From positions 28,343-92,342 of the forward strand of contig JBCCHV010000019.1 in the NCBI GenBank assembly GCA_039028635.1: a stretch of DNA of 64,000 nucleotides, given 5' to 3'. Positions 1 through 64,000 of this stretch are shown piece by piece. The position numbers and the translations under genes are program-made. The number at the start of each line of letters is the position of its first letter. Within the stretch, counting starts at the first letter, position 1. The stretch comes from Acidobacteriota bacterium (GTDB lineage: Bacteria; Acidobacteriota; Thermoanaerobaculia; Multivoradales; JBCCEF01). The notes beneath the pieces are model-generated. The model searched no databases and was not told the origin of the DNA. It saw only the letters and a program-made list of their open reading frames with translations.

Positions 1-172
1 ACGAGAACTCGGAAACCTGGCCCTCTAGTTCCCCAAGGTCCGCTCGTCACTACGGTCGGTGGCGGGCGACGCTGGGGCGACCGGGCGCTGATCGTGTCGG
101 AGGTCGCTTCGTCGAGCTCGATGTCGACGGCGGCCAGGCCGGTGTCGGCCGACCCGCCAGCCCGAGCTCCCC

Positions 173-973
173 CTAGCCGTAGCGCCCTTCGATGTAGTCG
201 GCGGTCTCCTGCTCTCGCGGGGTGACGAACATCTCTTCGGTGGCGGTGTGCTCGACCACTTTGCCGAGGAGCATGAAGATGCACTCTTCGCTGGCCCGCC
301 GCGCCTGCGCCATGTTGTGGGTGACGATCAGGATGGTGTAGTCACCCTTGAGATCCCAGAGCAGCTCCTCGACGGCTTCGGTGCCGGCGGGATCGAGGGC
401 CGAGCAGGGCTCGTCCATCAACAGCACCGTCGGCTTGTTGGGCAGCAAGCGGGCGATGCAGAGCTTCTGCTGCTCCTCGAGGGAGAGCGCCGTCGCTTCG
501 CTCCGCAAGCGATCCTTGACCTTGTCCCACAGCAGTACCTGGCGGAGGGCACCCTCGACGATCTCGTCCTCCTGAGATCGACTGAGCTTCTCCCCCTTCT
601 CGATAGCCAGGCGACTGCCGAACAGAACGTTGTCGCGGATCGACAGGGGCAGCGGATTGGGGCGCTGGAACACCATCCCCACCTGCCGCCGCACTTGGAC
701 TTTTTCAACCGTCGGATCGTAGATGTCGTGGCCGAGCACGTGGATGCTGCCGGTGGTTCGCACGTAGCCGAGGCGCTCGTTGATGCGGTTGACGCTGCGC
801 AGAAAGGTCGACTTGCCGCAGCCGGACGGCCCGATCAGCGACGTGATGGCCCCGGCCCGGATGTCGAGGTCGACATCGAAGAGAGCCTGGAAGGTGCCGT
901 ACCAGAGGTTGAGGTCACGGGTCCGAATGGCGAGCTCGGCAGCGTCCTGCGGGGTGGTTTCGGAATCAGCCAA
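173..973 (-). CDS. pstB: Phosphate ABC transporter ATP-binding protein PstB (distal of two tandem copies)
   Basis: 266 aa; Walker A GPSGCGKST, ABC signature and PstB-family N-terminus (LNLWYG...); its start overlaps the upstream pstB stop. Confidence 0.9.
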   Translation of the reverse strand: MADSETTPQDAAELAIRTRDLNLWYGTFQALFDVDLDIRAGAITSLIGPSGCGKSTFLRSVNRINERLGYVRTTGSIHVLGHDIYDPTVEKVQVRRQVGMVFQRPNPLPLSIRDNVLFGSRLAIEKGEKLSRSQEDEIVEGALRQVLLWDKVKDRLRSEATALSLEEQQKLCIARLLPNKPTVLLMDEPCSALDPAGTEAVEELLWDLKGDYTILIVTHNMAQARRASEECIFMLLGKVVEHTATEEMFVTPREQETADYIEGRYG

Positions 974-1751
974 AGCGCCCCTCCAGGTAGTCGCGGGTGC
1001 GGGTGTCCTCGACCTCGCCTTCGAACAGGGCCTCGGTCTCCCCCACCTCCACCAGCTCGCCGGTGAGGAAGAACGCGGTGCGATCGGCGAGGCGGCGGGC
1101 CTGCTGCACCAGATTGGTCACCAGCACGATGGTGATCTCGCTCTTGAGCTCCTTGAGGACATCTTCGATGCGCATGGTGGTCACCGGATCGACGGCGATC
1201 GAAAACTCGTCGAGGAGCAGCAGCTCGGGGTCCTGGGACAGGGCCCGGGCAATGGTCAAGCGCTGCTGCTGGCCGCCGGAGAGCAAACTGCCGAGGGAGT
1301 CGAGACGGTCCTTGACCTCATCCCACAGAGCGGCTCGGTGCAAACAGCGTTCCACCACCACGTCGAGATCCGCCTTGGCGCGCACGCCGGCCAGCCGCGG
1401 CGCCAGGGAGACGTTGTCGTAGATGGTCATCGGCAGCCCCACCGGCAGCGGAAACACCACCCCGATGCGGCTGCGCAGGGCATAGACGTTGCGCCAGCGG
1501 CGAATGTCCCGGCCGTTGAAGCGAATCGAGCCGTCGACCCGCATGCCAGCGGTGAACAGGTCCATGCGGTTGAGGGCGCGCAGGAACGAGGTCTTGCCGC
1601 TGTTGGCCGGCCCGACGACGCCGAAGATCTCGTTCTCGCGGATCTCCAGGTCGACCCCGCCGAGGGCGAGGTGCGAGCCGTAGCGAATCGACAGCCCTTC
1701 GACCTCGACCTTGGGCCGGTCCGGCGCCGCCTCGGAAGCCACCGCTACCAC
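966..1751 (-). CDS. pstB: Phosphate ABC transporter ATP-binding protein PstB paralog (proximal copy, variant Walker A GPANSGKTS)
   Basis: 261 aa with full ABC ATPase motifs (LSGGQQQR, D-loop) and PstB-like length; start overlaps pstA stop. Confidence 0.85.
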   Translation of the reverse strand: MVAVASEAAPDRPKVEVEGLSIRYGSHLALGGVDLEIRENEIFGVVGPANSGKTSFLRALNRMDLFTAGMRVDGSIRFNGRDIRRWRNVYALRSRIGVVFPLPVGLPMTIYDNVSLAPRLAGVRAKADLDVVVERCLHRAALWDEVKDRLDSLGSLLSGGQQQRLTIARALSQDPELLLLDEFSIAVDPVTTMRIEDVLKELKSEITIVLVTNLVQQARRLADRTAFFLTGELVEVGETEALFEGEVEDTRTRDYLEGRFG

Positions 1752-2614
1752 TTCTTCTTCCCCCGCAGGTAGGTGCGGAAGGCGATCGACAGAGCGTTCA
1801 TGGCGAGCACCATGCCGATCAAAACCAGGGCGACGCCGAAGGGCAGCCGCTCCGGCACCCCGGGCACCTGGGTCGAGATGACGAACAAGTGGAGCGACAT
1901 CGCCATGGTCTGGTCGAAGACGCTCTGCGGCAAGAAGGGCAAGAAGAAGGCCGCGCCGGTGAACATGATTGGCGCGGTCTCACCGGTGGTGCGCGAGACC
2001 TCCAGGATGACGCCGGTCAGGATGCCGCTGATCGAGTTCGGCAGCACCACGTGGCGGATCGTCTGCCAGCGCGTCGCGCCCATATTCCAGCAGGCCTCGC
2101 GAAAGGCCTGCGGCACCGCCTGCATCGACTCCCGGGCCGACACGATCACCACTGGCAGAGTCATCACCGCCAACGTCAGGCTGGCCGCCAAGATGCTGGT
2201 TCCGAAGCGGAAGAAGAGCACGAAGGCACCGACGCCGAAGAGGGCGTGAACGATCGACGGCACGCCGGCGAGGTTGATGATCGCCAGGTTGATGGAGCGG
2301 GTCAGCCAGTTGTCCGGGGCGTACTCGCTGAGGTAGAGGGCGGCCGCCACGCCGATCGGCACCGAGGCCAGCAGCGCCACCGCCACCAGCCAGACGGTCC
2401 CCACCAGGGCCGGGAAGATTCCGCCGGCGGTCATGCCATCCTTGGGCTCCGTGAAAAGGAAGTCGATCGACAGCACCGGACCGCCTTCCCACAGCAAGAC
2501 CCCGAGGATGATGATCACCGGCAGGATCAGCACCACCGTCATCCACAGGAAGAGGAGCTTGTAGAGGCGCTCGATCTTCTGATTTCTTTGGTCGAGATGG
2601 GTTGCCGCGAACAT
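1745..2614 (-). CDS. pstA: Phosphate ABC transporter permease PstA
   Basis: 289 aa polytopic membrane protein with the PstA-family EAA-loop region; sits between pstC and pstB. Confidence 0.9.
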   Translation of the reverse strand: MFAATHLDQRNQKIERLYKLLFLWMTVVLILPVIIILGVLLWEGGPVLSIDFLFTEPKDGMTAGGIFPALVGTVWLVAVALLASVPIGVAAALYLSEYAPDNWLTRSINLAIINLAGVPSIVHALFGVGAFVLFFRFGTSILAASLTLAVMTLPVVIVSARESMQAVPQAFREACWNMGATRWQTIRHVVLPNSISGILTGVILEVSRTTGETAPIMFTGAAFFLPFLPQSVFDQTMAMSLHLFVISTQVPGVPERLPFGVALVLIGMVLAMNALSIAFRTYLRGKKKW

Positions 2615-2620
2615 GGCGCG

Positions 2621-3523
2621 CTACCTCTTGCGGATACCGCGGACCACGAGGTCGGCGGTCAGGTTGATGACGAAGGTGACGATGAAGAGCAGGATGCCGA
2701 GGGTAAAGAGAGCGCCGTAGTGATCCGATCCGACGGCCGTTTCGCCGAGCTCGGCGGCGATGGTGGCGGTCAGCGCGCGCACCGAGTCGAAGACGCTGGT
2801 CGGCAAATTCACCGAATGGCCGCTCGCCATCAACACCGCCATGGTCTCGCCGAAGCCTCGCCCCACGCCGAGCAGCACCGCCGCCACCAGGCCGTTCTTG
2901 GCCGCCGGCAGCACCACCCGGGAAATCACCTGCCAGCGCGTCGCGCCGAGCGCTTCGGCGGCCTCGCGATAGCTCTCCGGCACCGCTTTGAGGGCGTCCT
3001 CGGCGATGGTGGTCATGATCGGCGCCGCCATCAGGCCCAGGATCACGCCGGAGTTGAGGATGTTGAGGCCCACCGGCACATTGAACAGATCGATGATCAG
3101 GGGGTTCATGATGCTCAGACCGATGAAGCCCCAGACCACCGACGGAATCGCCGCCAGCATCTCCACCAGAACCTTGAGAATCTCGCGCCGCCGGCCGGTG
3201 GCGAACTCACCGATATAGATCGCCGCCCCGAGGGAGAACGGCACCGCCACCAGCATCGCCAGACCGGTGACGCTGGCGGTGCCAGCGATCAGTGCCAAGG
3301 CGCCGTAGGTCGGGTTGTGATCCGAGGTCGGGCGCCAGCGCGGCGAGGTCAGCAGCTCGCCGACATCGAGGGTCGAGAGAATGAACGGCAGCCCCTCCTT
3401 GGCGATGAAGGCGAAGATGCCGAGAATGAAGAGAACCGCCGAGATGCCGCCGAGGAAGACCAGCACCTGGACTCCCTTGTCGACATACCAGGCCGCCGTG
3501 CGACGATCTTCCGCCCGTTCCAC
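2621..3523 (-). CDS. pstC: Phosphate ABC transporter permease PstC
   Basis: 300 aa permease with PstC-like TM pattern and EAA motif (RYREAAEALGATRWQ). Confidence 0.9.
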   Translation of the reverse strand: MERAEDRRTAAWYVDKGVQVLVFLGGISAVLFILGIFAFIAKEGLPFILSTLDVGELLTSPRWRPTSDHNPTYGALALIAGTASVTGLAMLVAVPFSLGAAIYIGEFATGRRREILKVLVEMLAAIPSVVWGFIGLSIMNPLIIDLFNVPVGLNILNSGVILGLMAAPIMTTIAEDALKAVPESYREAAEALGATRWQVISRVVLPAAKNGLVAAVLLGVGRGFGETMAVLMASGHSVNLPTSVFDSVRALTATIAAELGETAVGSDHYGALFTLGILLFIVTFVINLTADLVVRGIRKR

Positions 3524-3525
3524 GG

Positions 3526-4614
3526 TCAGAGGTTCTCCGCCCCGCGCAGGCGCTCCATCAGCTCGCGCAATCGATGGGCCAGATCGCGATAGCAGTTCTC
3601 GAGGCGCGGCGCCGCGCGTTCCGGATCGAGGTCGCCGAGATCGAGGGCGACGTCCCAGGACAGCAGCACGGTGCGGAAGGGCACCTGCAGATGCCCTCGG
3701 CCGTCACCGGAGAGATCGACGATCACGTGGTAGGCCTCCAGCTCGTCGCCCTGCGGCTCGAGGGCTTTGGGCTCGAGAGCGGCGAGGTCGAAGCCGCGAC
3801 GGGAAAGAAAGGCGGCGACGCGCGAATCGGCGGCCGTCGCCGGCGCCCAGCCGGCAGAGGCGAACTCCCCGGAATCGGCGAAGGAGTCGCGGGCCAGGGC
3901 CTCGGCGATCAGGCTGGCGCCATCGTTGGCGGCCTCGACGAAGAGCACCCGAAAGTGCTTCGGGGCCTTGGTTTCGCCGGTGACGATGAAGATCGTCTCC
4001 TCGCAGAGGTTCTTGGCCTGGTCACTGACCCGCTCGAGGCCCTTGAGGGCGGCCTGCAGGGCCAGCAGGTCCTGCAGCTCCTGTTGCCCCTTTTCGCCGG
4101 CCTGCAGCAGGTCGGAAAGCACTTTGCGGTAGAGGGCATCGGACTGCCGCGCCATCGGCAGGGTGCCGCGGGCGAGGTCGCTGTTGCCCTCGCGGAAGGC
4201 GGCGATGGCCTGGCGCAGCATCGCCCGGCTCTGCTGTGCCAGCAGCTCGACGTCGTCGGCGAGGAGCTCCGGCAGCGGCGCCGAGATGCGCACCGCTTCG
4301 CGCGAGATGGTCACGGCGTAGTCGCCGATCCGCTCGAGCTCGAGGTTCAGGCGCAGCACCGAGGAAACGAAGCGCAGGTGACCGGCGCTGGGCAGGTGCA
4401 GGGCGACGAAGGAGTGGCAGCGCCGATCGATCTCGCGGCTGGCGCGGTTGATCGCGTGATCCCCGAGAATGGTCTCCCCGGCGAGCTCGAAATCGCGCCG
4501 CACCAGGGCCTGGACGGCATCGCCGAGGGCCGCCTCGACGGCCTCCCCCATCGCTCCGACGCGTGCCCGAATGTCCTCCAGGTCGGCCTCGAGGCGTTGT
4601 TCCAAATGACTCAT
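3526..4614 (-). CDS. phoU: PhoU-family phosphate signalling protein fused to a C-terminal degenerate LMW-PTP/ArsC-like domain
   Basis: Residues 1-215 carry two PhoU repeats (ELERIGDYAVTI and GLERVSDQAKNL). Residues ~225-362 have the LMW-phosphatase fold signature (VLFVEAANDGASLIAEA aligns to the V-C-x-G-N-x-C-R-S P-loop, but Cys and Arg are replaced; the downstream DLDP Asp-Pro loop is retained). Sits between pstS and pstC. Confidence 0.8.
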   Translation of the reverse strand: MSHLEQRLEADLEDIRARVGAMGEAVEAALGDAVQALVRRDFELAGETILGDHAINRASREIDRRCHSFVALHLPSAGHLRFVSSVLRLNLELERIGDYAVTISREAVRISAPLPELLADDVELLAQQSRAMLRQAIAAFREGNSDLARGTLPMARQSDALYRKVLSDLLQAGEKGQQELQDLLALQAALKGLERVSDQAKNLCEETIFIVTGETKAPKHFRVLFVEAANDGASLIAEALARDSFADSGEFASAGWAPATAADSRVAAFLSRRGFDLAALEPKALEPQGDELEAYHVIVDLSGDGRGHLQVPFRTVLLSWDVALDLGDLDPERAAPRLENCYRDLAHRLRELMERLRGAENL

Positions 4615-4728
4615 GTCAACCTTCTTCCTTTGACTTCCCGACGGCAGCGCCGGAGGACCAGCGGAGAGGTGGTCTCGGAGCCCGGTCGGTGAGCAGCGAA
4701 CAGCGCCGGGGCGAGCCCCGGCAGAGAT

Positions 4729-5643
4729 CTAGACGCAGTCGACCTCGACCGCCGGGGCGTAGCCCTTCTCGGCGATGATGCACTGACCGGTCGGGCTCAG
4801 AATCCAGTCCAGATAAGCCTTGACGGCGCCCTCCGGCTCGCCGGAGGTATACATGAAGAGCGGTCGCGCGATCGGGTAGGAGCGATCGACGGCGGTCTCG
4901 ACGGATGGTGAGACGCACCCGGATCCGGCCTCCTCACCTTCTTCTCCCTCCGCCGACTCGCCGGTGACGATGCACGCCATCTTGACGCCATGGGTGGCGT
5001 AGGCCAGGCCGGAGTAGCCGATCGCGCAGGGGGTCTTCTCGACCAGGTCGACGACGTCCTTCGAGCCGTGCATGTCGCGGGTGCCGAGACGGTAATCGCG
5101 CTCCTTACCGAGTACCGTGTCTTTGAAGTAGACGTAGGTGCCAGAGTTGTTCTGGCGGCTGACGATGACGATCTCGTCGCTGTCGCAACCCGGCACCTCG
5201 ACGCCGAGCTGGCTCCAGGACTCGACCGTCGCCCCCTCGCCGTAGATGTCGGCGAGCTGCTCGAGGCTCATCGTGTCGATCGGATTGTCGGCGTGCAGAT
5301 AGACCGCCAGCGCGTCATAACCGACGATGTGCTGCTTCGGTTCGACGCCGTTGGCGCGCGCCGACTCGAGCTCCCGATCCTTCATCGCGCGGCTCGAGCT
5401 GGCGATGTCGACGGTGCCATTGATCATCGCCGAGATACCGGTTCCGGAGCCACCGCCGGTAACCGCCACGGCGACGTTCGGAGCCACCTCTTTGTAGTTC
5501 TCGGCCCACGCCTGGGCGACGTTGACCAGGGTGTCCGAGCCCTTGTTCTGAATGATCGTGCGGCCCGCCCGGCTGCCGTCCTCGGCAGGCCGTCCACAAG
5601 CGGCGAGCAACAGAATTGCGCATACAGCGGCCAGGTGTCTCAT
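4729..5643 (-). CDS. pstS: Phosphate-binding periplasmic protein PstS (lipoprotein)
   Basis: PstS/PBP-family sequence; signal peptide with lipobox LLAAC. Start chosen at MRHL (GGAGG 7 nt upstream) rather than the ORF-track Met 6 codons earlier. Confidence 0.85.
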   Translation of the reverse strand: MRHLAAVCAILLLAACGRPAEDGSRAGRTIIQNKGSDTLVNVAQAWAENYKEVAPNVAVAVTGGGSGTGISAMINGTVDIASSSRAMKDRELESARANGVEPKQHIVGYDALAVYLHADNPIDTMSLEQLADIYGEGATVESWSQLGVEVPGCDSDEIVIVSRQNNSGTYVYFKDTVLGKERDYRLGTRDMHGSKDVVDLVEKTPCAIGYSGLAYATHGVKMACIVTGESAEGEEGEEAGSGCVSPSVETAVDRSYPIARPLFMYTSGEPEGAVKAYLDWILSPTGQCIIAEKGYAPAVEVDCV

Positions 5644-5697
5644 AGAGACCTCCAGGTTCATGATTCCAGATTAGAGAAAGGCTCAGAAGGCCAAAAA

Positions 5698-8124
5698 TCA
5701 AACCAAATCGAAGAGTCGCCCCAACAGCATCTGAAGCGGAAACCGCTGAAGACTACCACCCACGGCGGCGTGCTCGTCATAGACCTGCACGGCGTCCGCC
5801 TCGATGCCTTCTCCCCAGATCAGAACCGGCAGCGGATCGGCGGCGTGCTGACCGCTTTCGGAGAGGGTGGCGTGGTCCGAAGCGACCGCCACCCGGAGCG
5901 GCCCGGAGGTGCTCTCGAGCAGCTCACCGAGGGCTCCGTCGACGCGCTCGAGGAACTCCACCTTGAGATCCGGCCGGCGATCGTGGGCCGCGATGTCGGC
6001 CCCCTTGACGTGCACGACCACCAGGTCGCCGCGGCGCAGATGATCGGCCGCGAAATTCAGCTTGGTCGCCAGGTCGGTGTCGAGATTAGCGGTCATCGCC
6101 GGCGTCGAAACGATCTCGGCGCCGAGCCAACGCGCCAGGCCGAGCACCGTGCGATCGCCGGAGATGCAGGCCAGGCGTAGTGGATCTCCGCCGGACTCGA
6201 GAGGGATCAAGCGGTGGGGCCGGCCGGCACCGCGGGTCAGTACGGCATTGGCCATCGGCTGACCGGCCCCGTGGCGGCGGCGGTTCACCGGATGGTCGGC
6301 CAGCAGGCGACGCGCCTCTTCCTCGAAAAGCGCCAGAATCCGCGCTGTGTAGACCGCCCGCGGATCGTCCGGATCGGTCGATTGCGGCGTCAACGGACGC
6401 TGCCCGAGGGCCCCATCGCCGGGATCGCTGCCGCCGATGGCCGACGACAGTCCCTCGCCCCGGAGGACCACCGCCAGGCGATGCTCCGTCGCGGCCTTGA
6501 CCCGCACCTCGGCCTCGTCCGCCAGGCTGCCCGGCAGGGGCAAGCGGTCGAGCACGGCGGCGAGCTCTTCCGTATCGAGGCGAATGCGTCCGGCGCGGCG
6601 GTCGATCACTCGCCCGTCGGCGTCGAGGGTGGCGAAGTTGCCGCGCAGGGCGACATCGCCGGCGGAGAGCTCGACGCCGGCCCCGAGGGCTTCCACGGGA
6701 CCACGCTTGAGGGCCAGCGGAGACTGTCCGAAAAGGGCCAGGCTGCCGGCCGCCGTGTCCGGGACCACTCCCGGAGAGATGGGGTCGGCGAGGCCGCAGC
6801 GACCTTCCCGGGCGAGGCGATCGAGGGTTGGCGTCTCGGCCGCCTGCAGCGGTGTCCGCCCGCCGAGGGAGCGCACCGGCCGATCCGCCATGCCGTCGAT
6901 GATCAGCAGCAGGGTCGGCCCCTTGACGCTCTCCGGCTCGACCTCTTCCTGGGCCAAGGCGGGCAGCCGGCGTTCGAGCAGACCGGTGATCAGGCGCAGG
7001 CTCTCGGCCACCGGCAGCTCACCTCGGGAGGTGTCGAGGAGTGGCACGTCGTGCAGCTCCGCCTGCTGCAAGACGTGGTCGTGAATCGCCCGGATGGCGC
7101 CGAAGCTCTCGACGTAGCGTTCCGCCCGGCGCCCGCCGAGACGAGCGCGAGAGAGAAAGCGCGGTCGATGGGCCTCGGCATCGAGGGTGCCGAGGATCAA
7201 GGGAACTTGATACACCGCGCCCTCGAGGTCGCCGAAAGGAATCAGTGGCGGATAGAGATGAACCCCTTCCACCAGGACGCTGAGGTTTTCAGCGATGGCG
7301 CGTTCCACCACCGCCCGCACGCCGACGGCGACGCGCGTCGCCTGCTCCTCGAAGGAGGCCAGCAGGCGCTCTCCCCCTTCGAGACCGTCCGTCGCCGCGA
7401 CGCCGTCGGCGGTCTCGAAGCTGGATGTATGGAGCGCCGGCAGGATGGCCGAAGAGAAGACCATCCGCATCACCTGGCGAATGGTGTCGGTGGCGGTGAC
7501 GCGGTAGATGCGCAGCAGCGGCGCGAGCTCGAGGGCGAGGGTCGACTTGCCCGTCCCGCTGGCCCCCCCGAGGTAGATCACCAGCGGTCGCGGCAAGCGC
7601 GAGATCCGCCGCACCAGGCGGTAGCGACGGGCCGCGTCGGGCCCTTCGAAGCGCTCGAGGAGGGCGCCCATGCGGCGGGCGATCTCGGCGCTCGGCAACA
7701 CCTCGACGCCCTCCGCCCGCAGCTCACCGCGCAGCTCGACGACCAGCCGATAGGCGCGATCGAGGTCGACGCCGGCAGCGAGCACGCTGCGCGCCAATAA
7801 GCCACGAGAAAAGGGCTGCTTCTCGCCGTGGTAGACAACGAACAGGTCCGGCGCCGGCCGCGCCGGCAGGACCGCTTCGCCGGCCAGACCCTCGAGATGG
7901 AGGTCGACGAGGTCGCGAATCTCCGCCGTCGTCACCTCGTCGCGATCACCGAAGTGATCCCGAATCGCCCGCGCCGAGGCGTAGGCGCTGTCGAAGTCGA
8001 GACCGCGCTGCATCAAATCGTGGGTCACCATGCCGCGCAAGAATCGCTGTCGATTACCGCGCGAGGTCACCACCGTCAAGGCGCGGCGTCGGCCGCGCTC
8101 ACCACTGCTGCTCTGGCGACTCAA
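5698..8124 (-). CDS. Fusion protein: 2-phosphoglycerate kinase (ATP-cone + P-loop kinase) :: archaeal-type cofactor-independent phosphoglycerate mutase (ApgM-like)
   Basis: N-terminal half has the 2PGK signature (YLGGASGTGKSTLALELA...RVTATDTIRQVMR...LHTSSF). C-terminal half opens with the ApgM hallmark (LLLIIDGMADRP...TPL..A.TP.LD.LA..G..GL.DP). Its ATG overlaps the sixA-like stop (ATGA). Confidence 0.8.
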   Translation of the reverse strand: MSRQSSSGERGRRRALTVVTSRGNRQRFLRGMVTHDLMQRGLDFDSAYASARAIRDHFGDRDEVTTAEIRDLVDLHLEGLAGEAVLPARPAPDLFVVYHGEKQPFSRGLLARSVLAAGVDLDRAYRLVVELRGELRAEGVEVLPSAEIARRMGALLERFEGPDAARRYRLVRRISRLPRPLVIYLGGASGTGKSTLALELAPLLRIYRVTATDTIRQVMRMVFSSAILPALHTSSFETADGVAATDGLEGGERLLASFEEQATRVAVGVRAVVERAIAENLSVLVEGVHLYPPLIPFGDLEGAVYQVPLILGTLDAEAHRPRFLSRARLGGRRAERYVESFGAIRAIHDHVLQQAELHDVPLLDTSRGELPVAESLRLITGLLERRLPALAQEEVEPESVKGPTLLLIIDGMADRPVRSLGGRTPLQAAETPTLDRLAREGRCGLADPISPGVVPDTAAGSLALFGQSPLALKRGPVEALGAGVELSAGDVALRGNFATLDADGRVIDRRAGRIRLDTEELAAVLDRLPLPGSLADEAEVRVKAATEHRLAVVLRGEGLSSAIGGSDPGDGALGQRPLTPQSTDPDDPRAVYTARILALFEEEARRLLADHPVNRRRHGAGQPMANAVLTRGAGRPHRLIPLESGGDPLRLACISGDRTVLGLARWLGAEIVSTPAMTANLDTDLATKLNFAADHLRRGDLVVVHVKGADIAAHDRRPDLKVEFLERVDGALGELLESTSGPLRVAVASDHATLSESGQHAADPLPVLIWGEGIEADAVQVYDEHAAVGGSLQRFPLQMLLGRLFDLV

Positions 8125-8639
8125 GGTGCCTCCTCCCAGCGCTGCAGGATTTTCGGGGTCACCAGCCAGCGCAGCTCACCGCGGCCGGCCGCCGGCTCAG
8201 CCCAGCTCTCGAGGGGTAAATCGATGCGCGCCAAGGCCGCCGTCGGGAAACGAAAGTCGCCGCCGCCGACCAGGCGGCGCAGCAGCTCCGAGAAGGTCGG
8301 CTGGTGACCGACCAGCAGAACCCGGCGCAGGGAGTCATCGAATCCCGGCAGCCAATGCTCCAACAGGCCCTCGACGGACTCGGAGTAGATCTCTTCGGCC
8401 ACCGCCACGGGGCGATTCCAAGCCCCCGCCGAGGCCGCCAGCTCGAGGGTCCGCCGGGCCCGCTCGGCCGGCGACGCGATGGCGAGATCGGGCAACGGCC
8501 CGGCCGCGGCGAGAAACCGTCCGATGGTGAGGGCTGCCCGCCGCCCCCGAGGATTGAGCGGACGCTGCCGGTCGTCGTCGTGCTGCACCGTCCAGTCGGA
8601 CTTACCGTGGCGGAGCAGGAGTAGGGTTCGTCGCGTCAC
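8121..8639 (-). CDS. Histidine-phosphatase-superfamily protein (SixA / phosphoglycerate-mutase-like)
   Basis: 172 aa; RHG motif (LLLLRHGKSDW) and a conserved His further down (LLVGHQPTFSE); SixA-like size. Confidence 0.75.
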   Translation of the reverse strand: MTRRTLLLLRHGKSDWTVQHDDDRQRPLNPRGRRAALTIGRFLAAAGPLPDLAIASPAERARRTLELAASAGAWNRPVAVAEEIYSESVEGLLEHWLPGFDDSLRRVLLVGHQPTFSELLRRLVGGGDFRFPTAALARIDLPLESWAEPAAGRGELRWLVTPKILQRWEEAP

Positions 8640-8785
8640 CAGTCATCCGAGTCCTATGCAAGGCGGCAACTCGCCGGCCGTGGGTCTGAATCGCCTACAA
8701 TTTGACAGGCTTCCCAAGGCAGAGCAACCGCCGCTGCTGCAACACCGCTGTCACAGCCCTCTGCTAGCTTCCGAAAGGCGCCCGA

Positions 8786-10969
8786 GTGGTCAAGAAAACC
8801 AAGAAAGCCAAAGCTTTGAAGAGCACTGCCACCTCACTGGAGAGCAGCCCCCCGGAACAGCCGGAAGCCGTCGACGCGGAATCCCCCTCGCAGTATCTCA
8901 ACCGCGAGCTGAGCTGGCTGCGCTTCAACGAGCGCGTCCTCGAAGAAGCCCTGGACACCCGCCATCCGCTGCTCGAGCGGGTCAAGTTTCTAGCGATCTT
9001 TTCGAGCAACCTCGACGAGTTCTTCATGATCCGCGTCTCGGGCCTGCGCCGCCAGCTCGCTGTCGGCGCCCTCGAGCCACCGCCCGACGGCATGACGCCG
9101 GCGGAGCAGCTCGCCGCCATTCGCGAAGCGCTCACCCCGCTGATCGAGAGCCGCGCCCGCTGCTGGAACGACGACCTGCTTCCCAAACTGCGCCACCGCG
9201 GCATCCGGGTGCTGCGCTATGACGATCTCAAGAGCAAGCAGCGCAAGCTCCTGCGGCGCCACTTCCGCAGCGAGATCTTCCCCACCCTGACGCCCCTCGC
9301 CTTCGACCCGTCGCACCCCTTCCCGCACATCTCGAACCTGAGCATCAATCTGGCGGTGGTGATCAACGACCCCGGCCACGGCGACCGCTTCGCCCGCCTC
9401 AAGGTGCCCAACAGCCTGCCACGGCTGCTGCGCATTCCGAGCGAGGACAAGGCCGGCAGCTACCAGCGTCTCGGCCTCGAGCTGCCCCAGGCGACCCATT
9501 TCGTGTGGATCGAGGAGGTCATCGCCGCCAACCTCGACCTGCTCTTCCCGGAGCTCGAGGTGGACGCCGCCTATCCCTTCCGGGTGACCCGCGACGCCGA
9601 CCTCGAGATCGAGGAGGACGAGGCCTCGGACCTGCTGTCGGCGATGCAGGAGGTGGTCGGCCTGCGCCACTTCGGCTCGGTGGTGCGACTGGAGGTCGAC
9701 GAGCGCATGCCGGAGCGCATTCGCGAGATCCTCACCCGCAACCTCGAGCTCGCCCCCTACCAGGTCTATGAAGCCGAAGCGCCGCTCGGCATGTCCGACC
9801 TCTTCGAGCTCACCAAGGTCGAACGACCGGAGCTCAAGGACCCGCCGTTCCTGCCTTTGGTGCCGCCGGAGCTGAGCGGCGAAGAGAGCCTGTTCGCCGC
9901 CATTCGGCGCCGCGACGTTTTGCTCTATCACCCCTACGACAGCTTCACGCCGGTAGTCGACTTCGTGCGCCAGGCGGCCGAGGACCCGGACGTCCTGGCG
10001 ATCAAGCAGACCCTTTATCGGGTGGGCCCCAACTCTCCCATCGTCGAGGCTCTGATGGAGGCGCGCGAGAACGGCAAGCAGGTGTCCGCCCTGGTCGAGC
10101 TCAAAGCCCGCTTCGACGAGGCCAACAACATCGTCTGGGCGCGCGCTCTGGAGCGTGCCGGGGTGCACGTGGTCTACGGCCTCCTCGGCCTCAAGACGCA
10201 CGCCAAGATGTGCCTGGTGGTGCGCAAGGAGCACGAGGGAATCCGTCGCTATGTCCACCTCGGCACGGGCAACTACAACCCGGAGACGGCGCGCATCTAC
10301 ACCGACCTGGGCTTCTTCACCGCCGACGAGGAGATCGCCTCCGACGTCTCCGACCTGTTCAATGCCCTCACCGGCTACTCGCGCAAGGATCGCTACCACA
10401 AGCTGCTGGTGTCCCCCCACTCGATGCGCCAGCAGCTCCTCGACCGCATCCAGCGGGAGATCGACCTGCATCGCGAGAGCGGCGATGGCCACATCGCCTT
10501 CAAGATGAACTCGCTGGTCGATCGCGCCTGCATTCGCGCCCTCTACGAAGCCTCCCAGGCAGGCGTCCGGATCGACCTCCAGGTGCGCGGCATCTGCTGC
10601 CTGCGGCCCGGCGTGCCGGGCCTCTCCGAGAACATCACCGTGACCTCCATCGTCGGTCGCTTCCTCGAGCACGCCCGGATCTACTACTTCCACAACGGCG
10701 GCGCCGAAGAGATCTATCTCGGTAGCGCCGACCTCATGCCGCGCAACCTCGACGGGCGCGTCGAAGTGCTCTTCCCGGTGAGCGATCCCGCCCTGCGCGA
10801 TCCGCTACGGGACGAGATCCTCTTCCTCCACCTGCGCGACAACCAACAGGCCCGCCTGCTCGAAGCCTCCGGCACCTACCAGCGGCTGACGCCCGGAAAG
10901 CGCCGTCACGGCGACGACACCCAGAGCATCCGCCTCGCCGAGCGCGGCTCCTGGCACCTCGAAGACTAG
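8786..10969 (+). CDS. ppk: Polyphosphate kinase 1
   Basis: 727 aa; PPK1 N-terminus (YLNRELSWLRFNERVLEEA) and C-terminal PLD-like HKN motifs; divergent from the pst operon. Confidence 0.9.
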   Translation: MVKKTKKAKALKSTATSLESSPPEQPEAVDAESPSQYLNRELSWLRFNERVLEEALDTRHPLLERVKFLAIFSSNLDEFFMIRVSGLRRQLAVGALEPPPDGMTPAEQLAAIREALTPLIESRARCWNDDLLPKLRHRGIRVLRYDDLKSKQRKLLRRHFRSEIFPTLTPLAFDPSHPFPHISNLSINLAVVINDPGHGDRFARLKVPNSLPRLLRIPSEDKAGSYQRLGLELPQATHFVWIEEVIAANLDLLFPELEVDAAYPFRVTRDADLEIEEDEASDLLSAMQEVVGLRHFGSVVRLEVDERMPERIREILTRNLELAPYQVYEAEAPLGMSDLFELTKVERPELKDPPFLPLVPPELSGEESLFAAIRRRDVLLYHPYDSFTPVVDFVRQAAEDPDVLAIKQTLYRVGPNSPIVEALMEARENGKQVSALVELKARFDEANNIVWARALERAGVHVVYGLLGLKTHAKMCLVVRKEHEGIRRYVHLGTGNYNPETARIYTDLGFFTADEEIASDVSDLFNALTGYSRKDRYHKLLVSPHSMRQQLLDRIQREIDLHRESGDGHIAFKMNSLVDRACIRALYEASQAGVRIDLQVRGICCLRPGVPGLSENITVTSIVGRFLEHARIYYFHNGGAEEIYLGSADLMPRNLDGRVEVLFPVSDPALRDPLRDEILFLHLRDNQQARLLEASGTYQRLTPGKRRHGDDTQSIRLAERGSWHLED

Positions 10970-11005
10970 GCTTGATTCTTTCGCAGCATCTTTATCTAGC
11001 CGAGC

Positions 11006-13546
11006 TCACGGGCAGGTGCCAGGGGTCGCCGAGAAGGTGTTGGTGACCGCAGTCCCGGGCCCCAGGGCGGTAGCCGGCGACACCATGTGGACCCCCGCCC
11101 CATCGATCTCCAGTCCCGGACCGAGGGTGATCGAGTTGCTTGCGGTGAAGGTCGCGGCAGCGCTCAGGGTGGTGTTGGCGATCACCGCGTTTGCCGGGCA
11201 GCCGCCAAAGTCCAGAAGCCAGGCGCCTCGCCCCAGGGTTCCCGCCAGCAGCACATCGTCGGCGGGATCGTAGTCGAGCTCGTAGACCGGGGCGTTCGGC
11301 AAGCTGATTCCCAGCGGCGTCCAGGTCGAGAAGCCCGCGCCCTCGCTGGCGGCGTAGACGCCGGTGTCGGTGCCCACCACCAGCAGGTCGCCGCCGGGAC
11401 CGTTGACGTACTCGGCGAAGTTGATATTTCCGGCGTTGTTGCCCGGAGCGGTGAACAGATCGCCGGTGACGGCGCTCCAGGTGGATCCGGCATTGTTGGT
11501 GCGGAAGACGTTGGCGACGTCGACGGCAAAGGCCACCGTGTCGCTGTCCGGATCGAGCACCACCGCGGTGATGCCACGGAAGTCGGCCGTCAGGGTGGTG
11601 CAGGAGACGGCGGCGCCCGGCGCACCGATGCGCTGGCAGACCTGCGTGGCGGTTCCAAAGTAAAGCAGCTCCGCATTGCCCGGCCGACCGTAGGCAATCG
11701 GGCTTCCGCCAGTGAACGAGGTGATCCTGGCGGTCGAGATGCGGTTGATGGTGTCGAGGCGGGTCAGGCTCTCGTAGACGCCGTTGGCACCCCCCGCGAT
11801 CAGCCGAGTGGGGTCCAGCGCATTCACCGCCAACGGGGTCTTGAACTGCGGCGCGATCGCCGGCGAGCCGCCGATCGGCGTCAGGGTCGGCTCCATCGCC
11901 GTCACCAGGACGTTGGCGGCATCATAGATGCGGCGGGTCAGGGATTGCAGGTTCTGGGCGCTGGCGTAGCGGGTCGACTGGCTCGCCAGGGGATCGCCGG
12001 GCGCCACCACCACGTCTCCCCCGTCCCCTCCCCGCACCGTGGCCCACACCGAGCTCGCCGGCAGCAGTTGCTCACCGCTGCCGTTGTCCTGGTTGCCGGA
12101 GATGATGATGTTACTGAGCGAGTCGTAGGCGCTGTCGTGCTGCTCGATGGCCGCCAGGTTGCCGACCACCGACTGCCAGTCGCCAGCGCCACCGAGGGGA
12201 TCCGTGTGGCGATAGACACCGCCGTCGTCGACCTCGATCAGGTCACCGTTGGCGTCGAACACCATCTCCCGCGAGTCGGCGTGGGGAGCGCTGTCCGATG
12301 CGGTGCTCGCCTGACCGCCACAGGCCGCCGGCAGAGGCGGTGCGCAATGGGTGATCGGGCGCGCCTGGCTGCCCGGCGCCAGATCCGCGTCGACCCTGAA
12401 CAGACGACCGACGAAGCCGCTGGCGCCGATCGAGTTCGGGAAGGCATTGCCTTGGAGCGCCTCGTTGGCGGCAGGCTGACGGTCGCCGCCGACATAGACC
12501 ACCGAGTGGTCCAGCGGATCGGCGACCAGCGAGAGATGGGGGTTGCACTGCCCCCCCGGGTGAACTCCATAGACGGCGCCGAACAGCTCGGTAGTCTGCG
12601 GCAGGTCGAGGCTGGACCAGTTCGTCCCGCCATCGGGCGAGTGGAACAGTCCCGACAGGCGGCCGCTGGCGCAGGTCGCCACGAAGAGGTTTCCACCACC
12701 GCGGCCGGCCACCACCTGCACCACCGCCGGCGTGGCTTCTAGCGCCATGTCCATCACCGAGCCGGCGCCGACCTGGGTCCAGGTCGCCCCGGTATCGCTG
12801 CTGCGGTAGAGACCGTCCTCCGCCAGGCCGAGGCCGGTCGAAGGGACGTACAGTCGCGTACTCAGGGTGGGATCCTGGGCCAGGTCGAAGGCGAAGCCGC
12901 ACGGCAGCCCCGCGGCGCTGAGGCCGCCGAAGAGGTTGTGAGACAGCCGGATGAAGGTACTCCCCGAATCGGTACTGCGAAAGATCCCCAGAGACGAGCA
13001 GCTCGAGAACGGTCCCCGGACCGCCGCCACCAGAGTCGAGCCCCGGGGGGCCACCCCCCGCAGGTCGAGTCCGACGAGATTTGCCGACGGCAGGAGAGTC
13101 CAGGAGACCCCACCGTCGGTGGTCCTCATCACCCCCTCCAGCGCGCCGCCGATGCCACCGTAGGCACTGGTGTGGCCGATCCCCGCCACCAGTGTCTGAT
13201 GGCTGCCGTCGGTGGGATCGAGCTCCAGGGCGGCGATCGAGAGGGACCGCAGGTGGTCCGTCTGGGCGGTCCAGATCGGAATCGAAGCGGTGGCATCGAG
13301 GGTGCGGAAGACGCCTCCGTTGACTGATCCGACCCACAAGATGTCGGGATTCGTGGGATGCGCCACCACCGCCTCGAGGGCGCCCGCCACCGGTCCGGCG
13401 GAAATGTTCTCCACCGAGCCGAGAAGGAGCGGCGCCGGGCCCTTGGCCTCCCAGACCAGCTGTCCTTGAGCCTCCACACTAAAGGCGGCTGCGAAGCAGA
13501 GGATCGCGACGACGATCCGGTGGTGATTGCGAGCGGTATTTTTCAT
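11006..13546 (-). CDS. Secreted BNR/Asp-box repeat protein (sialidase/glycosidase-like beta-propeller)
   Basis: Multiple S-x-D-x-G-x-T-W boxes (STDSGSTF, SSDTGATW, SPDGGTNW, TTDGGVSW, TNNAGSTW). True start at MKNTARN... (GGAGGGAG RBS, signal peptide); the ORF-track N-terminal extension to 13855 is rejected. Confidence 0.75.
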   Translation of the reverse strand: MKNTARNHHRIVVAILCFAAAFSVEAQGQLVWEAKGPAPLLLGSVENISAGPVAGALEAVVAHPTNPDILWVGSVNGGVFRTLDATASIPIWTAQTDHLRSLSIAALELDPTDGSHQTLVAGIGHTSAYGGIGGALEGVMRTTDGGVSWTLLPSANLVGLDLRGVAPRGSTLVAAVRGPFSSCSSLGIFRSTDSGSTFIRLSHNLFGGLSAAGLPCGFAFDLAQDPTLSTRLYVPSTGLGLAEDGLYRSSDTGATWTQVGAGSVMDMALEATPAVVQVVAGRGGGNLFVATCASGRLSGLFHSPDGGTNWSSLDLPQTTELFGAVYGVHPGGQCNPHLSLVADPLDHSVVYVGGDRQPAANEALQGNAFPNSIGASGFVGRLFRVDADLAPGSQARPITHCAPPLPAACGGQASTASDSAPHADSREMVFDANGDLIEVDDGGVYRHTDPLGGAGDWQSVVGNLAAIEQHDSAYDSLSNIIISGNQDNGSGEQLLPASSVWATVRGGDGGDVVVAPGDPLASQSTRYASAQNLQSLTRRIYDAANVLVTAMEPTLTPIGGSPAIAPQFKTPLAVNALDPTRLIAGGANGVYESLTRLDTINRISTARITSFTGGSPIAYGRPGNAELLYFGTATQVCQRIGAPGAAVSCTTLTADFRGITAVVLDPDSDTVAFAVDVANVFRTNNAGSTWSAVTGDLFTAPGNNAGNINFAEYVNGPGGDLLVVGTDTGVYAASEGAGFSTWTPLGISLPNAPVYELDYDPADDVLLAGTLGRGAWLLDFGGCPANAVIANTTLSAAATFTASNSITLGPGLEIDGAGVHMVSPATALGPGTAVTNTFSATPGTCP

Positions 13547-13611
13547 TCTCCCTCCAGCGCCAGTTTCTCGATGCGAGTTTCTGCAGCTCCGACCAGGACC
13601 GCTGGGAGCGC

Positions 13612-14766
13612 TCATGGCGGCATCGGTCCACGCAGCTGCGTGGACCGGAGGGTCCGTTCCCACACCGAGCTGCCGCTGCCGAGGACGATCGCGTGCAGGC
13701 GCCGTGGCGATTCCTCCCACTCTTCTCCCGAGCGGCGACCGAAGGGCCGCTCGATCAGGACGACATGATCGTCGTCGACGAAGAATGGGGAATGCGCCTG
13801 GCGGTGCCGTAGGCGCCCCACCGACTCTCCGGTTTCGAGGGACAACAGCGACCACTCGTACTCCTCCGCCTCCCCCCGGGCGTGCCGCTGGGTAACCAGC
13901 AGATGGCGGCCGTCCGCCGAGGGAAATTGCAGCAAGTGGGGGCCGCGAAAGAGCTCGTGATCCGGCAGCGGCTCGCCGCCGGATCGCTGCCAGCGCTTGA
14001 GGATGATCCTGCTGTCCGGCGCGGTCTGGCCGCCGACCACCTCGGTTGCCGCGATCACCACTCCCGCCGCCACCGGCCCCACGGCGGAGCGACCAGCGGC
14101 ACGCCAGGCTTCAACCGAGGGCGGCCAGGCCGGCGCCGGCGGAGCGTTCTCGACGGCGACCAGCTCACCGGCCTGTCGATCCCACTGCAGGGCGCCGCGG
14201 CGGAGCGTCTCCGGCGGTGCGCCGGCGCCCGGCGCGACCCCTTGGGCGTAGCGTTCGGTCTGAGTCCAGACGAGCTCGAGCTTCCCCGTAGAGCGCCGGC
14301 TGGTGAGCTCGAAACGACGACCGATCGCCTCGTCCAGGGTCGCCCGCACCCCCGCCGGCAGGGTCACCGAGAACGACTCCTCGAGCCGGCCGGCGGCCGC
14401 ATCGAGCAAGACGACATGCAAGCGCGACAGGGCGCCCGGACGAATCACTTGAGCCACCAGCCGGTCGCCGTCGAGCGCTACCGGCTGGTCCGCCTCGTCA
14501 CTGGTCCAGAGGACACTGCCGGACGCCAGCGAGATCTTTTCCAGTCCGCCCTCCGGGCGCATGGCGTAGAGCGCCCCGTCCGCCGGATCCACCACCACAC
14601 CGAGGGTGAGCTCGAAGGCCTCCTGAGTGGCCGCAGAGCTCCACGCCAAGGCCCATCCGACGACGACGAGCGTCACCCTCCGGCGCCACCGACCGGCCCG
14701 GCGAGCCACCGGCGCGCCGGCGCGCTCCCCTGGCCCCTGCGGGGCCGCCCCTGAGCGGCGCCTCAC
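13612..14766 (-). CDS. Secreted hypothetical protein, possible PQQ/BamB-like beta-propeller repeats; Tat-like RRR signal
   Basis: 384 aa; N-terminal WRRRVTLVVVGWALAWSSAA signal; repeated 'G.LYA...G...W' segments; its ATG overlaps the upstream gene stop (ATGA). Confidence 0.55.
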   Translation of the reverse strand: MRRRSGAAPQGPGERAGAPVARRAGRWRRRVTLVVVGWALAWSSAATQEAFELTLGVVVDPADGALYAMRPEGGLEKISLASGSVLWTSDEADQPVALDGDRLVAQVIRPGALSRLHVVLLDAAAGRLEESFSVTLPAGVRATLDEAIGRRFELTSRRSTGKLELVWTQTERYAQGVAPGAGAPPETLRRGALQWDRQAGELVAVENAPPAPAWPPSVEAWRAAGRSAVGPVAAGVVIAATEVVGGQTAPDSRIILKRWQRSGGEPLPDHELFRGPHLLQFPSADGRHLLVTQRHARGEAEEYEWSLLSLETGESVGRLRHRQAHSPFFVDDDHVVLIERPFGRRSGEEWEESPRRLHAIVLGSGSSVWERTLRSTQLRGPMPP

Positions 14767-15464
14767 GGCGCGCCTTCGAGGCGGGTGGTCAGCTGGCGAA
14801 TCTGCTCCTGCTGTCGCTCGAGCAGATGCTGCTGCTGGATGGCGTAGAGGGTGAGCTCCTCGACCTTCTCGAGCAGCTTGAGCTGCATCGTGGTCATGTC
14901 GAGGCCCTGCGCCGAGATGTCCTGCGCCGACGGCACGCCGGGCAGGTGGCGATGGCGGCGAACGAAGGCTTCGACCTCCGCCAGCGGCCGCAGCTCGTAC
15001 TCGGCGTCGAAGACGTAGTCCGGAATCGAGCTCCCCGGCTGCTGGGCGGTGATGTTGCCGGCGAAGATCACGTTGCCGCCGGCCATCAGCCGCATCTCGT
15101 TGACCCCAGAGGCGGCGGCGGTGATGATGAAGCCGTTGCCCGCCAGGGCATTGCTGAAGGTCCAGGAGCGGGCGCCGGGCGCGGTGTCGGTGATCCGAAA
15201 CTCCGTGCGGCCGCGGTTGCGAAGCTCGAACAGGTCGCGGATAGCGGTGGTCGTCGCCGCCTCCTCGACCAGGATCCGAGCGCTGCCGTCATCGCGCAAG
15301 ACGTGAAGCGGAGTGGTCGGAGTCTCCGTTCCGACGCCTACCGCGCCGGCGCCGTCGACGAACAGGCCATCGCTCTGGGCACCGGCAGAGCCGATCGGCG
15401 CGCAGGCCAGAAGCATGATGATGATGAGCGGCGTCGAGCGCCGCCGGGCTGCGAGATTTTGCAT
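14763..15464 (-). CDS. Secreted hypothetical protein with C-terminal coiled coil (tail-fibre-like)
   Basis: Start at MQNLAARRR (GGAGGG RBS, signal peptide LIIIMLLACAPIGSAGAQ); C-terminal heptad-rich LKLLEKVEELTLYAIQQQHLLERQQEQIRQL. The upstream part of the ORF-track ORF is rejected. Confidence 0.55.
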   Translation of the reverse strand: MQNLAARRRSTPLIIIMLLACAPIGSAGAQSDGLFVDGAGAVGVGTETPTTPLHVLRDDGSARILVEEAATTTAIRDLFELRNRGRTEFRITDTAPGARSWTFSNALAGNGFIITAAASGVNEMRLMAGGNVIFAGNITAQQPGSSIPDYVFDAEYELRPLAEVEAFVRRHRHLPGVPSAQDISAQGLDMTTMQLKLLEKVEELTLYAIQQQHLLERQQEQIRQLTTRLEGAP

Positions 15465-15823
15465 AGATATCCCTCCATTCTGGTCGTTCCTGCTACCGAA
15501 GAACGGTGCGTACCGGACCCACTGCCTGCTGGAGAGATACAGAGAAGAAACCGAATCAGCGATCAGACCATACACTACTTCGAAATAAAACAAAAACGGA
15601 TGACCGACTCGGTCCATGGTTCCGCGGAGCAACCTGGCGGTAGGCCTCGCTTCGATGGAGTGTCGAAACTTCGTCCTCGCCGGCGCGTTGGAGAAGCCAT
15701 GGCAAAATCTCGTCGTGCCCCCTCCTGTCGGCTGACCCGATCTACTCACCACCTTCCTGCTGCTCGAGGCGCCCACTCCGCAGCGACCAAGTCTTCGCCC
15801 CTGTGCACGACGTTGGAGGGATC

Positions 15824-17350
15824 ATGACCGCTCCCAATCGGGCCCTTTCTTGGCCGCTGGTGTTGATTCCCGGCCTCAAGCTCCTGCTCCATGCCCTGAC
15901 CTTTCGCGGCTACGGCATCTTCCGCGACGAGCTCTACTACGTCGCCTGCAGTCAGCGCCTCGACCTCGGCTACGTCGATCATCCGCCCCTCTCGATCGCC
16001 CTGCTCGCCGCCTGGCGGGGGCTCTTCGGCGAGTCGCTGCTGGCGATGCGCCTGGCGCCGGCCCTCGCCGGAGCCCTCACCGTGCTGTTGGTCGGCCTGA
16101 TCACCCGCCAGCTCGGCGGACGCTCCTTCGCCCAGATCCTCGCCATGACCGCTGCCGGCACCGCTCCGGTGATGCTGGCCCTGCACCACTACTACTCGAT
16201 GAACGCCCTCGATCTGCTGGTCTGGGCCGCCGCCGGGTGCTGGCTGTTGCGTCGTCCCCAGGCCGGTCCGCGAGCCACCTGGTTGGGCCTCGGCGTCCTC
16301 TGCGGCCTCGGTCTGCTCAACAAGATCAGCGTCCTTTGGCTCGGCGCCGGTCTCCTCGTCGCCATTCTCGCCACCCCCTTGCGCCGCGACCTGCGCCAGC
16401 CCTGGCCGTGGCTCGGCGGCGCCGTTGCCGGGGCGATCTTTCTCCCCCACGTCCTGTGGCAGATCGGGCACGGCTGGCCGACCCTCGAGTTCATCGCCAA
16501 TGCCACCGGCGAAAAGATGGTCAGGGTCGCCCCGCTGGACTTCTTGCTCGGCCAGGTCGAGATGATGAGCTTTTTCATCGCACCCCTCTGGCTGGGGGGC
16601 CTGGCCTGGCTACTCCTCAGCCGCCGCGGTAAACCCTTCCGAAGCCTTGGCTGGATTTACTTGACGGTGTTCGTGATCCTCGCCGCCAGCGGCAGCTCCA
16701 GGCCGAGCTACCTGGCTCCCGCCTACGGCTTCCTGCTCGCCGCCGGAGCCGTCGCTTTGGAGAACCTCACCAGCGGCAGGCTCGGTCGGTGGCTGCGGGC
16801 TGGAGTGGCGGTGATCGTCGTCGCCGCTGCCGCCCTCGTCGCGCCCTTCGGCATGCCTCTCCTGGCCGTCGACGACTACATCACCCACGCCCAGCGGCTG
16901 GGAGTCGAGCCTTCGACCTCGGAGCGCCGCGAGCTCGCCGCCCTGCCGCAGTTCTATGCCGACATGCACGGCTGGCAGAGGATCGCCGACGCCGTGGTCG
17001 AGGTCTATCGCAATCTTCCGGAGGCCGAGCGCCGACAGGCCGCCGCCTTCGCGCCCAACTACGGGGTCGCCGGCGCCATCGAGGTGTTGGGCGGCGACCT
17101 CGGCCCGCCGGTGATCAGCGGACACAACAACTACTGGCTCTGGGGCCCCGGCGAGGCCAGCGGCGAGGTGGTGCTGGTGGTCGGCGGCGAGCGCGACGAG
17201 CTGGCGGAGAGCTATCGCTCCGTCGAGCTCGCCGCGGTGGTCGACTGCGGCCACTGCCTGCCGTCCGAAAACCAACGGCCGATCTTCGTCGCTCGCGGCC
17301 TGCGCGCCCCGGTCGACGACGTCTGGCGGTCCGTCAAGCACTTCGACTGA
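15824..17350 (+). CDS. Glycosyltransferase family 39 (ArnT/PMT-like membrane glycosyltransferase)
   Basis: Polytopic protein with the GYGIFRDELYY motif near the N-terminus typical of GT39/GT83. Start ambiguous between 15803 and 15824 (GGAGGG precedes the second ATG). Confidence 0.75.
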   Translation: MTAPNRALSWPLVLIPGLKLLLHALTFRGYGIFRDELYYVACSQRLDLGYVDHPPLSIALLAAWRGLFGESLLAMRLAPALAGALTVLLVGLITRQLGGRSFAQILAMTAAGTAPVMLALHHYYSMNALDLLVWAAAGCWLLRRPQAGPRATWLGLGVLCGLGLLNKISVLWLGAGLLVAILATPLRRDLRQPWPWLGGAVAGAIFLPHVLWQIGHGWPTLEFIANATGEKMVRVAPLDFLLGQVEMMSFFIAPLWLGGLAWLLLSRRGKPFRSLGWIYLTVFVILAASGSSRPSYLAPAYGFLLAAGAVALENLTSGRLGRWLRAGVAVIVVAAAALVAPFGMPLLAVDDYITHAQRLGVEPSTSERRELAALPQFYADMHGWQRIADAVVEVYRNLPEAERRQAAAFAPNYGVAGAIEVLGGDLGPPVISGHNNYWLWGPGEASGEVVLVVGGERDELAESYRSVELAAVVDCGHCLPSENQRPIFVARGLRAPVDDVWRSVKHFD

Positions 17351-17408
17351 GCTGCGCCGGCGAGGGCGTGTGCAGCGAGGGCCGAACCCAGGGGCACGCC
17401 GGCCGCCG

Positions 17409-18089
17409 TCAATCGGGCTCGGTGAGCTCCGCCACTTCTCGAATCCAGCGATCCGAGCGCCGCTCGCGATGGCGCCCGGCGATGCGCTCGCGAGCTTCGC
17501 CGAGGGTCTCCGGAAACTCGACGAAGACGGCCGCCAGCAAGCGCTCCTTGGGCGGGATCCCCAGACGCTCGAAGGCTTCCGGCGAGCGCAGCTGACCGCC
17601 GCTCGACCAGTAGGTCCCCATGCCGTGGGCGGTCAGCATGAGAAGCAGGTTCTGGACCATCGCCGAGCTCGCCGCCAGGTGCTCCTCGTCGGTCGTCACC
17701 TGACTGTCCTTGCGTTCTTCGAGGTGGTAGAACTGCGGCACCCAGGTCACCACGACCAGCGCCCCGCAGGCGTACATCATGTTGGGCAGCTTGTTGGACG
17801 GCGTCATCTCCGGGAACCAGTCGCGCATCTTCCCGGCCAAGCGCTGGCATTCCGGATGCCACAGGACGTGGGCCCGCCACGGCTCGGCGAGGCCGCCATC
17901 GCCGCGGAAGAAGTGGAACGGAGCCCAGCCGGCGACACGCAGGGACTCGAGAACTCGCTGCCGGTTGGTCTCCACCGCCGCCGGCGAGAAGGCCGCGGCA
18001 TCGTCCGCACTGCCCATCACTTTGAAAGTCTTGCGGCCACGGATGGCGGCCGCCACAGCTTGCGGATCGGTTAATGATTGATCTGCCAA
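17409..18089 (-). CDS. Nitroreductase-family protein
   Basis: 226 aa; nitroreductase-fold motifs (RGRKTFKVMGS..., C-terminal MGTYWSSG region); immediately downstream of acs. Confidence 0.75.
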   Translation of the reverse strand: MADQSLTDPQAVAAAIRGRKTFKVMGSADDAAAFSPAAVETNRQRVLESLRVAGWAPFHFFRGDGGLAEPWRAHVLWHPECQRLAGKMRDWFPEMTPSNKLPNMMYACGALVVVTWVPQFYHLEERKDSQVTTDEEHLAASSAMVQNLLLMLTAHGMGTYWSSGGQLRSPEAFERLGIPPKERLLAAVFVEFPETLGEARERIAGRHRERRSDRWIREVAELTEPD

Positions 18090-18099
18090 TTTGAAGTCC

Positions 18100-20043
18100 T
18101 CACGCGGTCGGCGATCCGTCGCCCCGGTGGGCCGCCACCAGCTTCTCCACCACCGCCGGGTCGGCGAGGGTCGAAATATCGCCGAGATCGTCGTAGTTGC
18201 CGGCAGCGATATTGCGCAAAATGCGGCGCATGATTTTGCCGGATCGTGTCTTCGGAAGGCCCGGCGCGAGCTGAATGCGGTCTGGACGGGCGATCGGCCC
18301 GATGGCGTGCCGCACCTGTTCCTTGAGCATGCCGATCAGCTCTTCCGGATCGGTCTCGTGGTAGTCCGGCGTGATCAGCACATAGGCGAAGATGCCGGTC
18401 CCTTTGATTTCATGAGGATAACCCACCACCGCCGCCTCGGCGACGGCGTCGTGGGCCACCAGCGCGCTCTCCACCTCGGCGGTACCGAGACGGTGCCCGC
18501 TGACGTTGAGGACGTCGTCGACACGGCCGGTGATCCAGTAGTAGCCATCGGCATCGCGATGGCAGCCATCGCCGGTGAAGTAGAGCCCTGGGTACTGGCT
18601 GAAGTAGGTCTCCCGGAAGCGCTCATGGTCGCCGTAGAGGGTGCGCGCCTGGCCCGGCCAGGAACGCGCCATGCATAGGTTTCCACGCACGTCGTCGCCG
18701 GCGATGACGGCCCCGTCATCGTCCACCAGCACCGGCTCGACGCCGAAGAAGGGCAAGGTCGCCGAGCCCGGCTTGGCCGGCGTCGCTCCCGGCAAAGGCG
18801 TGATCAAAATGCCGCCGGTTTCGGTTTGCCACCAGGTATCGACGATGGCGCAGCGGCCGCCGCCGACGACATCGTGGTACCACTGCCAAACCTCCGGATT
18901 GATCGGCTCGCCGACGGTGCCGAGAACGCGCAGCGAGTCACGCCGAGAGCGACTCACCCACTCGTCGCCCTCACGGGCGATAGCGCGTATCGCCGTCGGC
19001 GCGGTGTAGAAGACGGTGACTCCGAGATCGTCGACCAGCCGCCAGTAACGGCCGGCATCGGGATAGAGCGGCGTCGACTCGAACATCACCGTCGTCGCGC
19101 CATTGGCCAGCGGCCCGTAAATGATGTAGCTGTGGCCGGTGATCCAACCGATGTCGGCGACGCAGGCGTAGACATCGTCCGGCCCGACATCGAACACCAT
19201 CTCGTGAGTCAAGGCGGCATAGACCAGATAGCCACCGGTGGTGTGCATCACGCCCTTCGGCTTGCCCGTCGAGCCCGAGGTGTAGAGGATGAAGAGCGGC
19301 GACTCGGCGTCCATCCACTCGGCCGGACAAACCGGCCGCTGGCGCGCCAGCTCGTCGTCCAGCCAGTGATCGCGACCGGCCTCCATCGCCGGCTGGTGGG
19401 CGGTCCGCCGGGCCACCAGGACGGCGTCGATGGCGAGGCCGCGAACGGCTTCATCGGTGGTCTCTTTGAGGGGAATGGTCTTGCCGCCCCGCAGCCCCTG
19501 GTTGGCGGTCACCACCAGACGGCAACCGGCGTCTTCGATGCGCTCGCGCAGCGCCTCCGCCGAAAATCCGGCGAAGACGATCGAGTGCACCGCCCCGATG
19601 CGGGCGCAGGCCAGCATGGTGTAGGCGAGCTCCGGAATCATCGGCAGGTAGATGCAGACGCGGTCGCCGCGGCGAACGCCGTGGGCCTTGAGCACATTGG
19701 CCATGCGCCCGACCTCACGCTGTAGCCGGGCGTAGGAGATGTGCTCGTACTCGCCGGCCTCGTCGCGAGCCCAGATGATCGCCGTCTTCTCCGGCTGCCG
19801 GGCGGCATGGCGGTCGACACAGTTCCAGGCGACGTTGAGGCGACCTCCGGCATACCAGGAGATATCGACCTCGTGATAGTCCCAGGTACCCGCCCGGCGC
19901 GGCTCCTGGAACCACTCGAGACGCTCCGCCTGCCGTTTCCAGAAGCCCTCGGGATCGTCCAACGACTCGCGGTACAGACGGCGATACTCCTCCAGGGACG
20001 GCACGTGGGCATTCTTGGCGATCGCAGGCTTCACCGGAATCAT
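18100..20043 (-). CDS. acs: Acetyl-coenzyme A synthetase
   Basis: 647 aa; full-length match to Acs (N-terminal [31 protein letters not shown]-binding [12 protein letters not shown]). Confidence 0.95.
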
Positions 20044-20122
20044 GGGCTTCCTCCTCCGAGATCGATCAGTCGGGCTCGAACCCGCCCATCGAACCGCAGG
20101 AGGGTCGCGGCCGTCAAGGGGT

Positions 20123-20206
20123 GGCGCCTTCGAGGCCTGGTCGTTACCTGTAACGGACCGGCCCGGCGGCGAGCCCTTGACCGGCGAAGGGCGCCTTCGA
20201 CGGCCT
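20123..20206. promoter_or_regulatory. Candidate operator region in the divergent acs / regulator intergenic: two direct repeats GGCGCCTTCGA(G/C)GGCC flanking a palindrome CGTTAC-CT-GTAACG
   Basis: Repeat 1 at 20123-20137, repeat 2 at 20191-20206 (15/16 identical), 6-bp-arm palindrome at 20142-20155; all in the 264-bp divergent intergenic. Confidence 0.3.
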
Positions 20207-20307
20207 TCCCGGGAGATCTCGCCGAGCCCTTCAGAGCCTCCTCGAACAACCCTTAAAGTGATTGAATCTATGAGCCTTACGCTATCCAGCAGGGAGCGCC
20301 GGAAGGC

Positions 20308-22332
20308 TTGCCAGGAATTTCACGACCGGATAGCCTGACCCCAGAGATTGCCGTGATCTATCGCTTCGCCGAATTCGAGATCGACCGCGCCGCCTATCGG
20401 CTGACCCGTCAGGGGGAAGCGGTACGGCTCGAACCGCGAGTCTTCGATCTGCTGGTTTATCTCCTCGAGCACCGCTCGCGGGTGATCGCCAAGGACGAGC
20501 TCTTCGCCGAGGTCTGGCAAGGGCAGGCGGTCACCGACTCGGTGCTCACCCGCGCCGTCTATGAGCTGCGCAGCGCCCTCGGCGACGACTCCAAGCAGCC
20601 GCGCTACCTGGCCACCGTCCACGGCCGCGGTTACCGCTTCGTCGGCGAGGTTCGAGAGGGCGTCGGCGATGCCAACCCGAGCCCGACGCCGGAGGCAGAC
20701 GAAACGCCACCCCCGGCCAGGCCCGAAGCGCTGCCCTCATCGCGGCCCAGCGGCCGTCCCCGGTGGACGCTCTGGGCCGGAATCGGTGCGCTCTCGCTGC
20801 TCGTCGGGCTGGCGGCCGCGCAGCTCCTGCGGGATCCCGGCACGGCCACCTCGCGAGCCGATTCGGCACCCGAACCCGAGCGCGATCGGACGACTCGTCT
20901 GGCCCTGTTGCCCTTCACCACCACCACCGACGACGCCAACCGCGATCTGCTCTCGCTGTCGATGACGGACCTGCTGTGGGCCCGCCTTTCGGCCCAGCCG
21001 GGGCTGCACGTTCCGATGCCCGACTACGGCGGCGGTCGTGAGCTCTCCAGCGAGAGTATCGCCGCCTACCTGCGCGACCTCGGAGCCGAGGCCGCCGTCA
21101 CCGGCCGCCTGGCGCCGATCGGTGCCGAGCCGCGAGCGCGCCTGACCGTCGAGCTCTACCGGGTGGACCCGCAGCGCGGGGTCCAGACCCTGACCCTCGG
21201 GGGTTACGATCTCCCCCACCTCGAAGACGATGCCGATCTCGCCTTCTTCACCCGGGTGCGGGAAGCGATCGCCGCCAACGTCATCGAGCAGCTCGGCGGC
21301 GCCTTCTCCTTCACCACCGGTGACGGCAGCTCGCCGAGCGACCCCGAGGCCTTCCGCCTCTACCTCGAAGCCCGCTCCCGCCTCCTCGACCTGACCTGCG
21401 GTGATCGCGAATGGGTGGTCAACCTGCTCGACCGATCGATCGAGCGCGACCCCAACTTCGGCCTCGCCTGGCTGGCCCTGGGCTTCGCCCACTACAGTCA
21501 GCTCTGGTCCTGCGGCCGGGAGGCGGAGTTCGCCCTCCAGGCCTTGGCCGCCGCCGAGCGCGCGCTCGAGGTGTCCCCGGAGATGAGCCACGCCCTCTTC
21601 CTCCAGACCTGTGTGCTGACCGACCTGGGGCGAACCGAAGAAGCCTGGCAGCGGCTCCAAGGGAGCTCCGTGCGACGTTCCCCTCAGACCCTCGTCGCGC
21701 GTGCCTACGTGCTGCGCCACGCCGGCCTTCTCGACCTGGCGGCCAACCACGTCCGGGACGCCCTCGAGCTCGATCCTCTGGTCTTCGAGGAGCTCGGCGA
21801 GGTGCCCCTCACCTTGCTCTATCGCGGTGAGTACGACACCTTCCTGGCCTACCTGCCCGGCCTCGACAGTCCCTACAATCTGTTCTACCGCGGCCTCACG
21901 GAGAGACTGCGAAATCGCCCTCAGGTGGCGCGGGAGCTGCTCGAGCCGGCCTTCCGGCTGAATCCCAACGACCTCTTCGCGCGCTACTCCTCCAGCCTTC
22001 TCGCCCTCCTCGAAGGGGACCGCGACGCGGCCGGCGACATCGTCCGCCAGGTGGTGCATCAGCGCCGCACGCTGGCGGCGGCGGGCGGCGAGCTGACCTT
22101 CAAAGAGGCCCAGCTCCTCGCCGCCGCCGGCGACCAGCGCGGCGCCGTCGAGCAGCTCGAGCTGGCCGTCGATCAGGGCTTCTTCTGCTCGCCGTGTATG
22201 GCCTCCGACCCGCTGTTGACGAATCTCACCGGAAACGACGCCTTTCGCCTCGCGGTGCAGCGGGCTGAAGAGCGCCGGGCGCGCTTCGTCGAGGCCACGG
22301 GAGCCGGATCCAGCCTGATTCCAGCTCCCTGA
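20308..22332 (+). CDS. Membrane-bound one-component transcriptional regulator, CadC/ToxR-like (N-terminal OmpR-type winged helix, single TM, periplasmic TPR-like domain)
   Basis: N-terminus [55 protein letters not shown] is a trans_reg_C wHTH; [24 protein letters not shown]; long periplasmic alpha-helical region. Start (TTG at 20308 or a downstream GTG) uncertain. Confidence 0.7.
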
Positions 22333-22513
22333 AGAATCCCCGAAATCGCCCGTCCCGCGGGCCTTCCGTAACTCCCTGAGATCTTCATCAGAACCTCCTG
22401 AGGGTTCGCTCACGAGCCCGTCACGGCGCCCTCAAGCGCGCTCACCGAGGGCTGCCTAGGCTCCGTCTCGTCGTCGCGGCAATCCCGCCCGGCGACTGAC
22501 CACGGAGCCCGCA

Positions 22514-23014
22514 ATGCCTCGACGGAGGTCTTTCACCGCCCACCTGGCCGGAGCCCTCACCAGCGCTCTGACCCTCGCCCTCGCGATCATCCCGGTGGCG
22601 ATCGCCGACGGCAACCCGCCGCCGGACCTGCGCCTCGAGTGGCGCCTCGGCGACCGCACCTCACGCCGCGCACCGGCCGTCCAAGGTCGCCCGGGCGAGG
22701 TCGTCACCCTGCCCTATGTGCTGCGCAACGTCGGCGGACAGGCGGCCCACGGAGTGGTGATCGAAGCCTTCACCCAGCTCGGACCGGTCGGAGCCAGCAA
22801 GCGCCTGCGACCGGGACCGCGGCCGGGCCAAGAGGTGGCGCGACGTCTCGATCTGCCCCTCGCCCGCGGCGTGCGCGAGGTGTGCATCGTGGTCCGGCTC
22901 CAGACCCTCGAAATCGAAGATCCCCGGGATCCCCATCCCGACGACAACCGGCTGTGCCGCCCGGTCGCCATCGCGACCGGCGCAGACCGCCACCCATCGA
23001 CCCCAGATCTATAG
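22514..23014 (+). CDS. Secreted CARDB-domain protein (single domain)
   Basis: Signal peptide, then CARDB pattern PDLRLEW...GEVVTLPYVLRNVGGQAAHGVVIEAF. Confidence 0.6.
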   Translation: MPRRRSFTAHLAGALTSALTLALAIIPVAIADGNPPPDLRLEWRLGDRTSRRAPAVQGRPGEVVTLPYVLRNVGGQAAHGVVIEAFTQLGPVGASKRLRPGPRPGQEVARRLDLPLARGVREVCIVVRLQTLEIEDPRDPHPDDNRLCRPVAIATGADRHPSTPDL

Positions 23015-23049
23015 ACCAGAGACCCCATAGACAAGAGAAAGGAACCACC

Positions 23050-24255
23050 ATGAAGCCTTTTCACCGCATCTTCGTCCTCGCCACGGCCCTCACGGCCCTG
23101 GTCGCGATGAGCGCCGCGGCGCCGCCCGCGGCCGCCCAGCCAGACCTCGTCATCAACAACGTCCAGGTGCTCGACTGCGGTCGCATCCAGGTCACCATGC
23201 GCAACCAGGGCAATCAGCTCAACAACACCATCACCGCCGCCTCGGTGGTGGTCTATCCGGCCGGCACCCCGAACCTGAACGTCTGGCGCAAGAACGTCTT
23301 CTTCAGCGCCATCGGCGCCGGCCAGTCGCGCACCATGACGGTTTCCGGACCGTCTCCCAATCCCCCCAACGGCACCGGCAAGCAGCGCGCCTTCACCAAC
23401 GACGGGGCGCACACCATCCAGGTGGTGGCGGACGGCACCGAGGTGGTCAACGAGACCAATGAGAACAACAACATCTTCAACACCAATCACAACGCCAACG
23501 GCTGCTCCCTGGCCGAGCCTTGCGAGCTGGCAGCGGTGTTCTCGTGGCCGACCTACTCGAACCTTCCGGCCTCCAACCCCGCCAAGCTGACCGCCAAGTT
23601 CACCAACAGCGGCGGCGAGAGCTGTCCGGCCAAGACCCTGGTGCTGCGGCGCTACTCCGGCTCGAGCCCGTCCGGCCCCGCCGTCACCGTCGGCAGCTCC
23701 CAGCTTCCGACCGTCGCCGCCAGCCGCACCAAGAAGGTGTCCTGGGTCGATTCCAACCATCCGACCAGCGGCACCTTCACCTATGCCTTCACCTATCAGG
23801 GTGGCTTCAGCGACGGCAACAACGGCAACCACTCGCCCTCGAAGACGGTCACCTTCACCTCGCCGGTGCGGCCCGGCGGCGGGGGCGGCAGCGGTGCCGG
23901 CTGTGACTTGAGCGCTCAGTTCACGGCACCCAACGGCTCGAACCTGCCCGGCGGCGGCACCATCTCCTGGAATGTGCTGTTCAAGAACCAGGGCAGCGGC
24001 CAGTGCAAAGCCGCCAAGGTGCGCCTCAACCGCTTCAAGGGCAACACCTGCAGCGGCTACGGCAGCCTGATCGGCGGCTCCGGCAACATCCAGATGGTGC
24101 AAGAGCTGGCCCCCGGCCAAAGCCAGACCGTGGTGTTCACCGAGCGACGGGCGCCACGCTCCGGCCGGCACTGCTACCAGCTCAAGTACTCCTCGCCCTT
24201 CAACGACAGCAACAACAGCAATCACCGCCCGCAGCGGAAGGTCAACTTCCAGTGA
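23050..24255 (+). CDS. Secreted multi-CARDB-domain protein (about three repeats)
   Basis: Start at MKPFHRIF (signal peptide ...AAPPAAAQ); repeats beginning QPDLVINNVQVLDCGRIQVTMRNQGN..., each ending with NN-rich linkers. The ORF-track N-terminal extension from 22639 is rejected. Confidence 0.7.
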   Translation: MKPFHRIFVLATALTALVAMSAAAPPAAAQPDLVINNVQVLDCGRIQVTMRNQGNQLNNTITAASVVVYPAGTPNLNVWRKNVFFSAIGAGQSRTMTVSGPSPNPPNGTGKQRAFTNDGAHTIQVVADGTEVVNETNENNNIFNTNHNANGCSLAEPCELAAVFSWPTYSNLPASNPAKLTAKFTNSGGESCPAKTLVLRRYSGSSPSGPAVTVGSSQLPTVAASRTKKVSWVDSNHPTSGTFTYAFTYQGGFSDGNNGNHSPSKTVTFTSPVRPGGGGGSGAGCDLSAQFTAPNGSNLPGGGTISWNVLFKNQGSGQCKAAKVRLNRFKGNTCSGYGSLIGGSGNIQMVQELAPGQSQTVVFTERRAPRSGRHCYQLKYSSPFNDSNNSNHRPQRKVNFQ

Positions 24256-24305
24256 GTGGTGACGGGGGCGAGAACCTCGCCCCCGGTCCCTCCCGGAGAG
24301 CCCAA

Positions 24306-26396
24306 ATGATGCTCATCGATCTCAAGCTGGGACGCCCCCTGGCGGTGCTCCTGGTCGCCCTCGGGCTGACCACCGCCACCGCCGCTCAGACGCCATCACC
24401 GATCACCGCTTCGGCCCGCTGGAGCGACGCCTGGCTGCCCTCCGACGAGCCCATCGTCCTCGAGCTTTCACGCCTGCCGCAGCTCGGCGAAGGGCGCCTT
24501 GCGCTGGTCCTCGGCAACCTCGACGTGACCGATGTCTTCCAGCGCCGCGGCACGACCTGGACTTTCCGGCCGGAGCTCGCGGTCCTGCCCGCCGGCGAGT
24601 CCGAGCTGGTGCTCTATCAGGTCGCCGACCAAGGTAGCTGGCAGGAGCTCTCCCGCCTGCCGGTGAAAGTGCTCACCCGGCGGGGCTTCGAGTCACGCCA
24701 GGTGACACCGCGCCTCGACCTGCAGTCAGAAGGGCTGCTCGATTCCGGCGGCGACGCCGAGGCCGGCGCCGAAACCGGTCTGCGCGATGTCGGCGGCCAG
24801 ATCGACCTTCAGGGCCAGCTGGTGCGCAACGGCTGGAACCTCCGTTTCGGAGCCAACGTCCTGGCCACCACCGACCGCCAGCGGGCGCTGCGCTTCGCCA
24901 GCGAGGGCGAGGACGCGCCGCGCGCCGATCTCGCGAGCTACGCCCTGCGCCTGGCGCGCGGCAGGACGGCGCTCGAGGTCGGACACCTGACCTGGGGCCG
25001 CCATCCGCAGCTCATCGACAGCTTCTCGACCCGCGGCGTCGCGGTCTCGCTGCCGATGGGCCGAGCCCTGCGCTTCGCCGGCGGCGCCTTCGCCGGCTCC
25101 AGCCTGGTGGGATGGGACAACCCCCTCGGCCTGTCCGAAAGCGACCACCAACTGGTCGCCGGCCGCCTGGAGATCGAGGCTCGCCCCGCGCAGCCGGGTG
25201 CCCTGACCTTCGGCGTCACCTTCCTCGATGGCTCGAAACGCCCCTTGCCGGGCTTCAATCAAGGGGTGATCGACGACCGCGAGGAGTCTTCCGGCCTCGG
25301 TCTCGCCGTCGACGCGCGCGGCTGGGACGGGCGCCTGCGCTTCACCGGCCGCTGGGCCGAGAGTGAGTTCGTCAATCCGGCGGACCCGGCCCTCGCCCAA
25401 GGCGCCGACCTAGTGGCGGTCCGGCCCGAGACCCGCGAAGGGCGATCGGCGAGCCTCGCCGTCGACCTGCTGCGGGACGTCGCCGTCGGCCCGCGCCATC
25501 GCCTCGGCGGCACCCTCGAGTTGCGCCACGAGCAGACCGACCCGCAGTACCGCAGCCTCGGAGCCCTCGGCATCCTCGCCGACCGGCGCCACGACCAGGC
25601 GACCCTCAACGGCACCCTCGGTCCGGTGGCCCTGTCCGTCAGCCACAGCGAAGCGCGCGACAACCTCGACGATATCCCGTCGATCCTCACCACCCGGACC
25701 GACCGCGATGCCGCTTCCCTGACGCTGCCGCTGGCCGATCTGCCGGCCGAAAGGGCGCCCTGGCTGCCGATGCTCAGCGCCGCCTTCGACCGCACCCATC
25801 AACGGGGCGACGGCATTCCCGTCGACAGCGGCTTCAACGCCTCCCACGTGCCGGATCAGGTGTCCGACAACCGCAATCTCGGCCTCGAGTGGTCCGGCGC
25901 CCGCTGGCGCCTCGGCTGGATGGTCAACGGCAGCGATCAGGACAACCGCCAGCCGGGCCGCCAGGGCAACGACTTCGAGACCCGGGTGCAGGAGGTCAAC
26001 GGCTGGTTCTCGCTCAACCCGAAGATCGACCTCGGAATCGCCCTCGGTCTCGAGGCGAGCGACAGCCAGGCCACCGGCGAAGAGACCGAGAACCAGCGCA
26101 TCGGTCTCGACCTCGCCTGGCGGCCCGCGGAGCGCTGGGCCTTCGCGGCGCGCCTCTCCCTCAACGACGGCGAGATCCTGGCGCCCGATGGCCGCGCCGA
26201 GAGTGAGAGCTTCACCGGCAACGCCGAAGGCACCTATCGCTTCGAGCACCGCCGCGGTGAGCACCACGGCATCGGCGGTCAGCTCTTCCTACGCTTTTCC
26301 AGCCAGGCCTACGAGGCCGTCGATCGTCGCTTCAGCCTGTTCGAGGACCGGGATTCCTGGACCCTGCGGGCCGGCATCAATCTGAGCCTGTTCTAG
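24306..26396 (+). CDS. Putative outer-membrane beta-barrel protein
   Basis: Start at MMLIDLKLGRPLAVLLVALGLTTATAAQ (signal peptide); 696 aa with alternating amphipathic strands; C-terminal ...AGINLSLF ending in Phe. Confidence 0.6.
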   Translation: MMLIDLKLGRPLAVLLVALGLTTATAAQTPSPITASARWSDAWLPSDEPIVLELSRLPQLGEGRLALVLGNLDVTDVFQRRGTTWTFRPELAVLPAGESELVLYQVADQGSWQELSRLPVKVLTRRGFESRQVTPRLDLQSEGLLDSGGDAEAGAETGLRDVGGQIDLQGQLVRNGWNLRFGANVLATTDRQRALRFASEGEDAPRADLASYALRLARGRTALEVGHLTWGRHPQLIDSFSTRGVAVSLPMGRALRFAGGAFAGSSLVGWDNPLGLSESDHQLVAGRLEIEARPAQPGALTFGVTFLDGSKRPLPGFNQGVIDDREESSGLGLAVDARGWDGRLRFTGRWAESEFVNPADPALAQGADLVAVRPETREGRSASLAVDLLRDVAVGPRHRLGGTLELRHEQTDPQYRSLGALGILADRRHDQATLNGTLGPVALSVSHSEARDNLDDIPSILTTRTDRDAASLTLPLADLPAERAPWLPMLSAAFDRTHQRGDGIPVDSGFNASHVPDQVSDNRNLGLEWSGARWRLGWMVNGSDQDNRQPGRQGNDFETRVQEVNGWFSLNPKIDLGIALGLEASDSQATGEETENQRIGLDLAWRPAERWAFAARLSLNDGEILAPDGRAESESFTGNAEGTYRFEHRRGEHHGIGGQLFLRFSSQAYEAVDRRFSLFEDRDSWTLRAGINLSLF

Positions 26397-26404
26397 GAGA
26401 CGCC

Positions 26405-27682
26405 ATGCAACACTTCAAAGCCCTCCTCCTCGCCGGCACCCTGGCTCTCGTTGTCGCCACGCCCAGCGTGGCGGACATCTCGCGCGACCCGAACGGAGTC
26501 AACGTGTCGAGCCAGGGCGCAACGACCGTCTTCATCACCTTCGGCAATCTGCAAAACCAGGTACCGGTAGAGGCCACTTGGTGCGGCGAGCTGATCCCCG
26601 CCGCCCCGGACCTCGGCCTGCGCTGTGATCCGGCCACCGTCTTCGGGCGCCTGCCGATCCGCTTCGACCAATCGCGCCTCGCCGGCAGCGCCTTCACCGA
26701 CATCATGTCGATTCCGCCCTCCGTCGCGCGCCGCGCCTACCAGGCGGCGGCCGCCGGCGAGACCTCGTCCTTCTTCTACGTCCGACGCTTCGTCTCAACC
26801 GTCGGCGGACCGGACGAGTACGTCTTCGTGACCTGCCGCCTGGCCGGCGGTGGCGCACGGGTGCCGCTCGCCCTGCTCGACGTCCAGCTGCGCTTCGCCA
26901 GCGACCTGCCGGTGGTTTCGGTGTTGACCGGCGACCTGCCACCGCAGCTCGAGGCGGAGATCTCCTACAACGGCACCGGCCGTCTCGAGGGTCGCTGGGA
27001 AGTGGTGCTGCCGGGGGATGATCCGCCGACCAGCCGCGACCTGCTGACGGAGGCCTCGCTGCCCATCGAGGAGCGTCCCCTGCAGCGCCGCTACCTGGAG
27101 ATCGGCCGCTTCAACGAGTTCCTGCCGCCCACCGGCCGGGTGGTCTTGCCAGGACCGGACCCACAGCTCCTTCCGACCGAAGTCGAGGGCCTGCACCAGG
27201 TCCTGCTGCGCATCGAGGCGAGCGACGATAAAGAAGGAGACTCGAATCTGGCCGCCGCCGGGGCCGGCCAAGGGGTGGTCCACAGCGGTGCGGTGGCCGG
27301 CTTTCCCCTGCCGGCGCTGCGCTACTTCGTGGGCAGCGCCCCGACCGGCTGGGCCGCTTCCGCCGGCAACGGCCTCGAGCTGATCGCTCCGCCGCAGGAC
27401 TCCGAGGTCGCGGCCACCGAGCTGATCTTCCGCTGGCACCTCGCCCGCGATGCGGTGGTCTACCGCCTCGAGATCGAAACCGCCGCCGGCGGGGCGCTGC
27501 ACTCGGCCCTGCTGCAACAGGGCATCGGCAGCTACCAGGCGCCGACCTTCGTTGCCGCGGCGGCGGCCGACAAGGAGCTGCGCTGGCGGGTGCTGGCGCT
27601 GCTGCCGGAAGACCGCGAGCTCGGCCGCACGGACTGGCGTGGACTGCGCCTTGCCGCCCCCGAGGAGAGCGATTCGCCGTAA
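26405..27682 (+). CDS. Secreted hypothetical protein
   Basis: 425 aa; signal peptide MQHFKALLLAGTLALVVATPSVAD; 8 nt after the beta-barrel gene, so in the same operon. Confidence 0.55.
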   Translation: MQHFKALLLAGTLALVVATPSVADISRDPNGVNVSSQGATTVFITFGNLQNQVPVEATWCGELIPAAPDLGLRCDPATVFGRLPIRFDQSRLAGSAFTDIMSIPPSVARRAYQAAAAGETSSFFYVRRFVSTVGGPDEYVFVTCRLAGGGARVPLALLDVQLRFASDLPVVSVLTGDLPPQLEAEISYNGTGRLEGRWEVVLPGDDPPTSRDLLTEASLPIEERPLQRRYLEIGRFNEFLPPTGRVVLPGPDPQLLPTEVEGLHQVLLRIEASDDKEGDSNLAAAGAGQGVVHSGAVAGFPLPALRYFVGSAPTGWAASAGNGLELIAPPQDSEVAATELIFRWHLARDAVVYRLEIETAAGGALHSALLQQGIGSYQAPTFVAAAAADKELRWRVLALLPEDRELGRTDWRGLRLAAPEESDSP

Positions 27683-27751
27683 CAGGTCGCGCAGCCGACC
27701 GTCCCCGGCCAAGGGGTCCCCGGAAACCCGCCGCGGGAAACGGCCGCGGGC

Positions 27752-27796
27752 AAAAAAACAAACGCCGTGCCTCTCACCGGCACGGCGTTTGTTCAT
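27752..27796. terminator. Rho-independent terminator (strong on the minus strand for aceA; usable bidirectionally)
   Basis: Perfect 15-bp stem AACAAACGCCGTGCC / GGCACGGCGTTTGTT with a 7-nt loop, preceded by AAAAAAA on the plus strand (a U7 tract on the minus-strand transcript); lies between convergent genes. Confidence 0.7.
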
Positions 27797-27817
27797 CCCT
27801 GGGGTGAACTCAACGGC

Positions 27818-29095
<1,278 letters not shown>

Positions 29096-29168
29096 GGTTC
29101 GATCCCCCTTGACGGTCAGTCCATCCCCAACGATTAGCAACGACAGCGAGCGATCACCGGTCCCGCCC

Positions 29169-30770
29169 TCAGGCGAGGTCCGGACCTGCGGTGAGGAACG
29201 GCCGAAACCGCTCCTCCAAGAACAGACGACGGGCGACGTCGCGGGCCTGGCCGAAGGACGGCGCCGGAGCCCCCAGCTCGCCTTCGATGCGGCGCAGCTC
29301 GTCGTCGAACAGGCGCGACACCAGGTCCGCGGTGACCTCGGACCCGTCGTCGAGGACGACCCGATGACGCAGCTGCTGCCAGACCTGAGCGCGCGAGATC
29401 TCGAGGGTCGCGAGGTCTTCCATCAGCCCATCCCAGGCGACACAGCCGACGTCCCGTAGCCAGCCTTCGAGGTAGGCGATGCCGACCCGCAGATTGGTGC
29501 GCAGGCCGGTGACGGTGCGCGGGCCACCGCCGCGCGGCAGCAGATCCGGCGGAGCCGACAGCTCCGGCATCACGTCGAGCTGGTGGCGGCGCGGGAAAGC
29601 GGTCAGGGCGGGGGCGATGAAGTACGGATGGGAGACCCAGCAGCCGTCGTGGCCCTGGGCCGCTTCGGCCCCCTTGTCGGCCATCACCTTGGCGGTCTGG
29701 CGCTCGCGCTCCTCGGCCGTGCGTCCGGGCGTGAAGGCCGCCATGCCACCCATCGCGAAGGCACCGTGGCGGTGGCAAACGTGCACCAGGTAGTCGGCAT
29801 AGGCCTTCATCCAGGGGCTTTCCATGGTGACCGCGGCGCGATCCGCCAGCACCCGGTCGGGATGCTCCTTCAAGACCTTGATATCGCTGAAGATCTTGTC
29901 CCAGCGGCCGACGTTGAGGCCGGCGGCGCGGTCCCGCAGCTGCCACAGGATCTCCTCGACCTGGAAGGCCGCCGGCAGGGTCTCGATGAGGAAGGTCACC
30001 CGCAGGCAGCCCGCCGCCAGCCCGAGGGACTCCTCGAGGAGGCCGAAGAGGCGATGCCACCAGGCGGCCTCGCGATGATGCTCGACCTTCGGCACGTAGT
30101 ACTTCGGCGTCCGCCCCTGCTCGAGCAGCTCGCGGGCGGTCCAGAAAACCGCCAGGGCGAGGTCGAAGAGGCCGGCGCAAACCGCCTCGCCGTCGACCGC
30201 GACATGGTCTTCGTCGAGATGCAGGCCGCGGCAGCGCACCATGATCAAGGGACGGTCCGCAGGCTCCAGACGATAGACCTTGGCCGGCCGCTCCGCCGTC
30301 GCCGGCCGCTCATGACTCAAGGTGCCCGCGACCGCCCGGTCGAGGTTCTGGACTCCCTGGACGACGTTTGCCCAGCACGGCTTCATGGAGTCCTCGAAAT
30401 CGAGCATGGCGGCGTCGGCGCGAGCGCCATCGGCCTGCCGGCTGAGCATGTTGATCACCATCTTGGGATCGTGGATCGGACCGGTGATCTCGACCCGCCG
30501 CTGCAGCAGGTCGTCCGGCAGCGGAGCGATCTGCCACTCGCCGCGGGCCGCCGGCAAATCGTCGACAAAGCCGGGCAGAGCGCCGCCGTCCCAGCGCTGC
30601 TGGCGCCGTCGTCGGGCCGCCAGCAGCTCCCGGCGCTCGCCCTCGAGGGCACGGTGCAGGCGGACCAGAAGCTCTTGGACGGGCTGCGGCAAGATCTCCT
30701 CAGCTGCCGCAGTGCGACTTCCAGCGGCCCAGCCGAAGGAAGAGACCTCTCGGATCGATTCAACGGGCAT
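29169..30770 (-). CDS. aceB: Malate synthase A
   Basis: Malate synthase A family (…RRVEITGP…DFEDS…); start at MPVESIRE with GAGGAGG RBS 5 nt upstream (the ORF-track 64-codon extension is rejected). Confidence 0.9.
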
Positions 30771-30798
30771 TTCATCCTCCTCGCATGACGATGAAAAC

Positions 30799-30827
30799 AT
30801 CGTAGCGGCAACGCCGCAACGCGTCAA
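30799..30827 (-). promoter_or_regulatory. Candidate sigma70-type promoter of aceBA (TTGACG - 17 nt - TACGAT)
   Basis: On the minus strand: -35 TTGACG (30822-30827), 17-nt spacer, -10 TACGAT (30799-30804), about 25-30 nt upstream of the aceB ATG at 30770. Confidence 0.45.
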
Positions 30828-31022
30828 GAGAGGGCAAAATGCCGCAATAAGACGTGAGACCTCGGACGCTCCGAAGGGCGATACGGCTACGAGGTCGACA
30901 CCACTGCCCTCGCCGAAGAGCCGGATCCACGCGCAACAGCGCCAAGAGCCCAAGAAAGCCACCCTCGAGGGGCTCCTCGGCGGGGAGTGAGCCGGACGCT
31001 GCGACCGCCTGCGCTGCTGGAC

Positions 31023-32789
31023 CTATTCCACCGCGGCCGACCAAGCCGTGGTGTTGCCGGTTTCGAAGCCATCGTCGAAGATCTCGCGGTTGCCCACGGC
31101 ACCGATGAACTCGTCGAATCCCAAGTCGAAGGTCCCGATGCCATTGATGTTGCCGGCGCTGTCGTAGCCTCGCTGCTGCAGGTCGATGTCGGTCCAGGTA
31201 GGTAAGAAGTTCTCGTTGCAGAAATCGATCGCGGGAGAGGTCGAGTCGAGGTGCAGGTTGCCGCCGTCGGGGTCCACGAAGCGCGGATCCGCGCCGACCA
31301 CCGAAACCCCCGCCACCATGTTAGTGGCGTCGTCCATCAACAGGCACCACCCGGTGTTGCCGGGACCTTCAGAACCCCGGGTGTCCTCCAGAATGCTGGC
31401 TTGGATGTCGATTGTCGCGCCGCTCGACGAGCTCGCCGCAAAGCTCCAGGCGAGCGTTTGACCGCCGCCGTTGACCAACCAGGCGTTGCGCGCCAGCGAA
31501 AGGAAACCGGCCTCGACCTGCGCTCCGTTGGCCGCCTCGAGAACCGCCGAACCACGGTTGTTCCAAAATGCCATGCCTTCGAGCAGAATGCGAGAGGAAG
31601 GTCCATTCGCGCGCATCACCGGTCCGGGAGAACCGCTGCCATAGTTTTCATTCACAAAACCTCGCGACAATTCAGCCCGGCCCCCGGAGTCGACATAGAG
31701 CGCGCTGCCGTTCAGGGCATCGCAGCGATTGCCGACCAACGTGTTGCAAAAGGGCGCCTCAGGACATGCCACGGAACTCGATCGATTGAGCCTGAGAGCG
31801 GCCCCGTCCACCACCGCCACACCGCCACCACCGAACAGAGCCTCGTTGTCATGGATCTCGAGATTCGAGGCTTGCGCCGTCGTTCCGGCTCCCTGGAGGT
31901 AGATACCGCCGCCAAAGTCGGCGAGGTTTTCTTGAATCCTGGTCGCCGCCACTGCATCACCTCCAGCGAATAGGTCAGCCCCTGTCGCCAAAAAGATTCC
32001 ACCGCCATTGTCGCTGGCCCGGTTTTGCGCCACCAGCGCTCCGGGACCTAATGCGATAGTGCACCCCTCGCTGGCCGAGATCCCCCCTCCGTTGACCGCC
32101 CGATTGCGCAGTACCCGACCGTTGATCTGGATGTGAACCCCATGACCGGTTCCTGCCCTGGAAAGAATGCCACAGGAGATACCGCCGCCCGACTGGTCCG
32201 CATTGTCCGGGCCCACGTTCTCATCGATCAATGATCTGAAATCGACCGAGATCGTCGCCCCAAAGGTCGCGCGCATCGCCGGCGCCCCGTGAAAGATCTC
32301 GACGTTCTCCAGATCGACGCGAGCACCGGAAATGTCCACGGCGATACGGGTCGAATCGTCGCTGGGGTTTTCTCCGACAATGAACAGATCGCGCAGAATC
32401 ACCCGACGCTGCTGGACACCGTTGCTCAGGATCGCAAAGGGCCCCCAGAAATTTCCATTGCGACTGCCTATGACCAGAGTCCGGTGTTGACGTGCATCTC
32501 CTCCACAGCTCAACCAGCCTCCACTGATGACCAAGAGATCATCGCTTTGAGCGTCGTTGATCAACACATCTTCCGGGAAGAGCTCGTTCGCCGTCAGACG
32601 GATCTCATGAGCTCCGGCCACGGAATTCGCCAGATTCACGGCGTTCTGGATCGAAGTGGCATCGCAGTCCGGGCCCATACCAACGCGATAGATTGCAGCT
32701 TCGATCGGACCACAGGCCAGCCCGGTCAAGAAGAAACCCAACAGAGCACCGACCCTCCGGAAGACGGTGCAGGATCTTGAGGTGAGCAT
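31023..32789 (-). CDS. Secreted right-handed parallel beta-helix (pectate-lyase-fold) protein, paralog 1
   Basis: 588 aa; signal peptide; many Gly/Asn-rich beta-helix rungs (NGGGISASEGC, DNGGGIFLATG, DFGGGIYLQGAG); conserved C-terminal module ...IFDDGFETGNTTAWSAAVE. Confidence 0.75.
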   Translation of the reverse strand: MLTSRSCTVFRRVGALLGFFLTGLACGPIEAAIYRVGMGPDCDATSIQNAVNLANSVAGAHEIRLTANELFPEDVLINDAQSDDLLVISGGWLSCGGDARQHRTLVIGSRNGNFWGPFAILSNGVQQRRVILRDLFIVGENPSDDSTRIAVDISGARVDLENVEIFHGAPAMRATFGATISVDFRSLIDENVGPDNADQSGGGISCGILSRAGTGHGVHIQINGRVLRNRAVNGGGISASEGCTIALGPGALVAQNRASDNGGGIFLATGADLFAGGDAVAATRIQENLADFGGGIYLQGAGTTAQASNLEIHDNEALFGGGGVAVVDGAALRLNRSSSVACPEAPFCNTLVGNRCDALNGSALYVDSGGRAELSRGFVNENYGSGSPGPVMRANGPSSRILLEGMAFWNNRGSAVLEAANGAQVEAGFLSLARNAWLVNGGGQTLAWSFAASSSSGATIDIQASILEDTRGSEGPGNTGWCLLMDDATNMVAGVSVVGADPRFVDPDGGNLHLDSTSPAIDFCNENFLPTWTDIDLQQRGYDSAGNINGIGTFDLGFDEFIGAVGNREIFDDGFETGNTTAWSAAVE

Positions 32790-32906
32790 CGATTCAGCCT
32801 CCTAGAGAGATTGGACATCGGCCGAAGGGCCGGTGGCCCTTTTCGGGGACCGTCGCCCTCGCCCTCCGGCCGTTACCTCGGTTCGTCTACCGGACCCGAG
32901 GCGCTA

Positions 32907-34673
32907 CTACTCCACCGCCGCTGACCAAGCCGAGGAATCGCCGGATTCGAAGCCGTCTTCGAAGATCTCGCGGTTGCCCACGGCACCGACGAACTCGTCG
33001 AATCCCAAGTCGAAGGTCCCGATGCCGTTGATGTTGCCGGCGCTGTCGTAGCCTCGCTGCTGCAGGTCGATGTCGGTCCAGGCGGGAAAGAAGTTCTCAT
33101 TGCAGAAATCGATCGCCGGCGAGGTCGAGTCGAGGTGCAGGTTGCCGTCGTCGGGGTCCACGAAGCGCGGATCCGCCCCGACCACCGAAACCCCCGCCAC
33201 CATATTGGTGGCGTCGTCCATCAGCAGGCACCACCCGGTGTTGCCGGGACCGGCAGAACCCCGGGTGTCCTCCAGAATGCTGGCTTGGATGTCGATTGTC
33301 GCGCCGCTCGACGAGCTCGCCGCAAAGCTCCAGGCGAGCGTTTGACCGCCGCCGTTGACCAACCAGGCGTTGCGCGCCAGCGAGAGGAAACCGGCCTCGA
33401 CAGTCGCCTCGTGGACCGCCTCCAGCACCGCCGAGCCACGGTTGTTCCAAAACGCCACCCCTTCGAGCCGCAGGTGCGAGAAGGCTCCCTCGACCCGAAT
33501 CACCGGCCCCGGTGAAGGAGAACCCACGTTTTGGTTGACGAAGGCGCGCGAAATCTCGGCACGCCCCCCGGGGGCGACGTACAGGGCACTGCCATTGAGC
33601 GCATTGCAGCGATTGCCGACCAAGGTGTTGCAGTACGGCGCGTCGGGGCAGCTCACCGCACTCGACCGGTTGAGCCTCAACAGGGCATTCTGATTCACCA
33701 GCACCCCGCCACCGCCGAAGAGGGCCTCGTTGCCGTGGATCTCGAGGTTCGAGGCTTGCGCCGTCGTTCCCGAGCTTCGCAGGTAGAGCCCGCCGCCATA
33801 ATCCGCCAGGTTGGAGTGGATCCTGACCGTCGAAACAGAGTCGCCGCCGGCAAAGAGATCGGCACCGGTCTCCAGATAGAGGCCACCGCCACTTCCGCTA
33901 GCTTCGTTGGAATGGACGAAGGCTCCCGGCTCCAGAACGACCGTACAGCCGTGGCGGGCCAAGATGCCCGCTCCATTCACCGCTCGATTGAGCTGCACCC
34001 GACCGCGAATTCGCACCACGGTGTTCTCACCGCTGTTCGCGTCGGAACGGGAGCCACAGGAGATCCCCCCTCCGAGGAATTGATCATTGTCCGGCGAAAA
34101 ATTCTCCGAGATGGTCGAGGCGGAGTCAACGAAGACGTTGGCCCCGAAGAGCGCCTGAAGTCCCGGTGATCCATGGTAAATAATCGACGACTCGAGCTCG
34201 ACCCTGCCCCCCCGGACATCCACCGCGACCCGGGTCAGCTCCTCACCGGGAGTCAGGGTGAGCCATTCGCCCACGATGAACAGGTTGCGCAGAATCACTC
34301 TGCGCTGCGGCGCACCGAGATCGGATCTGGCGATTTGCAACGGCCCCCAGGTGTTGCCGTTGGGCAACCCCGCGATCCCCGTATCCCCGGACGCCGTCGA
34401 GCTGGTGCAACGGTTCCAGCCACCGCTCAAGACCAACCGAGCCGCGTTGATGTCGTTGTCGATTCGGACATCCTCGCGAGCGAGCTCGTTCTCCGTCAGG
34501 CGAATTTCGTGCTCGCCCGGAGCATTCGCCCATTCGACCGCCTGCTGGACCGAGGACGTATCGCAACCGGCACCGGTGCCGACGCGAAAAATGGCGCCCT
34601 CGGCGGAACCGCCAAATCCCAGGGCACCCGCCGCCAGCAAGAATCCGCAGGCACTTTTCAAGCATCCAGACAT
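32907..34673 (-). CDS. Secreted right-handed parallel beta-helix protein, paralog 2
   Basis: 588 aa; same architecture as paralog 1. The C-terminal ~190 aa are nearly identical and the N-terminal part is about 60% identical. Confidence 0.75.
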   Translation of the reverse strand: MSGCLKSACGFLLAAGALGFGGSAEGAIFRVGTGAGCDTSSVQQAVEWANAPGEHEIRLTENELAREDVRIDNDINAARLVLSGGWNRCTSSTASGDTGIAGLPNGNTWGPLQIARSDLGAPQRRVILRNLFIVGEWLTLTPGEELTRVAVDVRGGRVELESSIIYHGSPGLQALFGANVFVDSASTISENFSPDNDQFLGGGISCGSRSDANSGENTVVRIRGRVQLNRAVNGAGILARHGCTVVLEPGAFVHSNEASGSGGGLYLETGADLFAGGDSVSTVRIHSNLADYGGGLYLRSSGTTAQASNLEIHGNEALFGGGGVLVNQNALLRLNRSSAVSCPDAPYCNTLVGNRCNALNGSALYVAPGGRAEISRAFVNQNVGSPSPGPVIRVEGAFSHLRLEGVAFWNNRGSAVLEAVHEATVEAGFLSLARNAWLVNGGGQTLAWSFAASSSSGATIDIQASILEDTRGSAGPGNTGWCLLMDDATNMVAGVSVVGADPRFVDPDDGNLHLDSTSPAIDFCNENFFPAWTDIDLQQRGYDSAGNINGIGTFDLGFDEFVGAVGNREIFEDGFESGDSSAWSAAVE

Positions 34674-34865
34674 AGCATTCTCCCAGGCGAGATAGGGTTG
34701 ACTGCACGGCCCTCGAGGGGCTCCAACGCTCTTTCCTGGACCGTCGCTCGTACTCGGCGGGTGTTACGCCTATACTCTCGAGAACTCCTCCAAGCCCCGA
34801 TGACACACTTCGCTCCATCCCCCCGAGAGACTTCGAAAGGGACCTCGGAGAGCCGCCAGCAAGTG

Positions 34866-37800
34866 ATGCCAGGCCAGGTCCGATGGCTCCGGGCACTGCT
34901 GGGGGCCGCGCTGTTGGCAGCGGGCCCTCTGGTGGCGCAAGCCCCCTTGCCCGCGGCGGGCGGTGTCCTCGACCTCGACCTCGATGCCGGCGAGGAACGG
35001 GCCTTCTCGGTCCCGTTATCGGCCGGAGAGCTCCTCCATGTCGTGGTCGAGCAGAGGACCGCAAACGTCGAGCTGGAGCTGTTCGAGGCTGCCACTTCGG
35101 TGAGACGCACCGACCTCCGACCCTGGGCCTGGGGCGAGGAGTTCCTGTTCGCCCTGCCGACGGAGGAGACGCTCTATCGGCTGGTGGTTCGATCGCTGAG
35201 CAGCCGCGCTGGCAGCGCTCGCCTGCGCGTCGCAAGTCGTCGCCTCGCCAGCAGCCGAGACCGGCTACGCTTCGAAGCCGAGTCCGCCTACGCTTCCACC
35301 CGCTTCACCCGCGCCCAACGGGGCCTGGGGCTGGTGACCGACCAATGGGTCCAGCGGGCCGAACGAGCCGCCCGGATGTTCGAGGCTCTCGATCTCCCGG
35401 AGCGGCAGGCCTTCGCCCTCAAGCGGGTGGGCGACCTCCAAATTCAGCTCGGACGCCCACTCGACGCCCTGGCTCCGCTCGAAGAGGCCATCGCCATCGC
35501 CCAACGCGACGGCTACCCCTGGGCCGAGTGCCGAGCGCGGCTCACCTGGGCGGAGGCGGTCTACGCCCGCAGCGTCGATGAAGCGCTGGCCGAGGAGGAG
35601 CGCATTCTCTCCCTGACCGCCGCCGGAAACCTCCTTCCCTGCCAGCTATCGGTGATCCGTCTCCTGATCTACGACCTCAATCAGAAGGGCGACCACCGGC
35701 GATCGATCGAGCTCTTCGAACAGGCCTTGCCGATTGCCGACCAGCTCGATGCTCCCTGGTACCACAGCGCCTTGCACATGAATGTGGGCAGCGCCTATCT
35801 CGCCCGCGGCCAACTCGTCGAGGCGATCGAGGTCTTCTCCATCGCCCACCAGGGCTATCGAGATCTCGGCGACCATCGCAGCGCCATCGCCGCTCTCGAC
35901 AACCAGTTGACCGCCCGCCGGGCTCTCGGCGACGAGGAAGGCTTGCTCGCAGCCCACCGGAAGATCGTTGCCTTCGTTGCGAATCACGGCGAGATTCAGG
36001 ACGTTCTCGGCGCCCAGGTCAACTACGGTGAGACCCTCCTCGACCTCGACCGGCCAGCCGCCGCCGAAGAGGTCTTCCGACGCGCCTCCAGGCGCGCGGA
36101 GGGCGCTCCCGTGGAGGCCCAGGCGCCGGTCTGGAGAGGACTCGGTCAGGCGCTCTTGGAGAGCGGAGCCCTGAGCGCTGCCAAACCCTTCCTGGATCGC
36201 GCACGCCGAGCTCACCAGGCGTCCGGCAACGTGCCTCGTACCATTCGCGACCAAGAGCTCCTGGGACGCTGGCAGGAGGCATCGGGCCAGCTGCAAGCTG
36301 CCACCAGCTCCTACCGAGCCGCCGCCGGCCGGGCGGCGCAGCTTCATCTGCCCCCTCTCGAGCTGAGCTCGCGAGTGCGGGCGGCGGAGCTCCTCTGGCG
36401 GCTCCAGGACCCACGGGCCCAGGCCGAGCTCAAGCGCGCCATCGACCTGGTCGAAGACGTTCGCAAGCGCCTCTTCACGGATCGCTTCCGATCCTCCTCA
36501 GCCAAGCTCCTCCGCCGGGTCTACGATCTCGCCCTCGAAATGGAGCTGTCGCCACGCGAATCATCGGCGACCGGAGGCCAACCTTCCGCTGGTCAGATCG
36601 AGCGCGCCTTCTTGCTCGCGGAACGCTCCCGCGCGCGCTCTCTGAGGGAATTTCTGGAGGCCTCCCGAAAAGCCGTCACGGCGACCATCGATCCACGGCT
36701 CGTCGAACGCGAAAGCCGCCTCCTCGAGCGCGCCGAAGGCCTTGCCCAGGAGCGCTTCGAGCTCCTTCAGGAGCCGCTCGATCCGAACCCCGAAAGGCTC
36801 TCTGAGCTCGATGCCGAGATCGCGGAAACGGAGCTCGGTCTCGAAATCCTCGCCGCCGAACGGTTTCGACGCGACCCCCGGCGGGCGTCCCTCCTCGATG
36901 CTCGGCCGCTCGACCTCACCGAGGCCCAAGAGAGCCTCGGTGAGCGCACCCTGGTTTCCTATCACCTGCTCGAGAACCGGCTGCTGGTCTTCCTGCTGAG
37001 CAGAGAGGGCCTGGCGATGGAGACGCTGCCGGCGGGCGAAGACCTCCCCGCCACGGCCATCACCCTTCGTGAAGCCCTGAGTCAACCTTCACGCTTCACG
37101 GCACGCTTCCGCGACGCATCCCTGCACTTGGGTCGTGCCCTCTTGACGCCTCTCGCCGGCCATCTCGACGGCAAACGGCTGATCATCAGTCCCGATGGTT
37201 GGCTGCACCACGTACCCTTCGAGACCCTCCTGCTCGAGGCACCACAGGCCGAGGACTCATGGGCCGACCTCAAATTCGCCGTCAAGGCCTACGAGATCAG
37301 CTATGCGCCTTCGGCCGGGGTCATGGCCAGCCTTGGGCAAAACTCGAGCGGCGAGCAGAAAAGCACCCTGGTCGCCCTCGGCGACGCCCTGGCGAACGGT
37401 GCGGAGCCGGTAACCGACGGGCCCGGAAACGCCAGCGGCAGGGGCCTCTTCGGCTCTTTGCCCCACGCTCGGGAGGAGGTCGAGAACCTCATCGGACTCC
37501 TTTCGCCCGAGAGCGTGGACCCCGCGCCTGTTGAGATTCAAGGCCATCTCTTCGTCGGCCACCGAGCCACCGAAACGGTGGCCCGCTCGGACCTCGCGAA
37601 GGCGGCTCGTTTCCTTCACTTCGCCACCCATGCCTTCGTCGATTCCGACATCACCAGTCAATCGGCGCTGGTCCTGACGCCGGATCACGCCCACGACGGC
37701 CTCCTGCAACTCGGCGAGATTCTCCGTCTCCGGTTCAACGCCGACTTGGTCACCCTCTCCGCCTGCCAGAGTGCCGTCGGCCGGCAGCAGAGCGGTGAGG

Positions 37801-38039
37801 GGATCATGAGCTTGGCGCGAGGCTTCCTTTTCGCCGGAGCCTCGTCCCTGGTGGCAAGCCTTTGGGAGGTCTCGGACCGTGCCACCGGCGACCTGATGGG
37901 CAGTCTCTATCGGGGAGTCTTGGCAGAGAAAACGACAGCAGAGTCCTTGCGCGAGGCCAAGCTCGAGCTGCTGCAGAAGCCGGCATCGGCGCATCCCTAC
38001 TACTGGGCTCCGTTCATCCTGATCGGCGACCCGAACTGA
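34866..38039 (+). CDS. Periplasmic TPR-repeat CHAT-domain protease (caspase-like)
   Basis: Signal peptide MPGQVRWLRALLGAALLAAGPLVAQA; long TPR-like helical region; C-terminal CHAT domain with catalytic His (FLHFATHAF) and Cys (VTLSACQSA). The upstream in-frame part of the ORF-track ORF overlaps the divergent gene and is rejected. Confidence 0.8.
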   Translation: MPGQVRWLRALLGAALLAAGPLVAQAPLPAAGGVLDLDLDAGEERAFSVPLSAGELLHVVVEQRTANVELELFEAATSVRRTDLRPWAWGEEFLFALPTEETLYRLVVRSLSSRAGSARLRVASRRLASSRDRLRFEAESAYASTRFTRAQRGLGLVTDQWVQRAERAARMFEALDLPERQAFALKRVGDLQIQLGRPLDALAPLEEAIAIAQRDGYPWAECRARLTWAEAVYARSVDEALAEEERILSLTAAGNLLPCQLSVIRLLIYDLNQKGDHRRSIELFEQALPIADQLDAPWYHSALHMNVGSAYLARGQLVEAIEVFSIAHQGYRDLGDHRSAIAALDNQLTARRALGDEEGLLAAHRKIVAFVANHGEIQDVLGAQVNYGETLLDLDRPAAAEEVFRRASRRAEGAPVEAQAPVWRGLGQALLESGALSAAKPFLDRARRAHQASGNVPRTIRDQELLGRWQEASGQLQAATSSYRAAAGRAAQLHLPPLELSSRVRAAELLWRLQDPRAQAELKRAIDLVEDVRKRLFTDRFRSSSAKLLRRVYDLALEMELSPRESSATGGQPSAGQIERAFLLAERSRARSLREFLEASRKAVTATIDPRLVERESRLLERAEGLAQERFELLQEPLDPNPERLSELDAEIAETELGLEILAAERFRRDPRRASLLDARPLDLTEAQESLGERTLVSYHLLENRLLVFLLSREGLAMETLPAGEDLPATAITLREALSQPSRFTARFRDASLHLGRALLTPLAGHLDGKRLIISPDGWLHHVPFETLLLEAPQAEDSWADLKFAVKAYEISYAPSAGVMASLGQNSSGEQKSTLVALGDALANGAEPVTDGPGNASGRGLFGSLPHAREEVENLIGLLSPESVDPAPVEIQGHLFVGHRATETVARSDLAKAARFLHFATHAFVDSDITSQSALVLTPDHAHDGLLQLGEILRLRFNADLVTLSACQSAVGRQQSGEGIMSLARGFLFAGASSLVASLWEVSDRATGDLMGSLYRGVLAEKTTAESLREAKLELLQKPASAHPYYWAPFILIGDPN

Positions 38040-38220
38040 CCTGGCCGTCTCTCCAACTTGCAGCGACGAGAATGTATGTCCCTGAATCTGCGGCGTGATC
38101 CCACCCTCCTGCTCCTCGCACTCCGGCGACGACGACGCCGGCACGCCGGGGGCGACCGCCATGCAGCTTCAGAACCGAGACCCTCTCGCCGAGAAACCTG
38201 GTGAGAAATCCGGGCTAGCC

Positions 38221-38805
38221 ATGGCCATCGAGGGAATCGAAGCGACGGACCAAGACCGCCTCACCATCGAGGGCTTCCTCGCCGGCGACCGTGAGGCCGT
38301 ACAACAGGTGCGCAGCTGGATTCGACTCGCTGCGGGGCGATACCGTCGTTTCCTGGCAAACGACCTCGAGGATCTCGAGCAAGAGACCTTGACCACCCTG
38401 CTGGTCAAGCTGTCGAGCCAGCACTTTCGCTTTGCGAGTCGACTGGAAACCTATGTCAGTCGCATCACGCACTACAAGTGCATTGATCGCCTGCGGGCGC
38501 GCTCCCGACGGACGTGGGTCGATCTCGAAGAGCTGGGTCTGATCGCTGCGGAGCGATCGGCCTTCGAAGCCATCAAATCCCAACAGGACCGCGAAATGGC
38601 GATTCGGGTCGTCACCAGCATGACGCGAAGCTGCCAGGAGCTCTGGTCCATGATTCGCCAGGGACTGAGCTATCTCGAGATGGCGCGCCGCACCGGCGTG
38701 GCGCCAGGAACCCTGAGGGTCCGGGTCCTCCGTTGCCGGCAGAAAGCTATCGCCGAGCGTGAACGGCTGATGGCATCTGAAAACCCGCGGGGAGGTAACG
38801 AATGA
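38221..38805 (+). CDS. ECF-family RNA polymerase sigma factor
   Basis: sigma70 region 2 (FLAGDREAVQQVRSWIRLAAGRYRRF...ETLTTLLVKL) and region 4 HTH (LSYLEMARRTGVAPGTLRVRVLRCRQKA). Start could also be the ATG at 38161. Confidence 0.75.
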   Translation: MAIEGIEATDQDRLTIEGFLAGDREAVQQVRSWIRLAAGRYRRFLANDLEDLEQETLTTLLVKLSSQHFRFASRLETYVSRITHYKCIDRLRARSRRTWVDLEELGLIAAERSAFEAIKSQQDREMAIRVVTSMTRSCQELWSMIRQGLSYLEMARRTGVAPGTLRVRVLRCRQKAIAERERLMASENPRGGNE

Positions 38806-38925
38806 AGATCCTTAGCGACCGTCCCTTCGGAGGTGAGGGCGCCCTTCCACTGCGCCGAAGTCCCTTGGAGTCGGGACGCCGCCAACCGTCTGCTGACCGG
38901 TCTGACTCGGAAGGCAAATAGCCCC

Positions 38926-39726
38926 ATGGATTGCAAGGCCACCCGCGAGCTCTTACCTTTTCTGTTGAATGGGAGCCTGGCCGACTCCGAGCGTCGGGAG
39001 GTCCTCGACCACCTCCACCAGTGCTGGGATTGCCGGGAGGACTTGCGTCGGGCCGCCGTGGTCTGGGTTGCCACCGAGAGTCACCCGACGGCAGAGATCC
39101 TGCTCGACTACGCCGAAGGACGTTCCCTCGACAGCTTCCCGCGCGACCTGCTGGAACAACACCTCGCGACCTGCGACGCCTGCTCCAGGGCCGTCGAAGC
39201 GGCCAGCGGAGCGATGACGGCACGAGTCGCCTGGCCTGGGCCCCCGATCGACACCGCGATGAGCCCTCCGCCTCGCCGCCCTCGCCGACCCCTGCTGGGT
39301 ATCGCGGCGGGCTTGGTCTTGCTGACCGCCTCGGCAGGGTGGCTGGGTTCGCGGTTGTCCCCGGAGACCCCCGTGGCCAACGTGCACATCGCCGAATTGT
39401 CGGCAGTTCAGGAACGGGTGCGAAACCTCCGGATTGGGCGCCTCGAGATCCCGCGCTCCCAGGCGGCCGCCCTCATCCTGATCCATCCCCTCGACCTTGC
39501 AGCCGACGAGTCGACGGACGAAGTGCGATTTCGCATCGTGGTGACCGACGATGGCGGTCTCGGGGTCTTCACCCTCGAGGACCTCGAGCGCAGCGAGAAT
39601 GGTGACTTCACCCTGCTCATCCCTGCCGACACGCTGCCGCTCGGCTCGCTGAGCCTCGAGCTCGAACAGCAGATCCTTGGGGAGTGGTCGCCGGTTGGCG
39701 AGTACCAGATCCAGAGTACCAACTGA
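38926..39726 (+). CDS. Anti-sigma factor, zinc-finger (ZAS, HxxxCxxC) with one TM and a periplasmic domain
   Basis: N-terminus MDCKATRELLPFLLNGSLADSERREVLDHLHQCWDCRED carries the canonical ZAS motif; TM PLLGIAAGLVLLTASAGWLGS; directly downstream of the ECF sigma gene. Confidence 0.7.
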   Translation: MDCKATRELLPFLLNGSLADSERREVLDHLHQCWDCREDLRRAAVVWVATESHPTAEILLDYAEGRSLDSFPRDLLEQHLATCDACSRAVEAASGAMTARVAWPGPPIDTAMSPPPRRPRRPLLGIAAGLVLLTASAGWLGSRLSPETPVANVHIAELSAVQERVRNLRIGRLEIPRSQAAALILIHPLDLAADESTDEVRFRIVVTDDGGLGVFTLEDLERSENGDFTLLIPADTLPLGSLSLELEQQILGEWSPVGEYQIQSTN

Positions 39727-39754
39727 CCGCGCCGGGTCCTGAACCCGAACCGAA

Positions 39755-39795
39755 TGGTACGGCTAGGAGGACTTGAACCCCGAACCTCGAGTTCG
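39755..39795 (-). repeat. Partial copy of the tRNA-Arg 3' end (acceptor/T-arm, att-like direct repeat)
   Basis: TGGTACGGCTAGGAGGACTTGAACCCCGAACCTCGAGTT versus the tRNA-Arg sequence at 44604 TGGTGCGGCTAGGAGGACTTGAACCCCCGACCTTGAGTT: about 36/40 identical, same orientation; no matching 5' half of a tRNA follows. Confidence 0.6.
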
Positions 39796-39932
39796 GCTTG
39801 CGCATCTCCGCCAAGGGCAGGAAGAGCTTCGTCTTCCAATACCGCAACGCCCAGAACCGGACACGCCGGCTCACCCTCGGGGCGGCTTCGCGAACCGCAA
39901 TCGGCCAGCGCGAAGGAGTTGCCCTAGGCGAT
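39777..39932 (+). pseudogene. Remnant of a P4-type tyrosine integrase (N-terminal arm-binding/DUF4102-like segment only)
   Basis: In-frame translation EFGLRISAKGRKSFVFQYRNAQNRTRRLTLGAASRTAIGQREGVALGD resembles the integrase N-terminal motif G-L-Y-L-R-V-S-P-S-G-S-K-S-W-V-F-R-Y-R...R-R-x-T-L-G. No upstream Met; the frame runs out of the tRNA fragment and loses similarity after about 50 codons. Confidence 0.5.
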
Positions 39933-40199
39933 GCGCTGGCGCAGCATCAGCACCGCCACCGCGGCGACGGCGCCGACGGTCAGGTGACCACACCAGGCGA
40001 TCGCACCCTGCGCCACCGGCAGGAACCAGAGGTCGACGACGAGGGCCAAGGCGAGCAGCGAGAACCCGGCGACGCGCAGCCCCCGCGACGCACCGGCGGA
40101 AAGGCGGCGGCCGAAGAGATCCCCCTGATGACGGGGCATCGAGCCACACAGGCAGGTGAATCCCAGCCCGGTGAAGAAGATTCCCAGCAGGGCGCTCAC
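39924..40199 (-). CDS. Small integral membrane protein (DUF3325-like, PepSY-associated)
   Basis: 91 aa with 3 predicted TM helices; its ATG overlaps the PepSY-TM gene stop (ATGA). Confidence 0.5.
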   Translation of the reverse strand: MSALLGIFFTGLGFTCLCGSMPRHQGDLFGRRLSAGASRGLRVAGFSLLALALVVDLWFLPVAQGAIAWCGHLTVGAVAAVAVLMLRQRIA

Positions 40200-41749
40200 G
40201 AGGCAGCGTCCGAAACCACCTCGCCGGCGCGCTGCCGCGGCCGACGACGCACGGTGGCCGATCCCCGCGCCGCCGTGCGCGCCGCGGCACCGTAGGCGAG
40301 AGCGAGGACCAGCATGGTCAGGTCGAAGACCACGAACACCCAGTCACCGGCCCGTAGGCTGGGCAGCAAACCCCGGCTGGTCGACAGGGCGTTGACCAGC
40401 GGCACCGCGGCGAACAGCAGGGCCGTGGCCAGCAAGGACTCGGTCCAGGCCCGCCGGGCCGGACGCACCAGCGCCCACAGGGCCACCCCACCCCAGGCGA
40501 GGAAGAAGCAGTGGACCTCCCAGTCGGAGCGCGACGGCAAGGCCGGCGGCAGCAGCCGGTTGGCCAAGAAATAGCCGGCCAGCGCCGCCCCGAGGCCGGC
40601 GATGGCGGCGATGTTCAATCGCTCGACGACGCGGAAGCCGAAATGGGGCCGCTCCGGATCGGGCAGGCGATTGCGCCGGCGGACGGTCCACTGCACCAGC
40701 CCGGTGGCGATCATCGCGATTCCCAGCAGACCGGAGAGGAAATAGAGCCAGCGCAGCGCGAGGGGAGCGAAGCGCCCGGCGTGGAGGCCGACCAGCACGC
40801 TCTCGGTGGCGTAAGCGCCGCCGCGCCGCGCCGTCTCGCCGACGGCCTCGCCGGTGGCGCCGCGGTAGGTCAAGGTCGGCGTGCGGGTGCCGACCGTCGC
40901 GCCCCGAGAGCGCCGCGCGTGGACCAGGGCGTTGGCGTCGCCCGGATGCTGCACCTGGAGGCTCGCCAGAGCGGCGCCGTCCCAGACGGCGCTGGCCTGC
41001 TCGACGATCGTCGAGAGGGGAACCAGCTCGGCCGCCTCGCCCGCCGCCTCGGCCGCCGGTGGCCGAGGAAAGGCGGCGGCGAAGTAGGCCGCGCGGTCCG
41101 GAAAGTTGGCGCGAGCCCCGAAGGGCATGTACTGGTGGGCCAGGGTCACCAGCCCCGTATAGGTGATCATCACCACGAAGGGCAGGGCGAAAATCGACGC
41201 CATGTTGTGGCCGTCGTACCAGGAGATCAGGCCCTTGCGCAGGGTCAGGGAGAAAAAGCGGGCGAAGACCTTCTTGTGGGTGATGACGCCGGAAATGATG
41301 GCCAGCAACATCGCCATGGCGGCCACTCCCACCACGTACCGCGCCCACAGCGCCGGCACATAGTGCAGGTCGAAGTGGAAGCGATAGAGGAAGTTGCCGC
41401 CCCGGGTCGAGCGCACCGTCACCGCCTCGCCGCGACCGTCGAGCAGTTGCGAGCCGCTCCCCTCCGCGCCGCGCCAGCGGACCTGGCTGCGCACCCGGCG
41501 CTCGCTGGGCAGGGTGATGGTCCACGAATCGGCCTGCGGCGCCACCTGCTGCAGATAGGCCACGGCCTGATCGGCGGCCGCCCCCTGGGAGGCCCGCGGC
41601 GCCGCCAGCTCCGGCTCCATCCAGCGGGTGATCTCGTGCTGAAAATAGGCCGAGGTGCCGGTCGTGAACATGGCGAGCATGAGCCAGCCCAGGAGCAGGC
41701 CGGTCCAGGTGTGGAGCTCGGCCATCGACCGCCGGAAGGTCTTTTTCAC
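40196..41749 (-). CDS. PepSY-associated TM helix protein (PiuB-like iron-regulated membrane protein)
   Basis: N-terminal KKTFRRSMAELHTWTGLLLGWLMLAMFTTGTSAYFQHEITRW is the PepSY_TM signature. Start assigned to the GTG at 41749 (GGAAGG RBS; overlaps the upstream stop as GTGA). Confidence 0.8.
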   Translation of the reverse strand: MKKTFRRSMAELHTWTGLLLGWLMLAMFTTGTSAYFQHEITRWMEPELAAPRASQGAAADQAVAYLQQVAPQADSWTITLPSERRVRSQVRWRGAEGSGSQLLDGRGEAVTVRSTRGGNFLYRFHFDLHYVPALWARYVVGVAAMAMLLAIISGVITHKKVFARFFSLTLRKGLISWYDGHNMASIFALPFVVMITYTGLVTLAHQYMPFGARANFPDRAAYFAAAFPRPPAAEAAGEAAELVPLSTIVEQASAVWDGAALASLQVQHPGDANALVHARRSRGATVGTRTPTLTYRGATGEAVGETARRGGAYATESVLVGLHAGRFAPLALRWLYFLSGLLGIAMIATGLVQWTVRRRNRLPDPERPHFGFRVVERLNIAAIAGLGAALAGYFLANRLLPPALPSRSDWEVHCFFLAWGGVALWALVRPARRAWTESLLATALLFAAVPLVNALSTSRGLLPSLRAGDWVFVVFDLTMLVLALAYGAAARTAARGSATVRRRPRQRAGEVVSDAAS

Positions 41750-42144
41750 AGGCGCCCTTCCGCCGCCAGGGAGAGCCACAGCAGAAGAGCCATGGGCCCG
41801 CCGGTGGCGGCCAGAAAAAGCCACAGCCTGGAGATCCTACGGATCGAGAAGGCCACCATCACGAGGTTCGCGAAGAGCAGGAAGGAAGCAGTGGTGGCGG
41901 CGACGCTCGCCGGCCCCGGGTCGAGCGGTAGGTAGCGGGCGGCAAAGGCCGTCGCCAAGGCGGTGTAGCCATAGTTGACAGGTATCGCCGTCAGCAGGCG
42001 CGCGACGAAAATCCAGCGCGACGGTGACGCCGGGATCTTGGAAGGTCGGCCGGGAGCGGCGGCCTGACGACGCTCGCTGGGGCTCAACGAATCCTCCTTC
42101 GGGGCCTGGGCCCGCCCGGGTGAATCCCGGACGAGCCCGTTCAT
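41746..42144 (-). CDS. Small membrane protein (DUF3649-like) between the TonB-dependent receptor and the PepSY gene
   Basis: 132 aa; hydrophobic C-terminal half; its stop overlaps the PepSY GTG start. Confidence 0.45.
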   Translation of the reverse strand: MNGLVRDSPGRAQAPKEDSLSPSERRQAAAPGRPSKIPASPSRWIFVARLLTAIPVNYGYTALATAFAARYLPLDPGPASVAATTASFLLFANLVMVAFSIRRISRLWLFLAATGGPMALLLWLSLAAEGRL

Positions 42145-42163
42145 GACTCGACCGCCGGAACGG

Positions 42164-44317
42164 TCAGAAGCGATAGCCGATGCGACCGACCACCGACCGG
42201 CCGGCGCCCGGGAAGCAGTCGCCGCGCGCCAGGCAGGTACCGTAGTAATCCTCGTCGGTCAGATTGCGGGCGTTGAGGGTGAAGCGCCAGTCCGCCGCGT
42301 CGTAGGCGAGCAGCGCATCGAGGAGCACGGTCTCGTCGGTCACCACTCGCACCGGCCCGAGCACCGAGCTGAAGCCGTTGCTCTCGCGCTCACCGAGGTA
42401 GCGAGCCCCGAAGCCGAAGCTGAAGGCGTTCCACCACGACGACCGAGGCCGATAGCGGATCCAGGTCGAGACCTGATCCTCGGCGATCGAAGGAAAGGGC
42501 AAGCCGTTGGCGTCTTCGGTGTCGAGCAGGCTCAGGTTGCCTTCGATCGTCAGCGGCCCGAGCTGGGTCAAGAGCTCGAGCTCGAAGCCCTCCGTCGTCG
42601 CGATCCCCTCCTGCTGGGAGTTGGGCTGGCCGATGAGGGCCGCCGGATTCGGCAGGTTGGACTCCTCGGTTTCGAAGTAGGCCACCGCCAGATAGGTGTT
42701 GCCGCCCGCCAGGTCGTACTTCACGCCGACCTCCACCTGCTCCCCCTCGCGCGGCTTCAAGGGGTTGCCGGTGAAGCCGTCGGTGCCGATCACCGGCTCG
42801 AAGGACTCGGCGTAGCTGGCGTAGGGAGTCAGGCCGTTGTCGAAGCTGTAGCCGACGCCGACGCTGAGCGAGGTGGCGTCGTCCGTCTGGGTGGTGGCGG
42901 CGACGGTTTCGACCTCGTCGTAGCGCGCCCCGAGGTTGAAAAACCAGCGGTCGACGGAGATCAGGTCGCTGAAGTAGAAACCCGAGTCCTCGGTGGTCGA
43001 AGGGTTGGGATCGCTGAGATTCCCGGGATCGAAGAAGATCGCCGGGACGCCGTCGAAGGTCGGGTTGAAGGGATCGATGACGTCCTGCCCGCGCAGGAAG
43101 ATCAGGGCGTTGTCGATGGTCACGTCCTGATAGGCGGCCCCGATGTAGAGCTCGTGCTGCAGAGCCCCGGTCTTGAAGCTGAAGCGCGCCCGCACGTCCG
43201 CCGCCGTCTGCTCCGACGAGGCGTCGCTGCGGTAGATGGTGCGCGTCGCCAGACCGGTGTCGCGGATCCGCGGCACGCCGGTGCCGAGGAAGTCGATCCA
43301 GGCCTGCCAGTAGTCGGCCTCGCCCTCCTGGCGCCGCACCGTGCCGCTCAGGGACACCTGGTCCGTGAGCTGGTGGGAAGCGATCAGGGTGAGGTTGTCG
43401 GAGCGGGTATCGAACAGGTTGAAACCGGGCTCGCCGTGGTAGGTGTCGCTGTCGATACGCCGGCCGTCGGCGTTGACGCACACCGCGGAGGGCACGATGG
43501 TGACATCGCCGTCGACGCAGCCGGTGCCGGTGAGCGGCAGGAACTGGGACGAGGTGTCGCTTTCGCGATCCTGGTACTCGTAGAGCAGGGTCACCCGCGA
43601 CCGCCCGTTGTCGTAGGTCAGCGACGGCATGATGATCAGGGCATCGTCGGTGACCTCGTCGACGAAGTGGTCGGCGTCGCGATAGATGCCGACCGCCCGG
43701 ACGTAGAAGTTCTCCCCCAACTGGCGATTGAAATCGGCCGCGACCTGGCCGCGGGACTGGGTTCCGAAGTCGACCAGGATCTCATTCGACTTGTTGGCGC
43801 CGGCCAGCTTGGAGACCATGTTGAGCAGCCCGCCCGGCGTGCCCTTGCCGAAGCGCACCGACGCCGGCCCCTTGAGGACCTCGACCTGCTCGAGGGTGTA
43901 GATATCCGTGCGGGTGTTGTTGTAGAAGCCGAAACGGATTTGCTGACCATCGCGATACTCGGACGCCGAGGTACCGCGGATGCGCGCCGAGTCGATCCGC
44001 GTCGCCGGCCCGAAGGTGTTGGAATCGACGCCCGCCGTGTACTCGAGCACATCGGCCAAGGTGAGGGCGCCCCGATCGCGGAACGCATCCGCCGTTTCGA
44101 TCGACAGGGAGCGGGTGGTCTCCAGAATCGGCGTCGCGCTGATCGAGGGCTCGGACTTCGGTAGCTCCCCGACCACCACCAGCTCTTCCTCGATCTTCTC
44201 GACCGGTGGCTTCGGCTCGTCGTCGGTGTCGGTGTCGGCCTCCTGGGCCAGGGCCAGCGGGCTCGCTCCCAGCACGAAGGCCAAGAGGAGCGGAAAAACG
44301 CCTCGAACTCTATTCAT
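42164..44317 (-). CDS. TonB-dependent outer-membrane receptor (siderophore-type)
   Basis: Start at MNRVRGVFPLLLAFVLGASPLALAQEA (GAGGGG RBS); plug region (ALTLADVLEYTAGV, VEVLKGPASVRFG), 22-strand barrel and C-terminal ...GRIGYRF. The ORF-track 41-codon N-terminal extension is rejected. Confidence 0.85.
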   Translation of the reverse strand: MNRVRGVFPLLLAFVLGASPLALAQEADTDTDDEPKPPVEKIEEELVVVGELPKSEPSISATPILETTRSLSIETADAFRDRGALTLADVLEYTAGVDSNTFGPATRIDSARIRGTSASEYRDGQQIRFGFYNNTRTDIYTLEQVEVLKGPASVRFGKGTPGGLLNMVSKLAGANKSNEILVDFGTQSRGQVAADFNRQLGENFYVRAVGIYRDADHFVDEVTDDALIIMPSLTYDNGRSRVTLLYEYQDRESDTSSQFLPLTGTGCVDGDVTIVPSAVCVNADGRRIDSDTYHGEPGFNLFDTRSDNLTLIASHQLTDQVSLSGTVRRQEGEADYWQAWIDFLGTGVPRIRDTGLATRTIYRSDASSEQTAADVRARFSFKTGALQHELYIGAAYQDVTIDNALIFLRGQDVIDPFNPTFDGVPAIFFDPGNLSDPNPSTTEDSGFYFSDLISVDRWFFNLGARYDEVETVAATTQTDDATSLSVGVGYSFDNGLTPYASYAESFEPVIGTDGFTGNPLKPREGEQVEVGVKYDLAGGNTYLAVAYFETEESNLPNPAALIGQPNSQQEGIATTEGFELELLTQLGPLTIEGNLSLLDTEDANGLPFPSIAEDQVSTWIRYRPRSSWWNAFSFGFGARYLGERESNGFSSVLGPVRVVTDETVLLDALLAYDAADWRFTLNARNLTDEDYYGTCLARGDCFPGAGRSVVGRIGYRF

Positions 44318-44418
44318 CTCATATCCCCTCGAACGGCACGAACCCCTCGAGATGCGAAGCTCCAAAGCAGCGCAACGGCGCGATTCGCTGCCGTCAGGAA
44401 ACTGCTGTTGATATCTAT

Positions 44419-44433
44419 TGAGACTTAGTCTCA
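44419..44433. promoter_or_regulatory. Palindrome TGAGACT-T-AGTCTCA in an AT-rich promoter region upstream of the TonB-dependent receptor gene (candidate metalloregulator operator)
   Basis: Perfect 7-bp inverted repeat inside the only AT-rich stretch (44400-44470) of an otherwise ~70% GC region, about 100 nt upstream of the receptor start codon. Confidence 0.3.
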
Positions 44434-44603
44434 TTAACATAAACCAATCAGTACCATAACAGTCCTGATTGCGGCGGACAATGCCTTCAAGGGCTTCCGG
44501 GAATGGTTCGAGGAGCCGAGATCGGACGCGGGCAGCGCCCGCCGCCGCCGGCTCGCCATGGCGAGGCGGGCGACCGACCGAGAACGGGATGAGGGAGGCG
44601 GGT

Positions 44604-44680
44604 TGGTGCGGCTAGGAGGACTTGAACCCCCGACCTTGAGTTTAGGAAACTCCTGCTCTATCCACCTGAGCTATAGCCGC
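44604..44680 (-). tRNA. tRNA-Arg (anticodon CCT), CCA encoded
   Basis: Cloverleaf folds manually: acceptor GCGGCTA/TAGCCGC, D-arm GCTC/GAGC, anticodon loop TTCCTAA, T-arm GGGGG-TTCAAGT-CCTCC, 3' ACCA. Confidence 0.85.
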
Positions 44681-44690
44681 GAGGGCGCCG

Positions 44691-44720
44691 ATTATACGCC
44701 CACCGGAACGACCCGGCCAA
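44691..44720 (-). promoter_or_regulatory. Candidate tRNA-Arg promoter (TTGGCC - 18 nt - TATAAT)
   Basis: Perfect TATAAT on the minus strand at 44691-44696, about 11 nt upstream of the mature tRNA 5' end; a weak -35. Confidence 0.3.
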
Positions 44721-44837
44721 CCGCCCCGGGGGCGTCCCCGCCCCGCCACAGCCACAACTCGAGGCCTGCCCCGGAACGGCCCGCTGCGATCGAGGAGCGG
44801 GTGCCAGCGACAGCGAAAGCCGGATACGATCGAGCCG

Positions 44838-46634
44838 ATGACCTTCGCCGCCGTCCTCCTCATCGTCTTCCTGCTCGCCGCTCTGTCGAGCTTCGTCTTC
44901 GAGCTGCTGCCGGTGGACGTCACCGCCCTCTGCCTGCTGGCGGCGCTCTTGCTGTCCGGCTTGGTGCCCCTCGACCGCGCGATGCTGGGCTTCTCGAATC
45001 CCGGCGTGTTGACCATCGGCGGTCTCTTCGTGATCAGCCACGCGCTGATGCGCACCGGCCTCATCGAGCTCGTCGGCGAGCGCCTGAGCAGCCGCTTCAA
45101 GCACCAGCGATGGGTCGGCATCGGAGTGCTGCTGGTGGTGGTGGCGGTGATGTCCGGTTTCCTCAACAACACCGCGGTGGTGGCCATGACCATTCCGCTG
45201 GCGGTGGATCTCAGCCGGCGCCTCCAGCTCAGCCCGAGCAAGGTGCTGATGCCGCTGTCCTTCGCCGCCATCCTGGGCGGCACCCTCACCCTCATCGGCA
45301 CCTCGACCAATCTGCTGGTCAGCACCCTGATCGAGGAGTCCGGCGAGCAGCCCCTCGGGATGTTCGAGTTCACACCCCTGGGTGGCCTCTTCCTGGTCGC
45401 GGGCCTCACCTACGTGCTGCTTTTGGCGCCACGCTTCCTGCCGGAGCGAGCCCGCATCGAGTCCCTGACCTCGGACTTCGAGATGGCCGACTACCTCACC
45501 GAGCTGCAGGTGGTCGAGGACTCGAAGGTGATCGGCCAGACGGTCCAGGAGCTGCGCCTCAGCGAGCGCTTCGACGTCACCCTGCTGGCCGTCATCCGCG
45601 ACCAGCAGCGATTCTCCGAGAACCTGCGCAACCTGCGCTTCGAGGCCGGCGACCTGCTGCTGGTGCGGGCCGCCACCTCCTCCCTGTTGCGCTTGCGCAA
45701 GGAGACCGGGGTCGCCTTGCTGAGCGACTTCAAGATGTCCGACGAAGAACTCCTCGCCGACCGCCAGGTGGTGGTCGAAGCGCTGGTGGCGCGCAACAGC
45801 AGCCTGATCGGACGCACCCTCCAGGAGTCCGACTTCCGCCGCAGCTACGGCGCCTTCGTGCTCGCCATCCGGCGCGACGCCGCCACCCTGCGCAAACGCC
45901 TGGCGCGCATCCGCCTGCGCTTTGCCGACACCCTGCTGATCATTACTCCCAAGGAGCGCCTCGACGAGCTGCGCCGCAACGACAACCTGATCGTGGTCTC
46001 GGAGCTCAACGTCCAGCTCCGCCGGGAGCGCCTGTGGTGGCTGCCGCTGGTGCTCATCCCGATGGTCATCCTGCTCGCCGCGGTCAATGTTCTCGATCTG
46101 TTGACGGGGGTTCTCGCCGCGGTCGCGCTGCTCCTCGCCATCGGCGTGATCAGCCCGCAGGAGAGCTACCGGGCCGTCGACTGGAAGGTGGTGGTCTTCA
46201 TCGCCGCCTTCATCCCGGTCGGCGACGCCATGCTGAGCACCGGCCTTTCAGATCTCCTGGCCAGCGCCATGCTGCTGCCGGGCAGCCTGTTCCCGGCCTG
46301 GCTCGCCCCCTGGGTGGCGGTGTCCTTCCTCTACCTGCTGACCTCCTTGATGACCGAGACGGTGACCAACAGCGCCTCCGCCATCGTGCTCACTCCCGTA
46401 GCCCTGAGCATGGCGGCGGAGCTCGCCATCGACCCTCGGGGCCTGATCTTCGCCATCTGCTTCGCCGCCTCCGCCTCTTTCATGACCCCCACCGGCTACC
46501 AGACCAACATGATGGTCTACGGCGCCGGCAACTACCGCTTCGCCGACTACACCCGCTTCGGCGCGCCCTTGAACCTACTCTTCTGGGTCGCGGCGACCTT
46601 CCTGATTCCGCTGATCTTTCCGTTCCATCCCTAG
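44838..46634 (+). CDS. DASS/SLC13-superfamily anion transporter with two central TrkA-C (RCK_C) domains
   Basis: 598 aa; N- and C-terminal permease halves with hairpin-loop motifs (TNSASAIVLTPVA, MTPTGYQTNMMVYGAG) flanking two tandem TrkA-C-like soluble domains. Confidence 0.8.
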   Translation: MTFAAVLLIVFLLAALSSFVFELLPVDVTALCLLAALLLSGLVPLDRAMLGFSNPGVLTIGGLFVISHALMRTGLIELVGERLSSRFKHQRWVGIGVLLVVVAVMSGFLNNTAVVAMTIPLAVDLSRRLQLSPSKVLMPLSFAAILGGTLTLIGTSTNLLVSTLIEESGEQPLGMFEFTPLGGLFLVAGLTYVLLLAPRFLPERARIESLTSDFEMADYLTELQVVEDSKVIGQTVQELRLSERFDVTLLAVIRDQQRFSENLRNLRFEAGDLLLVRAATSSLLRLRKETGVALLSDFKMSDEELLADRQVVVEALVARNSSLIGRTLQESDFRRSYGAFVLAIRRDAATLRKRLARIRLRFADTLLIITPKERLDELRRNDNLIVVSELNVQLRRERLWWLPLVLIPMVILLAAVNVLDLLTGVLAAVALLLAIGVISPQESYRAVDWKVVVFIAAFIPVGDAMLSTGLSDLLASAMLLPGSLFPAWLAPWVAVSFLYLLTSLMTETVTNSASAIVLTPVALSMAAELAIDPRGLIFAICFAASASFMTPTGYQTNMMVYGAGNYRFADYTRFGAPLNLLFWVAATFLIPLIFPFHP

Positions 46635-46706
46635 AAGCCGTCCCAAGCGGGCTGATCATGCCCCGCGAGGCGAAGGGATGCGATGTTCGACAGCTCCGCC
46701 CGCGGC

Positions 46707-48809
46707 TCAGCCGCCGCGCCTTTGCAGGCTGGCTTCGAGGGACGCCGTGCGGGCCGACGGAGCCAATGGCACGGCCGGCGCCTCGAGCCTGCGGGCGCGC
46801 CACTGGGCCGGCACGGCGCCGCTCTCGAAGGTGCCCTCGAAGCTGCCGTCGCCGAGCACGCCGGAGAGCTCGACCTTGCCGACCGGGCGGCCGAACCAGG
46901 CGTCGAGCTCGACCCGCGCCGGACTGCCGAAGATCAGCCGCCCGGAGACCCGTGTCGCCGGTAGCTGCCAGTCCATGGTGGCGTTGCGCAGCTCCAGGCG
47001 GGCTCGACCCGAGAGGCGCTTGCCGCGCTGATCGAGATCGAGGATGACCTCCACCCGCAGGTCCTGCTCCGGCAGGAAGACGTTCTCGAGCTCCGCCAGC
47101 CACTCCCCCGCCACCGAGCCGACGTGCCTCGGGACCGGTAGCAAGGCCTCCGCCAGAAGCCGCCGCGGCGTCGCGTCGAGGGCCTCGAGATCGCTGTCCT
47201 CGGGACGCCCCGAGCCGCCGGCGGCGAGGTTCGCCTCGACCAGGCCGTTGAGGGCGACGGCGTAGGGCGGCAGCACCAGATCGTCGGGGGTCAGCTTGCG
47301 GCCACGGCTGAAGACTTCCAGGAAGTCGTTCCACACCCCGGCGATCCAGTGGCAGAGCATCTCGGCGCTGATATCGCTGCGTTCCGGACTCATCAGGCGC
47401 ACCAGCTCTCCGGCGCCCCAGCGAGCGAGCTCGAGGGGGGCTTCGAAGGACTCGGCGCTCGCCACCAGGGCCAGGCTGTCGCGGCGCGAGCGGACGGCGA
47501 TCTCCAGCTCCGGATCTTCCGCCGCCAGCTGGAAGACGACGTCCCAACGCTCGAGAATGCGCTCGATGGTCGCCGGCGCCTCACCCGCCGCCGGCGCCGC
47601 GCCCGGGATCCACAACGCCGTGCCGAGAGGGTGATCCAGTCGCCAGGCGCCGCGGGAAGGATCGAACTCGGCCGTGAAGGTGAAGGCGAGAGGGGCCTCC
47701 TGACGCGGCTGCACCGGCACCAGGCTCGGCGCCGGCGCCTCCCACTCGCCAATCACCACCTCCACCGGCACCCGCACCTCGAGGGAGCGGGTCACCACCG
47801 GCACCCGCACCTCGATGCGCTCCGGCGTGCTGCTGGCGGCGGCGACGATGCGGTCCCCGAAGCGCACTCGCACCTCTTCCACTTGCTCCGAGAAGCCGCT
47901 CCCGGTGAGGGTCAGCAGCTCGCCGACGGTGGCCCGCAGTGGGCGAACGGCGCGAATGCGCGGTCGCACCGAGTAGCGGGTCATGCGCTGATAGATCTCG
48001 CCGCCGTTGCGCCGCACCACCAGCGGCACGTCGTGGATGCCGCTGGTGGCTCGGCCGAGCTCCGGCACCCGCAAGGTCAGGCGACCGCGTCGCTGGTCGA
48101 GAACCTCCGTCGCCTTGCCGGCCAAGGTCACGGTGAGGGCATCGCTGGGATAGATATCCGGACTCTGCAGGATGAGATCGCCCTCCGCCTCGGCGATCGG
48201 CGGCGACACCTGGACCGAGCGCCAGGCGGTCGAGGTCGGGCGCAGCCAGGTGAGCAGGCCCCAGGTGGCGAGGACGAAGGCGACCATCGCGACCAGGCCT
48301 CCGAGGGCGGCTCGGCGACGATCGAAGCGCCGCACCATCGGCCGCGCCGCGACGGCCGCCGGTGGCATGACGGCCCGCGCCGGCTCGGCAGCGCCATCGT
48401 TCGCTCCCGCCGGCGCGCTGATCGGCGATGGATCGGACGACTCCGCCGCCGGCAAACCGAGCTCCGTGAGCAGCCGAGCGGCCGGATCCTCGAGCTCGAT
48501 CCACCAGGGCTTGGCGACATCCGCCTGACCGAGCAGCACCCGTTCGCGATCGCCCAGGCGGGTGACACCGGCGATCCGGCGGCCGCCGACGAAGGTGCCG
48601 CCGGAAGTGCCGATGTCCTCGATGAAGACCTCGCCGCCGGCGACGAACAGGCGCGCATGGTGCAGCCCGACGGAAGGGTGAGGCACCACCAGATCGGCAC
48701 TTTCACCGCGACCAACGATCCACTCGTGACGATCCCCGGCGAGCTCGAGGCGAGCCACCTCCTCGTCGTTCTGGATCATGCGCAGGACCGGATTCGGAAT
48801 GTCGTTCAT
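46707..48809 (-). CDS. FHA-domain membrane protein with periplasmic IPT/TIG-like domain (candidate SctD-like basal-body component)
   Basis: Start at MNDIPNP (GAAGGAG RBS); N-terminal FHA (VGRGESADLVV...HARLFVAGGEVFIEDIGTSGGTFVGG); TM ALGGLVAMVAFVLATWGLLTWL; about 500 periplasmic residues including TIG-like VRPLRATVGELLTLTGSGFSEQVEEVRVRFGDRIV. Last gene of the T3SS operon. Confidence 0.7.
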   Translation of the reverse strand: MNDIPNPVLRMIQNDEEVARLELAGDRHEWIVGRGESADLVVPHPSVGLHHARLFVAGGEVFIEDIGTSGGTFVGGRRIAGVTRLGDRERVLLGQADVAKPWWIELEDPAARLLTELGLPAAESSDPSPISAPAGANDGAAEPARAVMPPAAVAARPMVRRFDRRRAALGGLVAMVAFVLATWGLLTWLRPTSTAWRSVQVSPPIAEAEGDLILQSPDIYPSDALTVTLAGKATEVLDQRRGRLTLRVPELGRATSGIHDVPLVVRRNGGEIYQRMTRYSVRPRIRAVRPLRATVGELLTLTGSGFSEQVEEVRVRFGDRIVAAASSTPERIEVRVPVVTRSLEVRVPVEVVIGEWEAPAPSLVPVQPRQEAPLAFTFTAEFDPSRGAWRLDHPLGTALWIPGAAPAAGEAPATIERILERWDVVFQLAAEDPELEIAVRSRRDSLALVASAESFEAPLELARWGAGELVRLMSPERSDISAEMLCHWIAGVWNDFLEVFSRGRKLTPDDLVLPPYAVALNGLVEANLAAGGSGRPEDSDLEALDATPRRLLAEALLPVPRHVGSVAGEWLAELENVFLPEQDLRVEVILDLDQRGKRLSGRARLELRNATMDWQLPATRVSGRLIFGSPARVELDAWFGRPVGKVELSGVLGDGSFEGTFESGAVPAQWRARRLEAPAVPLAPSARTASLEASLQRRGG

Positions 48810-48834
48810 GACGGCAGCTCCTTCGAAACGGGGC

Positions 48835-49533
48835 TCACAGTAGGAAGACGGCGAGAAGGAAGACGAGGGCGGCGAAGATGGTGGCGACGGCGAGGCCCTG
48901 GAGCAGGAGAGGTACCGGCAGCCGCACCGTCGGAGGCCCCGGGGCACCGGTCGAGGCATCGAAGCGCACCGGCAGGGGCCAGGCGTCATCCGGCGGCTCG
49001 TCCTGTGGACGACCGCGCGCCGCCCACAGGGTCCACGGCTCGAGGCCGGCGGCCCGCGCTCCGGGTCGTTGACAGCGATCGTCGGACGAGAAGGCGGCGA
49101 GCTCCGGTGTCGGAGCCGGCGCAGCCTCTTCGACCACCTCGCCCTCGAGGACCTCTTCGAGGCGCAGCTCGAGGGGGCCCAGACGCAGGACCCAATCCCC
49201 GGCCGTCACCTCCGGGTAGATGAGGTAGGACCGGTGAGCCACCAACCGCTCGTGGTTCAGCCAGGTGCCCTCCGGCGAGCCCAGATCGGTGACTTCGAAA
49301 CCGGCGTCGAGGTGGCGAATCATCAGATGCCGGGGGGCCACTCGCGGATGGCGCAAGATCACCTCGTTGCCGGCGCCGCGGCCGACGTAGAGGGTGCGTC
49401 GCCGGCATCCGTGGCTCGCTTCCCGGCCGTTGGGGTAGCGCACGTGAACGTAGCAAAGCCGCTGGTCGTCGGCATCCGGTCCGCCGAGCCAGCGCTCGAT
49501 CTCGCGCCCCCCGGGATCGGCATCAGGCTTCAA
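48835..49533 (-). CDS. FHA-domain protein with a C-terminal TM anchor
   Basis: FHA core (RTLYVGRGAGNEVILRHPRVAPRHLMIRHLDAGFEVTDLGSPEGTWLNHERL); C-terminal hydrophobic tail. Start TTG with GAGGAGG RBS, overlapping the sctV 3' end. Confidence 0.65.
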   Translation of the reverse strand: MKPDADPGGREIERWLGGPDADDQRLCYVHVRYPNGREASHGCRRRTLYVGRGAGNEVILRHPRVAPRHLMIRHLDAGFEVTDLGSPEGTWLNHERLVAHRSYLIYPEVTAGDWVLRLGPLELRLEEVLEGEVVEEAAPAPTPELAAFSSDDRCQRPGARAAGLEPWTLWAARGRPQDEPPDDAWPLPVRFDASTGAPGPPTVRLPVPLLLQGLAVATIFAALVFLLAVFLL

Positions 49534-51730
49534 GGCGAGCCTCCTCGGCGGCCAGCAACGAGCCCTCCGGCAAGGTCACCCGGCCCACCGGCTGGATCTG
49601 GAGGCTGGGCGGCAGCTCCTGGAAGGACAGCACCGCGACGTGGGGGTACTGGAACTCGAGCAGGCGCTTGATGAAGTAGCGCACCTCCATGTGGGTCAAG
49701 GCCACCACCTGGCCGCTACCGCCGCCGTTGCCGCTCCCCCCGCGGCTCTTGCCGAAGGCCTCGCCGAAGGCGTCGAGCAGAGCCCGGCTGACCTCCGGCT
49801 CGAGGGAAAGGGAGCTGCCCGAGGAAGACTGCTGAACGCCGTCGCGCACCGCCTGCTCGATGCGCGGATCGAGCAGATAGACGGACATCATGCTGCGTCC
49901 GGCGGCATAGCGGTGGGCGATGTACTGCTTGAGATTCATGCGCACGTACTCGGTGAGGTACACCGGGTCGCTCTCGAAGCTCGCCCACTCCGCCAGGGCC
50001 TCGAGGATGGCGCGCATGTTGCGGATCGAGATGTTCTCCCGCAGCAGGCGCCGCAGCACGTCCGTCAGGCGCTGCACCGACACCAGGTTGGGCACCACGC
50101 TCTGGGCGAGGGCGCCGTAGCCCTGACCCTCGAGCAGATCGAGCATGTTCTGCACCTCTTGGATGCCGATCAGCTCGTCGACGTGCTTGCGCAGCACCTG
50201 GGCCAGGTGGAGGGCCATGTACTCGTCCGGCTGAATGCGCACGCCGACGCCGGCAGGAATGCGCTCGGCATCGGCCAGGCTGACCCACAGCCCCTTGCCC
50301 TGGCCCGCTGGATGGGGGCCGTGGACACCGTCGATGCCGAGCATCGCCACCTGGTCGAGCTGGCCCGAGACGAACACCTTGTCGGGATGCACCACGCCGT
50401 TGGCCACCGGCACCTCGTTGACGTAGACGCCGTAGCCGTTCTCGGTCAGATTGTCGGCATCGCCGCGCACCCGGACGCCTGGGAAGATGACCCCGAGATC
50501 GGAGAACAGCCACTCCCGCATCTGCGGAATGAGCTCCGAGATGAAGCGCGCCCCGTCGGCCTCGATGTCGACCAGCGGAGTGATCTGGGTGCTGGTCTCG
50601 AGAATCACCGGCACCGCCATCGGCAAGCGCTTCTCGGCGGCTTCCGAGTCCTGCTCCTTCGAGCCCATGACCTCCGCCCGGCGGGCCTCGATGTCCTTCT
50701 TGTCGCGGGTGCGAGAGATCCCCCAGGCGAGGCCAGCGGCCGCCAGCGAGAGCACCAGGAATGGCAGCACCGGCAGCCCCGGAACCAGGGCGAGAACGAA
50801 GAGCAAGCCGCTCGAGATGGCGATCGCCCGCGGCTGGGCCAGAATCTGGACGCCGATCTCGCGGCCGAGGGAGGACTCCTCGCCCGGCGCCGACGCCACC
50901 CGGGTGGTGATGATGCCGGCGGCAGTGGCGATCAGCAGCGACGGGATCTGCGACACCAAGCCATCGCCGACGGTCAGCAAGGTGAAGCGCTTGGCGGCCT
51001 CGGCGAAGGTCATGTCGCGGGCCAAGATGCCGATGCCGAGGCCGGCGGCGATATTGATCAAGGAGATCAGAATGCCGGCGATCGCGTCGCCCTTGACGAA
51101 CTTCATGGCTCCGTCCATGGCGCCGTAGAACTGCGACTCGCGGCCGAGCAGCTCGCGCCGGCGGCGCGCCTCCTCGATATCGATGATGCCGGCTCGCAGG
51201 TCGGCGTCGATCGACATCTGCTTGCCCGGCAGGGCGTCCAGGGTGAAGCGCGCCGAGACCTCGGAGACCCGTTCGGCGCCCTTGGCGATGACCACGAACT
51301 GGATGATGGTGATGATCAGGAAGACCACGAACCCGACCACGTAGTCGCCGCGCACCACGAAGGTGCCGAAGGCACCGATGACCTCGCCGGCGTAGCCCTG
51401 CAGCAGAATCAGCCGCGTCGACGAGACATTGAGGGCGAGGCGGAAGAGGGTCGCCACCAGCAGGATGCTGGGGAAAGAGGCCAGCGCCATGGCATTGGGG
51501 ATGTAGAGGGAGATCATCAACATCACCACCGCCAGGGTGATGTTGGCGGCGAGGAAGAGATCGAGCACCGGCGCCGGCATCGGCACCACCAGAATGCCGA
51601 CGATGGCGATCACCAACAGGGCCAGGAAGATGTCGCTGTAGCGGGTCAGGACCTGATTGAGGTTGCCCTCGAGCAGGTAGCCGCGCAGGCTGCGGGGATC
51701 CAGCGGGGGCAGTTTGATCGACAGGCTCAT
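49523..51730 (-). CDS. sctV: Type III secretion export-gate protein SctV (YscV/LcrD/InvA family)
   Basis: 735 aa; N-terminal TM domain with FHIPEP-family motifs and a large cytoplasmic C-domain; AGGAGG RBS. Confidence 0.9.
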   Translation of the reverse strand: MSLSIKLPPLDPRSLRGYLLEGNLNQVLTRYSDIFLALLVIAIVGILVVPMPAPVLDLFLAANITLAVVMLMISLYIPNAMALASFPSILLVATLFRLALNVSSTRLILLQGYAGEVIGAFGTFVVRGDYVVGFVVFLIITIIQFVVIAKGAERVSEVSARFTLDALPGKQMSIDADLRAGIIDIEEARRRRELLGRESQFYGAMDGAMKFVKGDAIAGILISLINIAAGLGIGILARDMTFAEAAKRFTLLTVGDGLVSQIPSLLIATAAGIITTRVASAPGEESSLGREIGVQILAQPRAIAISSGLLFVLALVPGLPVLPFLVLSLAAAGLAWGISRTRDKKDIEARRAEVMGSKEQDSEAAEKRLPMAVPVILETSTQITPLVDIEADGARFISELIPQMREWLFSDLGVIFPGVRVRGDADNLTENGYGVYVNEVPVANGVVHPDKVFVSGQLDQVAMLGIDGVHGPHPAGQGKGLWVSLADAERIPAGVGVRIQPDEYMALHLAQVLRKHVDELIGIQEVQNMLDLLEGQGYGALAQSVVPNLVSVQRLTDVLRRLLRENISIRNMRAILEALAEWASFESDPVYLTEYVRMNLKQYIAHRYAAGRSMMSVYLLDPRIEQAVRDGVQQSSSGSSLSLEPEVSRALLDAFGEAFGKSRGGSGNGGGSGQVVALTHMEVRYFIKRLLEFQYPHVAVLSFQELPPSLQIQPVGRVTLPEGSLLAAEEARLEA

Positions 51731-51764
51731 GGCTCGCCTCCTGGGGTCTCTGCGACTCGCTTTT

Positions 51765-52820
51765 TCAGGCCGTCGACCGACGCAGGCGGTAGACGAACAT
51801 CAGGACCTCGGCGACGGCGGCGTAGAGGTCCCGCGGCACCAGGTCGCCCTCCTCGGTCTCGAACAGGGCGCGGGCCAAAGGCACATCGCGAACCACCGGC
51901 GTGCCGTGCCGGCGGGCGAAGTCCTTGATCCGCTGCGCCACCCGATCGCGCCCCTTGACCGTCACCAGCGGCGCCGGCACCCGCTCCTTGTCATAGAGCA
52001 GGGCGACCGCAAGGTGGGTCGGGTTGACCACCACGGCGTCCGCCGCCTGGATCGCCCGCGACAGGTCTTGCTGGGTCATCTCCGCCTGCAGCACCCGCCG
52101 CTGGTTCTTGATCAGGGGATCGCCCTCGGTGTCCTTGTGCTCGCGCTTGACCTCGTGCTTGCCCATCCGCTGGTCGCGCTGGAACTGCCAGCGCTGAAAC
52201 AGCAGATCGACCGCCCCGAGGCAGAAGAACACCACCCCGACGCCGATCAGGAAGCCCTGCGCCACGCTTCCCACCACCTGGAAGATCTCCGGCGGCCCGG
52301 CGAGGCCGAGGCGCAGGATCACAGCCATCGCGCTCCAGATGGCGAGGTAGGCCACCACCACGATGGCGGCCAGCTTGAGCAGCGTCTTGAGAAACTCCAT
52401 CAGCCCACGGGCCGAGAAGATCTGCTTCAGGCGCTTCATCGGGCTCAGCTTCTTGAGCTCGGGCTTGAGCGGATGGAAGGAGAACAGGCCCTGAGTCTGG
52501 GCGAAGCCCGCCACTACCCCCGCCACCAGCACTGCCAGCAGCATCGGCGCCAGCAGCGTCGGCACCGCGCGCAGCGCCTCGACCAAAAAGGCCTGCAACA
52601 CATCGACCCCGAGGTGATCCTGGGCGGTGACCGCCACCAGGTCCGTCCAGCTACGCCGGAAGAGCTCCAGCAGGCCACCGCCGAGGGCGAAGACGGCCAG
52701 GATCCCGACCAGATAGATGACCACGCCATTGGCGTCCCGGCTGAACGAGGCCTGGCCCTTCTTGCGCGCTTCGCGCAGTCGACGCGGCGTCGGTTTCTCG
52801 GTCTTCTGCTCGCTGCTCAC
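51765..52820 (-). CDS. sctU: Type III secretion autoprotease/switch protein SctU (YscU/FlhB family)
   Basis: NPTH autocleavage motif; N-terminus SSEQKTEKPTPRRLREARKKGQ; GTG start with GGAGG RBS, overlapping the sctT stop. Confidence 0.85.
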   Translation of the reverse strand: MSSEQKTEKPTPRRLREARKKGQASFSRDANGVVIYLVGILAVFALGGGLLELFRRSWTDLVAVTAQDHLGVDVLQAFLVEALRAVPTLLAPMLLAVLVAGVVAGFAQTQGLFSFHPLKPELKKLSPMKRLKQIFSARGLMEFLKTLLKLAAIVVVAYLAIWSAMAVILRLGLAGPPEIFQVVGSVAQGFLIGVGVVFFCLGAVDLLFQRWQFQRDQRMGKHEVKREHKDTEGDPLIKNQRRVLQAEMTQQDLSRAIQAADAVVVNPTHLAVALLYDKERVPAPLVTVKGRDRVAQRIKDFARRHGTPVVRDVPLARALFETEEGDLVPRDLYAAVAEVLMFVYRLRRSTA

Positions 52821-53662
52821 GGTGCCTCCGCGGGCGTCGCCAAGCGCTCGACCAGCTCGTCCAGGGTGTGCTGCTGCTGGACGAAGCGATCGTTGGCGAT
52901 GGCGGCGATGAAGTAGATCGACAGACCGATGGCGAGGGCGCCGAGGGCCGACTTCAAGGACAGGCTGACGAAGAAGACATCGAGCTGCGGCGCCATGCGA
53001 TTGGCGACTCCGAGAACGAGATCGAGCATCATCACCACCGCCAGGGCCGGGGCGATCATCTTGACCCCGATCACCAGCACGTCGGCGGTGGCGTTGATCA
53101 GTCCGCCGACGATGTTGCCGAGGGCGGCCTCGGAGAACGGCGGCAGCAGACGGTAGGAATCGAACATCCCGGCGAGGAACCAGCGGTGGCCTCCGACCAG
53201 CATGAAGAGCACGATGAGGAGCTGGAAGTAGAAGCCGCCAAGGAGTGACGACTGCACCCGGGTCTGCGGCAGCAGGGTGTTGGCGACGGTGGTGCCGCGC
53301 ACCGAGTCGATGAAGCGCCCACCGGCCTCGCCGCCCCAGAAGACCAGTCCCGAGACGAAGCCGAGCAGCAGGCCGAGGGCGAGCTCGCGCAGCAAGAGCA
53401 CCCACCAGGCGAGGTTGTCGAGGTTCAGCGGTGCGGGCGCCTGAGAGCTCATCCAGGGCAGCAGGAAGAGGGCCATCACGATCGCGAACCCCATGCGCAC
53501 CGGCGCCGGGGCGCTGCGCGAGCCGAGGAATGGAGCCACCGTGAAGACCGGCACCCAGCGCGCCAGGGCGAGGGTGAAGAGGGCGGCGCTGTCGAACAGT
53601 CCGTGACGCAGGCCGGCGGCTTCCGCCAGGGGCTGGTAGAAGCTCTCGAGGGGAGTGGCCAT
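52817..53662 (-). CDS. sctT: Type III secretion export-apparatus protein SctT (YscT/FliR family)
   Basis: 281 aa polytopic protein at the SctT position; FliR-like start MATPLESF... Confidence 0.8.
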   Translation of the reverse strand: MATPLESFYQPLAEAAGLRHGLFDSAALFTLALARWVPVFTVAPFLGSRSAPAPVRMGFAIVMALFLLPWMSSQAPAPLNLDNLAWWVLLLRELALGLLLGFVSGLVFWGGEAGGRFIDSVRGTTVANTLLPQTRVQSSLLGGFYFQLLIVLFMLVGGHRWFLAGMFDSYRLLPPFSEAALGNIVGGLINATADVLVIGVKMIAPALAVVMMLDLVLGVANRMAPQLDVFFVSLSLKSALGALAIGLSIYFIAAIANDRFVQQQHTLDELVERLATPAEAP

Positions 53663-53677
53663 GGCGAGCCTCGCGGC

Positions 53678-53944
53678 CTACCCCACCCAGTGTCCGAAGT
53701 TGTCGAAGATCAGGCGAGTGAAGGTGTAGAGCTGGCTGCTCATCCAGGCCCCGGCGAGGAACAGCATGCCGAAGACGGCGACGATCTTGCCCACCACCTG
53801 GGTGGTCTGCTCCTGGATCTGGGTCAGCGCCTGGATCACCGCCAGCCCCAGCCCAACCACCAGAGCGAGCAGGATCGGCGGCGCCGAGATCAGCACCGTC
53901 AGCAGGATGGCGCGCTGGGCGAGGCTGAGGAACTGGGTCTCCAT
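53678..53944 (-). CDS. sctS: Type III secretion export-apparatus protein SctS (YscS/FliQ family)
   Basis: 88 aa two-TM protein; start at METQFLSL with AGGAGA RBS (the ORF-track extension is rejected). Confidence 0.8.
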   Translation of the reverse strand: METQFLSLAQRAILLTVLISAPPILLALVVGLGLAVIQALTQIQEQTTQVVGKIVAVFGMLFLAGAWMSSQLYTFTRLIFDNFGHWVG

Positions 53945-53993
53945 GGGCACGTCTCCTGGGTGGTCGGGCGGCGAGGGCGCTGGGCGCCGGCGC

Positions 53994-54719
53994 CTAAACC
54001 ACCATGTAGGGCTGCAGCAGACCTTTGCTGAGCAACTGCCAGCCATCCACCATGATGAAGAGAAGCAACTTGAAGGGCATCGACACCACCACCGGCGGCA
54101 GCATGTGCATACCCATCGCCAGCAGGATGTTCGACACCACCATGTCGATGATCAGGAAGGGGAGAAAGATCAGGAAGCCGATGGCGAAGGCCTCCGCCAG
54201 CTCGCTGATCGCGAAGGCCGGCAGCAGCACCATCAGGCCGTCCTCGGCGACCTCGTCGGCGGCCGCCGGATCGCCGGCGCGCTCGGCGGCGAAACGCCGC
54301 GCCTGACCGAAGAACACCGCCACGTCGTCCTGATGGGCATGGCGCGCCAAGAAGCGCTGCAGCGGCGGCTTGGCCTTGCCGAGGGCCTCGACGATGGTGC
54401 GGGCGCCACCGCCACTGAGGGTCTCGACCCGCTGGCTGGCGGCCATCTCCTGGCGCAACACCTCGTAGACCTCCTGCCCCACCGGCGCCATCACGTACAT
54501 GCTGAGCACCACCGACAGCCCCATGATCACCGGCGTCGGCGGCACCTGCTGGGTTCCCAAGGCGGTGCGCAGGATCGATAGCACGACCGAGAACTTGAGG
54601 AACGAGGTGGTCATCATCAGCAGGAAGGGCAGCAGCGACAACAACCCCAGCATGAGGACCGTGGTGATCGGGTTGGCACCGAGCTGGAAGGGCGCCGAGA
54701 CGCTCAGCAATGCGCTCAC
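53994..54719 (-). CDS. sctR: Type III secretion export-apparatus protein SctR (YscR/FliP family)
   Basis: 241 aa; FliP-family conserved segments (LKFSVVLSILRTALG, PFKLLLFIMVDGW). Confidence 0.85.
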   Translation of the reverse strand: MSALLSVSAPFQLGANPITTVLMLGLLSLLPFLLMMTTSFLKFSVVLSILRTALGTQQVPPTPVIMGLSVVLSMYVMAPVGQEVYEVLRQEMAASQRVETLSGGGARTIVEALGKAKPPLQRFLARHAHQDDVAVFFGQARRFAAERAGDPAAADEVAEDGLMVLLPAFAISELAEAFAIGFLIFLPFLIIDMVVSNILLAMGMHMLPPVVVSMPFKLLLFIMVDGWQLLSKGLLQPYMVV

Positions 54720-55057
54720 GGCAGGCTCCGCAGGCGGCGGCCATCCCCGGAGGCGGAGTCACCGGTGCCCTCCACGACGGAGTCCTCGGCATCGGGACCG
54801 CCTCCTTCCCAGGCATCGAGGCGCGCCACGCCGCCGGGCCCGAAGGCCGCCAGAACCTGCCGGCCCGCGACCTGCAGCAGCGCGACCTTGTGCTGTCGAT
54901 CGATGGCTCGTACCTCGAGCACTTCGAGGCGGCCACCGCGGCGGCCACCGGCGACCATCAGCCGCGGCAGGAGATAACGGGTGACGATCACCGCCAGTCC
55001 CACCACCACGATCAGAGAGCCGAGGAGGCGGAGGCCGAGCACCAGGCCCTCGCTCAA
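54716..55057 (-). CDS. FliO-like small single-TM protein between sctQ and sctR
   Basis: 113 aa from a TTG start that overlaps the sctQ stop (TTGA), with GGAGG 7 nt upstream; N-terminal TM LVLGLRLLGSLIVVVGLAVIV, then GRLEVLEVRAIDRQHKVALLQVAGRQVLAAFGPGGVARL, resembling the FliO conserved region. Its stop overlaps the sctR start. Confidence 0.5.
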   Translation of the reverse strand: MSEGLVLGLRLLGSLIVVVGLAVIVTRYLLPRLMVAGGRRGGRLEVLEVRAIDRQHKVALLQVAGRQVLAAFGPGGVARLDAWEGGGPDAEDSVVEGTGDSASGDGRRLRSLP

Positions 55058-56592
55058 GACGAGACCTCCGCCGGCGGCAGCCACTCGTCGATGCGAATCC
55101 CGAGGCGGCCGTCGATCACCAAGGCGCGGCCGCGGCCCAGGCGGCGCGAGCCGTGGCCCTGGCGCAGCAGGATCTCGACCGGCTCGTCGGCCTCGCGACC
55201 GGCTTCCAGAACGGTTCCTTCGCCCCAGCCCTGGAGCTCCCGCAGGGGCACCGCGAGGCGGCAAAGCTCGAAGGCCAGAACCACTTCGAGGTCCTGCGGA
55301 TCGAACGGCTCGTCCACCGGCTCCTCGGCCACCGGGGCTACTTGCGGTTCGGAATTCATCGCCTCTCCTTTCTCCGTCCGGCGCCAGGCGCCGGCGGTTA
55401 GATCGAGCTGGCCGTCGGCGCTCCAACGCCCTTCGCGCCAGCGGTCTTGCAGCACCAGACGCACCTTCGGCCCCCAGCCCTCGGCCTCGGTGCCGGCCTC
55501 GAATCCCGCATCGGGCAACAAGATGTCGCCCACCTTGAGGGCTCGCAGCTCCCCCAGCGTGAGCTCGAGGGTGGCGCCGAGCACCGACACTGCGAAGCTC
55601 AGGTCGCGGGTCCAGTCCATCGGCATCGGCGGCTCCGAGTCGTCGCGCCACAGCAGGCAGACCTCCCAGTCGCCCCCGGCGAAGGCGACGGGCACCCGAG
55701 CCGCGAACCAGGCGTCGCCCTCGGGTAGCTCGAGGACTCCGCCGGGCACCACACCCGACACCTCGACCGGCGATTCGAGGGCGGTCGCCAGCCGACGGGC
55801 GGTGTCTTCGAGCAGATAGGAGGTCACCGCGAGGTCGACGCCGCGGTCGAGGTCCGGAGCGGCGGGATCCGCGCCGTCATCGGCCAGGCCGTGGTGCCGA
55901 TGGGCCCAGGCGAGCCAGCCGACGGGCAGCCGGCACCAGCCGCTCCAGCGACCGAGGCGCAGCCGAAACCAGGGATCGCCGTCGGCACCGAGCTGGTCCT
56001 GCGGCCGCTCCGCGGTGATCACCTGGCCGCTGACGGTGCCGATCTCCGGAGGCTCCATCGCGACCCGATCGCCCGGCCCTTGGTAGGTCAGGCGGTGCTC
56101 GCCGAGCTCGAAGTCCTCGTCCACCGCCAGGGGACGAGTGTCCCCGCCGGTCCTCAGCGCAGCCGCGCCGTCCTCCGCCCAGCGCACTTCGACGGCGAAG
56201 GGCTCGCCGTCGTCGGCCAACCGCAGGTGACAGTCGGCCCGGTTTCCGATGCGCAGGGGATCGGCCGCCAGCTCGCAGAGGGTCTCGCCGCCGGCGGCGT
56301 CCACCACCCGCCAACGGGATTTCTCCCCGGCCATCTGCCAGGCCTGCGCCAGTGCCGCGGCCAGTGGCTCTCGCCAGCGACTCAGGGCCGCCCCGAGTCG
56401 CCGATCGAGGGAGGCCTGCAGGCGTTGCATCGCCAGCTCCAGCGGTTGCGGCCGCGGCAGGAGCTCGCTCCAGGGTTCGGCCCGGGCCACCGCATCCGCC
56501 GGCCAGACCAGCGCCGCCGGGCGACGCCGCGGGCGAGCCGCGGCCGGGCGTGGCGCCGCCACCTCCGACCGCGGCTGTGGCGCGAGCTTCAC
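55054..56592 (-). CDS. sctQ: Type III secretion sorting-platform protein SctQ (YscQ/HrcQ; C-terminal SpoA/FliN domain)
   Basis: 512 aa; C-terminal SpoA domain (LEVVLAFELCRLAVPLRELQGWGEGTVLEAGREADEPVEILLRQGH...IDGRLGIRIDEW); start overlaps the sctP stop. Confidence 0.75.
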   Translation of the reverse strand: MKLAPQPRSEVAAPRPAAARPRRRPAALVWPADAVARAEPWSELLPRPQPLELAMQRLQASLDRRLGAALSRWREPLAAALAQAWQMAGEKSRWRVVDAAGGETLCELAADPLRIGNRADCHLRLADDGEPFAVEVRWAEDGAAALRTGGDTRPLAVDEDFELGEHRLTYQGPGDRVAMEPPEIGTVSGQVITAERPQDQLGADGDPWFRLRLGRWSGWCRLPVGWLAWAHRHHGLADDGADPAAPDLDRGVDLAVTSYLLEDTARRLATALESPVEVSGVVPGGVLELPEGDAWFAARVPVAFAGGDWEVCLLWRDDSEPPMPMDWTRDLSFAVSVLGATLELTLGELRALKVGDILLPDAGFEAGTEAEGWGPKVRLVLQDRWREGRWSADGQLDLTAGAWRRTEKGEAMNSEPQVAPVAEEPVDEPFDPQDLEVVLAFELCRLAVPLRELQGWGEGTVLEAGREADEPVEILLRQGHGSRRLGRGRALVIDGRLGIRIDEWLPPAEVSS

Positions 56593-57320
56593 CGAGAGCT
56601 CTCCCGAGAGTCGCCTTGACGGCCCTGATCGCCGCCCTGGCCACCGCCGCCACCGCCGGCGTCGCCACCGTGCTGGCCGTCACCCTTCTGCCGCTGCTCA
56701 CCGGCGACGGGCGCCTCGCCGCTCAGGAGCTCGCCGGCGGGTCGGGTCTCGACGCTCACCACCGCGCTGCTCAGGCCGCGCTGTTCGAGGGCCGCCGACA
56801 GCCCTTCGAGGCGCGCCTCGACGGCACGCCTCTGATCGACCGTTTCGGTGATCAGAGCAATTTCGAAGCGCCCTCCACCGTGGCGCACGATGCGCGCACC
56901 GCGGATGCCGCTGTCCCCCCCGGCGAGGCGCAGATCGAGCTGCACTCGATCGCCCACCCGCACCAGCCGCGTCGCCGTCACCAGCCGTTCGGCGAGCTCC
57001 GCCGTCATCGCCGCCTCGGCCTCGCCGAATGCGATCGCGTCGGAGCCGGCGATCGCCTCCGCCTCGACCGTGCGATAGCCCGGTAGGGACGGTAGAGCGT
57101 CCCGCCCGTCGGCCTCCGGCTCCGGAACCGGCAGTCCGGCGCCGGCCGGTGCTTTGGTCTTCGCCGGCGCCGCCGGCTCGCGCTCCAGCGCAGCCAGCAG
57201 CGCGGCGAACTCGCCTCCATCGGCGGGCCGCTCCAGCGTCAGTCTCTTGGATCGTGCCTTCTCGGCGGGCGCCGGCAGCGGCGCCTGAGTCCGCGGAACC
57301 TGGGGTCCCCGTGTCTTCAT
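56589..57320 (-). CDS. sctP: Type III secretion needle-length regulator SctP (YscP/FliK-like)
   Basis: Pro/Ala-rich N-terminal region and a FliK-like C-terminal domain (RLVRVGDRVQLDLRLAGGDSGIRGARIVRHGGGRFEIALITETV); start at MKTRGPQV overlaps the sctO stop. Confidence 0.55.
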   Translation of the reverse strand: MKTRGPQVPRTQAPLPAPAEKARSKRLTLERPADGGEFAALLAALEREPAAPAKTKAPAGAGLPVPEPEADGRDALPSLPGYRTVEAEAIAGSDAIAFGEAEAAMTAELAERLVTATRLVRVGDRVQLDLRLAGGDSGIRGARIVRHGGGRFEIALITETVDQRRAVEARLEGLSAALEQRGLSSAVVSVETRPAGELLSGEAPVAGEQRQKGDGQHGGDAGGGGGGQGGDQGRQGDSRESSR

Positions 57321-57817
57321 CGGCTCTCTCCCGTGTGCAGCACCCAGCCGCTGGTCACAAAGTCCGCCACCGCTTTGTTCTCGCGGCCGGCGAAGGAGCG
57401 CAACCGGCGGCGGCGCCAGATCTCGAAGTGCTTCTCGACGGCTCGCACCTCGCGAGCGCGGGCCGCCAGCCGCCGCTGACACTGCGCGAGCTGCTGCTCC
57501 TCGTCGGCCAGCTCCCGACGCCGCCCTTCGGCGGCCGACCAGGCTTCATCCACCTGACGCCGCAGACAGGCCAAGCCGGAGCTCGAAGCGGCCAGCCAAA
57601 AGGCGTGGCGCGGCCGCCGCGGGCTACTGCCGAAGAGATCTCGCTCGGCCAGACCGAGACTGGACCGGCGGCGCTCCGCCAGCTCCTCGGCGGCCTGCAG
57701 CCGACCGCTCGCCGCCGCCACCGCCGCGACCTGGGCGGCGAGGGCGCGACGCGCCTCGTCGCGACGCCCTTCGCGGTGACGACGCAGGGCCTCCAGGGGA
57801 TACGCCGGCAGCTTCAT
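57317..57817 (-). CDS. sctO: Type III secretion stalk protein SctO (YscO/FliJ-like coiled coil)
   Basis: 166 aa Arg/Glu/Ala/Leu-rich coiled coil at the SctO position; stop/start overlaps on both sides. Confidence 0.55.
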   Translation of the reverse strand: MKLPAYPLEALRRHREGRRDEARRALAAQVAAVAAASGRLQAAEELAERRRSSLGLAERDLFGSSPRRPRHAFWLAASSSGLACLRRQVDEAWSAAEGRRRELADEEQQLAQCQRRLAARAREVRAVEKHFEIWRRRRLRSFAGRENKAVADFVTSGWVLHTGESR

Positions 57818-59145
57818 GCCACCGTCTCCGCCAGGCCCGTCAGGGCGCCATCGAGATCGCTCGGCTCATCCGGCCGCTGGCGCAGGAAGGCATCGATGCG
57901 CGCGCGGCGGGCGAGGTACTCGTCGACCTCCGGCTCACTGCCCTCTTGGTAGGCGCCGATGTGGATGAGATCGGCATGCTTGTCATAGGCCGCCAGCAAC
58001 CCCCGCAGGCGCAGCGCTCGCTCCTCCTGGTCGATGACGGCGAGGCGCGAGAACAGCCGGCTGGTGCTCTTCAGCAGGTCGATCGCCGGGTAGTGGCCGC
58101 GTGCCGCCAGCGACGAGGTCAGAACGATGTGGCCGTCGAGAATCGAGCGCACTTCCTCGGCGATCGGATCGTTGAGCTCGTCATCCTCCACCAAGACCGT
58201 GTAGAGGGCGGTGACGGAGCCCCGCTCGGCGTTGCCGGTGCGTTCGAGCAGGCGGGGCAGCACGGCGAAGACGGACGGCGGGAAACCGTTGCGAGCCGGC
58301 GGCTCGCCGGCGGCCAGACCGGCCTCCCGCTGCGCCCGCGCGAAGCGCGTGACGGAGTCCATCAGGAACAGCACCCGGCGTCCCTGGTCGCGAAAGCTCT
58401 CGGCGATGGCGGTGGCCACGTAGGCCGCCTTCAGCCGGATCAGGGACGGTTGGTCGGAGGTCGCCACCACCACCACCGAGCGCGCCAGGCCGTCTTCGCC
58501 GAGGGACTCGCGCAGGAAGTCGAGCACCTCGCGACCGCGCTCCCCGACCAGGGCGATGACGTTGATGTCGGCCGCCGTGTTGCGGGCCATCATGGCGAGC
58601 AGCGTCGACTTGCCGTGGCCGGCGCCGGCGAAGATGCCGACCCGCTGGCCTTCCCCGAGGGTCAGGCAGGCGTCCACCGCCCGCACTCCGACGCTCAGCG
58701 GTCGCTCGATGGCGCGCCGTCGCATCGGCTCCGGAGGCGCACCGTCGACCGCTCGGCCGAGGCCCGCGAGGTCGCGCAAGGGACCGAGATCATCCATCGG
58801 CCGGCCGAGGCCGTCGAGCACCCGGCCGAGGAGGCCATCCCCCACCGGCACCCGCAGCGTGCGGCCGTCCGGCGAGACCCGGCTGTCGGGGCCGATGCCC
58901 TCCATTTCACCGAGGGCCATCAGATGGACCTCGGAGCCACGAAAGCCGACCACCTCGGCGCTCACCGGCTGAGCTACCCGCGGGGTATGGATGGTGCACA
59001 GCTCGCCGAGGCGTACCCCCGGGACGCGCGCCCGGATGAGCAGGCCGGTGACGTCCGTCACCCGCCCGCGGATGTCACATGGCGACAGGCCCGCCAGGCG
59101 CTGCTGCCAGGCCCCCAGGTCGACCACCGGCGCCGCCTCCTTCAC
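57814..59145 (-). CDS. sctN: Type III secretion ATPase SctN (YscN/FliI family)
   Basis: 443 aa; Walker A GAGHGKST and F1/FliI-type ATPase core. Confidence 0.9.
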   Translation of the reverse strand: MKEAAPVVDLGAWQQRLAGLSPCDIRGRVTDVTGLLIRARVPGVRLGELCTIHTPRVAQPVSAEVVGFRGSEVHLMALGEMEGIGPDSRVSPDGRTLRVPVGDGLLGRVLDGLGRPMDDLGPLRDLAGLGRAVDGAPPEPMRRRAIERPLSVGVRAVDACLTLGEGQRVGIFAGAGHGKSTLLAMMARNTAADINVIALVGERGREVLDFLRESLGEDGLARSVVVVATSDQPSLIRLKAAYVATAIAESFRDQGRRVLFLMDSVTRFARAQREAGLAAGEPPARNGFPPSVFAVLPRLLERTGNAERGSVTALYTVLVEDDELNDPIAEEVRSILDGHIVLTSSLAARGHYPAIDLLKSTSRLFSRLAVIDQEERALRLRGLLAAYDKHADLIHIGAYQEGSEPEVDEYLARRARIDAFLRQRPDEPSDLDGALTGLAETVA

Positions 59146-59783
59146 GCCTCGTCCTCCGGCTGCAGCAGCACCCGGCGGATCGCCGTTGCCTGGGTCTCGA
59201 GGGAGGCGTCGATCTGCCCGAACTCGGTTTCGAGGACACAGCCGCCGCGGCTCAAGCCGTCGTCGACGGCGACGCTCAGGACCTCCCAGCGCGGGTGCCG
59301 CTCGAGCAGCCGTTGACGCAGCCCGCGGGCGACCTCCGCGTCATCCGGATGAACCGTCATCACCAGCCGGCCAAAGCTGCGATGGGGCAACAGCTCGAGG
59401 GTCTCGACGAAGGCCGCCTCGACCAGTGAGGGGTCGATCTCGAGGCTCTGCCGCAGCAGCTTGGCGGCGATTGCCAGGGCCATCTCCACGACCTGCGGTC
59501 GGGCCCTTTCGAGCACCTCCCGACGGGCCTCCGACAAACGCCCATAACGCTCCTGCCAGCGCGCCAGGCAGGCCGCGGTGACGCCTTCGACGGCCGCTTC
59601 ACTGCGCAAGCGGGCCTCCTCTTCGGCAGCCGCCAGAATCGCCACCGCCCGGGTCTCGGCCCGCGCCACGATCTCCTCGGCGCGCCGTTCCGCCGCGAAG
59701 ATCTCGCCGGCGATGACCCTCGGGGCCGCCGTCGGCGACGCCGTCTCCGCCGGCACGTACTCGGCCTTGATCCAGCGACTCAC
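59142..59783 (-). CDS. sctL: Type III secretion stator protein SctL (YscL/FliH family)
   Basis: GTG start with GGGAGG RBS, overlapping the sctK stop (GTGA); FliH-like coiled-coil N-terminal region and C-terminal domain. The ORF-track extension to 59861 is rejected. Confidence 0.65.
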   Translation of the reverse strand: MSRWIKAEYVPAETASPTAAPRVIAGEIFAAERRAEEIVARAETRAVAILAAAEEEARLRSEAAVEGVTAACLARWQERYGRLSEARREVLERARPQVVEMALAIAAKLLRQSLEIDPSLVEAAFVETLELLPHRSFGRLVMTVHPDDAEVARGLRQRLLERHPRWEVLSVAVDDGLSRGGCVLETEFGQIDASLETQATAIRRVLLQPEDEA

Positions 59784-60778
59784 GACGGACCTCCCGGCAG
59801 CTCGCCGATCAGGCCCTGGGCCCGCAAGCGCCCGATCTCCATCGTCAGGGAGCGCTGCCACTGCCGGCCATCGGCCACCACCAGAGTTTGATTGGGCTGC
59901 GCCAAGCGCTCTCGGAGACGTCGCCCGAAGACCTGCGGCAGGCGCAGCGCCAGGCGCTGGCCAGCGGCCGCCTCACCGCCCGCCGAAGCTTGCGCGGCGA
60001 GGTCTTCGAGGGCGAGCACGAGCGGCACCTCGCGGCCTTCGCGGCCGGCCTCCAGCTCGCGCCGCAACAGGTCGCCCCAGGCTTCCGCTTCGCCTTCGCC
60101 AGCGGAGGACTCCCGTCGGGAGGCGTCGCCCATCGTCCCGGGCGAGGCCTTGCCGCCGTCGGCGGCGCGCTGCCGCAGCAGGACGCGCAGGGCCACCGGC
60201 AGGGAAAAGACCGCCGCCAGGGCGGCGCGATGACCGAGCCTCGGCAAGCCGGCGGCCAGTCCACGCAGGCCGAAGCGCTCGAGCAGGAGCAGCAGCTCCC
60301 CCGCCGGCAGACGATCGAGGTAGCTCCAGGGCCGGGCGGGGTCGATCGCCGCCGGCCAATCCCTCGGATAGGCCAGGGAGCGCTGCAAGCGACGCTGCCA
60401 CCAAGCCTCGAACCAGGGCGGCGGTGACCCCACCGCCCAGGCTCTCGAGGTGTCGTCGAGGTGCTCCAGCACCGGCCGCCGCAAAGACTCTGGCAATCGA
60501 TCGAGGGCCCACAGGCGGAGCAGCGGATCGGCCGGCAAGGCATGCGCCAGCCACGAGCTGTCGATGCGCTCCAGGGGCGGGTCGTCGAGGCGGCGGCGCA
60601 ACGCCTCGAGGGCGCGCCATCGCAGGCCGCCTTCGACCCCTTCGAGAGCGCTCACCCAACCGGCGGACGCCGCGCCCGGGGCCTCCTGCGGCGGCCCTTC
60701 GGAGCCGTCCGCCACCGGCCCCAGCCAGTGACCGATGACCTGCGTCAGACCGCGAGCGGTCGCCGCCGACAGGCTCAC
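59780..60778 (-). CDS. sctK: Putative SctK (YscK-position sorting-platform protein)
   Basis: 332 aa Leu/Arg/Trp-rich protein in the position between sctJ and sctL; assigned from position and the coupling overlaps only. Confidence 0.45.
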   Translation of the reverse strand: MSLSAATARGLTQVIGHWLGPVADGSEGPPQEAPGAASAGWVSALEGVEGGLRWRALEALRRRLDDPPLERIDSSWLAHALPADPLLRLWALDRLPESLRRPVLEHLDDTSRAWAVGSPPPWFEAWWQRRLQRSLAYPRDWPAAIDPARPWSYLDRLPAGELLLLLERFGLRGLAAGLPRLGHRAALAAVFSLPVALRVLLRQRAADGGKASPGTMGDASRRESSAGEGEAEAWGDLLRRELEAGREGREVPLVLALEDLAAQASAGGEAAAGQRLALRLPQVFGRRLRERLAQPNQTLVVADGRQWQRSLTMEIGRLRAQGLIGELPGGPS

Positions 60779-61599
60779 TCGGCGGCCTCCTCCGGCGTCG
60801 CCACCAGACCGGTGCGTTCGACCACCAGCTCGTCGCGCAGCTCACCGATCATGCGACTCTGCCAGAAGACCGCGAACCCGAGTCCGGCGATGATCAAGAC
60901 CGCCAGCGTAATCAAGCCTTTGAGGGTCGGCAGAGTGCCCTCTTCGACCACCAAGGCCCCCACCTTGACCAGATTACCGTCGCTCAGGGGAAGAGTCCCC
61001 GGCGCAGCGATGGAGGCCGGTTTCTGCACCACCGCCACCAGCTCCGGGGTCATCTCCTCCACCGAGTTGGCGACGATCTTCTGGATCTCGACGTTCTGGA
61101 TCGGCGCCAATCCCTGGGAGGTCGGTTGATACTCGACCACCACCGACGCCTTGGCCTGGCCGGCCGGTCGGCCGGCGAGATCGACCTTCGGCCGCACCAG
61201 ATGCACGCGGGCGTCGATCACGCCGTCGATGGATTCGAGGGTGTGGGCGATCTCGCCCTGCAGCGCTTCGAGGTAGAGGGCCTGCTCTTCCATCGGCGTC
61301 ATCACCAGCTTGCTCTTGCCGAAGACGTCCTGGAAACGCCGGTCCTGTACCCGCGGCAGCTTGTACTCGGCGAGCAGGGAGAAGGCGCGTCCGGCGGAGC
61401 CGCGGGAGGTGATCACCCGCCAGCGGTTGCCCTCGGCATCGTCGAGCTCCTTGTGGGCCTCGATGCCGTGATGCTGCAGCACCGCCAGAATGCGGGTCGC
61501 CTCGTCCTCCGGGATGTCGTGCAGGAGCTCGGCGCTGCAGGCGCCCAGGGCGAGCGCCAGGAAGACGATCGCGAGCCGGCCCAGGGTTGCTCTCCGCAT
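60775..61599 (-). CDS. sctJ: Type III secretion inner-membrane ring lipoprotein SctJ (YscJ/PrgK family)
   Basis: Start at MRRATLGRLAIVFLALALGACS (lipobox LGAC); YscJ-like periplasmic domain and C-terminal TM. The ORF-track 136-codon extension is rejected. Confidence 0.8.
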   Translation of the reverse strand: MRRATLGRLAIVFLALALGACSAELLHDIPEDEATRILAVLQHHGIEAHKELDDAEGNRWRVITSRGSAGRAFSLLAEYKLPRVQDRRFQDVFGKSKLVMTPMEEQALYLEALQGEIAHTLESIDGVIDARVHLVRPKVDLAGRPAGQAKASVVVEYQPTSQGLAPIQNVEIQKIVANSVEEMTPELVAVVQKPASIAAPGTLPLSDGNLVKVGALVVEEGTLPTLKGLITLAVLIIAGLGFAVFWQSRMIGELRDELVVERTGLVATPEEAAE

Positions 61600-61603
61600 G
61601 GCC

Positions 61604-62047
61604 CTAGATCTGCTGCTGGAAGAGCTGTTTGGCGCCATTGACGACCTCCGAAACGCCCTTCGTGGTGGTTTCGATCTGGAGGGTGATCTTGTGGATCTCG
61701 AGCTGCATGCGGAGCAGCTCCTGGGGGCTGTAGGGACGCGCCGACTCGAGCTCACCGAGGAGCTTCTCGAGCTGCACGAAGCTCTCCTCGGCGCCATCGA
61801 GGAAGGAGGTGGCAGGGGGCGCCGCCTCGCCGGCGTCGACCTCCGGCGGACGCGACACCAGGGAGCGCTCGCCCCCCGGACCACTGAGCAACAGCGGCCC
61901 GCGGCCCGCTCCTTCCGCTCCCCGCTCGGCCGCCGACAGGAAGGCTTCGAAGGTCGGTCCCGGCGGCACCGACCAGGAGCGTTGGCCGCTGGCGGCGCCG
62001 GCGGCACCCTGAGCTTCGGCGATGGCTGCGATCGATTTCACCGTCAT
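61604..62047 (-). CDS. sctI: Type III secretion inner-rod protein SctI (YscI/PrgJ-like)
   Basis: 147 aa; start at MTVKSIAAIAE with GGAGGAG RBS; C-terminal ...LLRMQLEIHKITLQIETTTKGVSEVVNGAKQLFQQ typical of rod/needle-family C-termini. Confidence 0.55.
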   Translation of the reverse strand: MTVKSIAAIAEAQGAAGAASGQRSWSVPPGPTFEAFLSAAERGAEGAGRGPLLLSGPGGERSLVSRPPEVDAGEAAPPATSFLDGAEESFVQLEKLLGELESARPYSPQELLRMQLEIHKITLQIETTTKGVSEVVNGAKQLFQQQI

Positions 62048-62066
62048 GGCAACTCCTCCTGCCGCT

Positions 62067-62465
62067 CTAGACGCGCTGGAACATGCCCTGCTCGAGGCCC
62101 GTCTTGAGGGCCACGGCAAAGCGGTGGGAGACATCCGAACGCCCTTCGGAGATGAGCTCCGAGAGCACTGTCAGGGCTTCGCGCCAACGCCGCTGGGCGA
62201 CCAGCGCCTCGCCCAGGAAGACGCGCAGGGTGCGATCGCCGGGACGCTTCTGGAGGGCCTTGCGGTAGGCCTGCTCGGCGCGCCGGTAGCGGCCGCGGAA
62301 GAACTCGAGCTGGCCACCCAGCCAGTGGGTCGCGGCGGCCTCCGGCGCCAGCCCTTCGAGGGCTCGAAGGAGCTCGTCGGCGCGCTCGACGCGGCCGAGC
62401 TCGAGATGGGCTTGGCACAACTCTTCCAGCAGGGTGATCAGCTCGCTGCGCTCGATCTCGGGCAT
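62067..62465 (-). CDS. sctG: Small TPR chaperone (YscG/PscG-like, needle-subunit chaperone position)
   Basis: 132 aa with three TPR-like helical hairpins; between sctF and sctI as in the yscEFG order; start at MPEIERSEL. Confidence 0.5.
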   Translation of the reverse strand: MPEIERSELITLLEELCQAHLELGRVERADELLRALEGLAPEAAATHWLGGQLEFFRGRYRRAEQAYRKALQKRPGDRTLRVFLGEALVAQRRWREALTVLSELISEGRSDVSHRFAVALKTGLEQGMFQRV

Positions 62466-62550
62466 GGCACCAACCTTTCCGCTCGTTGCCTCTTCCCTCG
62501 AAGGGCCCCGCAAGGCCCGCGGATCCACCGGACGACGGCTGCCCGAAGGC

Positions 62551-62826
62551 TTAGCCGCTGCGCATGTTGCGCACCGAGTTCTGGGCGGTTTCGTGGCGCG
62601 CCTTGATGATGTTCGAGAAGGTGGTGAAGAAGCGCTGCTCGGCCATGATGCGCATCTGGAGCTGGAGGTAGAAGACCATGTCCTCGACCCCACCGGTGGA
62701 AGGGTCGGTCATGTGCTGAGAGAAGTCTTCGCCATCGATTTCGAGCGGAACGTCGACGTTGTTGAGGTTCGAGCCCTCGGTCTGGCGAGGAAACTTGAGG
62801 TCGGTGGGGACGGTGGTCATCGACAT
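62551..62826 (-). CDS. sctF: Type III secretion needle subunit SctF (YscF/PrgI/MxiH family)
   Basis: About 91 aa helix-turn-helix protein ...DMVFYLQLQMRIMAEQRFFTTFSNIIKARHETAQNSVRNMR at the needle position; start at the second ATG (AGGAGG, 6-nt spacer). Confidence 0.6.
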   Translation of the reverse strand: MSMTTVPTDLKFPRQTEGSNLNNVDVPLEIDGEDFSQHMTDPSTGGVEDMVFYLQLQMRIMAEQRFFTTFSNIIKARHETAQNSVRNMRSG

Positions 62827-62841
62827 TGGCATCCTCCTGGC

Positions 62842-63093
62842 TCAGCGGAGCCCGGCTAAGGATTGGGAGGCCCGCAGGCCGTAGAGCTCATCGAGTGCGT
62901 CGACGGTGATCCCGGCGACGGCATTGAGGTCGGCCCCGGCGGCAGGCTTGCGCAGGGCGGCCGAGAGGCGCTTGAGGCGGGCCCGGAAGTCGGCCGGTGG
63001 GGCGGCCAGCCAGGGGGTCAGGGTGGGAAAGGCTCGCCGATGGAGCTTGGGAAGGTGGTCTCCAGGGGACCGGCTGGGAAGCATGCTGGCCAT
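62842..63093 (-). CDS. Small helical protein upstream of sctF (YscE-like co-chaperone position)
   Basis: About 80 aa, Ala/Leu/Arg-rich (FRARLKRLSAALRKPAAGADLNAVAGITVDALDELYGL); start uncertain (ATG at 63093 or 63084). Confidence 0.35.
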   Translation of the reverse strand: MASMLPSRSPGDHLPKLHRRAFPTLTPWLAAPPADFRARLKRLSAALRKPAAGADLNAVAGITVDALDELYGLRASQSLAGLR

Positions 63094-63219
63094 CCTTTCG
63101 GCAGTTCCGGCGCCAACCTTCGGCGCCTCTTCGGGTTGGCATCGAGGCCCGCGGGTGATCCCGTCGGGAGCCCGCGGGCCTCGCGCCAAGACTTGGCTCG
63201 AACCCGATCCCGCTCGGGA

Positions 63220-63774
63220 TCAGGCGTGCCCCTCGTTTTCGAGGCGCACGATGCGGGCTCGGATCTCGTCGAGGGCGCCAGGGCCCTTCTCTTCGATCTC
63301 CTTGGCCACGGCCACCACCACCATCGCCAGACTGCGCGCCCGATTGGCGTGCGGATCGCGGCCCTCCGGATCGAGGGTCACCGCCCGCTCGAGGAGCGCA
63401 GCCGCACTTTCCAGGTCACCCTTCTCGAGAGCGAGCTCGCCGAGGTTGGTGGCTGCCGCGATGTCGTTGGGGTCGAGATCGAGGGCCCTCCGGAGCGAGA
63501 CCACCGCCTCCTCCTTGTCGCTCATCTGCATCTGCAGGGCGCCCAAACAGGAATGAAGGTAGGCGTTGTCCGGCTCGAGGCCGGCGAGGGTCTGTAACAG
63601 AAGGCGTGCACTATCCGGGCGTCCTTGATCGGCCAGCTCGTGCGCATAGAGCGCCATCGCCAGAATCCGATCGCTGTCCAGGCCAATCGCCTCGTGCGGC
63701 GTTTGCCCTTCGAGGAAGCCATCGATCGCCTTCCTGAGCTCCGCGTGGACTGCTTCGATCTCGTGGTGTGCCAT
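63220..63774 (-). CDS. Class II T3SS TPR chaperone (SycD/LcrH/CesD-like)
   Basis: 184 aa with three consecutive TPRs (LYAHELADQGRPDSARLLLQTLAGLEPDNAYLHSCLGALQMQMSDKEEAVVSLRRALDLDPNDIAAATNLGELALEKGD). Confidence 0.6.
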   Translation of the reverse strand: MAHHEIEAVHAELRKAIDGFLEGQTPHEAIGLDSDRILAMALYAHELADQGRPDSARLLLQTLAGLEPDNAYLHSCLGALQMQMSDKEEAVVSLRRALDLDPNDIAAATNLGELALEKGDLESAAALLERAVTLDPEGRDPHANRARSLAMVVVAVAKEIEEKGPGALDEIRARIVRLENEGHA

Positions 63775-63794
63775 GGTTTCAAGCCCCAATCAAG

Positions 63795-64000
63795 CTAAGC
63801 GTTCTGCTTCGGGATGTTCTGAGTGATCGCCTGGATCGTCGCGTGCAGCGCCTTGAGGGTGTTCGAGGCCGCCGTCATCGCGTTCTGTCCACGGTTCATC
63901 TCAGCCTGGCCGAGGAAGATCTCCTGCATTCCCTCGGGTGTCGAAGGGTCGGCATCGGCGATGCGCTTCAGACCGCTCTCCCAGGCTTCGACGCCGCGGG
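63795..64000 (-). CDS. 3' end of a gene running off the window (T3SS-associated, possible translocator/tip protein)
   Basis: Minus-strand frame translates continuously to ...MQEIFLGQAEMNRGQNAMTAASNTLKALHATIQAITQNIPKQNA and stops at TAG 63795-63797, directly upstream of the class II chaperone gene. Confidence 0.4.
   Translation of the reverse strand, partial: RGVEAWESGLKRIADADPSTPEGMQEIFLGQAEMNRGQNAMTAASNTLKALHATIQAITQNIPKQNA

Follow-up and report, generated by a model that had tools for sequence, protein, structure and literature searches.

A PhoU protein fused to a putative non-catalytic arsenate reductase-like domain, encoded between pstS and pstC in an operon with two dissimilar PstB subunits

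A complete set of pst genes is carried by the minus strand of the analysed window, by which we mean the whole 64-kb stretch of DNA. The second gene of the set codes for a PhoU protein extended by a low-molecular-weight phosphatase (LMWP)/ArsC-like domain and is called phoUX hereafter. The features of the locus are the following:

4729..5661, minus strand: pstS, phosphate-binding protein, first gene of the operon (TIGR02136, 223.5 bits, above cutoff)
4705..4722, minus strand: GC-rich hairpin GCCGGGG-CUCG-CCCCGGC, beginning 6 nt past the pstS stop codon
3526..4614, minus strand: phoUX, the phoU-LMWP fusion gene, a single open reading frame of 362 aa with an ATG start
3970..4614, minus strand: PhoU domain, residues 1-215, two three-helix repeats (TIGR02135, Foldseek, motifs and alignment to E. 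coli PhoU)
3529..3969, minus strand: conserved linker and putative non-catalytic LMWP/ArsC-fold domain, residues 216-362 (Pfam LMWPc, ArsC profile matches and Foldseek)
3913..3945, minus strand: former P-loop, residues 224-234, LFVEAANDGAS (HMMER alignments to 3rh0, 3t38 and 1jl3, and column counts over 329 sequences)
2621..3523, minus strand: pstC permease (TIGR02138, 278 bits)
1745..2614, minus strand: pstA permease (TIGR00974, 248.5 bits)
966..1751, minus strand: pstB1, degenerate ATPase subunit (TIGR00972, 276.7 bits, below the equivalog cutoff of 343)
173..973, minus strand: pstB2, ATPase subunit (TIGR00972, 317.4 bits, below the cutoff)

The spacer between pstS and phoUX is 114 nt long and contains the hairpin. 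Folding of the whole spacer was no better than that of shuffled sequences (z = -0.21) and only the local GC-rich hairpin stands out; as a weak suggestion, it may be an attenuator or a stabiliser that adjusts the level of pstS relative to the genes behind it. An RBS-like GGAAGAAGG can be read upstream of the phoUX ATG, and the GTG start codon of pstC is located 2 nt past the phoUX stop codon, which suggests a translational coupling of phoUX and pstC. The preliminary description of this DNA had pointed to the unusual position of the phoU gene, which lies between pstS and pstC and does not follow pstB, and this position turned out to be conserved. The order pstS, phoU fusion, pstC, pstA, pstB1, pstB2 was found in 39/39 genomic loci with enough flanking DNA. 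These complete loci were part of a set of 50. The remaining 11 are interrupted by a contig end, contain a frameshift or are divergent, and no locus among them contradicts the order. The metagenomic class I loci have the same arrangement. The recurring neighbours around the 50 loci are Pho-related genes, PhoR-like kinases lie near 8 of them, and no ars gene recurs in their vicinity. No second PhoU was found within the 64-kb window, nor any obvious PhoR or PhoB among the ORFs at 11-31 kb, whose translations were inspected by eye only. Co-occurrence in an operon is a functional link and says nothing on which partner is contacted.

The PhoUX protein is identical to NCBI MEM7049942.1, from a metagenome-assembled genome of an Acidobacteriota bacterium. 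Proteins of this family are currently labelled as plain 'PhoU', which masks the difference.

The N-terminal half of PhoUX is a complete PhoU. The phoU_full model TIGR02135 matches residues 6-214 with 149.4 bits, for a cutoff of 130.25, and two PhoU repeats (PF01895) were detected by Pfam with an E-value of 8e-31. Each repeat contains one E-R-x-x-D motif, respectively ERIGD (E94-D98) and ERVSD (E194-D198). The AF2 model of PhoUX (pLDDT 93, pTM 0.81) was compared by Foldseek with solved PhoU structures and gave TM scores of 0.87-0.93, the value for 4q25 being 0.91. These results are in agreement with the earlier reading of this half as a normal two-repeat PhoU with motifs of the metal-binding type. 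PhoUX shares with the canonical PhoU (E. coli b3724; 4q25, 1t72, 2i0m) the six-helix two-repeat bundle, the E-R-x-x-D motifs and a gene encoded with pstSCAB. It differs from it by an additional domain of ~145 residues, by the location of its gene between pstS and pstC, whereas the canonical gene follows pstB, and by the PstB1/PstB2 pair of its operon, the canonical partner ATPase being a homodimer. Differences are also seen inside the PhoU half: the first acidic motif (E94-D98 type) is invariant across the PhoUX family, and in the second one a Gly replaces the Glu in 57/120 members, i.e. in roughly every second one. Opposite Ala147, a PhoR-contact residue of the Salmonella and E. coli PhoU proteins, the family varies between N, H, R and L, in a region where the alignment is uncertain. 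Arg184, the other PhoR-contact residue considered, is aligned to an Arg in 87/120 PhoUX relatives.

The fold of the C-terminal half is that of a thioredoxin-type (LMWP) arsenate reductase, and of the two branches, ArsC and PTP, the C-domain is closer to ArsC. The two halves are connected by a linker of pattern K216-x-x-K219-x-F221, in which the family has a Tyr at 221, and the LMWP/ArsC fold spans residues 221-358. The Pfam LMWPc model aligns over its entire length (positions 1-144 of 144) with residues 223-353 and scores 24.8 bits on the whole protein and 27.8 bits on the domain alone, for a gathering score of 23.2; it was also found by 23/30 family C-domains searched singly. A profile of 30 family C-domains highlighted the LMWP-type arsenate reductases 3rh0 (4.8e-9) and 1jl3 (2.2e-8), and Foldseek superposed the modelled C-domain on ArsC structures with TM scores of 0.75-0.82 and an rmsd of 2.3-3.2 Å, whereas LMW-PTP-type proteins were weaker matches (TM 0.55-0.70, profile E-values of 4e-4 to 0.7). 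The best matches in both sequence and structure are the Trx-coupled ArsC enzymes (S. aureus pI258, B. subtilis 1jl3/1ljl, C. glutamicum 3rh0/3t38). They have in common with the C-domain the beta-alpha fold, the position of the P-loop, Asn13, the Ser17-Gln18-Met-Ala-Glu21 stretch, the Ser36-Ala-Gly turn and Trp101; the C-domain differs from them by the replacement of five catalytic residues, by its fusion to PhoU and by its location outside an ars operon. The LMW protein tyrosine/arginine phosphatases (Wzb, YfkJ, YwlE, human LMW-PTP) adopt the same fold, but the C-domain has neither their C-x5-R nor their Asp-Pro loop, and only the Ser/Thr and the Asn of the C-x5-R-(S/T) signature are left.

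The catalytic residues were located by HMMER alignment to ArsC. In the P-loop VLFVEAANDGAS, Cys10 is replaced by Glu227 and Arg16 by Ala233, while the structural residues Asn230 and Ser234 (Asn13 and Ser17 of ArsC) are kept. The redox cysteines Cys82 and Cys89, on which the preliminary description was silent, correspond to Ser302 and Leu309, and the general acid Asp105 to Leu324. All five ArsC catalytic residues are thus replaced in the alignment, and the C-domain should be a pseudoenzyme; because these residues are replaced, the known reduction mechanism of ArsC is impossible in PhoUX. The profile alignment and the structure superposition therefore bear out what had been announced for this region, namely the LMWP/ArsC fold and the loss of the Cys (to Glu) and of the Arg (to Ala) of C-x5-R. 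Profiles, AF2 model and residue columns agree on the fusion of a PhoU to an LMWP/ArsC-fold domain deprived of the known Cys-based chemistry. One element of the preliminary description must be withdrawn: DLDP is not a retained Asp-Pro loop, since D328-L-D-P331 lies downstream of the Asp105 column and is not conserved, P331 being a Gln in most relatives and positions 329-333 being covered by a gap in 15-18 of 120 relatives.

Residue columns were counted over 329 unique relatives, 310 of which have a residue at the nucleophile column. In the latter, Cys10 is replaced by Asp in 298 sequences and by Glu in 9, no Cys being present, so that a carboxylate is found in 307/310. The Arg16 column is mostly occupied by Leu, Ala or Tyr, and an Arg is present in 23/329; a subgroup in which phoUX lies upstream of pstS retains it in a D-x5-R loop, e.g. 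FVDQHNHCRSQMAE. The Cys82 column contains Gly, Glu or Gln, the Cys89 column Leu, Ile or Val, and the Asp105 column Pro, Glu or Ala, with Asp in 23/329. The protein of the window is an outlier of the family, with Glu instead of Asp at 227 and Asp instead of Lys at 243. The net charge of the 8-residue P-loop is negative in 255/309 members (83%), against +1 in B. subtilis ArsC, and the loop contains at least two acidic residues in 267/309 (86%). The conserved carboxylate of the P-loop is equally compatible with metal binding and with a phospho-acceptor role.

These counts bear on the function that had been put forward for the domain, a pseudo-phosphatase whose dead P-loop would bind phosphate or arsenate and relay the cytoplasmic anion level to PhoU. 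Pst carries arsenate as well as phosphate, the geometry of the loop is probably retained with the scaffold residues Asn13 and Ser17, Arg is kept in the D-x5-R subgroup, and an anion could be bridged by a metal. The conserved carboxylate at the centre of the anion hole, the acidic loop, the loss of Arg16 in most members and the absence of recurring ars genes around the loci nevertheless make this proposal a poor fit, and we consider it improbable. The same near-invariant acidic residue, located exactly at the nucleophile position, could also be regarded as a replacement nucleophile, making the domain a weak phosphatase or an acceptor of phosphoryl groups from e.g. PhoR~P, PhoB~P or acetyl phosphate. 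An engineered Cys-to-Asp PTP reportedly keeps trace activity, the Cys-phosphorylated PTS IIB domains share the LMWP fold, and the D-x5-R subgroup has its Arg; but the general acid Asp105 is absent, Arg16 is missing in most members, the longer Glu of the query changes the geometry, and the literature searched offered no precedent among LMWP proteins. Such a chemistry seems very unlikely.

The acidity of the loop could also be that of a cation site. The D-E-x-N-D loop, perhaps with remnants of the K+ site of ArsC (Asn13, Glu21, Ser36), would then bind Mg2+, Mn2+ or K+ and couple phosphate import to the cation status of the cytoplasm. PhoU proteins bind metals, the loop has two or more acidic residues in 86% of the members, and the three remnants are conserved, Glu21 as E in 174/329. 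In addition, PhoU mediates a response of the Pho system to low Mg2+ (PMC9239213). On the other hand, Asp65 of the ArsC K+ site is lost and, apart from Asp227, the acidic positions show only moderate conservation. On balance, a cation sensor is a rather unlikely explanation.

The fusion belongs to a conserved family whose known members, from at least six phyla, all come from metagenome-assembled genomes. A word-indexed search with the query C-domain alone gave a single match, the query sharing few exact words with its relatives, and an exhaustive profile search was used instead. It retrieved 313 representatives at E<=1e-10, and the best 150 of these 313 are all full fusions or truncated pieces consistent with a fusion, mostly cut at the N-terminus. 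Judged on these best 150, the ArsC-like C-domain is practically confined to PhoU fusions. The linker has a mean pairwise identity of 74%, the PhoU half one of 60% and the C-domain one of 48%; F225, A237, G255, W320, L352 and G358 of the C-domain are invariant. The residues that keep the fold (Asn13, Ser17, the Ser-Ala-Gly turn and Trp101) are retained, and Ser36 is conserved. These fold residues, the near-invariant carboxylate at the nucleophile site and the conserved linker indicate that the C-domain is probably under purifying selection. One might suppose instead that the extension was left behind by a gene fusion and is decaying, without any function. Its lower conservation compared with the PhoU half and a deletion of ~10 residues ahead of the last helix in several members could be cited in this sense, but the full-length C-domain is kept in at least 313 clusters at 50% identity, in at least six phyla, with invariant residues and a highly conserved linker, and no natural form is frameshifted or truncated apart from contig ends. 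We hold this explanation to be most improbable.

The two ATPase subunits encoded downstream were aligned to E. coli PstB. In PstB1, the Q-loop Gln is changed to Pro (VVFPLP) and the H-loop His to Asn (VTNLVQQA), the LSGGQ signature being intact. In PstB2, Walker A, Q-loop, Walker B and H-loop are canonical and the signature is LSLEEQ instead of LSGGQ. The changes of the PstB1 motifs, together with an intact LSGGQ, are invariant (42/42 orthologues), and a degenerate PstB2 signature (LSLEEQ or similar), with the other motifs canonical, is present in 38/38 orthologues. Since the defects of PstB1 and PstB2 are complementary, one working and one degenerate ATP site are predicted, and the two subunits would share one consensus and one degenerate site. 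This is the classical pattern of ABC heterodimers with one consensus and one degenerate site, one subunit having lost the Q- and H-loop residues and its partner the signature. PhoUX was never found beside a canonical single PstB: in the same scan, 47/47 canonical-PstB loci have a plain PhoU or none in view. Degenerate PstB1/PstB2 systems without PhoUX, or with a plain PhoU, do occur (loci L069, L080, L082, L085 and L086), and the extra domain is thus not required for the asymmetric dimer. Two different tandem PstB genes are also present in the B. subtilis pstS-C-A-BA-BB operon, whose importer has been modelled as PstBA-PstBB-PstC-PstA-PstS in a paper silent on a degeneracy of PstBA/BB (PMC11466899). 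At the phoUX loci, the degeneracy is invariant across phyla and tied to the PhoU fusion.

The mechanism by which PhoU couples Pst to Pho signalling and restrains transport is a matter of debate (PMC9239213, PMC5775613). We propose, with about even confidence, that PhoUX is a PhoU-type regulator turned into a built-in, co-translated subunit of a distinct Pst importer, its C-domain serving as a non-catalytic docking or regulatory module. The ArsC-like domain would be a rigid module of this kind. Its former active-site face, now acidic and lying between two conserved Trp, may bind a cation or dock onto a partner that offers a basic surface. The most likely partner of this face would be the asymmetric PstB1/PstB2 dimer. 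The Asp may also do no more than occupy the anion hole, so that the fold is stable without ligand. Published work indicates that PhoU senses which conformation the PstB dimer is in (PMC5775613); in PhoUX, it could monitor or slow down transport by a dimer with non-equivalent halves. Signalling to PhoR may persist, PhoR-like kinases being encoded near 8 loci.

A bolder version of the built-in subunit, which we consider unlikely, would have the ArsC-fold domain devoted to reading the ATP site of PstB1, degenerate and non-hydrolytic, or docked at this site as a Mg2+/cation sensor, with PhoU, PstB1 and PstB2 permanently assembled and gating both phosphate import and signalling. If it were true, canonical PstB2-PhoU systems would reach the same gating only transiently, and a rigid natural complex could make the debated mechanism of PhoU structurally tractable.

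In the open-access literature, where absence is no proof, no paper on a PhoU fused to an LMWP/ArsC domain was found, nor anything relevant on PhoU/PstB with a heterodimer or a degenerate site. The phoUX operon appears as a widespread, uncultured and unstudied version of Pst, in which a PhoU bearing a putative pseudoenzyme would be co-translated with the membrane and ATPase subunits of a transporter whose ATPase dimer is predicted to be intrinsically asymmetric. It offers a natural experiment on which surface or state of PstB is read by PhoU, and may provide a more stable complex for structural work. It would also be a clear bacterial case of an arsenate reductase/LMW phosphatase scaffold converted into a non-catalytic regulatory module, with the charge of the anion-binding loop reversed. 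A precedent for non-catalytic structural parts with the LMWP fold is found among pseudoenzymes such as the trypanosomal mt-SAF26 (6sga). A conceptual likeness exists with Spx, in which an arsenate reductase scaffold is reused for protein-protein regulation; Spx has the glutaredoxin-type ArsC fold, other than the LMWP type, and is an RNA polymerase-binding protein that retains a CxxC redox switch.

The phoUX gene was found as the second of six genes, in the following arrangement:

4729-5661, minus strand: pstS, first in gene order
4705-4722, minus strand: perfect 7-bp GC hairpin with a 4-nt loop, beginning 6 nt past the pstS stop codon
3526-4614, minus strand: phoUX, single ORF of 362 aa, ATG start
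2621-3523, minus strand: pstC, directly after phoUX, GTG start
1745-2614, minus strand: pstA, after pstC
966-1751, minus strand: pstB1, first pstB-like gene, after pstA
173-973, minus strand: pstB2, second pstB-like gene, last of the six

The sequence GGAAGAAGG is located a few bases 5' of the phoUX ATG. The pstC GTG lies 2 nt from the phoUX stop codon and the genes further downstream abut or overlap. The spacer between pstS and phoUX is 114 nt long. Its hairpin could control how strongly pstS is expressed relative to the downstream genes; taken as a whole, the spacer folded no better than shuffled sequences. The phoUX product is identical to NCBI MEM7049942.1 (Acidobacteriota MAG), which carries no annotation beyond 'phosphate signaling complex protein PhoU', and its relatives are also labelled as PhoU in the databases. 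No mention of the PhoU + ArsC-fold architecture was found in the searchable literature.

Residues 6-214 of PhoUX contain two Pfam PhoU repeats and exceed the equivalog cutoff of TIGR02135, the full-length PhoU model (149.4 versus 130.25 bits); both E-R-x-x-D motifs are present. Residues 223-353 match the entire Pfam LMWPc model, barely above the gathering score (24.8 bits with the whole protein and 27.8 bits with the domain alone, for a cutoff of 23.2). When family C-domains were taken alone, 23 of 30 matched LMWPc and none matched another family. The best matches of the family C-domain profile were solved LMWP-type arsenate reductases (3rh0, 4.8e-9; 2ipa/1jl3, ~1e-8; 1y1l, 2e-8), LMW-PTPs scoring far lower. 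A confident AF2 model (pLDDT 93, pTM 0.81), for which 120 relatives were used as input, was superposed on crystal structures of PhoU with its first half (TM 0.87-0.93) and on ArsC structures with its C-terminal half (TM 0.75-0.82, rmsd 2.3-3.2 Å). Therefore, the fusion of PhoU with an LMWP/ArsC-fold domain, as proposed in the preliminary description, and the fold assignment are real, well beyond chance.

When the whole protein was used in a word-indexed search, at least 120 relatives of full length (about 363 aa, 48-56% identity) were recovered. The C-domain profile was then searched exhaustively over 1.84 billion cluster representatives and 313 of these were retained at E<=1e-10. Among the best 150 of the 313, a PhoU domain directly precedes the C-domain in every protein of sufficient length, the shorter ones being fragments, mostly cut at the N-terminus and many with a PhoU tail, and none has a Cys at the nucleophile position. 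Within these 150, the C-domain thus appears to occur only as a PhoU fusion. Scanning one peptide pattern over the GTDB species representatives yielded 50 loci, all in MAGs, labelled as Acidobacteriota/Thermoanaerobaculia, Planctomycetota, Gemmatimonadota, Myxococcota, Gammaproteobacteria and Anaerolineae, with single Actinomycetes and Enterobacterales labels.

To describe the former active site, 329 unique family sequences were aligned to B. subtilis ArsC.

Active-site columns of ArsC in the query (PhoUX of the window) and in the family
Cys10, nucleophile: query Glu227; family Asp 298, Glu 9, other 3, Cys 0
Arg16, P-loop Arg: query Ala233; family Leu/Ala/Tyr, Arg in 23
Cys82, redox relay: query Ser302; family Gly/Glu/Gln
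Cys89, redox relay: query Leu309; family Leu/Ile/Val
Asp105, general acid: query Leu324; family Pro/Glu/Ala, Asp in 23

The loss of the P-loop Cys and Arg was correctly recognized from the sequence alone, whereas the Asp-Pro loop thought to be retained (DLDP, 328-331) was misplaced: it sits downstream of the Asp105 column, its P331 is a Gln in most relatives and positions 329-333 are gapped in 15-18 of 120 relatives. The residues holding the fold and the loop are kept, namely the columns of Asn13 (229 Asn, 42 Asp), Ser17 (224 Ser, 26 Thr), the Ser36-Ala-Gly turn and Trp101 (325/329). The net charge of the 8-residue P-loop is negative in 255 of 309 members, for +1 in ArsC, and 267 of 309 carry at least two acidic residues in it. 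Together with the Asp or Glu at the Cys10 column, this points to an anion-binding loop that has turned acidic around a nearly invariant carboxylate. Mean pairwise identity is 74% in the linker, 60% in PhoU and 48% in the C-domain. An inert relic, that is, a C-domain devoid of role, is hardly compatible with this carboxylate and the kept fold and loop residues, and the domain is rather a pseudoenzyme under selection. Among the ligand hypotheses, the extra anion sensor previously suggested is the less likely one because the charge of the loop is reversed and no ars gene recurs among the neighbours of the 50 genomic loci.

The position of phoUX between pstS and pstC, already noticed in the window, was confirmed in 39 of the 50 loci, which share the order pstS, phoUX, pstC, pstA, pstB1, pstB2; the remaining 11 are truncated by contig ends, carry frameshifts or have diverged, and none contradicts it. 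The six-gene operon is likewise present in a 12-Mb genome. In the divergent locus L040 (2609-6826), the ORF after phoUX matches a permease only weakly and the PstB-like genes behind it have diverged (116 bits for PstB1, 236 bits for PstB2); the system may have been remodelled there. PstB1 and PstB2 are each orthologous across loci and their motif defects are complementary. PstB1 always shows VVFPLP at the Q-loop (Gln to Pro) and VTNLVQQA at the H-loop (His to Asn) and keeps LSGGQ; PstB2 keeps Walker A, Q-loop, Walker B and H-loop and has an LSLEEQ-type motif instead of LSGGQ. These defects (window 173-1751, minus strand) do not vary across about 40 orthologous operons of several phyla. Such a pattern is the usual mark of a consensus ATP site paired with a degenerate one, as predicted here for a type I importer. 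Importers with two PstBs are known in B. subtilis (PMC11466899), in which report the degeneracy of the pair is not discussed; the complementary defects are noted here for the phoUX operon.

In a metagenome scan seeded with PstB1, the loci fell into three groups by identity to PstB1. In class I (73-81%), phoUX lies between pstS and pstC wherever the upstream sequence suffices. Class II (53-64%) displays the same complementary defects, PstB2 signatures such as LQLEQ and the order pstS, pstC, pstA, pstB1, pstB2, with phoUX in a second layout upstream of pstS:

L071, 468-1622: phoUX
L073, 2774-3991: phoUX
L079, 3108-4250: phoUX
L076 and L077, starts of the loci: phoUX fragments

Within class II, phoUX was not in view at L080 and L085, and a plain PhoU was found at L069, L082 and L086. 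Some class II PhoUX, as in L071 and L073, possess a D-x5-R P-loop (for example FVDQHNHCRSQMAE) which keeps the Arg and departs from the ArsC loop essentially at the nucleophile only; these proteins are probable evolutionary intermediates. In class III (45-51%, 47 loci), the PstB motifs are fully canonical in nearly all cases (the Q-loop Gln is missing in L107), a plain phoU follows pstB in most loci and phoUX was detected in none of the 47. In the sampled loci, PhoUX is therefore found only with the asymmetric PstB pair, and the pair can occur without PhoUX.

Published data indicate that PhoU and PhoR sense whether the PstB dimer is open or closed (PMC5775613), and separate surfaces for PhoR and a response to low Mg2+ have been described for PhoU (PMC9239213). 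From the anatomy of the operon and protein, we infer that PhoUX would be a stoichiometric, co-translated regulatory subunit of the asymmetric-PstB transporter type, its ArsC-fold module acting as a docking or sensing element for the asymmetric ATPase dimer. The acidic, Trp-flanked former active site may be a contact surface or a cation site, and the Asp at the Cys10 position may additionally fill the anion hole of the P-loop. Besides the anion sensor and the inert relic considered above, rival proposals for the C-domain are a cation sensor and an Asp-based phosphoryl chemistry.

Other genes were observed beside the operon and further in the window:

5698-8124, minus strand: fusion of 2-phosphoglycerate kinase and an ApgM-like domain (archaeal-type, cofactor-independent phosphoglycerate-mutase-like), 808 aa, adjoining the pst operon
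8121-8639, minus strand: SixA-like gene of the histidine-phosphatase fold (48 bits, under the SixA cutoff)
8786-10969, plus strand: polyphosphate kinase ppk1, beside the SixA-like gene
31023-32789 and 32907-34673, minus strand: tandem paralogous genes of 588 aa each, spaced by 1884 bp
34173-38039, plus strand: ORF of 1288 aa, after the paralogues

Homologues of the 808-aa fusion, fused (L032, 11835-14348; L056, 8610-11075) or as two adjacent genes (L010, L035, L042, L043), neighbour a phoUX-type operon in 16 related loci and may point to a phosphate-storage route, of the 2,3-bisphosphoglycerate or cyclic-DPG-like kind, that is linked to the transporter. The SixA-like gene and ppk1, a pair also found close to the operon in L008 and L022, complete a phosphate-metabolism cluster. 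The 588-aa paralogues are 93% identical over their 3' 300 nt and about 75% elsewhere, and seem to encode secreted proteins with Gly/Asn-rich repeats.

Follow-up and report, generated by a model that had tools for sequence, protein, structure and literature searches.

We describe an 808-aa protein in which two ATP-cone-like domains, a 2PGK-family kinase and an ApgM-like metal-dependent domain are fused, encoded in a 64-kb window (the whole stretch of DNA that was analysed) next to genes for phosphate (Pi) uptake and polyphosphate (polyP) synthesis. As judged from its homologues, the fusion is a large, uncharacterised family conserved in Acidobacteriota, and it is very likely to be functionally linked to Pi/polyP homeostasis. 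The name iPGM, under which it is listed at both NCBI and JGI, is incomplete.

Our preferred reading, which we hold tentatively, is that of a cytoplasmic bifunctional enzyme of the Pi/polyP gene network in this Thermoanaerobaculia-like member of the Acidobacteriota. The ApgM-like domain would interconvert 3-phosphoglycerate (3PG) and 2-phosphoglycerate (2PG), the fused kinase would use ATP to convert 2PG to 2,3-bisphosphoglycerate (2,3-BPG), and the two N-terminal ATP-cone-like domains would gate the activity by adenylate state. The fusion would be co-expressed with a SixA-like gene and the pst operon, and its divergent, probably PhoB-controlled promoter region would be common with ppk1. The product would then buffer phosphate as an organophosphate or, as seems more plausible, act as a metabolite signal through which Pi uptake and polyP turnover respond to the state of glycolysis and energy supply.

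Gene layout of the fusion locus

The features of the locus are collected in Table 1. The fusion product has the same length and sequence as an NCBI-called MAG protein (P0001). The gene is not a chance ORF, because it has a GC3 of 0.83 and at least 468 homologous clusters at 90% identity, mostly from Thermoanaerobaculia.

Table 1. Features of the fusion locus and their positions in the window
Feature	Position	Strand	Support or remark
pstC, pstA, pstB, second pstB	173..3523	-	second pstB at 173-973
phoU	3526..4614	-	extra C-terminal LMW-phosphatase/ArsC-like domain; Pfam and NCBIfam
pstS	4729..5661	-	Pfam and NCBIfam; true start likely ATG 5643, with GGAGG upstream and a lipobox
808-aa fusion gene	5698..8124	-	two ATP-cone-like domains, 2PGK-family kinase, ApgM-like domain
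ApgM-like metallo-phosphotransferase domain (res 403-805)	5710..6918	-	TIGR00306, PDB matches, Foldseek
Thr457 codon at ApgM nucleophile Ser position	6754..6756	-	PDTAAG vs GSDT[AS]H
2PGK-family P-loop kinase domain (res 176-391)	6952..7599	-	NCBIfam PRK12337 and PRK04220; adenylate-kinase-like fold
Walker A P-loop GGASGTGKS (res 186-194)	7543..7569	-	motif in alignment with relatives
ATP-cone domain 2 (res 95-172)	7609..7842	-	Pfam PF03477, E 3.4e-7, 31.1 bits vs cutoff 25.8
ATP-cone-like domain 1, degenerate (res 17-81)	7882..8076	-	repeat of domain 2, blastp E 3e-6
172-aa SixA-like histidine phosphatase	8121..8639	-	His_Phos_1 E 8e-11; stop overlaps fusion start
Candidate Pho box	8739..8755	+	146-bp divergent ppk1/SixA-like intergenic region
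ppk1 (polyphosphate kinase 1)	8786..10969	+	divergent; Pfam and NCBIfam

The ORF coordinates confirmed the one-direction layout with ppk1 divergent that had been proposed in the initial annotation, and past the fusion the same strand reads pstS-phoU-pstC-pstA-pstB-pstB. The SixA-like/fusion pair is not embedded in the pst operon as that annotation had it, and instead sits upstream of pstS. The junction of the pair, given there as ATGA, reads TTGA: the TTG start of the fusion overlaps the TGA stop of the SixA-like gene (4-nt overlap), and GGAGGAGG sits 4 nt 5' of this start. The gap between the fusion and pstS measures 36-54 nt; no terminator-like sites lie between the genes, and a GC hairpin is located 3' of the pstS stop. 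The locus shows the clustering and co-orientation with pst and phoU that are expected of a Pho regulon member. Scanning of positions 800-9000 found no sigma-70-like promoter, and the terminator-like matches in this range were at chance level and all within genes.

Domain architecture and catalytic residues

In the kinase half, the second ATP-cone was recognised by Pfam over residues 100-174 of the 808-aa protein. As to the degenerate first one, the aligned domain of protein P0210 matches Pfam ATP-cone, and the AF2 secondary structure was used as support. The NCBIfam 2PGK models cover residues 18-381 with E values of 2.6e-76 (PRK12337) and 2.1e-73 (PRK04220), with scores of 257.1 bits vs an equivalog cutoff of 603 and 247.3 bits vs 343, respectively. 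The proposal of a 2PGK module therefore stands with respect to the family motifs, the N-terminal ATP-cone and these two matches, while the equivalog cutoffs are not reached; going by these scores, the kinase half is a family-level homologue of 2PGK (COG2074) only. It carries the P-loop GGASGTGKS plus the motif LLLIIDGMADRP, and GGASGTGKS, TDTIRQVMR, PALHTSSF and EGVH are invariant across 37 relatives. The corresponding patterns GGxxGxGKS, TDxxRxxMR, PxxHxSSF and EGxH are common to proteins of about 306 aa that JGI names 2-phosphoglycerate kinase. No solved structure matching the kinase half was found by sequence search, and an AlphaFold model of this half alone, made from a shallow 11-sequence alignment, had a pLDDT of 44.

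The 2PGK of Methanothermus fervidus (COG2074), the first enzyme of cDPG synthesis, resembles the kinase half in its ATP-cone plus P-loop kinase, in the same motifs and through PRK04220 (E 2e-73). The window protein differs in being bacterial, in having two ATP-cone-like domains, in its fusion to ApgM and in its sub-cutoff scores. It also lies in Pi/polyP loci, and no cDPGS partner was found nearby. Since methanogen 2PGK feeds cDPG synthetase (PMC12136491), the locus could in principle be the first half of a methanogen-type cDPG phosphate-storage pathway, the cDPG-like route considered in the initial annotation, which we judge highly improbable. When four cDPGS sequences (that of M. fervidus being rebuilt from a paper supplement and confirmed) were searched by tblastn against the window and 92 loci (1.61 Mb), no match was better than E 0.14. 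Neither the window nor the sequence up to 10 kb away from each fusion yielded a cDPGS homologue, PF27272 (cDPGS) is not listed in the Pfam-annotated fusion neighbourhoods, and polyP machinery is already there. The cDPG pathway was hence rejected as a local explanation.

The other half is matched by Pfam PhosphMutase (E 2.6e-33) and Metalloenzyme (E 5e-26), which together cover residues 403-792. NCBIfam apgM (TIGR00306) scores 327 bits over residues 405-801, above its subfamily cutoff of 320, and the equivalog PRK04024 gives 357 bits, below its cutoff of 489. The solved ApgMs of Thermoplasma acidophilum (3KD8, 3IDD) and Pyrococcus horikoshii (2ZKT) match with E 1e-66 to 1e-68, and the same three structures are the best Foldseek matches (TMt 0.73-0.85). 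They share with the window domain the fold, the DRRAGR/EHR motifs and, over the structural alignment, 30-34% identity, and the metal ligands D410, D710, H714, D750, H751 and H760 align with those of 3KD8, all kept and invariant. The initial ApgM-like assignment thus holds, with the Ser nucleophile replaced by Thr. In the fusion, PDTAAGS stands for GSDT[AS]H so that the His after the nucleophile is gone, a clade-specific MTANLDTDL takes the place of ATGTVGSN, and the domain, unlike the solved ApgMs, is coupled or fused to a kinase. The same Thr was present in every kinase-linked ApgM domain examined.

The Thr nucleophile, the D-T-A-A motif and the lost ApgM His would also fit a kinase/phosphatase (or phosphotransferase) pair acting on a different or broader phospho-metabolite, that is, a PFK-2/FBPase-2-like make-and-break switch in phosphate signalling. 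The 2PGK-like kinase would make a bisphosphorylated small molecule, and the Thr-type ApgM-like domain would remove or transfer phosphate rather than act as a mutase. Phosphopentomutase and NPP use a Thr nucleophile, and alkaline phosphatase has a D-S-A active site that the D-T-A-A motif resembles. The same alternative is favoured by kinase relatives with other substrates (mevalonate-3-phosphate 5-kinase, PRK12339, which the 2PGK family also holds, and LPA1), by another 2PGK-like protein that is fused to GlpX sugar-bisphosphatase (P0265), and by the non-mutases included in the ApgM family (PhpG, 243 bits; a proposed homoserine kinase, 198 bits). We nevertheless regard it as rather unlikely, because apgM, over its cutoff, and PRK04024 remain the families that match best, because RGNFAT, DRRAGR and EHR outside the nucleophile loop are kept, and because ApgM is the best fold match. 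As for the bifunctional enzyme that we prefer, the Thr nucleophile, the lost His and the sub-cutoff 2PGK scores mean that its 3PG to 2PG to 2,3-BPG chemistry is a conclusion we infer; it is plausible, and 2,3-BPG is quite possibly the product.

Family spread, phosphate gene context and Pho-box-like sites

A check in related genomes, suggested by the initial annotation, found the fusion conserved in Acidobacteriota, as the cluster count given above indicates. Further fusions of the same two modules occur in lineages only 30-40% identical, and the kinase and ApgM modules are separate adjacent genes in SAR324-like loci and in 15 of 80 metagenome loci. By Rosetta-stone logic, modules that are fused in distant lineages or adjacent suggest that one domain makes what the other consumes. 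Most stand-alone homologues have neither ApgM nor a P gene nearby. As neighbour clustering in the high-GC metagenome loci was contaminated by spurious antisense ORFs, real neighbours were told by GC3 and Pfam. No description of the fusion was found in the searched literature, in agreement with the initial annotation, to which no description of such a route in bacteria was known.

Pi/polyP genes flank the fusion in 38/80 species-level loci, and in 22/32 when loci outside Ca. Multivorans with at least 5 kb on both sides are counted. At least six different arrangements were observed, non-orthologous transporters among them. One arrangement has the order ppk1/SixA-like/fusion, close to ppx, CHAD, PPK2 and NaPi-PhoU; in others the fusion comes after pstSCABB, precedes pstS, follows NaPi-PhoU, stands divergent to pstS or lies in a PhoU/PhoB neighbourhood; distant fusions lie beside ppx and PHO4/PhoU_div or tail-to-tail with pst operons. 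The Pi/polyP linkage first noticed in the window is therefore found again among relatives as well as in distant lineages, and it is absent in most stand-alone homologues and in Ca. Multivorans, where 0/17 loci have phosphate context and the neighbours are the housekeeping genes nqr-apbE, spoU, birA and valS. Thermoanaerobaculaceae store polyP in situ (PMC8100337).

The candidate Pho box GCAACAccgctGTCACA is the sole match in the 64-kb window to [GT]TAACA-N5-[GT]TAACA with up to 2 mismatches allowed, and it has 2. Across 1.55 Mb, 16 of 31 Pho-box-like sites fell in the 3.45% of the sequence that lies within 250 nt upstream of P genes (p 7e-16), the consensus being derived from pstS promoters that are partly the same ones as later scored. 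In relatives the motif also occurs upstream of a PhoB-like regulator, and in two loci (L032 and L042) upstream of the fusion itself. A strict TTAACA-N5-TTAACA scan was not enriched overall (13 vs 22 in shuffles), and its informative part is the site positions alone. No recognisable common motif was seen when the ppk1/SixA-like intergenic regions of relatives were aligned by eye; the Pho-box signal emerged only once the consensus had been taken from pstS promoters. Pho-type regulation in this window, as suggested by the initial annotation, is thus given a candidate site in the promoter region and appears fairly probable.

Could the fusion be a standard phosphoglycerate mutase of glycolysis, perhaps the sole one in these genomes, with an ATP-sensing or regulatory kinase-like appendage and with its adjacency to P genes reflecting loose co-regulation? 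The iPGM annotation, the housekeeping neighbours in Ca. Multivorans and one MAG with two paralogues (L045 and L051; 81% identical), only one of which is P-linked, speak for it. No gpmI, gpmA, eno or pgk turned up when the 1.6 Mb of fetched loci, which cover fusion loci rather than whole genomes, were scanned by motif. This explanation is nonetheless unlikely in our view, as the kinase catalytic motifs are invariant, unlike those of a degenerate regulatory domain, the independent phosphate architectures number at least six, and Pho-box-like sites precede the fusion itself in the two loci named above.

The SixA-like protein has RHG at residues 10-12 and a second His in GHQP. Its best NCBIfam match is SixA (TIGR00249; 48.1 bits vs a cutoff of 74.5), and a weak match to the MutT1 C-terminal region was also obtained. 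It is SixA-sized (172 aa) and shares RHG and the second His with SixA and the mycobacterial MutT1 histidine-phosphatase domain, but scores below the SixA cutoff. The initial annotation had made this gene the partner of the fusion. It is not a constant one, being present in 16/80 species-level fusion loci and absent from 64/80, and it follows ppk1: 14 of the 16 SixA-like loci have ppk1, and 14 of 15 ppk1 loci have the SixA-like gene. Hence the tie of this gene to ppk1 is no weaker than its tie to the fusion, and the gene more probably belongs functionally with ppk1; its role as a dedicated 2,3-BPG phosphatase partner was downgraded. A comparable neighbourhood is that of M. tuberculosis, where mutT1 adjoins ppk1. 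In 6-phosphofructo-2-kinase/fructose-2,6-bisphosphatase (PFK-2/FBPase-2), a P-loop kinase-fold makes a bisphosphate effector and is paired with a histidine-phosphatase-superfamily activity. The overlap of a His_Phos_1 gene with the fusion is similar by analogy only, since the phosphatase here is a separate gene with the distribution just described and the signalling role would be hypothetical.

Implications for phosphate homeostasis

Counted against the preferred bifunctional enzyme are the Thr nucleophile with the lost His and the MTANLDTDL motif, the sub-cutoff 2PGK scores, the 2PGK-family members with another or an uncertain substrate (mevalonate-3-phosphate 5-kinase, LPA1), the 0/17 in Ca. 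Multivorans, the many stand-alone homologues lacking ApgM and P-gene neighbours, the partly shared origin of the Pho-box consensus, the 2 mismatches of the window site and the lack of a common motif in the ppk1/SixA-like intergenic regions of relatives. Moreover, 2,3-BPG synthesis under Pi starvation would use up phosphate instead of saving it. In its widest form, in which an ATP-cone-gated, PhoB-controlled 2PGK-ApgM of several phyla would make 2,3-BPG (or a related bisphosphorylated acid) as a phosphate/energy signal tuning Pi transport and polyP, the proposal is improbable. If this signal reading were true, the compound would parallel in prokaryotes what fructose-2,6-bisphosphate or inositol pyrophosphates do in signalling, and it would offer a clue to the mechanism of plant LPA1.

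To our knowledge, apart from PhoR/PhoB, PhoU and polyP, the means by which bacteria sense and buffer phosphate inside the cell are still poorly understood. The fusion would draw 3PG/2PG off towards 2,3-BPG, and clusters with pst, Pit, NaPi, PhoU, ppk and ppx have incorporated it repeatedly. It is therefore a concrete, assayable candidate for a metabolic connection, undescribed and as yet unproven in bacteria, of lower glycolysis with phosphate homeostasis. As the Thermoanaerobaculia that carry it accumulate polyP in wastewater plants, it also bears on biological phosphorus removal. By family description, plant LPA1/OsPGK1 is likewise a 2PGK-family kinase with a genetic connection to phosphorus storage, and when it is overexpressed both InsP6 and the total P of seeds increase (PMC4844318). 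The plant protein is eukaryotic and lacks the ApgM fusion, and an InsP1 kinase role has been proposed for it. The fusion could shed light on the function of this low-phytate gene and, if the preferred reading is true, would give the 2PGK family its first physiological role in bacteria.

Domain architecture of the fusion and its locus

The fusion protein was identical to P0001, an NCBI-called protein of an Acidobacteriota MAG, and domain searches placed both halves in the families named by the initial annotation. Residues 18-381 matched the 2-phosphoglycerate kinase (2PGK) models PRK12337 (E 2.6e-76) and PRK04220 (E 2.1e-73) of NCBIfam, both under their equivalog cutoffs, and residues 405-801 matched apgM TIGR00306 with 327 bits (cutoff 320). 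A degenerate second ATP-cone-like domain is present at residues 17-81, as supported by an internal repeat (E 3e-6), by the Pfam ATP-cone match of the aligned domain in a distant fusion, and by the AF2-predicted secondary structure. In the Ca. Multivorans clade (loci L067-L084) the fusion aligns to the query only from about residue 87-96 on, and this first domain appears to be diverged or absent there.

Features of the fusion and its neighbourhood
Feature	Position	Strand	Remarks
Fusion ORF	5698-8124	-	808 aa
Degenerate ATP-cone-like domain	fusion residues 17-81		internal repeat, distant-fusion Pfam match, AF2
ATP-cone	fusion residues 100-174		Pfam
PhosphMutase + Metalloenzyme	fusion residues 403-792		Pfam
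SixA-like gene	8121-8639	-	His_Phos_1, SixA-sized (172 aa); RHG motif and second catalytic His
pstS	probable start 5643	-	54 nt past fusion stop
Hairpin	~4709-4726	-	soon after pstS stop
phoU	3526-4614	-	two PhoU domains; LMW-phosphatase/ArsC-like domain (LMWPc), residues 223-353
pstC, pstA, pstB, second pstB	3' of phoU	-	same strand as fusion
Second and first pstB ATPase genes	173-973, 966-1751	-	tandem; close pst operon
ppk1	146 bp from SixA-like gene		divergent
949-aa protein gene	11006-13855	-	directly after ppk1, opposite strand; weak Sortilin/BNR-like and F510_1955 glycosylhydrolase-like matches

The ORFs, domains and neighbours described earlier were thus upheld with small corrections. 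The junction between the SixA-like gene and the fusion had been read as ATGA; the TTG start of the fusion in fact overlaps the TGA stop of the SixA-like ORF (TTGA), and GGAGGAGG lies immediately 5' of this start. A promoter/terminator scan of the locus revealed no terminator-like structures between its genes. The GC-rich hairpin GCCGGGGCTCGCCCCGGC, without a T-run, could be an intra-operon attenuator or RNA-stability element setting the pstS:pstCAB ratio. The pstB duplication is common to most related loci. The C-terminal LMWPc (phosphotyrosine-phosphatase/ArsC-like) domain of PhoU scored 24.8 bits in Pfam (cutoff 23.2), and might serve arsenate handling after Pst entry or an extra phosphatase step in PhoU signalling. 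The pst operons of distant fusions contain PhoU proteins of about the same size (~360 aa), for which the PhoU domain alone was recorded.

Catalytic features and coupling of the two modules

The kinase half contains a P-loop and four more family motifs, common to ~306-aa proteins named 2-phosphoglycerate kinase by JGI and invariant in 37 relatives. No solved structure for this kinase family was detectable by sequence; in the full-length AF2 model (pLDDT 80.5), the kinase domain is predicted to resemble adenylate and UMP-CMP kinases. The ApgM half matched the ApgMs of T. acidophilum and P. horikoshii by sequence (E about 1e-67) and, as modelled, by structure (TMt 0.73-0.85). Every metal ligand is kept, as are the DRRAGR and EHR motifs. 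In contrast to the nucleophile motif GSDT[AS]H of solved ApgMs, the fusion reads PDTAAGS, and every kinase-linked ApgM domain, whether in close fusions, in distant ones or in the SAR324 partner, has Thr for Ser and lacks the His. Within this enzyme superfamily, phosphopentomutase and NPP are examples of catalytically competent Thr nucleophiles. Even so, these changes mark a separate subfamily, whose mutase activity should not be taken for granted. The main rival explanation keeps the phosphate link and takes the Thr-type ApgM-like domain as a phosphatase or phosphotransferase, or assigns the kinase another substrate.

At least 468 clusters of fusion homologues were recovered from 5.8 billion proteins; the best 120 all share this domain content, a length of ~820 aa and an identity of 65-72%, their named members being Acidobacteriota or Thermoanaerobaculia MAG proteins annotated 'iPGM'. 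When 1.84 billion cluster representatives were scanned without a profile, using the N-terminal half as query, 1523 kinase-family members emerged, 225 of them with E no higher than 1e-30, including ~800-aa proteins of just 30-40% identity that Pfam identified as the same kinase + ApgM fusion. The same scan yielded P0265, an 854-aa protein whose 2PGK-like kinase is joined to a GlpX-type fructose-1,6-bisphosphatase instead of ApgM (Pfam), a further fusion with a sugar-/acid-phosphate enzyme within the family.

A SAR324 MAG encodes kinase and ApgM as separate genes with 9 nt between them. Among 80 metagenome loci retrieved with stand-alone kinases as seeds, 15 had an ApgM gene 28-289 nt 3' of the kinase and one had the two fused. 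Because the modules are fused in some lineages and adjacent in others, this Rosetta-stone evidence suggests that both activities cooperate there. The coupling is not universal across the kinase family: ApgM was absent nearby in 42 of 57 stand-alone kinase loci with enough downstream sequence, and none adjoined the kinase in Marinithermus. According to a published report (PMC1274311), COG2074 and COG3635 both occur somewhere in the genomes of Thermus and Deinococcus.

Phosphate genes around the fusion family

Conservation of the fusion next to pst/Pho loci was borne out in relatives, distant fusions included. Among 80 species-representative loci, with phosphate (Pi) uptake and polyphosphate (polyP) genes located by tblastn, 38 had such genes in the flank. 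The fraction was 38/63 without the monophyletic Ca. Multivorans block (0/17), and 22/32 for loci with at least 5 kb on both sides. Five arrangements, borne out by Pfam-annotated neighbourhoods, were observed: (a) ppk1 divergent from SixA-like-fusion, often with ppx, NaPi-PhoU, CHAD, two PPK2 and pstCABB ahead; (b) pstS-phoU-pstCABB followed directly by the fusion; (c) the fusion followed directly by pstS (the window and locus L041); (d) a NaPi-cotransporter-PhoU pair followed directly by the fusion; and (e) fusion and pstS divergent (locus L042). Since the arrangements differ, they argue for repeated recruitment to phosphate loci rather than a single inherited accident. Among the distant fusions, P0162 has ppx on one side and PHO4/PiT + PhoU_div on the other, and P0159 and P0165 are tail-to-tail with OprO/P-pstS-phoU-pstCABB. 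P0123 starts 49 nt past PhoU with a PhoB-like regulator nearby, a split kinase/ApgM pair adjoins PhoU-pstC-pstA (L155), and a fused form stands alongside CHAD, Ppx and pstS (L109). In seven loci the stand-alone kinase lies 40-50 nt past the end of a Ppx-GppA gene (~300 aa). A conserved operon (L124, 5058-9535; L122, L129, L132, L138, L140, L162) comprises this gene, a two-ATP-cone 2PGK-like kinase, an M48 peptidase, a MoxR-like AAA ATPase and a likely vWA protein, the last identity without Pfam confirmation.

Counter-examples were also found. In Ca. Multivorans, the fusion follows nqrE-nqrF-apbE and precedes spoU, birA and valS, a housekeeping setting. A reading as a housekeeping phosphoglycerate mutase is possible for such clades; it leaves unexplained both the invariant kinase motifs and the repeated recruitment to phosphate loci. 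Further counter-examples are L003/L021, the marine SAR324-like clade, distant fusion P0195 (L092, 1747-5063), divergent from a BMC cluster, and a MAG with two 81%-identical paralogues, phosphate-linked in one alone. In this MAG (CBDAMQ01; L045 and L051), one paralogue sits after pstS-phoU-pstCABB, and phosphate genes are lacking around the other. The BMC cluster encodes shell proteins, EutN/CcmL and an aldehyde dehydrogenase. L003 (9419-9985) and L021 both encode a conserved 188-aa protein that matches nothing in Pfam or NCBIfam; its gene lies 16 nt 5' of the fusion and takes the place that the SixA-like gene has elsewhere.

The SixA-like gene, proposed earlier as the partner of the fusion, does overlap it here; it was present in 16/80 loci, leaving 64 fusions without it, and it follows ppk1 (14 of the 16, and 14/15 ppk1-containing loci). 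In L076 it is still divergent from ppk1, yet convergent with the fusion. PPK1 goes through a phospho-His intermediate, and mycobacterial ppk1 adjoins mutT1, which bears a related domain; the SixA-like protein gave a weak MutT1 match in NCBIfam. Because the gene tracks ppk1 and the fusion often lacks it, it is at least as likely that its product serves ppk1 as that it hydrolyses 2,3-BPG.

In several relatives the region 5' of pstS contains direct repeats of TTAACA-like hexamers with an 11-bp period, reminiscent of Bacillus PhoP boxes. Scanning the loci (1.55 Mb) for [GT]TAACA-N5-[GT]TAACA (at most 2 mismatches) gave 31 candidate sites; 16 fall in the 250 nt that precede phosphate-gene starts, a zone of 3.45% of the sequence (binomial p 7e-16, with a consensus partly from the pstS sites themselves and related, non-independent loci). 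Candidate sites precede pstS, NaPi/PhoU, PHO4 + PhoU_div in a distant lineage, a regulator whose top NCBIfam match is PhoB, and the fusion itself in L032 (52 nt) and L042 (95 nt). The window has exactly one (1.5 expected from shuffling), located between ppk1 and the SixA-like gene, 100 nt 5' of the start of the latter. The proposed Pho regulation gains a candidate promoter-region box and the enrichment at phosphate genes, set against one mismatch in each half-site of the window box; taken together, the candidate boxes give moderate support for Pho-type control.

Putative route and its role

The cDPG-like branch of the earlier proposal was unsupported locally. The sequence of M. fervidus cDPGS (cDPG synthetase) was reconstructed from the supplement of PMC12136491; it shares 99% identity with P0289, a protein of Pfam PF27272. 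In a tblastn search with it that covered the window and every locus (1.61 Mb), no match was better than E 0.14, and a cDPG route was rejected as the local explanation.

The kinase and ApgM domains are each already known kinds. Full-text searches gave solely work on cDPG in methanogens, papers on plant LPA1 and a remark from 2005 that Thermus and Deinococcus share both archaeal COGs, in line with the earlier view that no bacterial description of the route was known. No earlier description appears to exist of the fusion, of its Thr-type subfamily of ApgM or of its association with phosphate loci. Thermoanaerobaculaceae reportedly store polyP and glycogen in situ (PMC8100337).

A functional tie of the fusion to Pi/polyP homeostasis is very probable; 2,3-BPG as its product is put forward tentatively. 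On the best-supported reading, the fusion would be a bifunctional, adenylate-gated enzyme converting 3PG via 2PG to 2,3-BPG, its gene would belong to the phosphate/polyphosphate network, probably under PhoB-type control, and its product may act as a phosphate buffer or signal.

Follow-up and report, generated by a model that had tools for sequence, protein, structure and literature searches.

Gene organization of the locus

The locus lies in a 64-kb window (the whole stretch of DNA that we analyzed) of an uncultured Acidobacteriota genome and carries two genes for predicted secreted proteins on the minus strand. Gene A (31023–32789; NCBI AAF604_09875) and gene B (32907–34673; AAF604_09880) are paralogs of 588 codons each, arranged head-to-tail with a spacer of 117 bp, and ORF calling in the window reproduced exactly the coordinates of the first-pass annotation. 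The copies keep a constant 1884-nt register over most of their length, and each is an intact ORF preceded by a promoter motif and a ribosome-binding site of its own. A starts at an ATG at position 32789, preceded 7 nt upstream by an AGGAGG Shine-Dalgarno sequence; the start assigned by NCBI is 16 codons downstream of this ATG. B is the positional and sequence ortholog of O (P0003), a single-copy gene in a sister MAG that served as the only outgroup genome for reconstructing the history of the pair, and A is the diverged paralog. Contigs of sibling MAGs carry k141_ names, and the assembler of the present contig is one that we infer.

A divergent CHAT/ECF module had been noted next to the pair and does adjoin B, on the plus strand. 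Its first gene (34866–38039) codes for a secreted TPR-CHAT (caspase-like) protein with the signal peptide MPGQVRWLRALLGAALLAAGPLVAQA and dyad motifs that can be read from the sequence for the histidine (HFATHA) and the cysteine (LSACQS). The second gene (38095–38805, start codon uncertain) encodes an ECF sigma factor with Sigma70_r2 and r4_2 domains, and the third (38926–39726) a zf-HC2 (ZAS) anti-sigma factor with one transmembrane segment and a periplasmic C-terminal part. The anti-sigma ORF opens at 38833, and its likely start is MDCKATRELL. O is flanked by the same divergent set of CHAT, sigma, and anti-sigma genes in the sister MAG.

A bounded tract of homogenized sequence

The divergence between A and B is not uniform. 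In 30-codon windows of the codon alignment, amino acid identity is 0.23–0.67 up to column ~420 and 0.87–1.0 thereafter, while identity at third positions rises from 0.23–0.63 to 0.83–1.0 beyond the same column. The maximum chi-square breakpoint falls near aligned codon 410 (chi2 of 186 vs. a permutation maximum of 21; 0/1000 permutations), and we placed the border of the mosaic at about codons 410–425. The two genes share 61.5% of nucleotides over the 1184 nt of the 5′ part and 93.0% over the 559 nt of the 3′ part. Thus, the homogenization first reported at the 3′ end is real, with limits narrower than the ~570 nt originally given.

The core of the tract spans 31075–31517 in A (minus strand; codons ~425–571) and 32959–33401 in B (minus strand), the probable donor, and contains 16 differences in 443 nt (96.4% identity). 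Inside it is a perfect run of 130 nt (31370–31499 in A, 33254–33383 in B, minus strand), the longest shared by the two genes and well above the permutation maximum of 38 in 1000 permutations. The run also exceeds what a uniform spread of the differences over the tract would give (P = 0.007), and this points to a later, nested conversion event or a local coldspot. Just 5′ of the core, a transition zone with 82–84% identity (31518–31600 in A, 33402–33484 in B, minus strand) could be the edge of a heteroduplex, or else the trace of a conversion that was older or only partial. At the other end, the last 52 nt, which encode the motif DGFE(T/S)G..AWSAAVE, are 81% identical and enriched in differences (10/26; Fisher p = 6e-5), and this motif therefore sits at the border of the tract or beyond it. 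Similarity ends at the stop codon, with only ~50% identity in the 3′ flank.

Synonymous sites follow the same pattern. The dS between A and B falls ~9-fold, from 1.44 in the 5′ part to 0.156 in the tract, and identity at four-fold sites increases from 0.45 to 0.90. Third-position changes within the tract include 24 that gain GC and 12 that gain AT, a weak trend, and the idea of GC-biased conversion was dropped.

The source is a short-read MAG, in which a chimeric or mis-joined repeat could produce an apparent mosaic. We consider such an artefact very improbable here. A mis-join could not create a second copy with a 61% identical 5′ part, and both copies are intact, each with its own upstream signals. 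Furthermore, 16–39 differences remain in the tract, and no perfect run exceeds 130 nt, a length at which an assembly graph built with large k would not become tangled.

Selection acting directly on the nucleotides, as a binding site, an RNA encoded within the genes, or a gene on the antisense strand might impose, could also account for the 3′ identity, and long antisense ORFs do lie opposite both tracts (31186–31461 and 33070–33345). Such ORFs are expected by chance in DNA of 65% GC. In addition, the same segment is synonymously saturated when either paralog is compared with O (dS of 1.1–1.2; four-fold identity of 0.44–0.46), and therefore no nucleotide-level constraint has been kept across orthologs. 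This leaves nucleotide-level selection with almost no credence as an alternative to recombination.

Duplication history and probable direction of conversion

Comparison with O revealed opposite relationships in the two parts of the gene. In codons 31–425, B is more similar to O (75.6% amino acid identity) than to A (60.7%; the first estimate for the N-terminal regions was ~60%), and A is about equidistant from B and O. In codons 426–597, A and B are 91.8% identical to each other and 74–75% identical to O. The site patterns switch accordingly: the 5′ part has 234 sites in which B and O agree against A, 108 in which A and B agree against O, and 96 in which A and O agree against B, and the 3′ part has 111 sites uniting A and B and 15 and 10 sites with the other two patterns. 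The three-taxon trees are thus discordant: the 5′ part gives ((B,O),A), and the tract gives ((A,B),O). A change from ortholog to paralog similarity, homogenized synonymous sites, and a supported breakpoint coincide in this pair. The aligned sequences hence show gene conversion after an older duplication, and the early proposal that gene conversion or recombination lay behind the mosaic is borne out by the drop in dS and the switched site patterns.

The amino acid pattern on its own (61% vs. 92%) would also be compatible with a recent duplication of the whole gene, followed by diversifying selection that drove the N-terminal two thirds apart while the C-terminal third was constrained. There is a precedent: in L005, a tandem pair from the same family but independent of A and B, omega is ~1.4 in the N-terminal third and ~0.3 elsewhere. 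Rapid N-terminal evolution does not, however, account for the 9-fold difference at synonymous and four-fold sites, for an omega of 0.25 in the 5′ part of A and B, or for the closer relationship of B to O than to A in that part, and we find it hardly credible for this locus.

A second alternative is that A was acquired horizontally, inserted beside its homolog B, and later partly converted by it. Consistent with a foreign origin, the GC3 of the A 5′ part (0.66) is lower than in B and O (0.77) and in all of the genes around the pair (0.79–0.89), and A is no closer to B than to O. Against it, A and B have the same length, the head-to-tail arrangement in constant register, and the same promoter motif at a matching relative position, all hallmarks of local tandem duplication, and no donor lineage for A was found among the relatives searched. 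A horizontal origin is therefore unlikely.

We favor a local history with an old tandem duplication as the origin of A and B, whose 5′ parts are saturated at synonymous sites. After the split from the lineage of the sister MAG, non-reciprocal recombination overwrote an internal segment of ~0.45–0.5 kb that encodes the last rungs of the helix and the C-terminal cap, without the terminal tag. One such event, plus possibly a later nested one, accounts for the tract. Because there is one outgroup genome, the duplication before speciation rests on the near-saturated dS (1.44 vs. 1.0) and an asymmetry in dN. No close relatives of B were found in JGI metagenomes, and a family search with alignment A4 recovered only six weak loci.

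The composition of the tract also points to the direction of the exchange. GC3 increases from the 5′ part to the tract from 0.66 to 0.84 in A, from 0.77 to 0.87 in B, and from 0.77 to 0.80 in O. The tract values of 0.84–0.87 match the composition of B and O rather than the 0.66 of A and, for this reason, conversion probably ran from B (donor) to A (recipient). We regard as very likely the joint explanation that combines old tandem duplication, partial conversion of A by B, control of both genes by the neighboring ECF module, and a C-terminal tag.

Protein fold and selection

A and B are predicted to be Sec-exported proteins of ~590 amino acids that fold as right-handed parallel beta-helices. 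Both have PMP-like N.A...GGG rungs and conserved cysteines. The AF2 model of B (pLDDT 78.7, pTM 0.82) is a beta-helix over residues ~25–515, in which short strands recur from residue 26 to 513 (pLDDT mostly 80–97) and stack in three-stranded rungs, followed by a disordered tail. The best structural neighbors retrieved with Foldseek were all generic beta-helix proteins (TM-scores ≤0.38; 9–15% identity). The proteins could not be placed in a specific enzymatic family (pectate or alginate lyase, glycosidase), with no Pfam or NCBIfam match above threshold and no sequence relative in the PDB. The only Pfam hint was a sub-threshold match of A to Chlam_PMP (17.3 bits vs. a cut-off of 20.6). Neither protein has an autotransporter barrel, and the chain ends 70 residues after the helix. 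The family-invariant residues are asparagines, glycines, and cysteines plus the cap motif. The proteins more probably serve in binding or as structural elements than in catalysis.

Omega between A and B is 0.2–0.25 in both parts of the gene, values at which both are under purifying selection as judged from codon substitutions and which do not support diversifying selection. The suggestion that the helix diversifies is thus not borne out: in the 5′ part, omega is 0.25 and synonymous sites are saturated. The companion idea of a shared C-terminal module that is being kept is also not supported as first worded. The tract begins in the middle of the predicted beta-helix and excludes the tail motif; as the rungs run to residue ~515, its border reflects recombination rather than the limits of a domain. 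The tract can be explained with no selection to keep a module and no ongoing maintenance.

Promoter motif and predicted regulon

An ECF-type motif (GTAAC-N16-CGACGGTC) precedes each gene of the pair on the minus strand, in the A–B spacer for A (32848–32876, ~60–85 nt before the ATG) and inside the divergent B/CHAT intergenic region for B (34739–34767). These are the only exact copies in the 64 kb, where 0.02 are expected per window. A copy with one mismatch (38795–38823, plus strand) coincides in part with the final codons of the sigma gene and precedes the anti-sigma gene, and L001 has a copy at 1073–1101 (minus strand) in the same position before the anti-sigma gene. Near-exact copies are thus found before the anti-sigma gene in both genomes, and one copy is upstream of O. 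The consensus over the A, B, O, and anti-sigma sites is GTAAC-N16-CGAC(G/C)GTC. Neither the CHAT gene nor the sigma gene had a copy upstream, the motif was absent from 124 other loci examined, and a scan of the locus for sigma-70 promoters and intrinsic terminators returned matches at chance level only.

The sigma factor, with regions 2 and 4, is encoded beside its anti-sigma factor, and the motif is conserved in the orthologous loci. Since the motif is limited to A, B, O, and the anti-sigma gene, A and B are the predicted output genes of the adjacent periplasmic TPR-CHAT/ECF sigma/ZAS anti-sigma module. Each of the two would be driven from its own candidate ECF-type promoter. Through this conserved motif, a split module of this kind would be linked to two genes for secreted beta-helix proteins.

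A C-terminal tag on secreted proteins

The last ~20 residues of A (EIFDDGFETGNTTAWSAAVE; codons at 31026–31085, minus strand) and B (EIFEDGFESGDSSAWSAAVE; 32910–32969, minus strand) appear, from motif matches, to be copies of a C-terminal tag that is widespread among the secreted proteins of Acidobacteriota. The consensus is (I/L)F.DGFESGDTSAWSxxVP-COOH, or (I/L)F-x-DGFESGDTSAWS-xx-VP-COOH. The tag ends over 100 secreted proteins of diverse kinds, most of them from Acidobacteriota (Thermoanaerobaculia/Holophagae), including 'choice-of-anchor' families; some Gammaproteobacteria have a shorter IFxDGFE-COOH form. The 73 complete carriers fall into 46 sequence clusters, and the carriers cover 73 Pfam families. 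Exactly four residues follow ..W[ST] in 74/113 instances and no more than seven in 102/112. The tag is therefore an extreme C-terminal motif that is portable across unrelated proteins, as a sorting signal would be. A tail acting in sorting or partner binding, as first envisaged, gains real support from this portability and fixed position, yet the tag itself was not homogenized between A and B.

The tag has no match among Pfam or NCBIfam models, the 40-amino-acid tail shared no words with an index of 5.8 billion proteins, and a literature search for 'GFESG' returned nothing relevant. It may be an undescribed sorting signal; we give somewhat less than even weight to the tentative proposal that A and B end in a tag of a new class that acts in sorting, secretion, or recognition. 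If it is a sorting signal, it would define a new cargo set and point to an unknown export or attachment pathway.

No recurrent protease was found in the 8-kb neighborhoods of 120 tag loci. The commonest neighbors were Ser/Thr kinases (13/120 loci) and ECF sigma factors (5/120), raw counts that make an enrichment only suggestive. We rejected the adjacent CHAT protease as a general tag-processing enzyme, with CHAT genes within 8 kb of 2/120 tag loci only. We likewise set aside a LamG/ConA-like domain with the tail as its opening strand, as the rare proteins with an internal motif show no LamG match after it. In a bolder extension, by analogy, periplasmic TPR sensors encoded beside ECF sigma genes would read the free C-terminus of the tag, with TPR-CHAT as the candidate reader here and TPR or beta-propeller Ser/Thr kinases elsewhere.

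Comparison with known systems

The babA, babB, and babC genes of Helicobacter pylori code for outer-membrane adhesins (PMC4552749, PMC3960876). They share with A and B a paralog segment that is closer within the genome than to the ortholog, sharp breakpoints with homogenized synonymous sites, and surface or secreted products with a more variable N-terminal part. Unlike the bab genes, A and B are in direct tandem, 1884 nt apart, their tract is internal with a 3′ end short of the terminal tag, they show no sign that exchange continues or is phase-variable, and a context of host interaction is absent. Partial gene conversion among prokaryotic paralogs has been surveyed (PMC6053082), and the A/B pair adds a clean, well-bounded textbook case, of little conceptual gain, from a phylum in which it is rarely documented.

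Chlamydia Pmp proteins and NCBIfam 'choice-of-anchor Q'-type ends share with A and B the repeated N.A...GGG(I/L/V) rung motif of a predicted beta-helix. They also have in common with the pair the cap motif (DP.F.....G..HL...SPAID.C...D.D...RG...D.GA.E) and family expansion by duplication. In contrast to Chlamydia Pmp, A and B match Chlam_PMP below threshold and no NCBIfam model, and they end in a 20-amino-acid hydrophilic tag instead of an autotransporter beta-barrel.

The tag resembles small C-terminal sorting signals such as LPXTG, PEP-CTERM, GlyGly-CTERM, and MYXO-CTERM (Haft, bioRxiv 10.1101/2023.06.07.544157; PMC11980579) in its location at the extreme C-terminus, its presence on dozens of unrelated secreted families, and its several copies per genome. 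Furthermore, it sits on 'choice-of-anchor' families that elsewhere carry LPXTG/PEP-CTERM-type signals, and in other phyla some of the tagged families bear PEP-CTERM, MYXO-CTERM, or GlyGly-CTERM signals. Unlike the LPXTG/PEP-CTERM class, the tag lacks a tripartite architecture, as its carriers end 0–7 residues after the motif, with neither a transmembrane helix nor a basic cluster behind it (a transmembrane helix and basic tail were found in 2/113 instances only, L083 and L107). The mechanism would therefore differ from that of the sortase/exosortase class, which relies on a membrane anchor. Nor is the tag, at ~20 amino acids and predicted to be disordered, a T9SS-type beta-sandwich C-terminal domain. 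The proposed reading of the tag would resemble that of DegS, which reads the C-termini of OMPs to activate sigma-E.

The regulatory module has counterparts in DdvS/DdvA of Myxococcus xanthus, an ECF sigma factor and a transmembrane anti-sigma factor that bears a periplasmic TPR-CHAT domain (PMC11506125), and in the type III-E Craspase/Csx30/RpoE system with its CHAT-type module (PMC10028731). In these systems and in the A/B locus alike, a caspase-like TPR-CHAT module is encoded together with an ECF sigma factor and a zinc-binding anti-sigma domain. In both known systems, CHAT-dependent proteolysis is proposed to release the sigma factor (PMC11506125, PMC10028731). Here, in contrast to DdvA, TPR-CHAT is a separate protein with a signal peptide and the sigma gene lies between the TPR-CHAT and zf-HC2 genes, as it does in the sister MAG. 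The locus also differs from both systems in that no CRISPR or CBASS genes are nearby and in its predicted regulon of two secreted beta-helix genes plus the anti-sigma gene. To our knowledge, DdvA is the only TPR-CHAT anti-sigma factor to have been characterized, and it is a fusion that controls antiviral islands. The A/B locus thus adds another architecture, a simpler one, whose regulon can be identified.

Tandem beta-helix genes with a homogenised 3' tract

ORF calling placed the two secreted beta-helix paralogs on the minus strand, gene A at 31023–32789 (NCBI AAF604_09875) and gene B at 32907–34673 (AAF604_09880), with 588 codons each and a 117-bp spacer, exactly as in the first-pass annotation. 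An AGGAGG ribosome-binding site precedes the ATG of A, which makes the 588-codon reading of this gene better than NCBI's 572. Both products are predicted to start with a Sec-type signal peptide, read by eye as MLTSRSCTVFRRVGALLGFFLTGLACGPIEAA / IYRVG in A and MSGCLKSACGFLLAAGALGFGGSAEGA / IFRVG in B. The GC content across the window is 63–74%. The block of beta-helix, CHAT and sigma genes (30000–40000) has a GC of 0.63–0.66 and a GC3 of 0.66–0.81, below the flanking housekeeping genes; the flanking glyoxylate-shunt genes for isocitrate lyase (27818–29140) and malate synthase (29169–30962) have a GC3 of 0.84–0.88, and the lowest GC3 in the block is that of the 5' part of A (0.66). Directly upstream of the glyoxylate-shunt genes is a gene for a 425-aa protein (26405–27682, plus strand) with a signal peptide and no match in Pfam or NCBIfam.

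The mosaic of near-identical 3' and diverged 5' parts reported from the first reading is real, and its boundary is sharp. When the two genes are aligned by codon, A–B amino acid identity per 30-codon window is 0.23–0.67 up to column ~420 and 0.87–1.0 beyond, and third-position identity rises from 0.23–0.63 to 0.83–1.0 past the same column. A max-chi-square scan placed the break at aligned codon ~410 (chi2 186; the highest value among 1000 permutations was 21), with nucleotide identities of 61.5% over 1184 nt on the 5' side and 93.0% over 559 nt on the 3' side. The homogenisation was initially thought to cover the last ~570 nt. What stands is a 443-nt core (A 31075–31517, matching B 32959–33401, minus strand) with 16 differences (96.4% identity), preceded by a zone of 82–84% identity reaching ~31600. 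The final 52 nt, which encode the highlighted DGFE motif, are 81% identical and contain 10 of the 26 differences (Fisher p=6e-5); likeness is lost directly past the stop codon. The longest perfect run (130 nt, A 31370–31499) exceeds the permutation maximum of 38 nt and would be improbable under uniformly spread differences within the tract (P=0.007), which hints at a second, later event nested in it.

Gene conversion between A and B

We identified one relative, a single-copy gene (O; P0003, AAF481_02455) in the sister genome GCA_039030395.1, where it has the same divergent neighbours as B (CHAT, sigma and zf-HC2 anti-sigma genes). Over codons 31–425, amino acid identity is 60.7% for A–B, as first estimated (~60%), 57.1% for A–O and 75.6% for B–O; over codons 426–597 the values are 91.8, 75.4 and 74.3%. 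Identity at four-fold sites, in the same order, is 0.45, 0.44 and 0.53 in the first segment and 0.90, 0.44 and 0.46 in the second. Nei-Gojobori dS for A–B drops from 1.44 in codons 31–410 to 0.156 in the tract (codons 411–580), next to 1.30 and 1.23 for A–O and 1.00 and 1.13 for B–O. The informative sites also switch: B groups with O at 234 sites of the 5' part (A with B at 108, A with O at 96), and A groups with B at 111 sites of the tract, the other two patterns having 15 and 10. Over the final 17 codons, with counts of 4/6/2, A and B do not group together.

Synonymous homogenisation is thus restricted to the A–B pair and to the tract, and the pattern is gene conversion rather than uneven selection, in agreement with the recombination proposed earlier. 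Constraint at the protein or nucleotide level cannot explain the 3' identity because it would not homogenise synonymous sites in one pair and one segment. The same contrast excludes a recent whole-gene duplication followed by fast evolution of the 5' part. With A–B omega values of 0.25 (5' part) and 0.20 (tract), purifying selection acts on both parts; the diversification once ascribed to the beta-helix is therefore not demonstrated as diversifying selection. GC3 in the 5' part and tract, respectively, is 0.66 and 0.84 in A, 0.77 and 0.87 in B, and 0.77 and 0.80 in O. The B/O-like composition of the tract of A suggests that B was probably the donor. Although the low GC3 of A leaves room for a xenologous origin of this gene, its constant 1884-nt register with B, the equal length of the two genes and their common promoter motif favour local tandem duplication. 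On this reading A and B are old tandem paralogs with an ordinary internal conversion tract. The mechanism is already known; worth pursuing is the biology around the pair, namely a predicted ECF regulon and an uncurated, widespread C-terminal tag.

A predicted beta-helix protein family

Searches of A and B against Pfam gave nothing beyond a sub-threshold Chlam_PMP match, and NCBIfam gave no match. An alignment of 17 family sequences has repeated N.A...GGG rungs with conserved cysteines, the end-cap motif DP.F.D...G..HL...SPAID.C...D.D...RG.D....D.GA.E and an invariant Phe within a terminal IF.DGFE. From this alignment AlphaFold2 modelled, with confidence, a right-handed beta-helix spanning residues ~25–515 (mean pLDDT 78.7, pTM 0.82), with residues 534–587 disordered. 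The conversion tract begins at residue ~425, inside the predicted helix, and so is not a separate domain; as the tag also lies outside the homogenised core or at its edge, the shared C-terminal module proposed earlier does not account for the tract, whose limits match neither a domain nor the tag. Foldseek against PDB and BFVD retrieved generic beta-helix proteins only (TM <=0.38, 9–15% identity), such as phage tail and tailspike proteins, PL6 alginate lyases and DFA-IIIase, and a profile search of PDB sequences had no match. No enzymatic family could be assigned from these searches, and the invariant residues of the family look structural.

With the family profile, 147,962 representative clusters were matched at E<=1e-3, of which 11,610 reached E<=1e-30, including many single-module proteins of 570–655 aa aligned end to end, two-module fusions (P0029 and P0030) and giant multi-module proteins. 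Each fusion has two complete modules in one ~1185-aa polypeptide and carries the IF.(N/D)(S/G)FE tail at the very end, with none between modules. An independent tandem pair of family members (P0013 and P0010; 158–1864 and 2100–3887) occurs in L005, a locus from a 35% GC organism. The dS of this pair is heterogeneous (0.17–0.57) and its omega is ~1.4 in codons 41–200 and ~0.3 elsewhere; a Ser/Thr kinase-TPR gene is 3 kb downstream. Tandem duplication with the fastest change in the N-terminal rungs seems to recur in the family.

A position-locked C-terminal tag

The tag occupies 31026–31085 in A and 32910–32969 in B and has the consensus (I/L)F.DGFESGDTSAWSxxVP-stop, from which the AAVE endings of A and B depart slightly. 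A six-frame search of locus L002, which encodes a distant family member, found that three different proteins end in the motif (9250–9858, 10001–11752 and 16327–19263), namely one of 202 aa, the beta-helix protein and an FG-GAP protein of 978 aa. We then scanned a one-genome-per-species collection with a degenerate DNA pattern for DGFE[ST]G[DN]T[ST].W[ST] and retrieved at least 120 matching stretches (L006–L125). Among the matches listed, nearly all are from Thermoanaerobaculia, Holophagae or other Acidobacteriota genomes, often several per genome; a few are from Polyangiaceae, a Deltaproteobacteria genome, Kangiella and the cultured Acanthopleuribacter pedis. Exactly four residues, typically ..xxVP, separate ..W[ST] from the stop in 74 of the 113 in-frame instances listed, and of the 112 listed instances whose stop codon falls within the locus, 102 have seven residues or fewer there.

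The 73 complete carriers among the matches listed form 46 BLAST clusters, and 82 listed carriers match 73 Pfam families (M36/InhA-like proteases, subtilases, FG-GAP, BNR, DUF11, LVIVD, multihaem cytochromes and beta-helix proteins, among others). NCBIfam matches include 'myxosortase-dependent' and 'rhombosortase-dependent' M36 peptidases, choice-of-anchor B, J and Q, and rhombotarget A. The tag itself is recognised by no model in either database, since any one model matches at most 7 of the 82 listed carriers. In different lineages, families of this kind bear PEP-CTERM, MYXO-CTERM, GlyGly-CTERM or LPXTG signals, which is what 'choice-of-anchor' refers to. Over 100 unrelated predicted secreted proteins, mostly of Thermoanaerobaculia and Holophagae, carry the tag, position-locked, and it behaves like a sorting or recognition signal. 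Unlike known C-terminal sorting signals, such as those of the PEP-CTERM/LPXTG type (PMC11980579; bioRxiv 10.1101/2023.06.07.544157), the tag has no transmembrane helix or basic cluster behind it, and it is too short and disordered for a T9SS domain. An anchor-like hydrophobic helix and basic cluster follow it in two listed carriers only (L083 5381–6307, minus strand; L107 98–898, plus strand). In L048, L053 and L059 the tag is internal, with 151–414 residues beyond it that contain no recognised domain.

No recurrent protease was found within 8 kb of the listed tag loci. Among untagged neighbours, the most frequent is a Ser/Thr kinase bearing PD40 or TPR repeats (13 of 120 listed loci, e.g., L041 165–2819), sometimes beside an ECF sigma factor (5) and an unannotated ~399-aa protein (7), as raw counts. 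A CHAT gene is present at 2 of the 120.

A predicted ECF regulon and a split TPR-CHAT module

The motif GTAAC-N16-CGACGGTC is common to A, B and O, 60–85 nt upstream of the ATG. Exact copies precede A (32848–32876, minus strand), B (34739–34767, minus strand) and O (4972–5000, plus strand, the sole exact copy in the sister locus L001). The two before A and B are the only exact copies in the window, where 0.02 would be expected. The next-best copy (38795–38823, plus strand, one mismatch) overlaps the final codons of the ECF sigma gene and sits ~100 nt upstream of the probable start of the anti-sigma gene, and the orthologous site (L001 1073–1101, minus strand, GTAACGGATGAATATCGGCACCGACCGTC) has the same element. 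Across all these sites the motif reads GTAAC-N16-CGAC(G/C)GTC; it is absent from all 124 other loci fetched. ECF promoters have an AAC-type -35 element and a CGT/CGA-type -10 element, and we take the layout of the motif to be such a pair. Given the ECF-like motif before each gene, the adjacent sigma factor is predicted to control A and B together with the anti-sigma gene as its regulon.

Distant family members in L002 and L004 adjoin pairs of an ECF sigma factor (PF07638) and a Ser/Thr kinase with TPR repeats or a PD40 propeller (L002 3844–7208 and 13186–15999; L004 6836–9920). The L005 members are near a kinase, and a Marinicella member has no such neighbour.

As first noted, a CHAT/ECF module adjoins the pair and diverges from it. 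This operon-like unit (34866–39726, plus strand) encodes a TPR-CHAT protein, the ECF sigma factor (38095–38805) and a zf-HC2 transmembrane anti-sigma factor, and is kept in the sister genome (L001 194–4766). The TPR-CHAT protein (Pfam CHAT, E=3e-64) has a signal peptide and intact HFATHA and LSACQS motifs; no CRISPR or CBASS genes are near the module. The only characterised TPR-CHAT anti-sigma factor, DdvA, is a single transmembrane polypeptide for which autocleavage before RseP action has been proposed (PMC11506125). In contrast, the TPR-CHAT protein described here is a separate predicted secreted protein rather than a fusion to the anti-sigma factor, so the module resembles a split form of the DdvA-type fusion.
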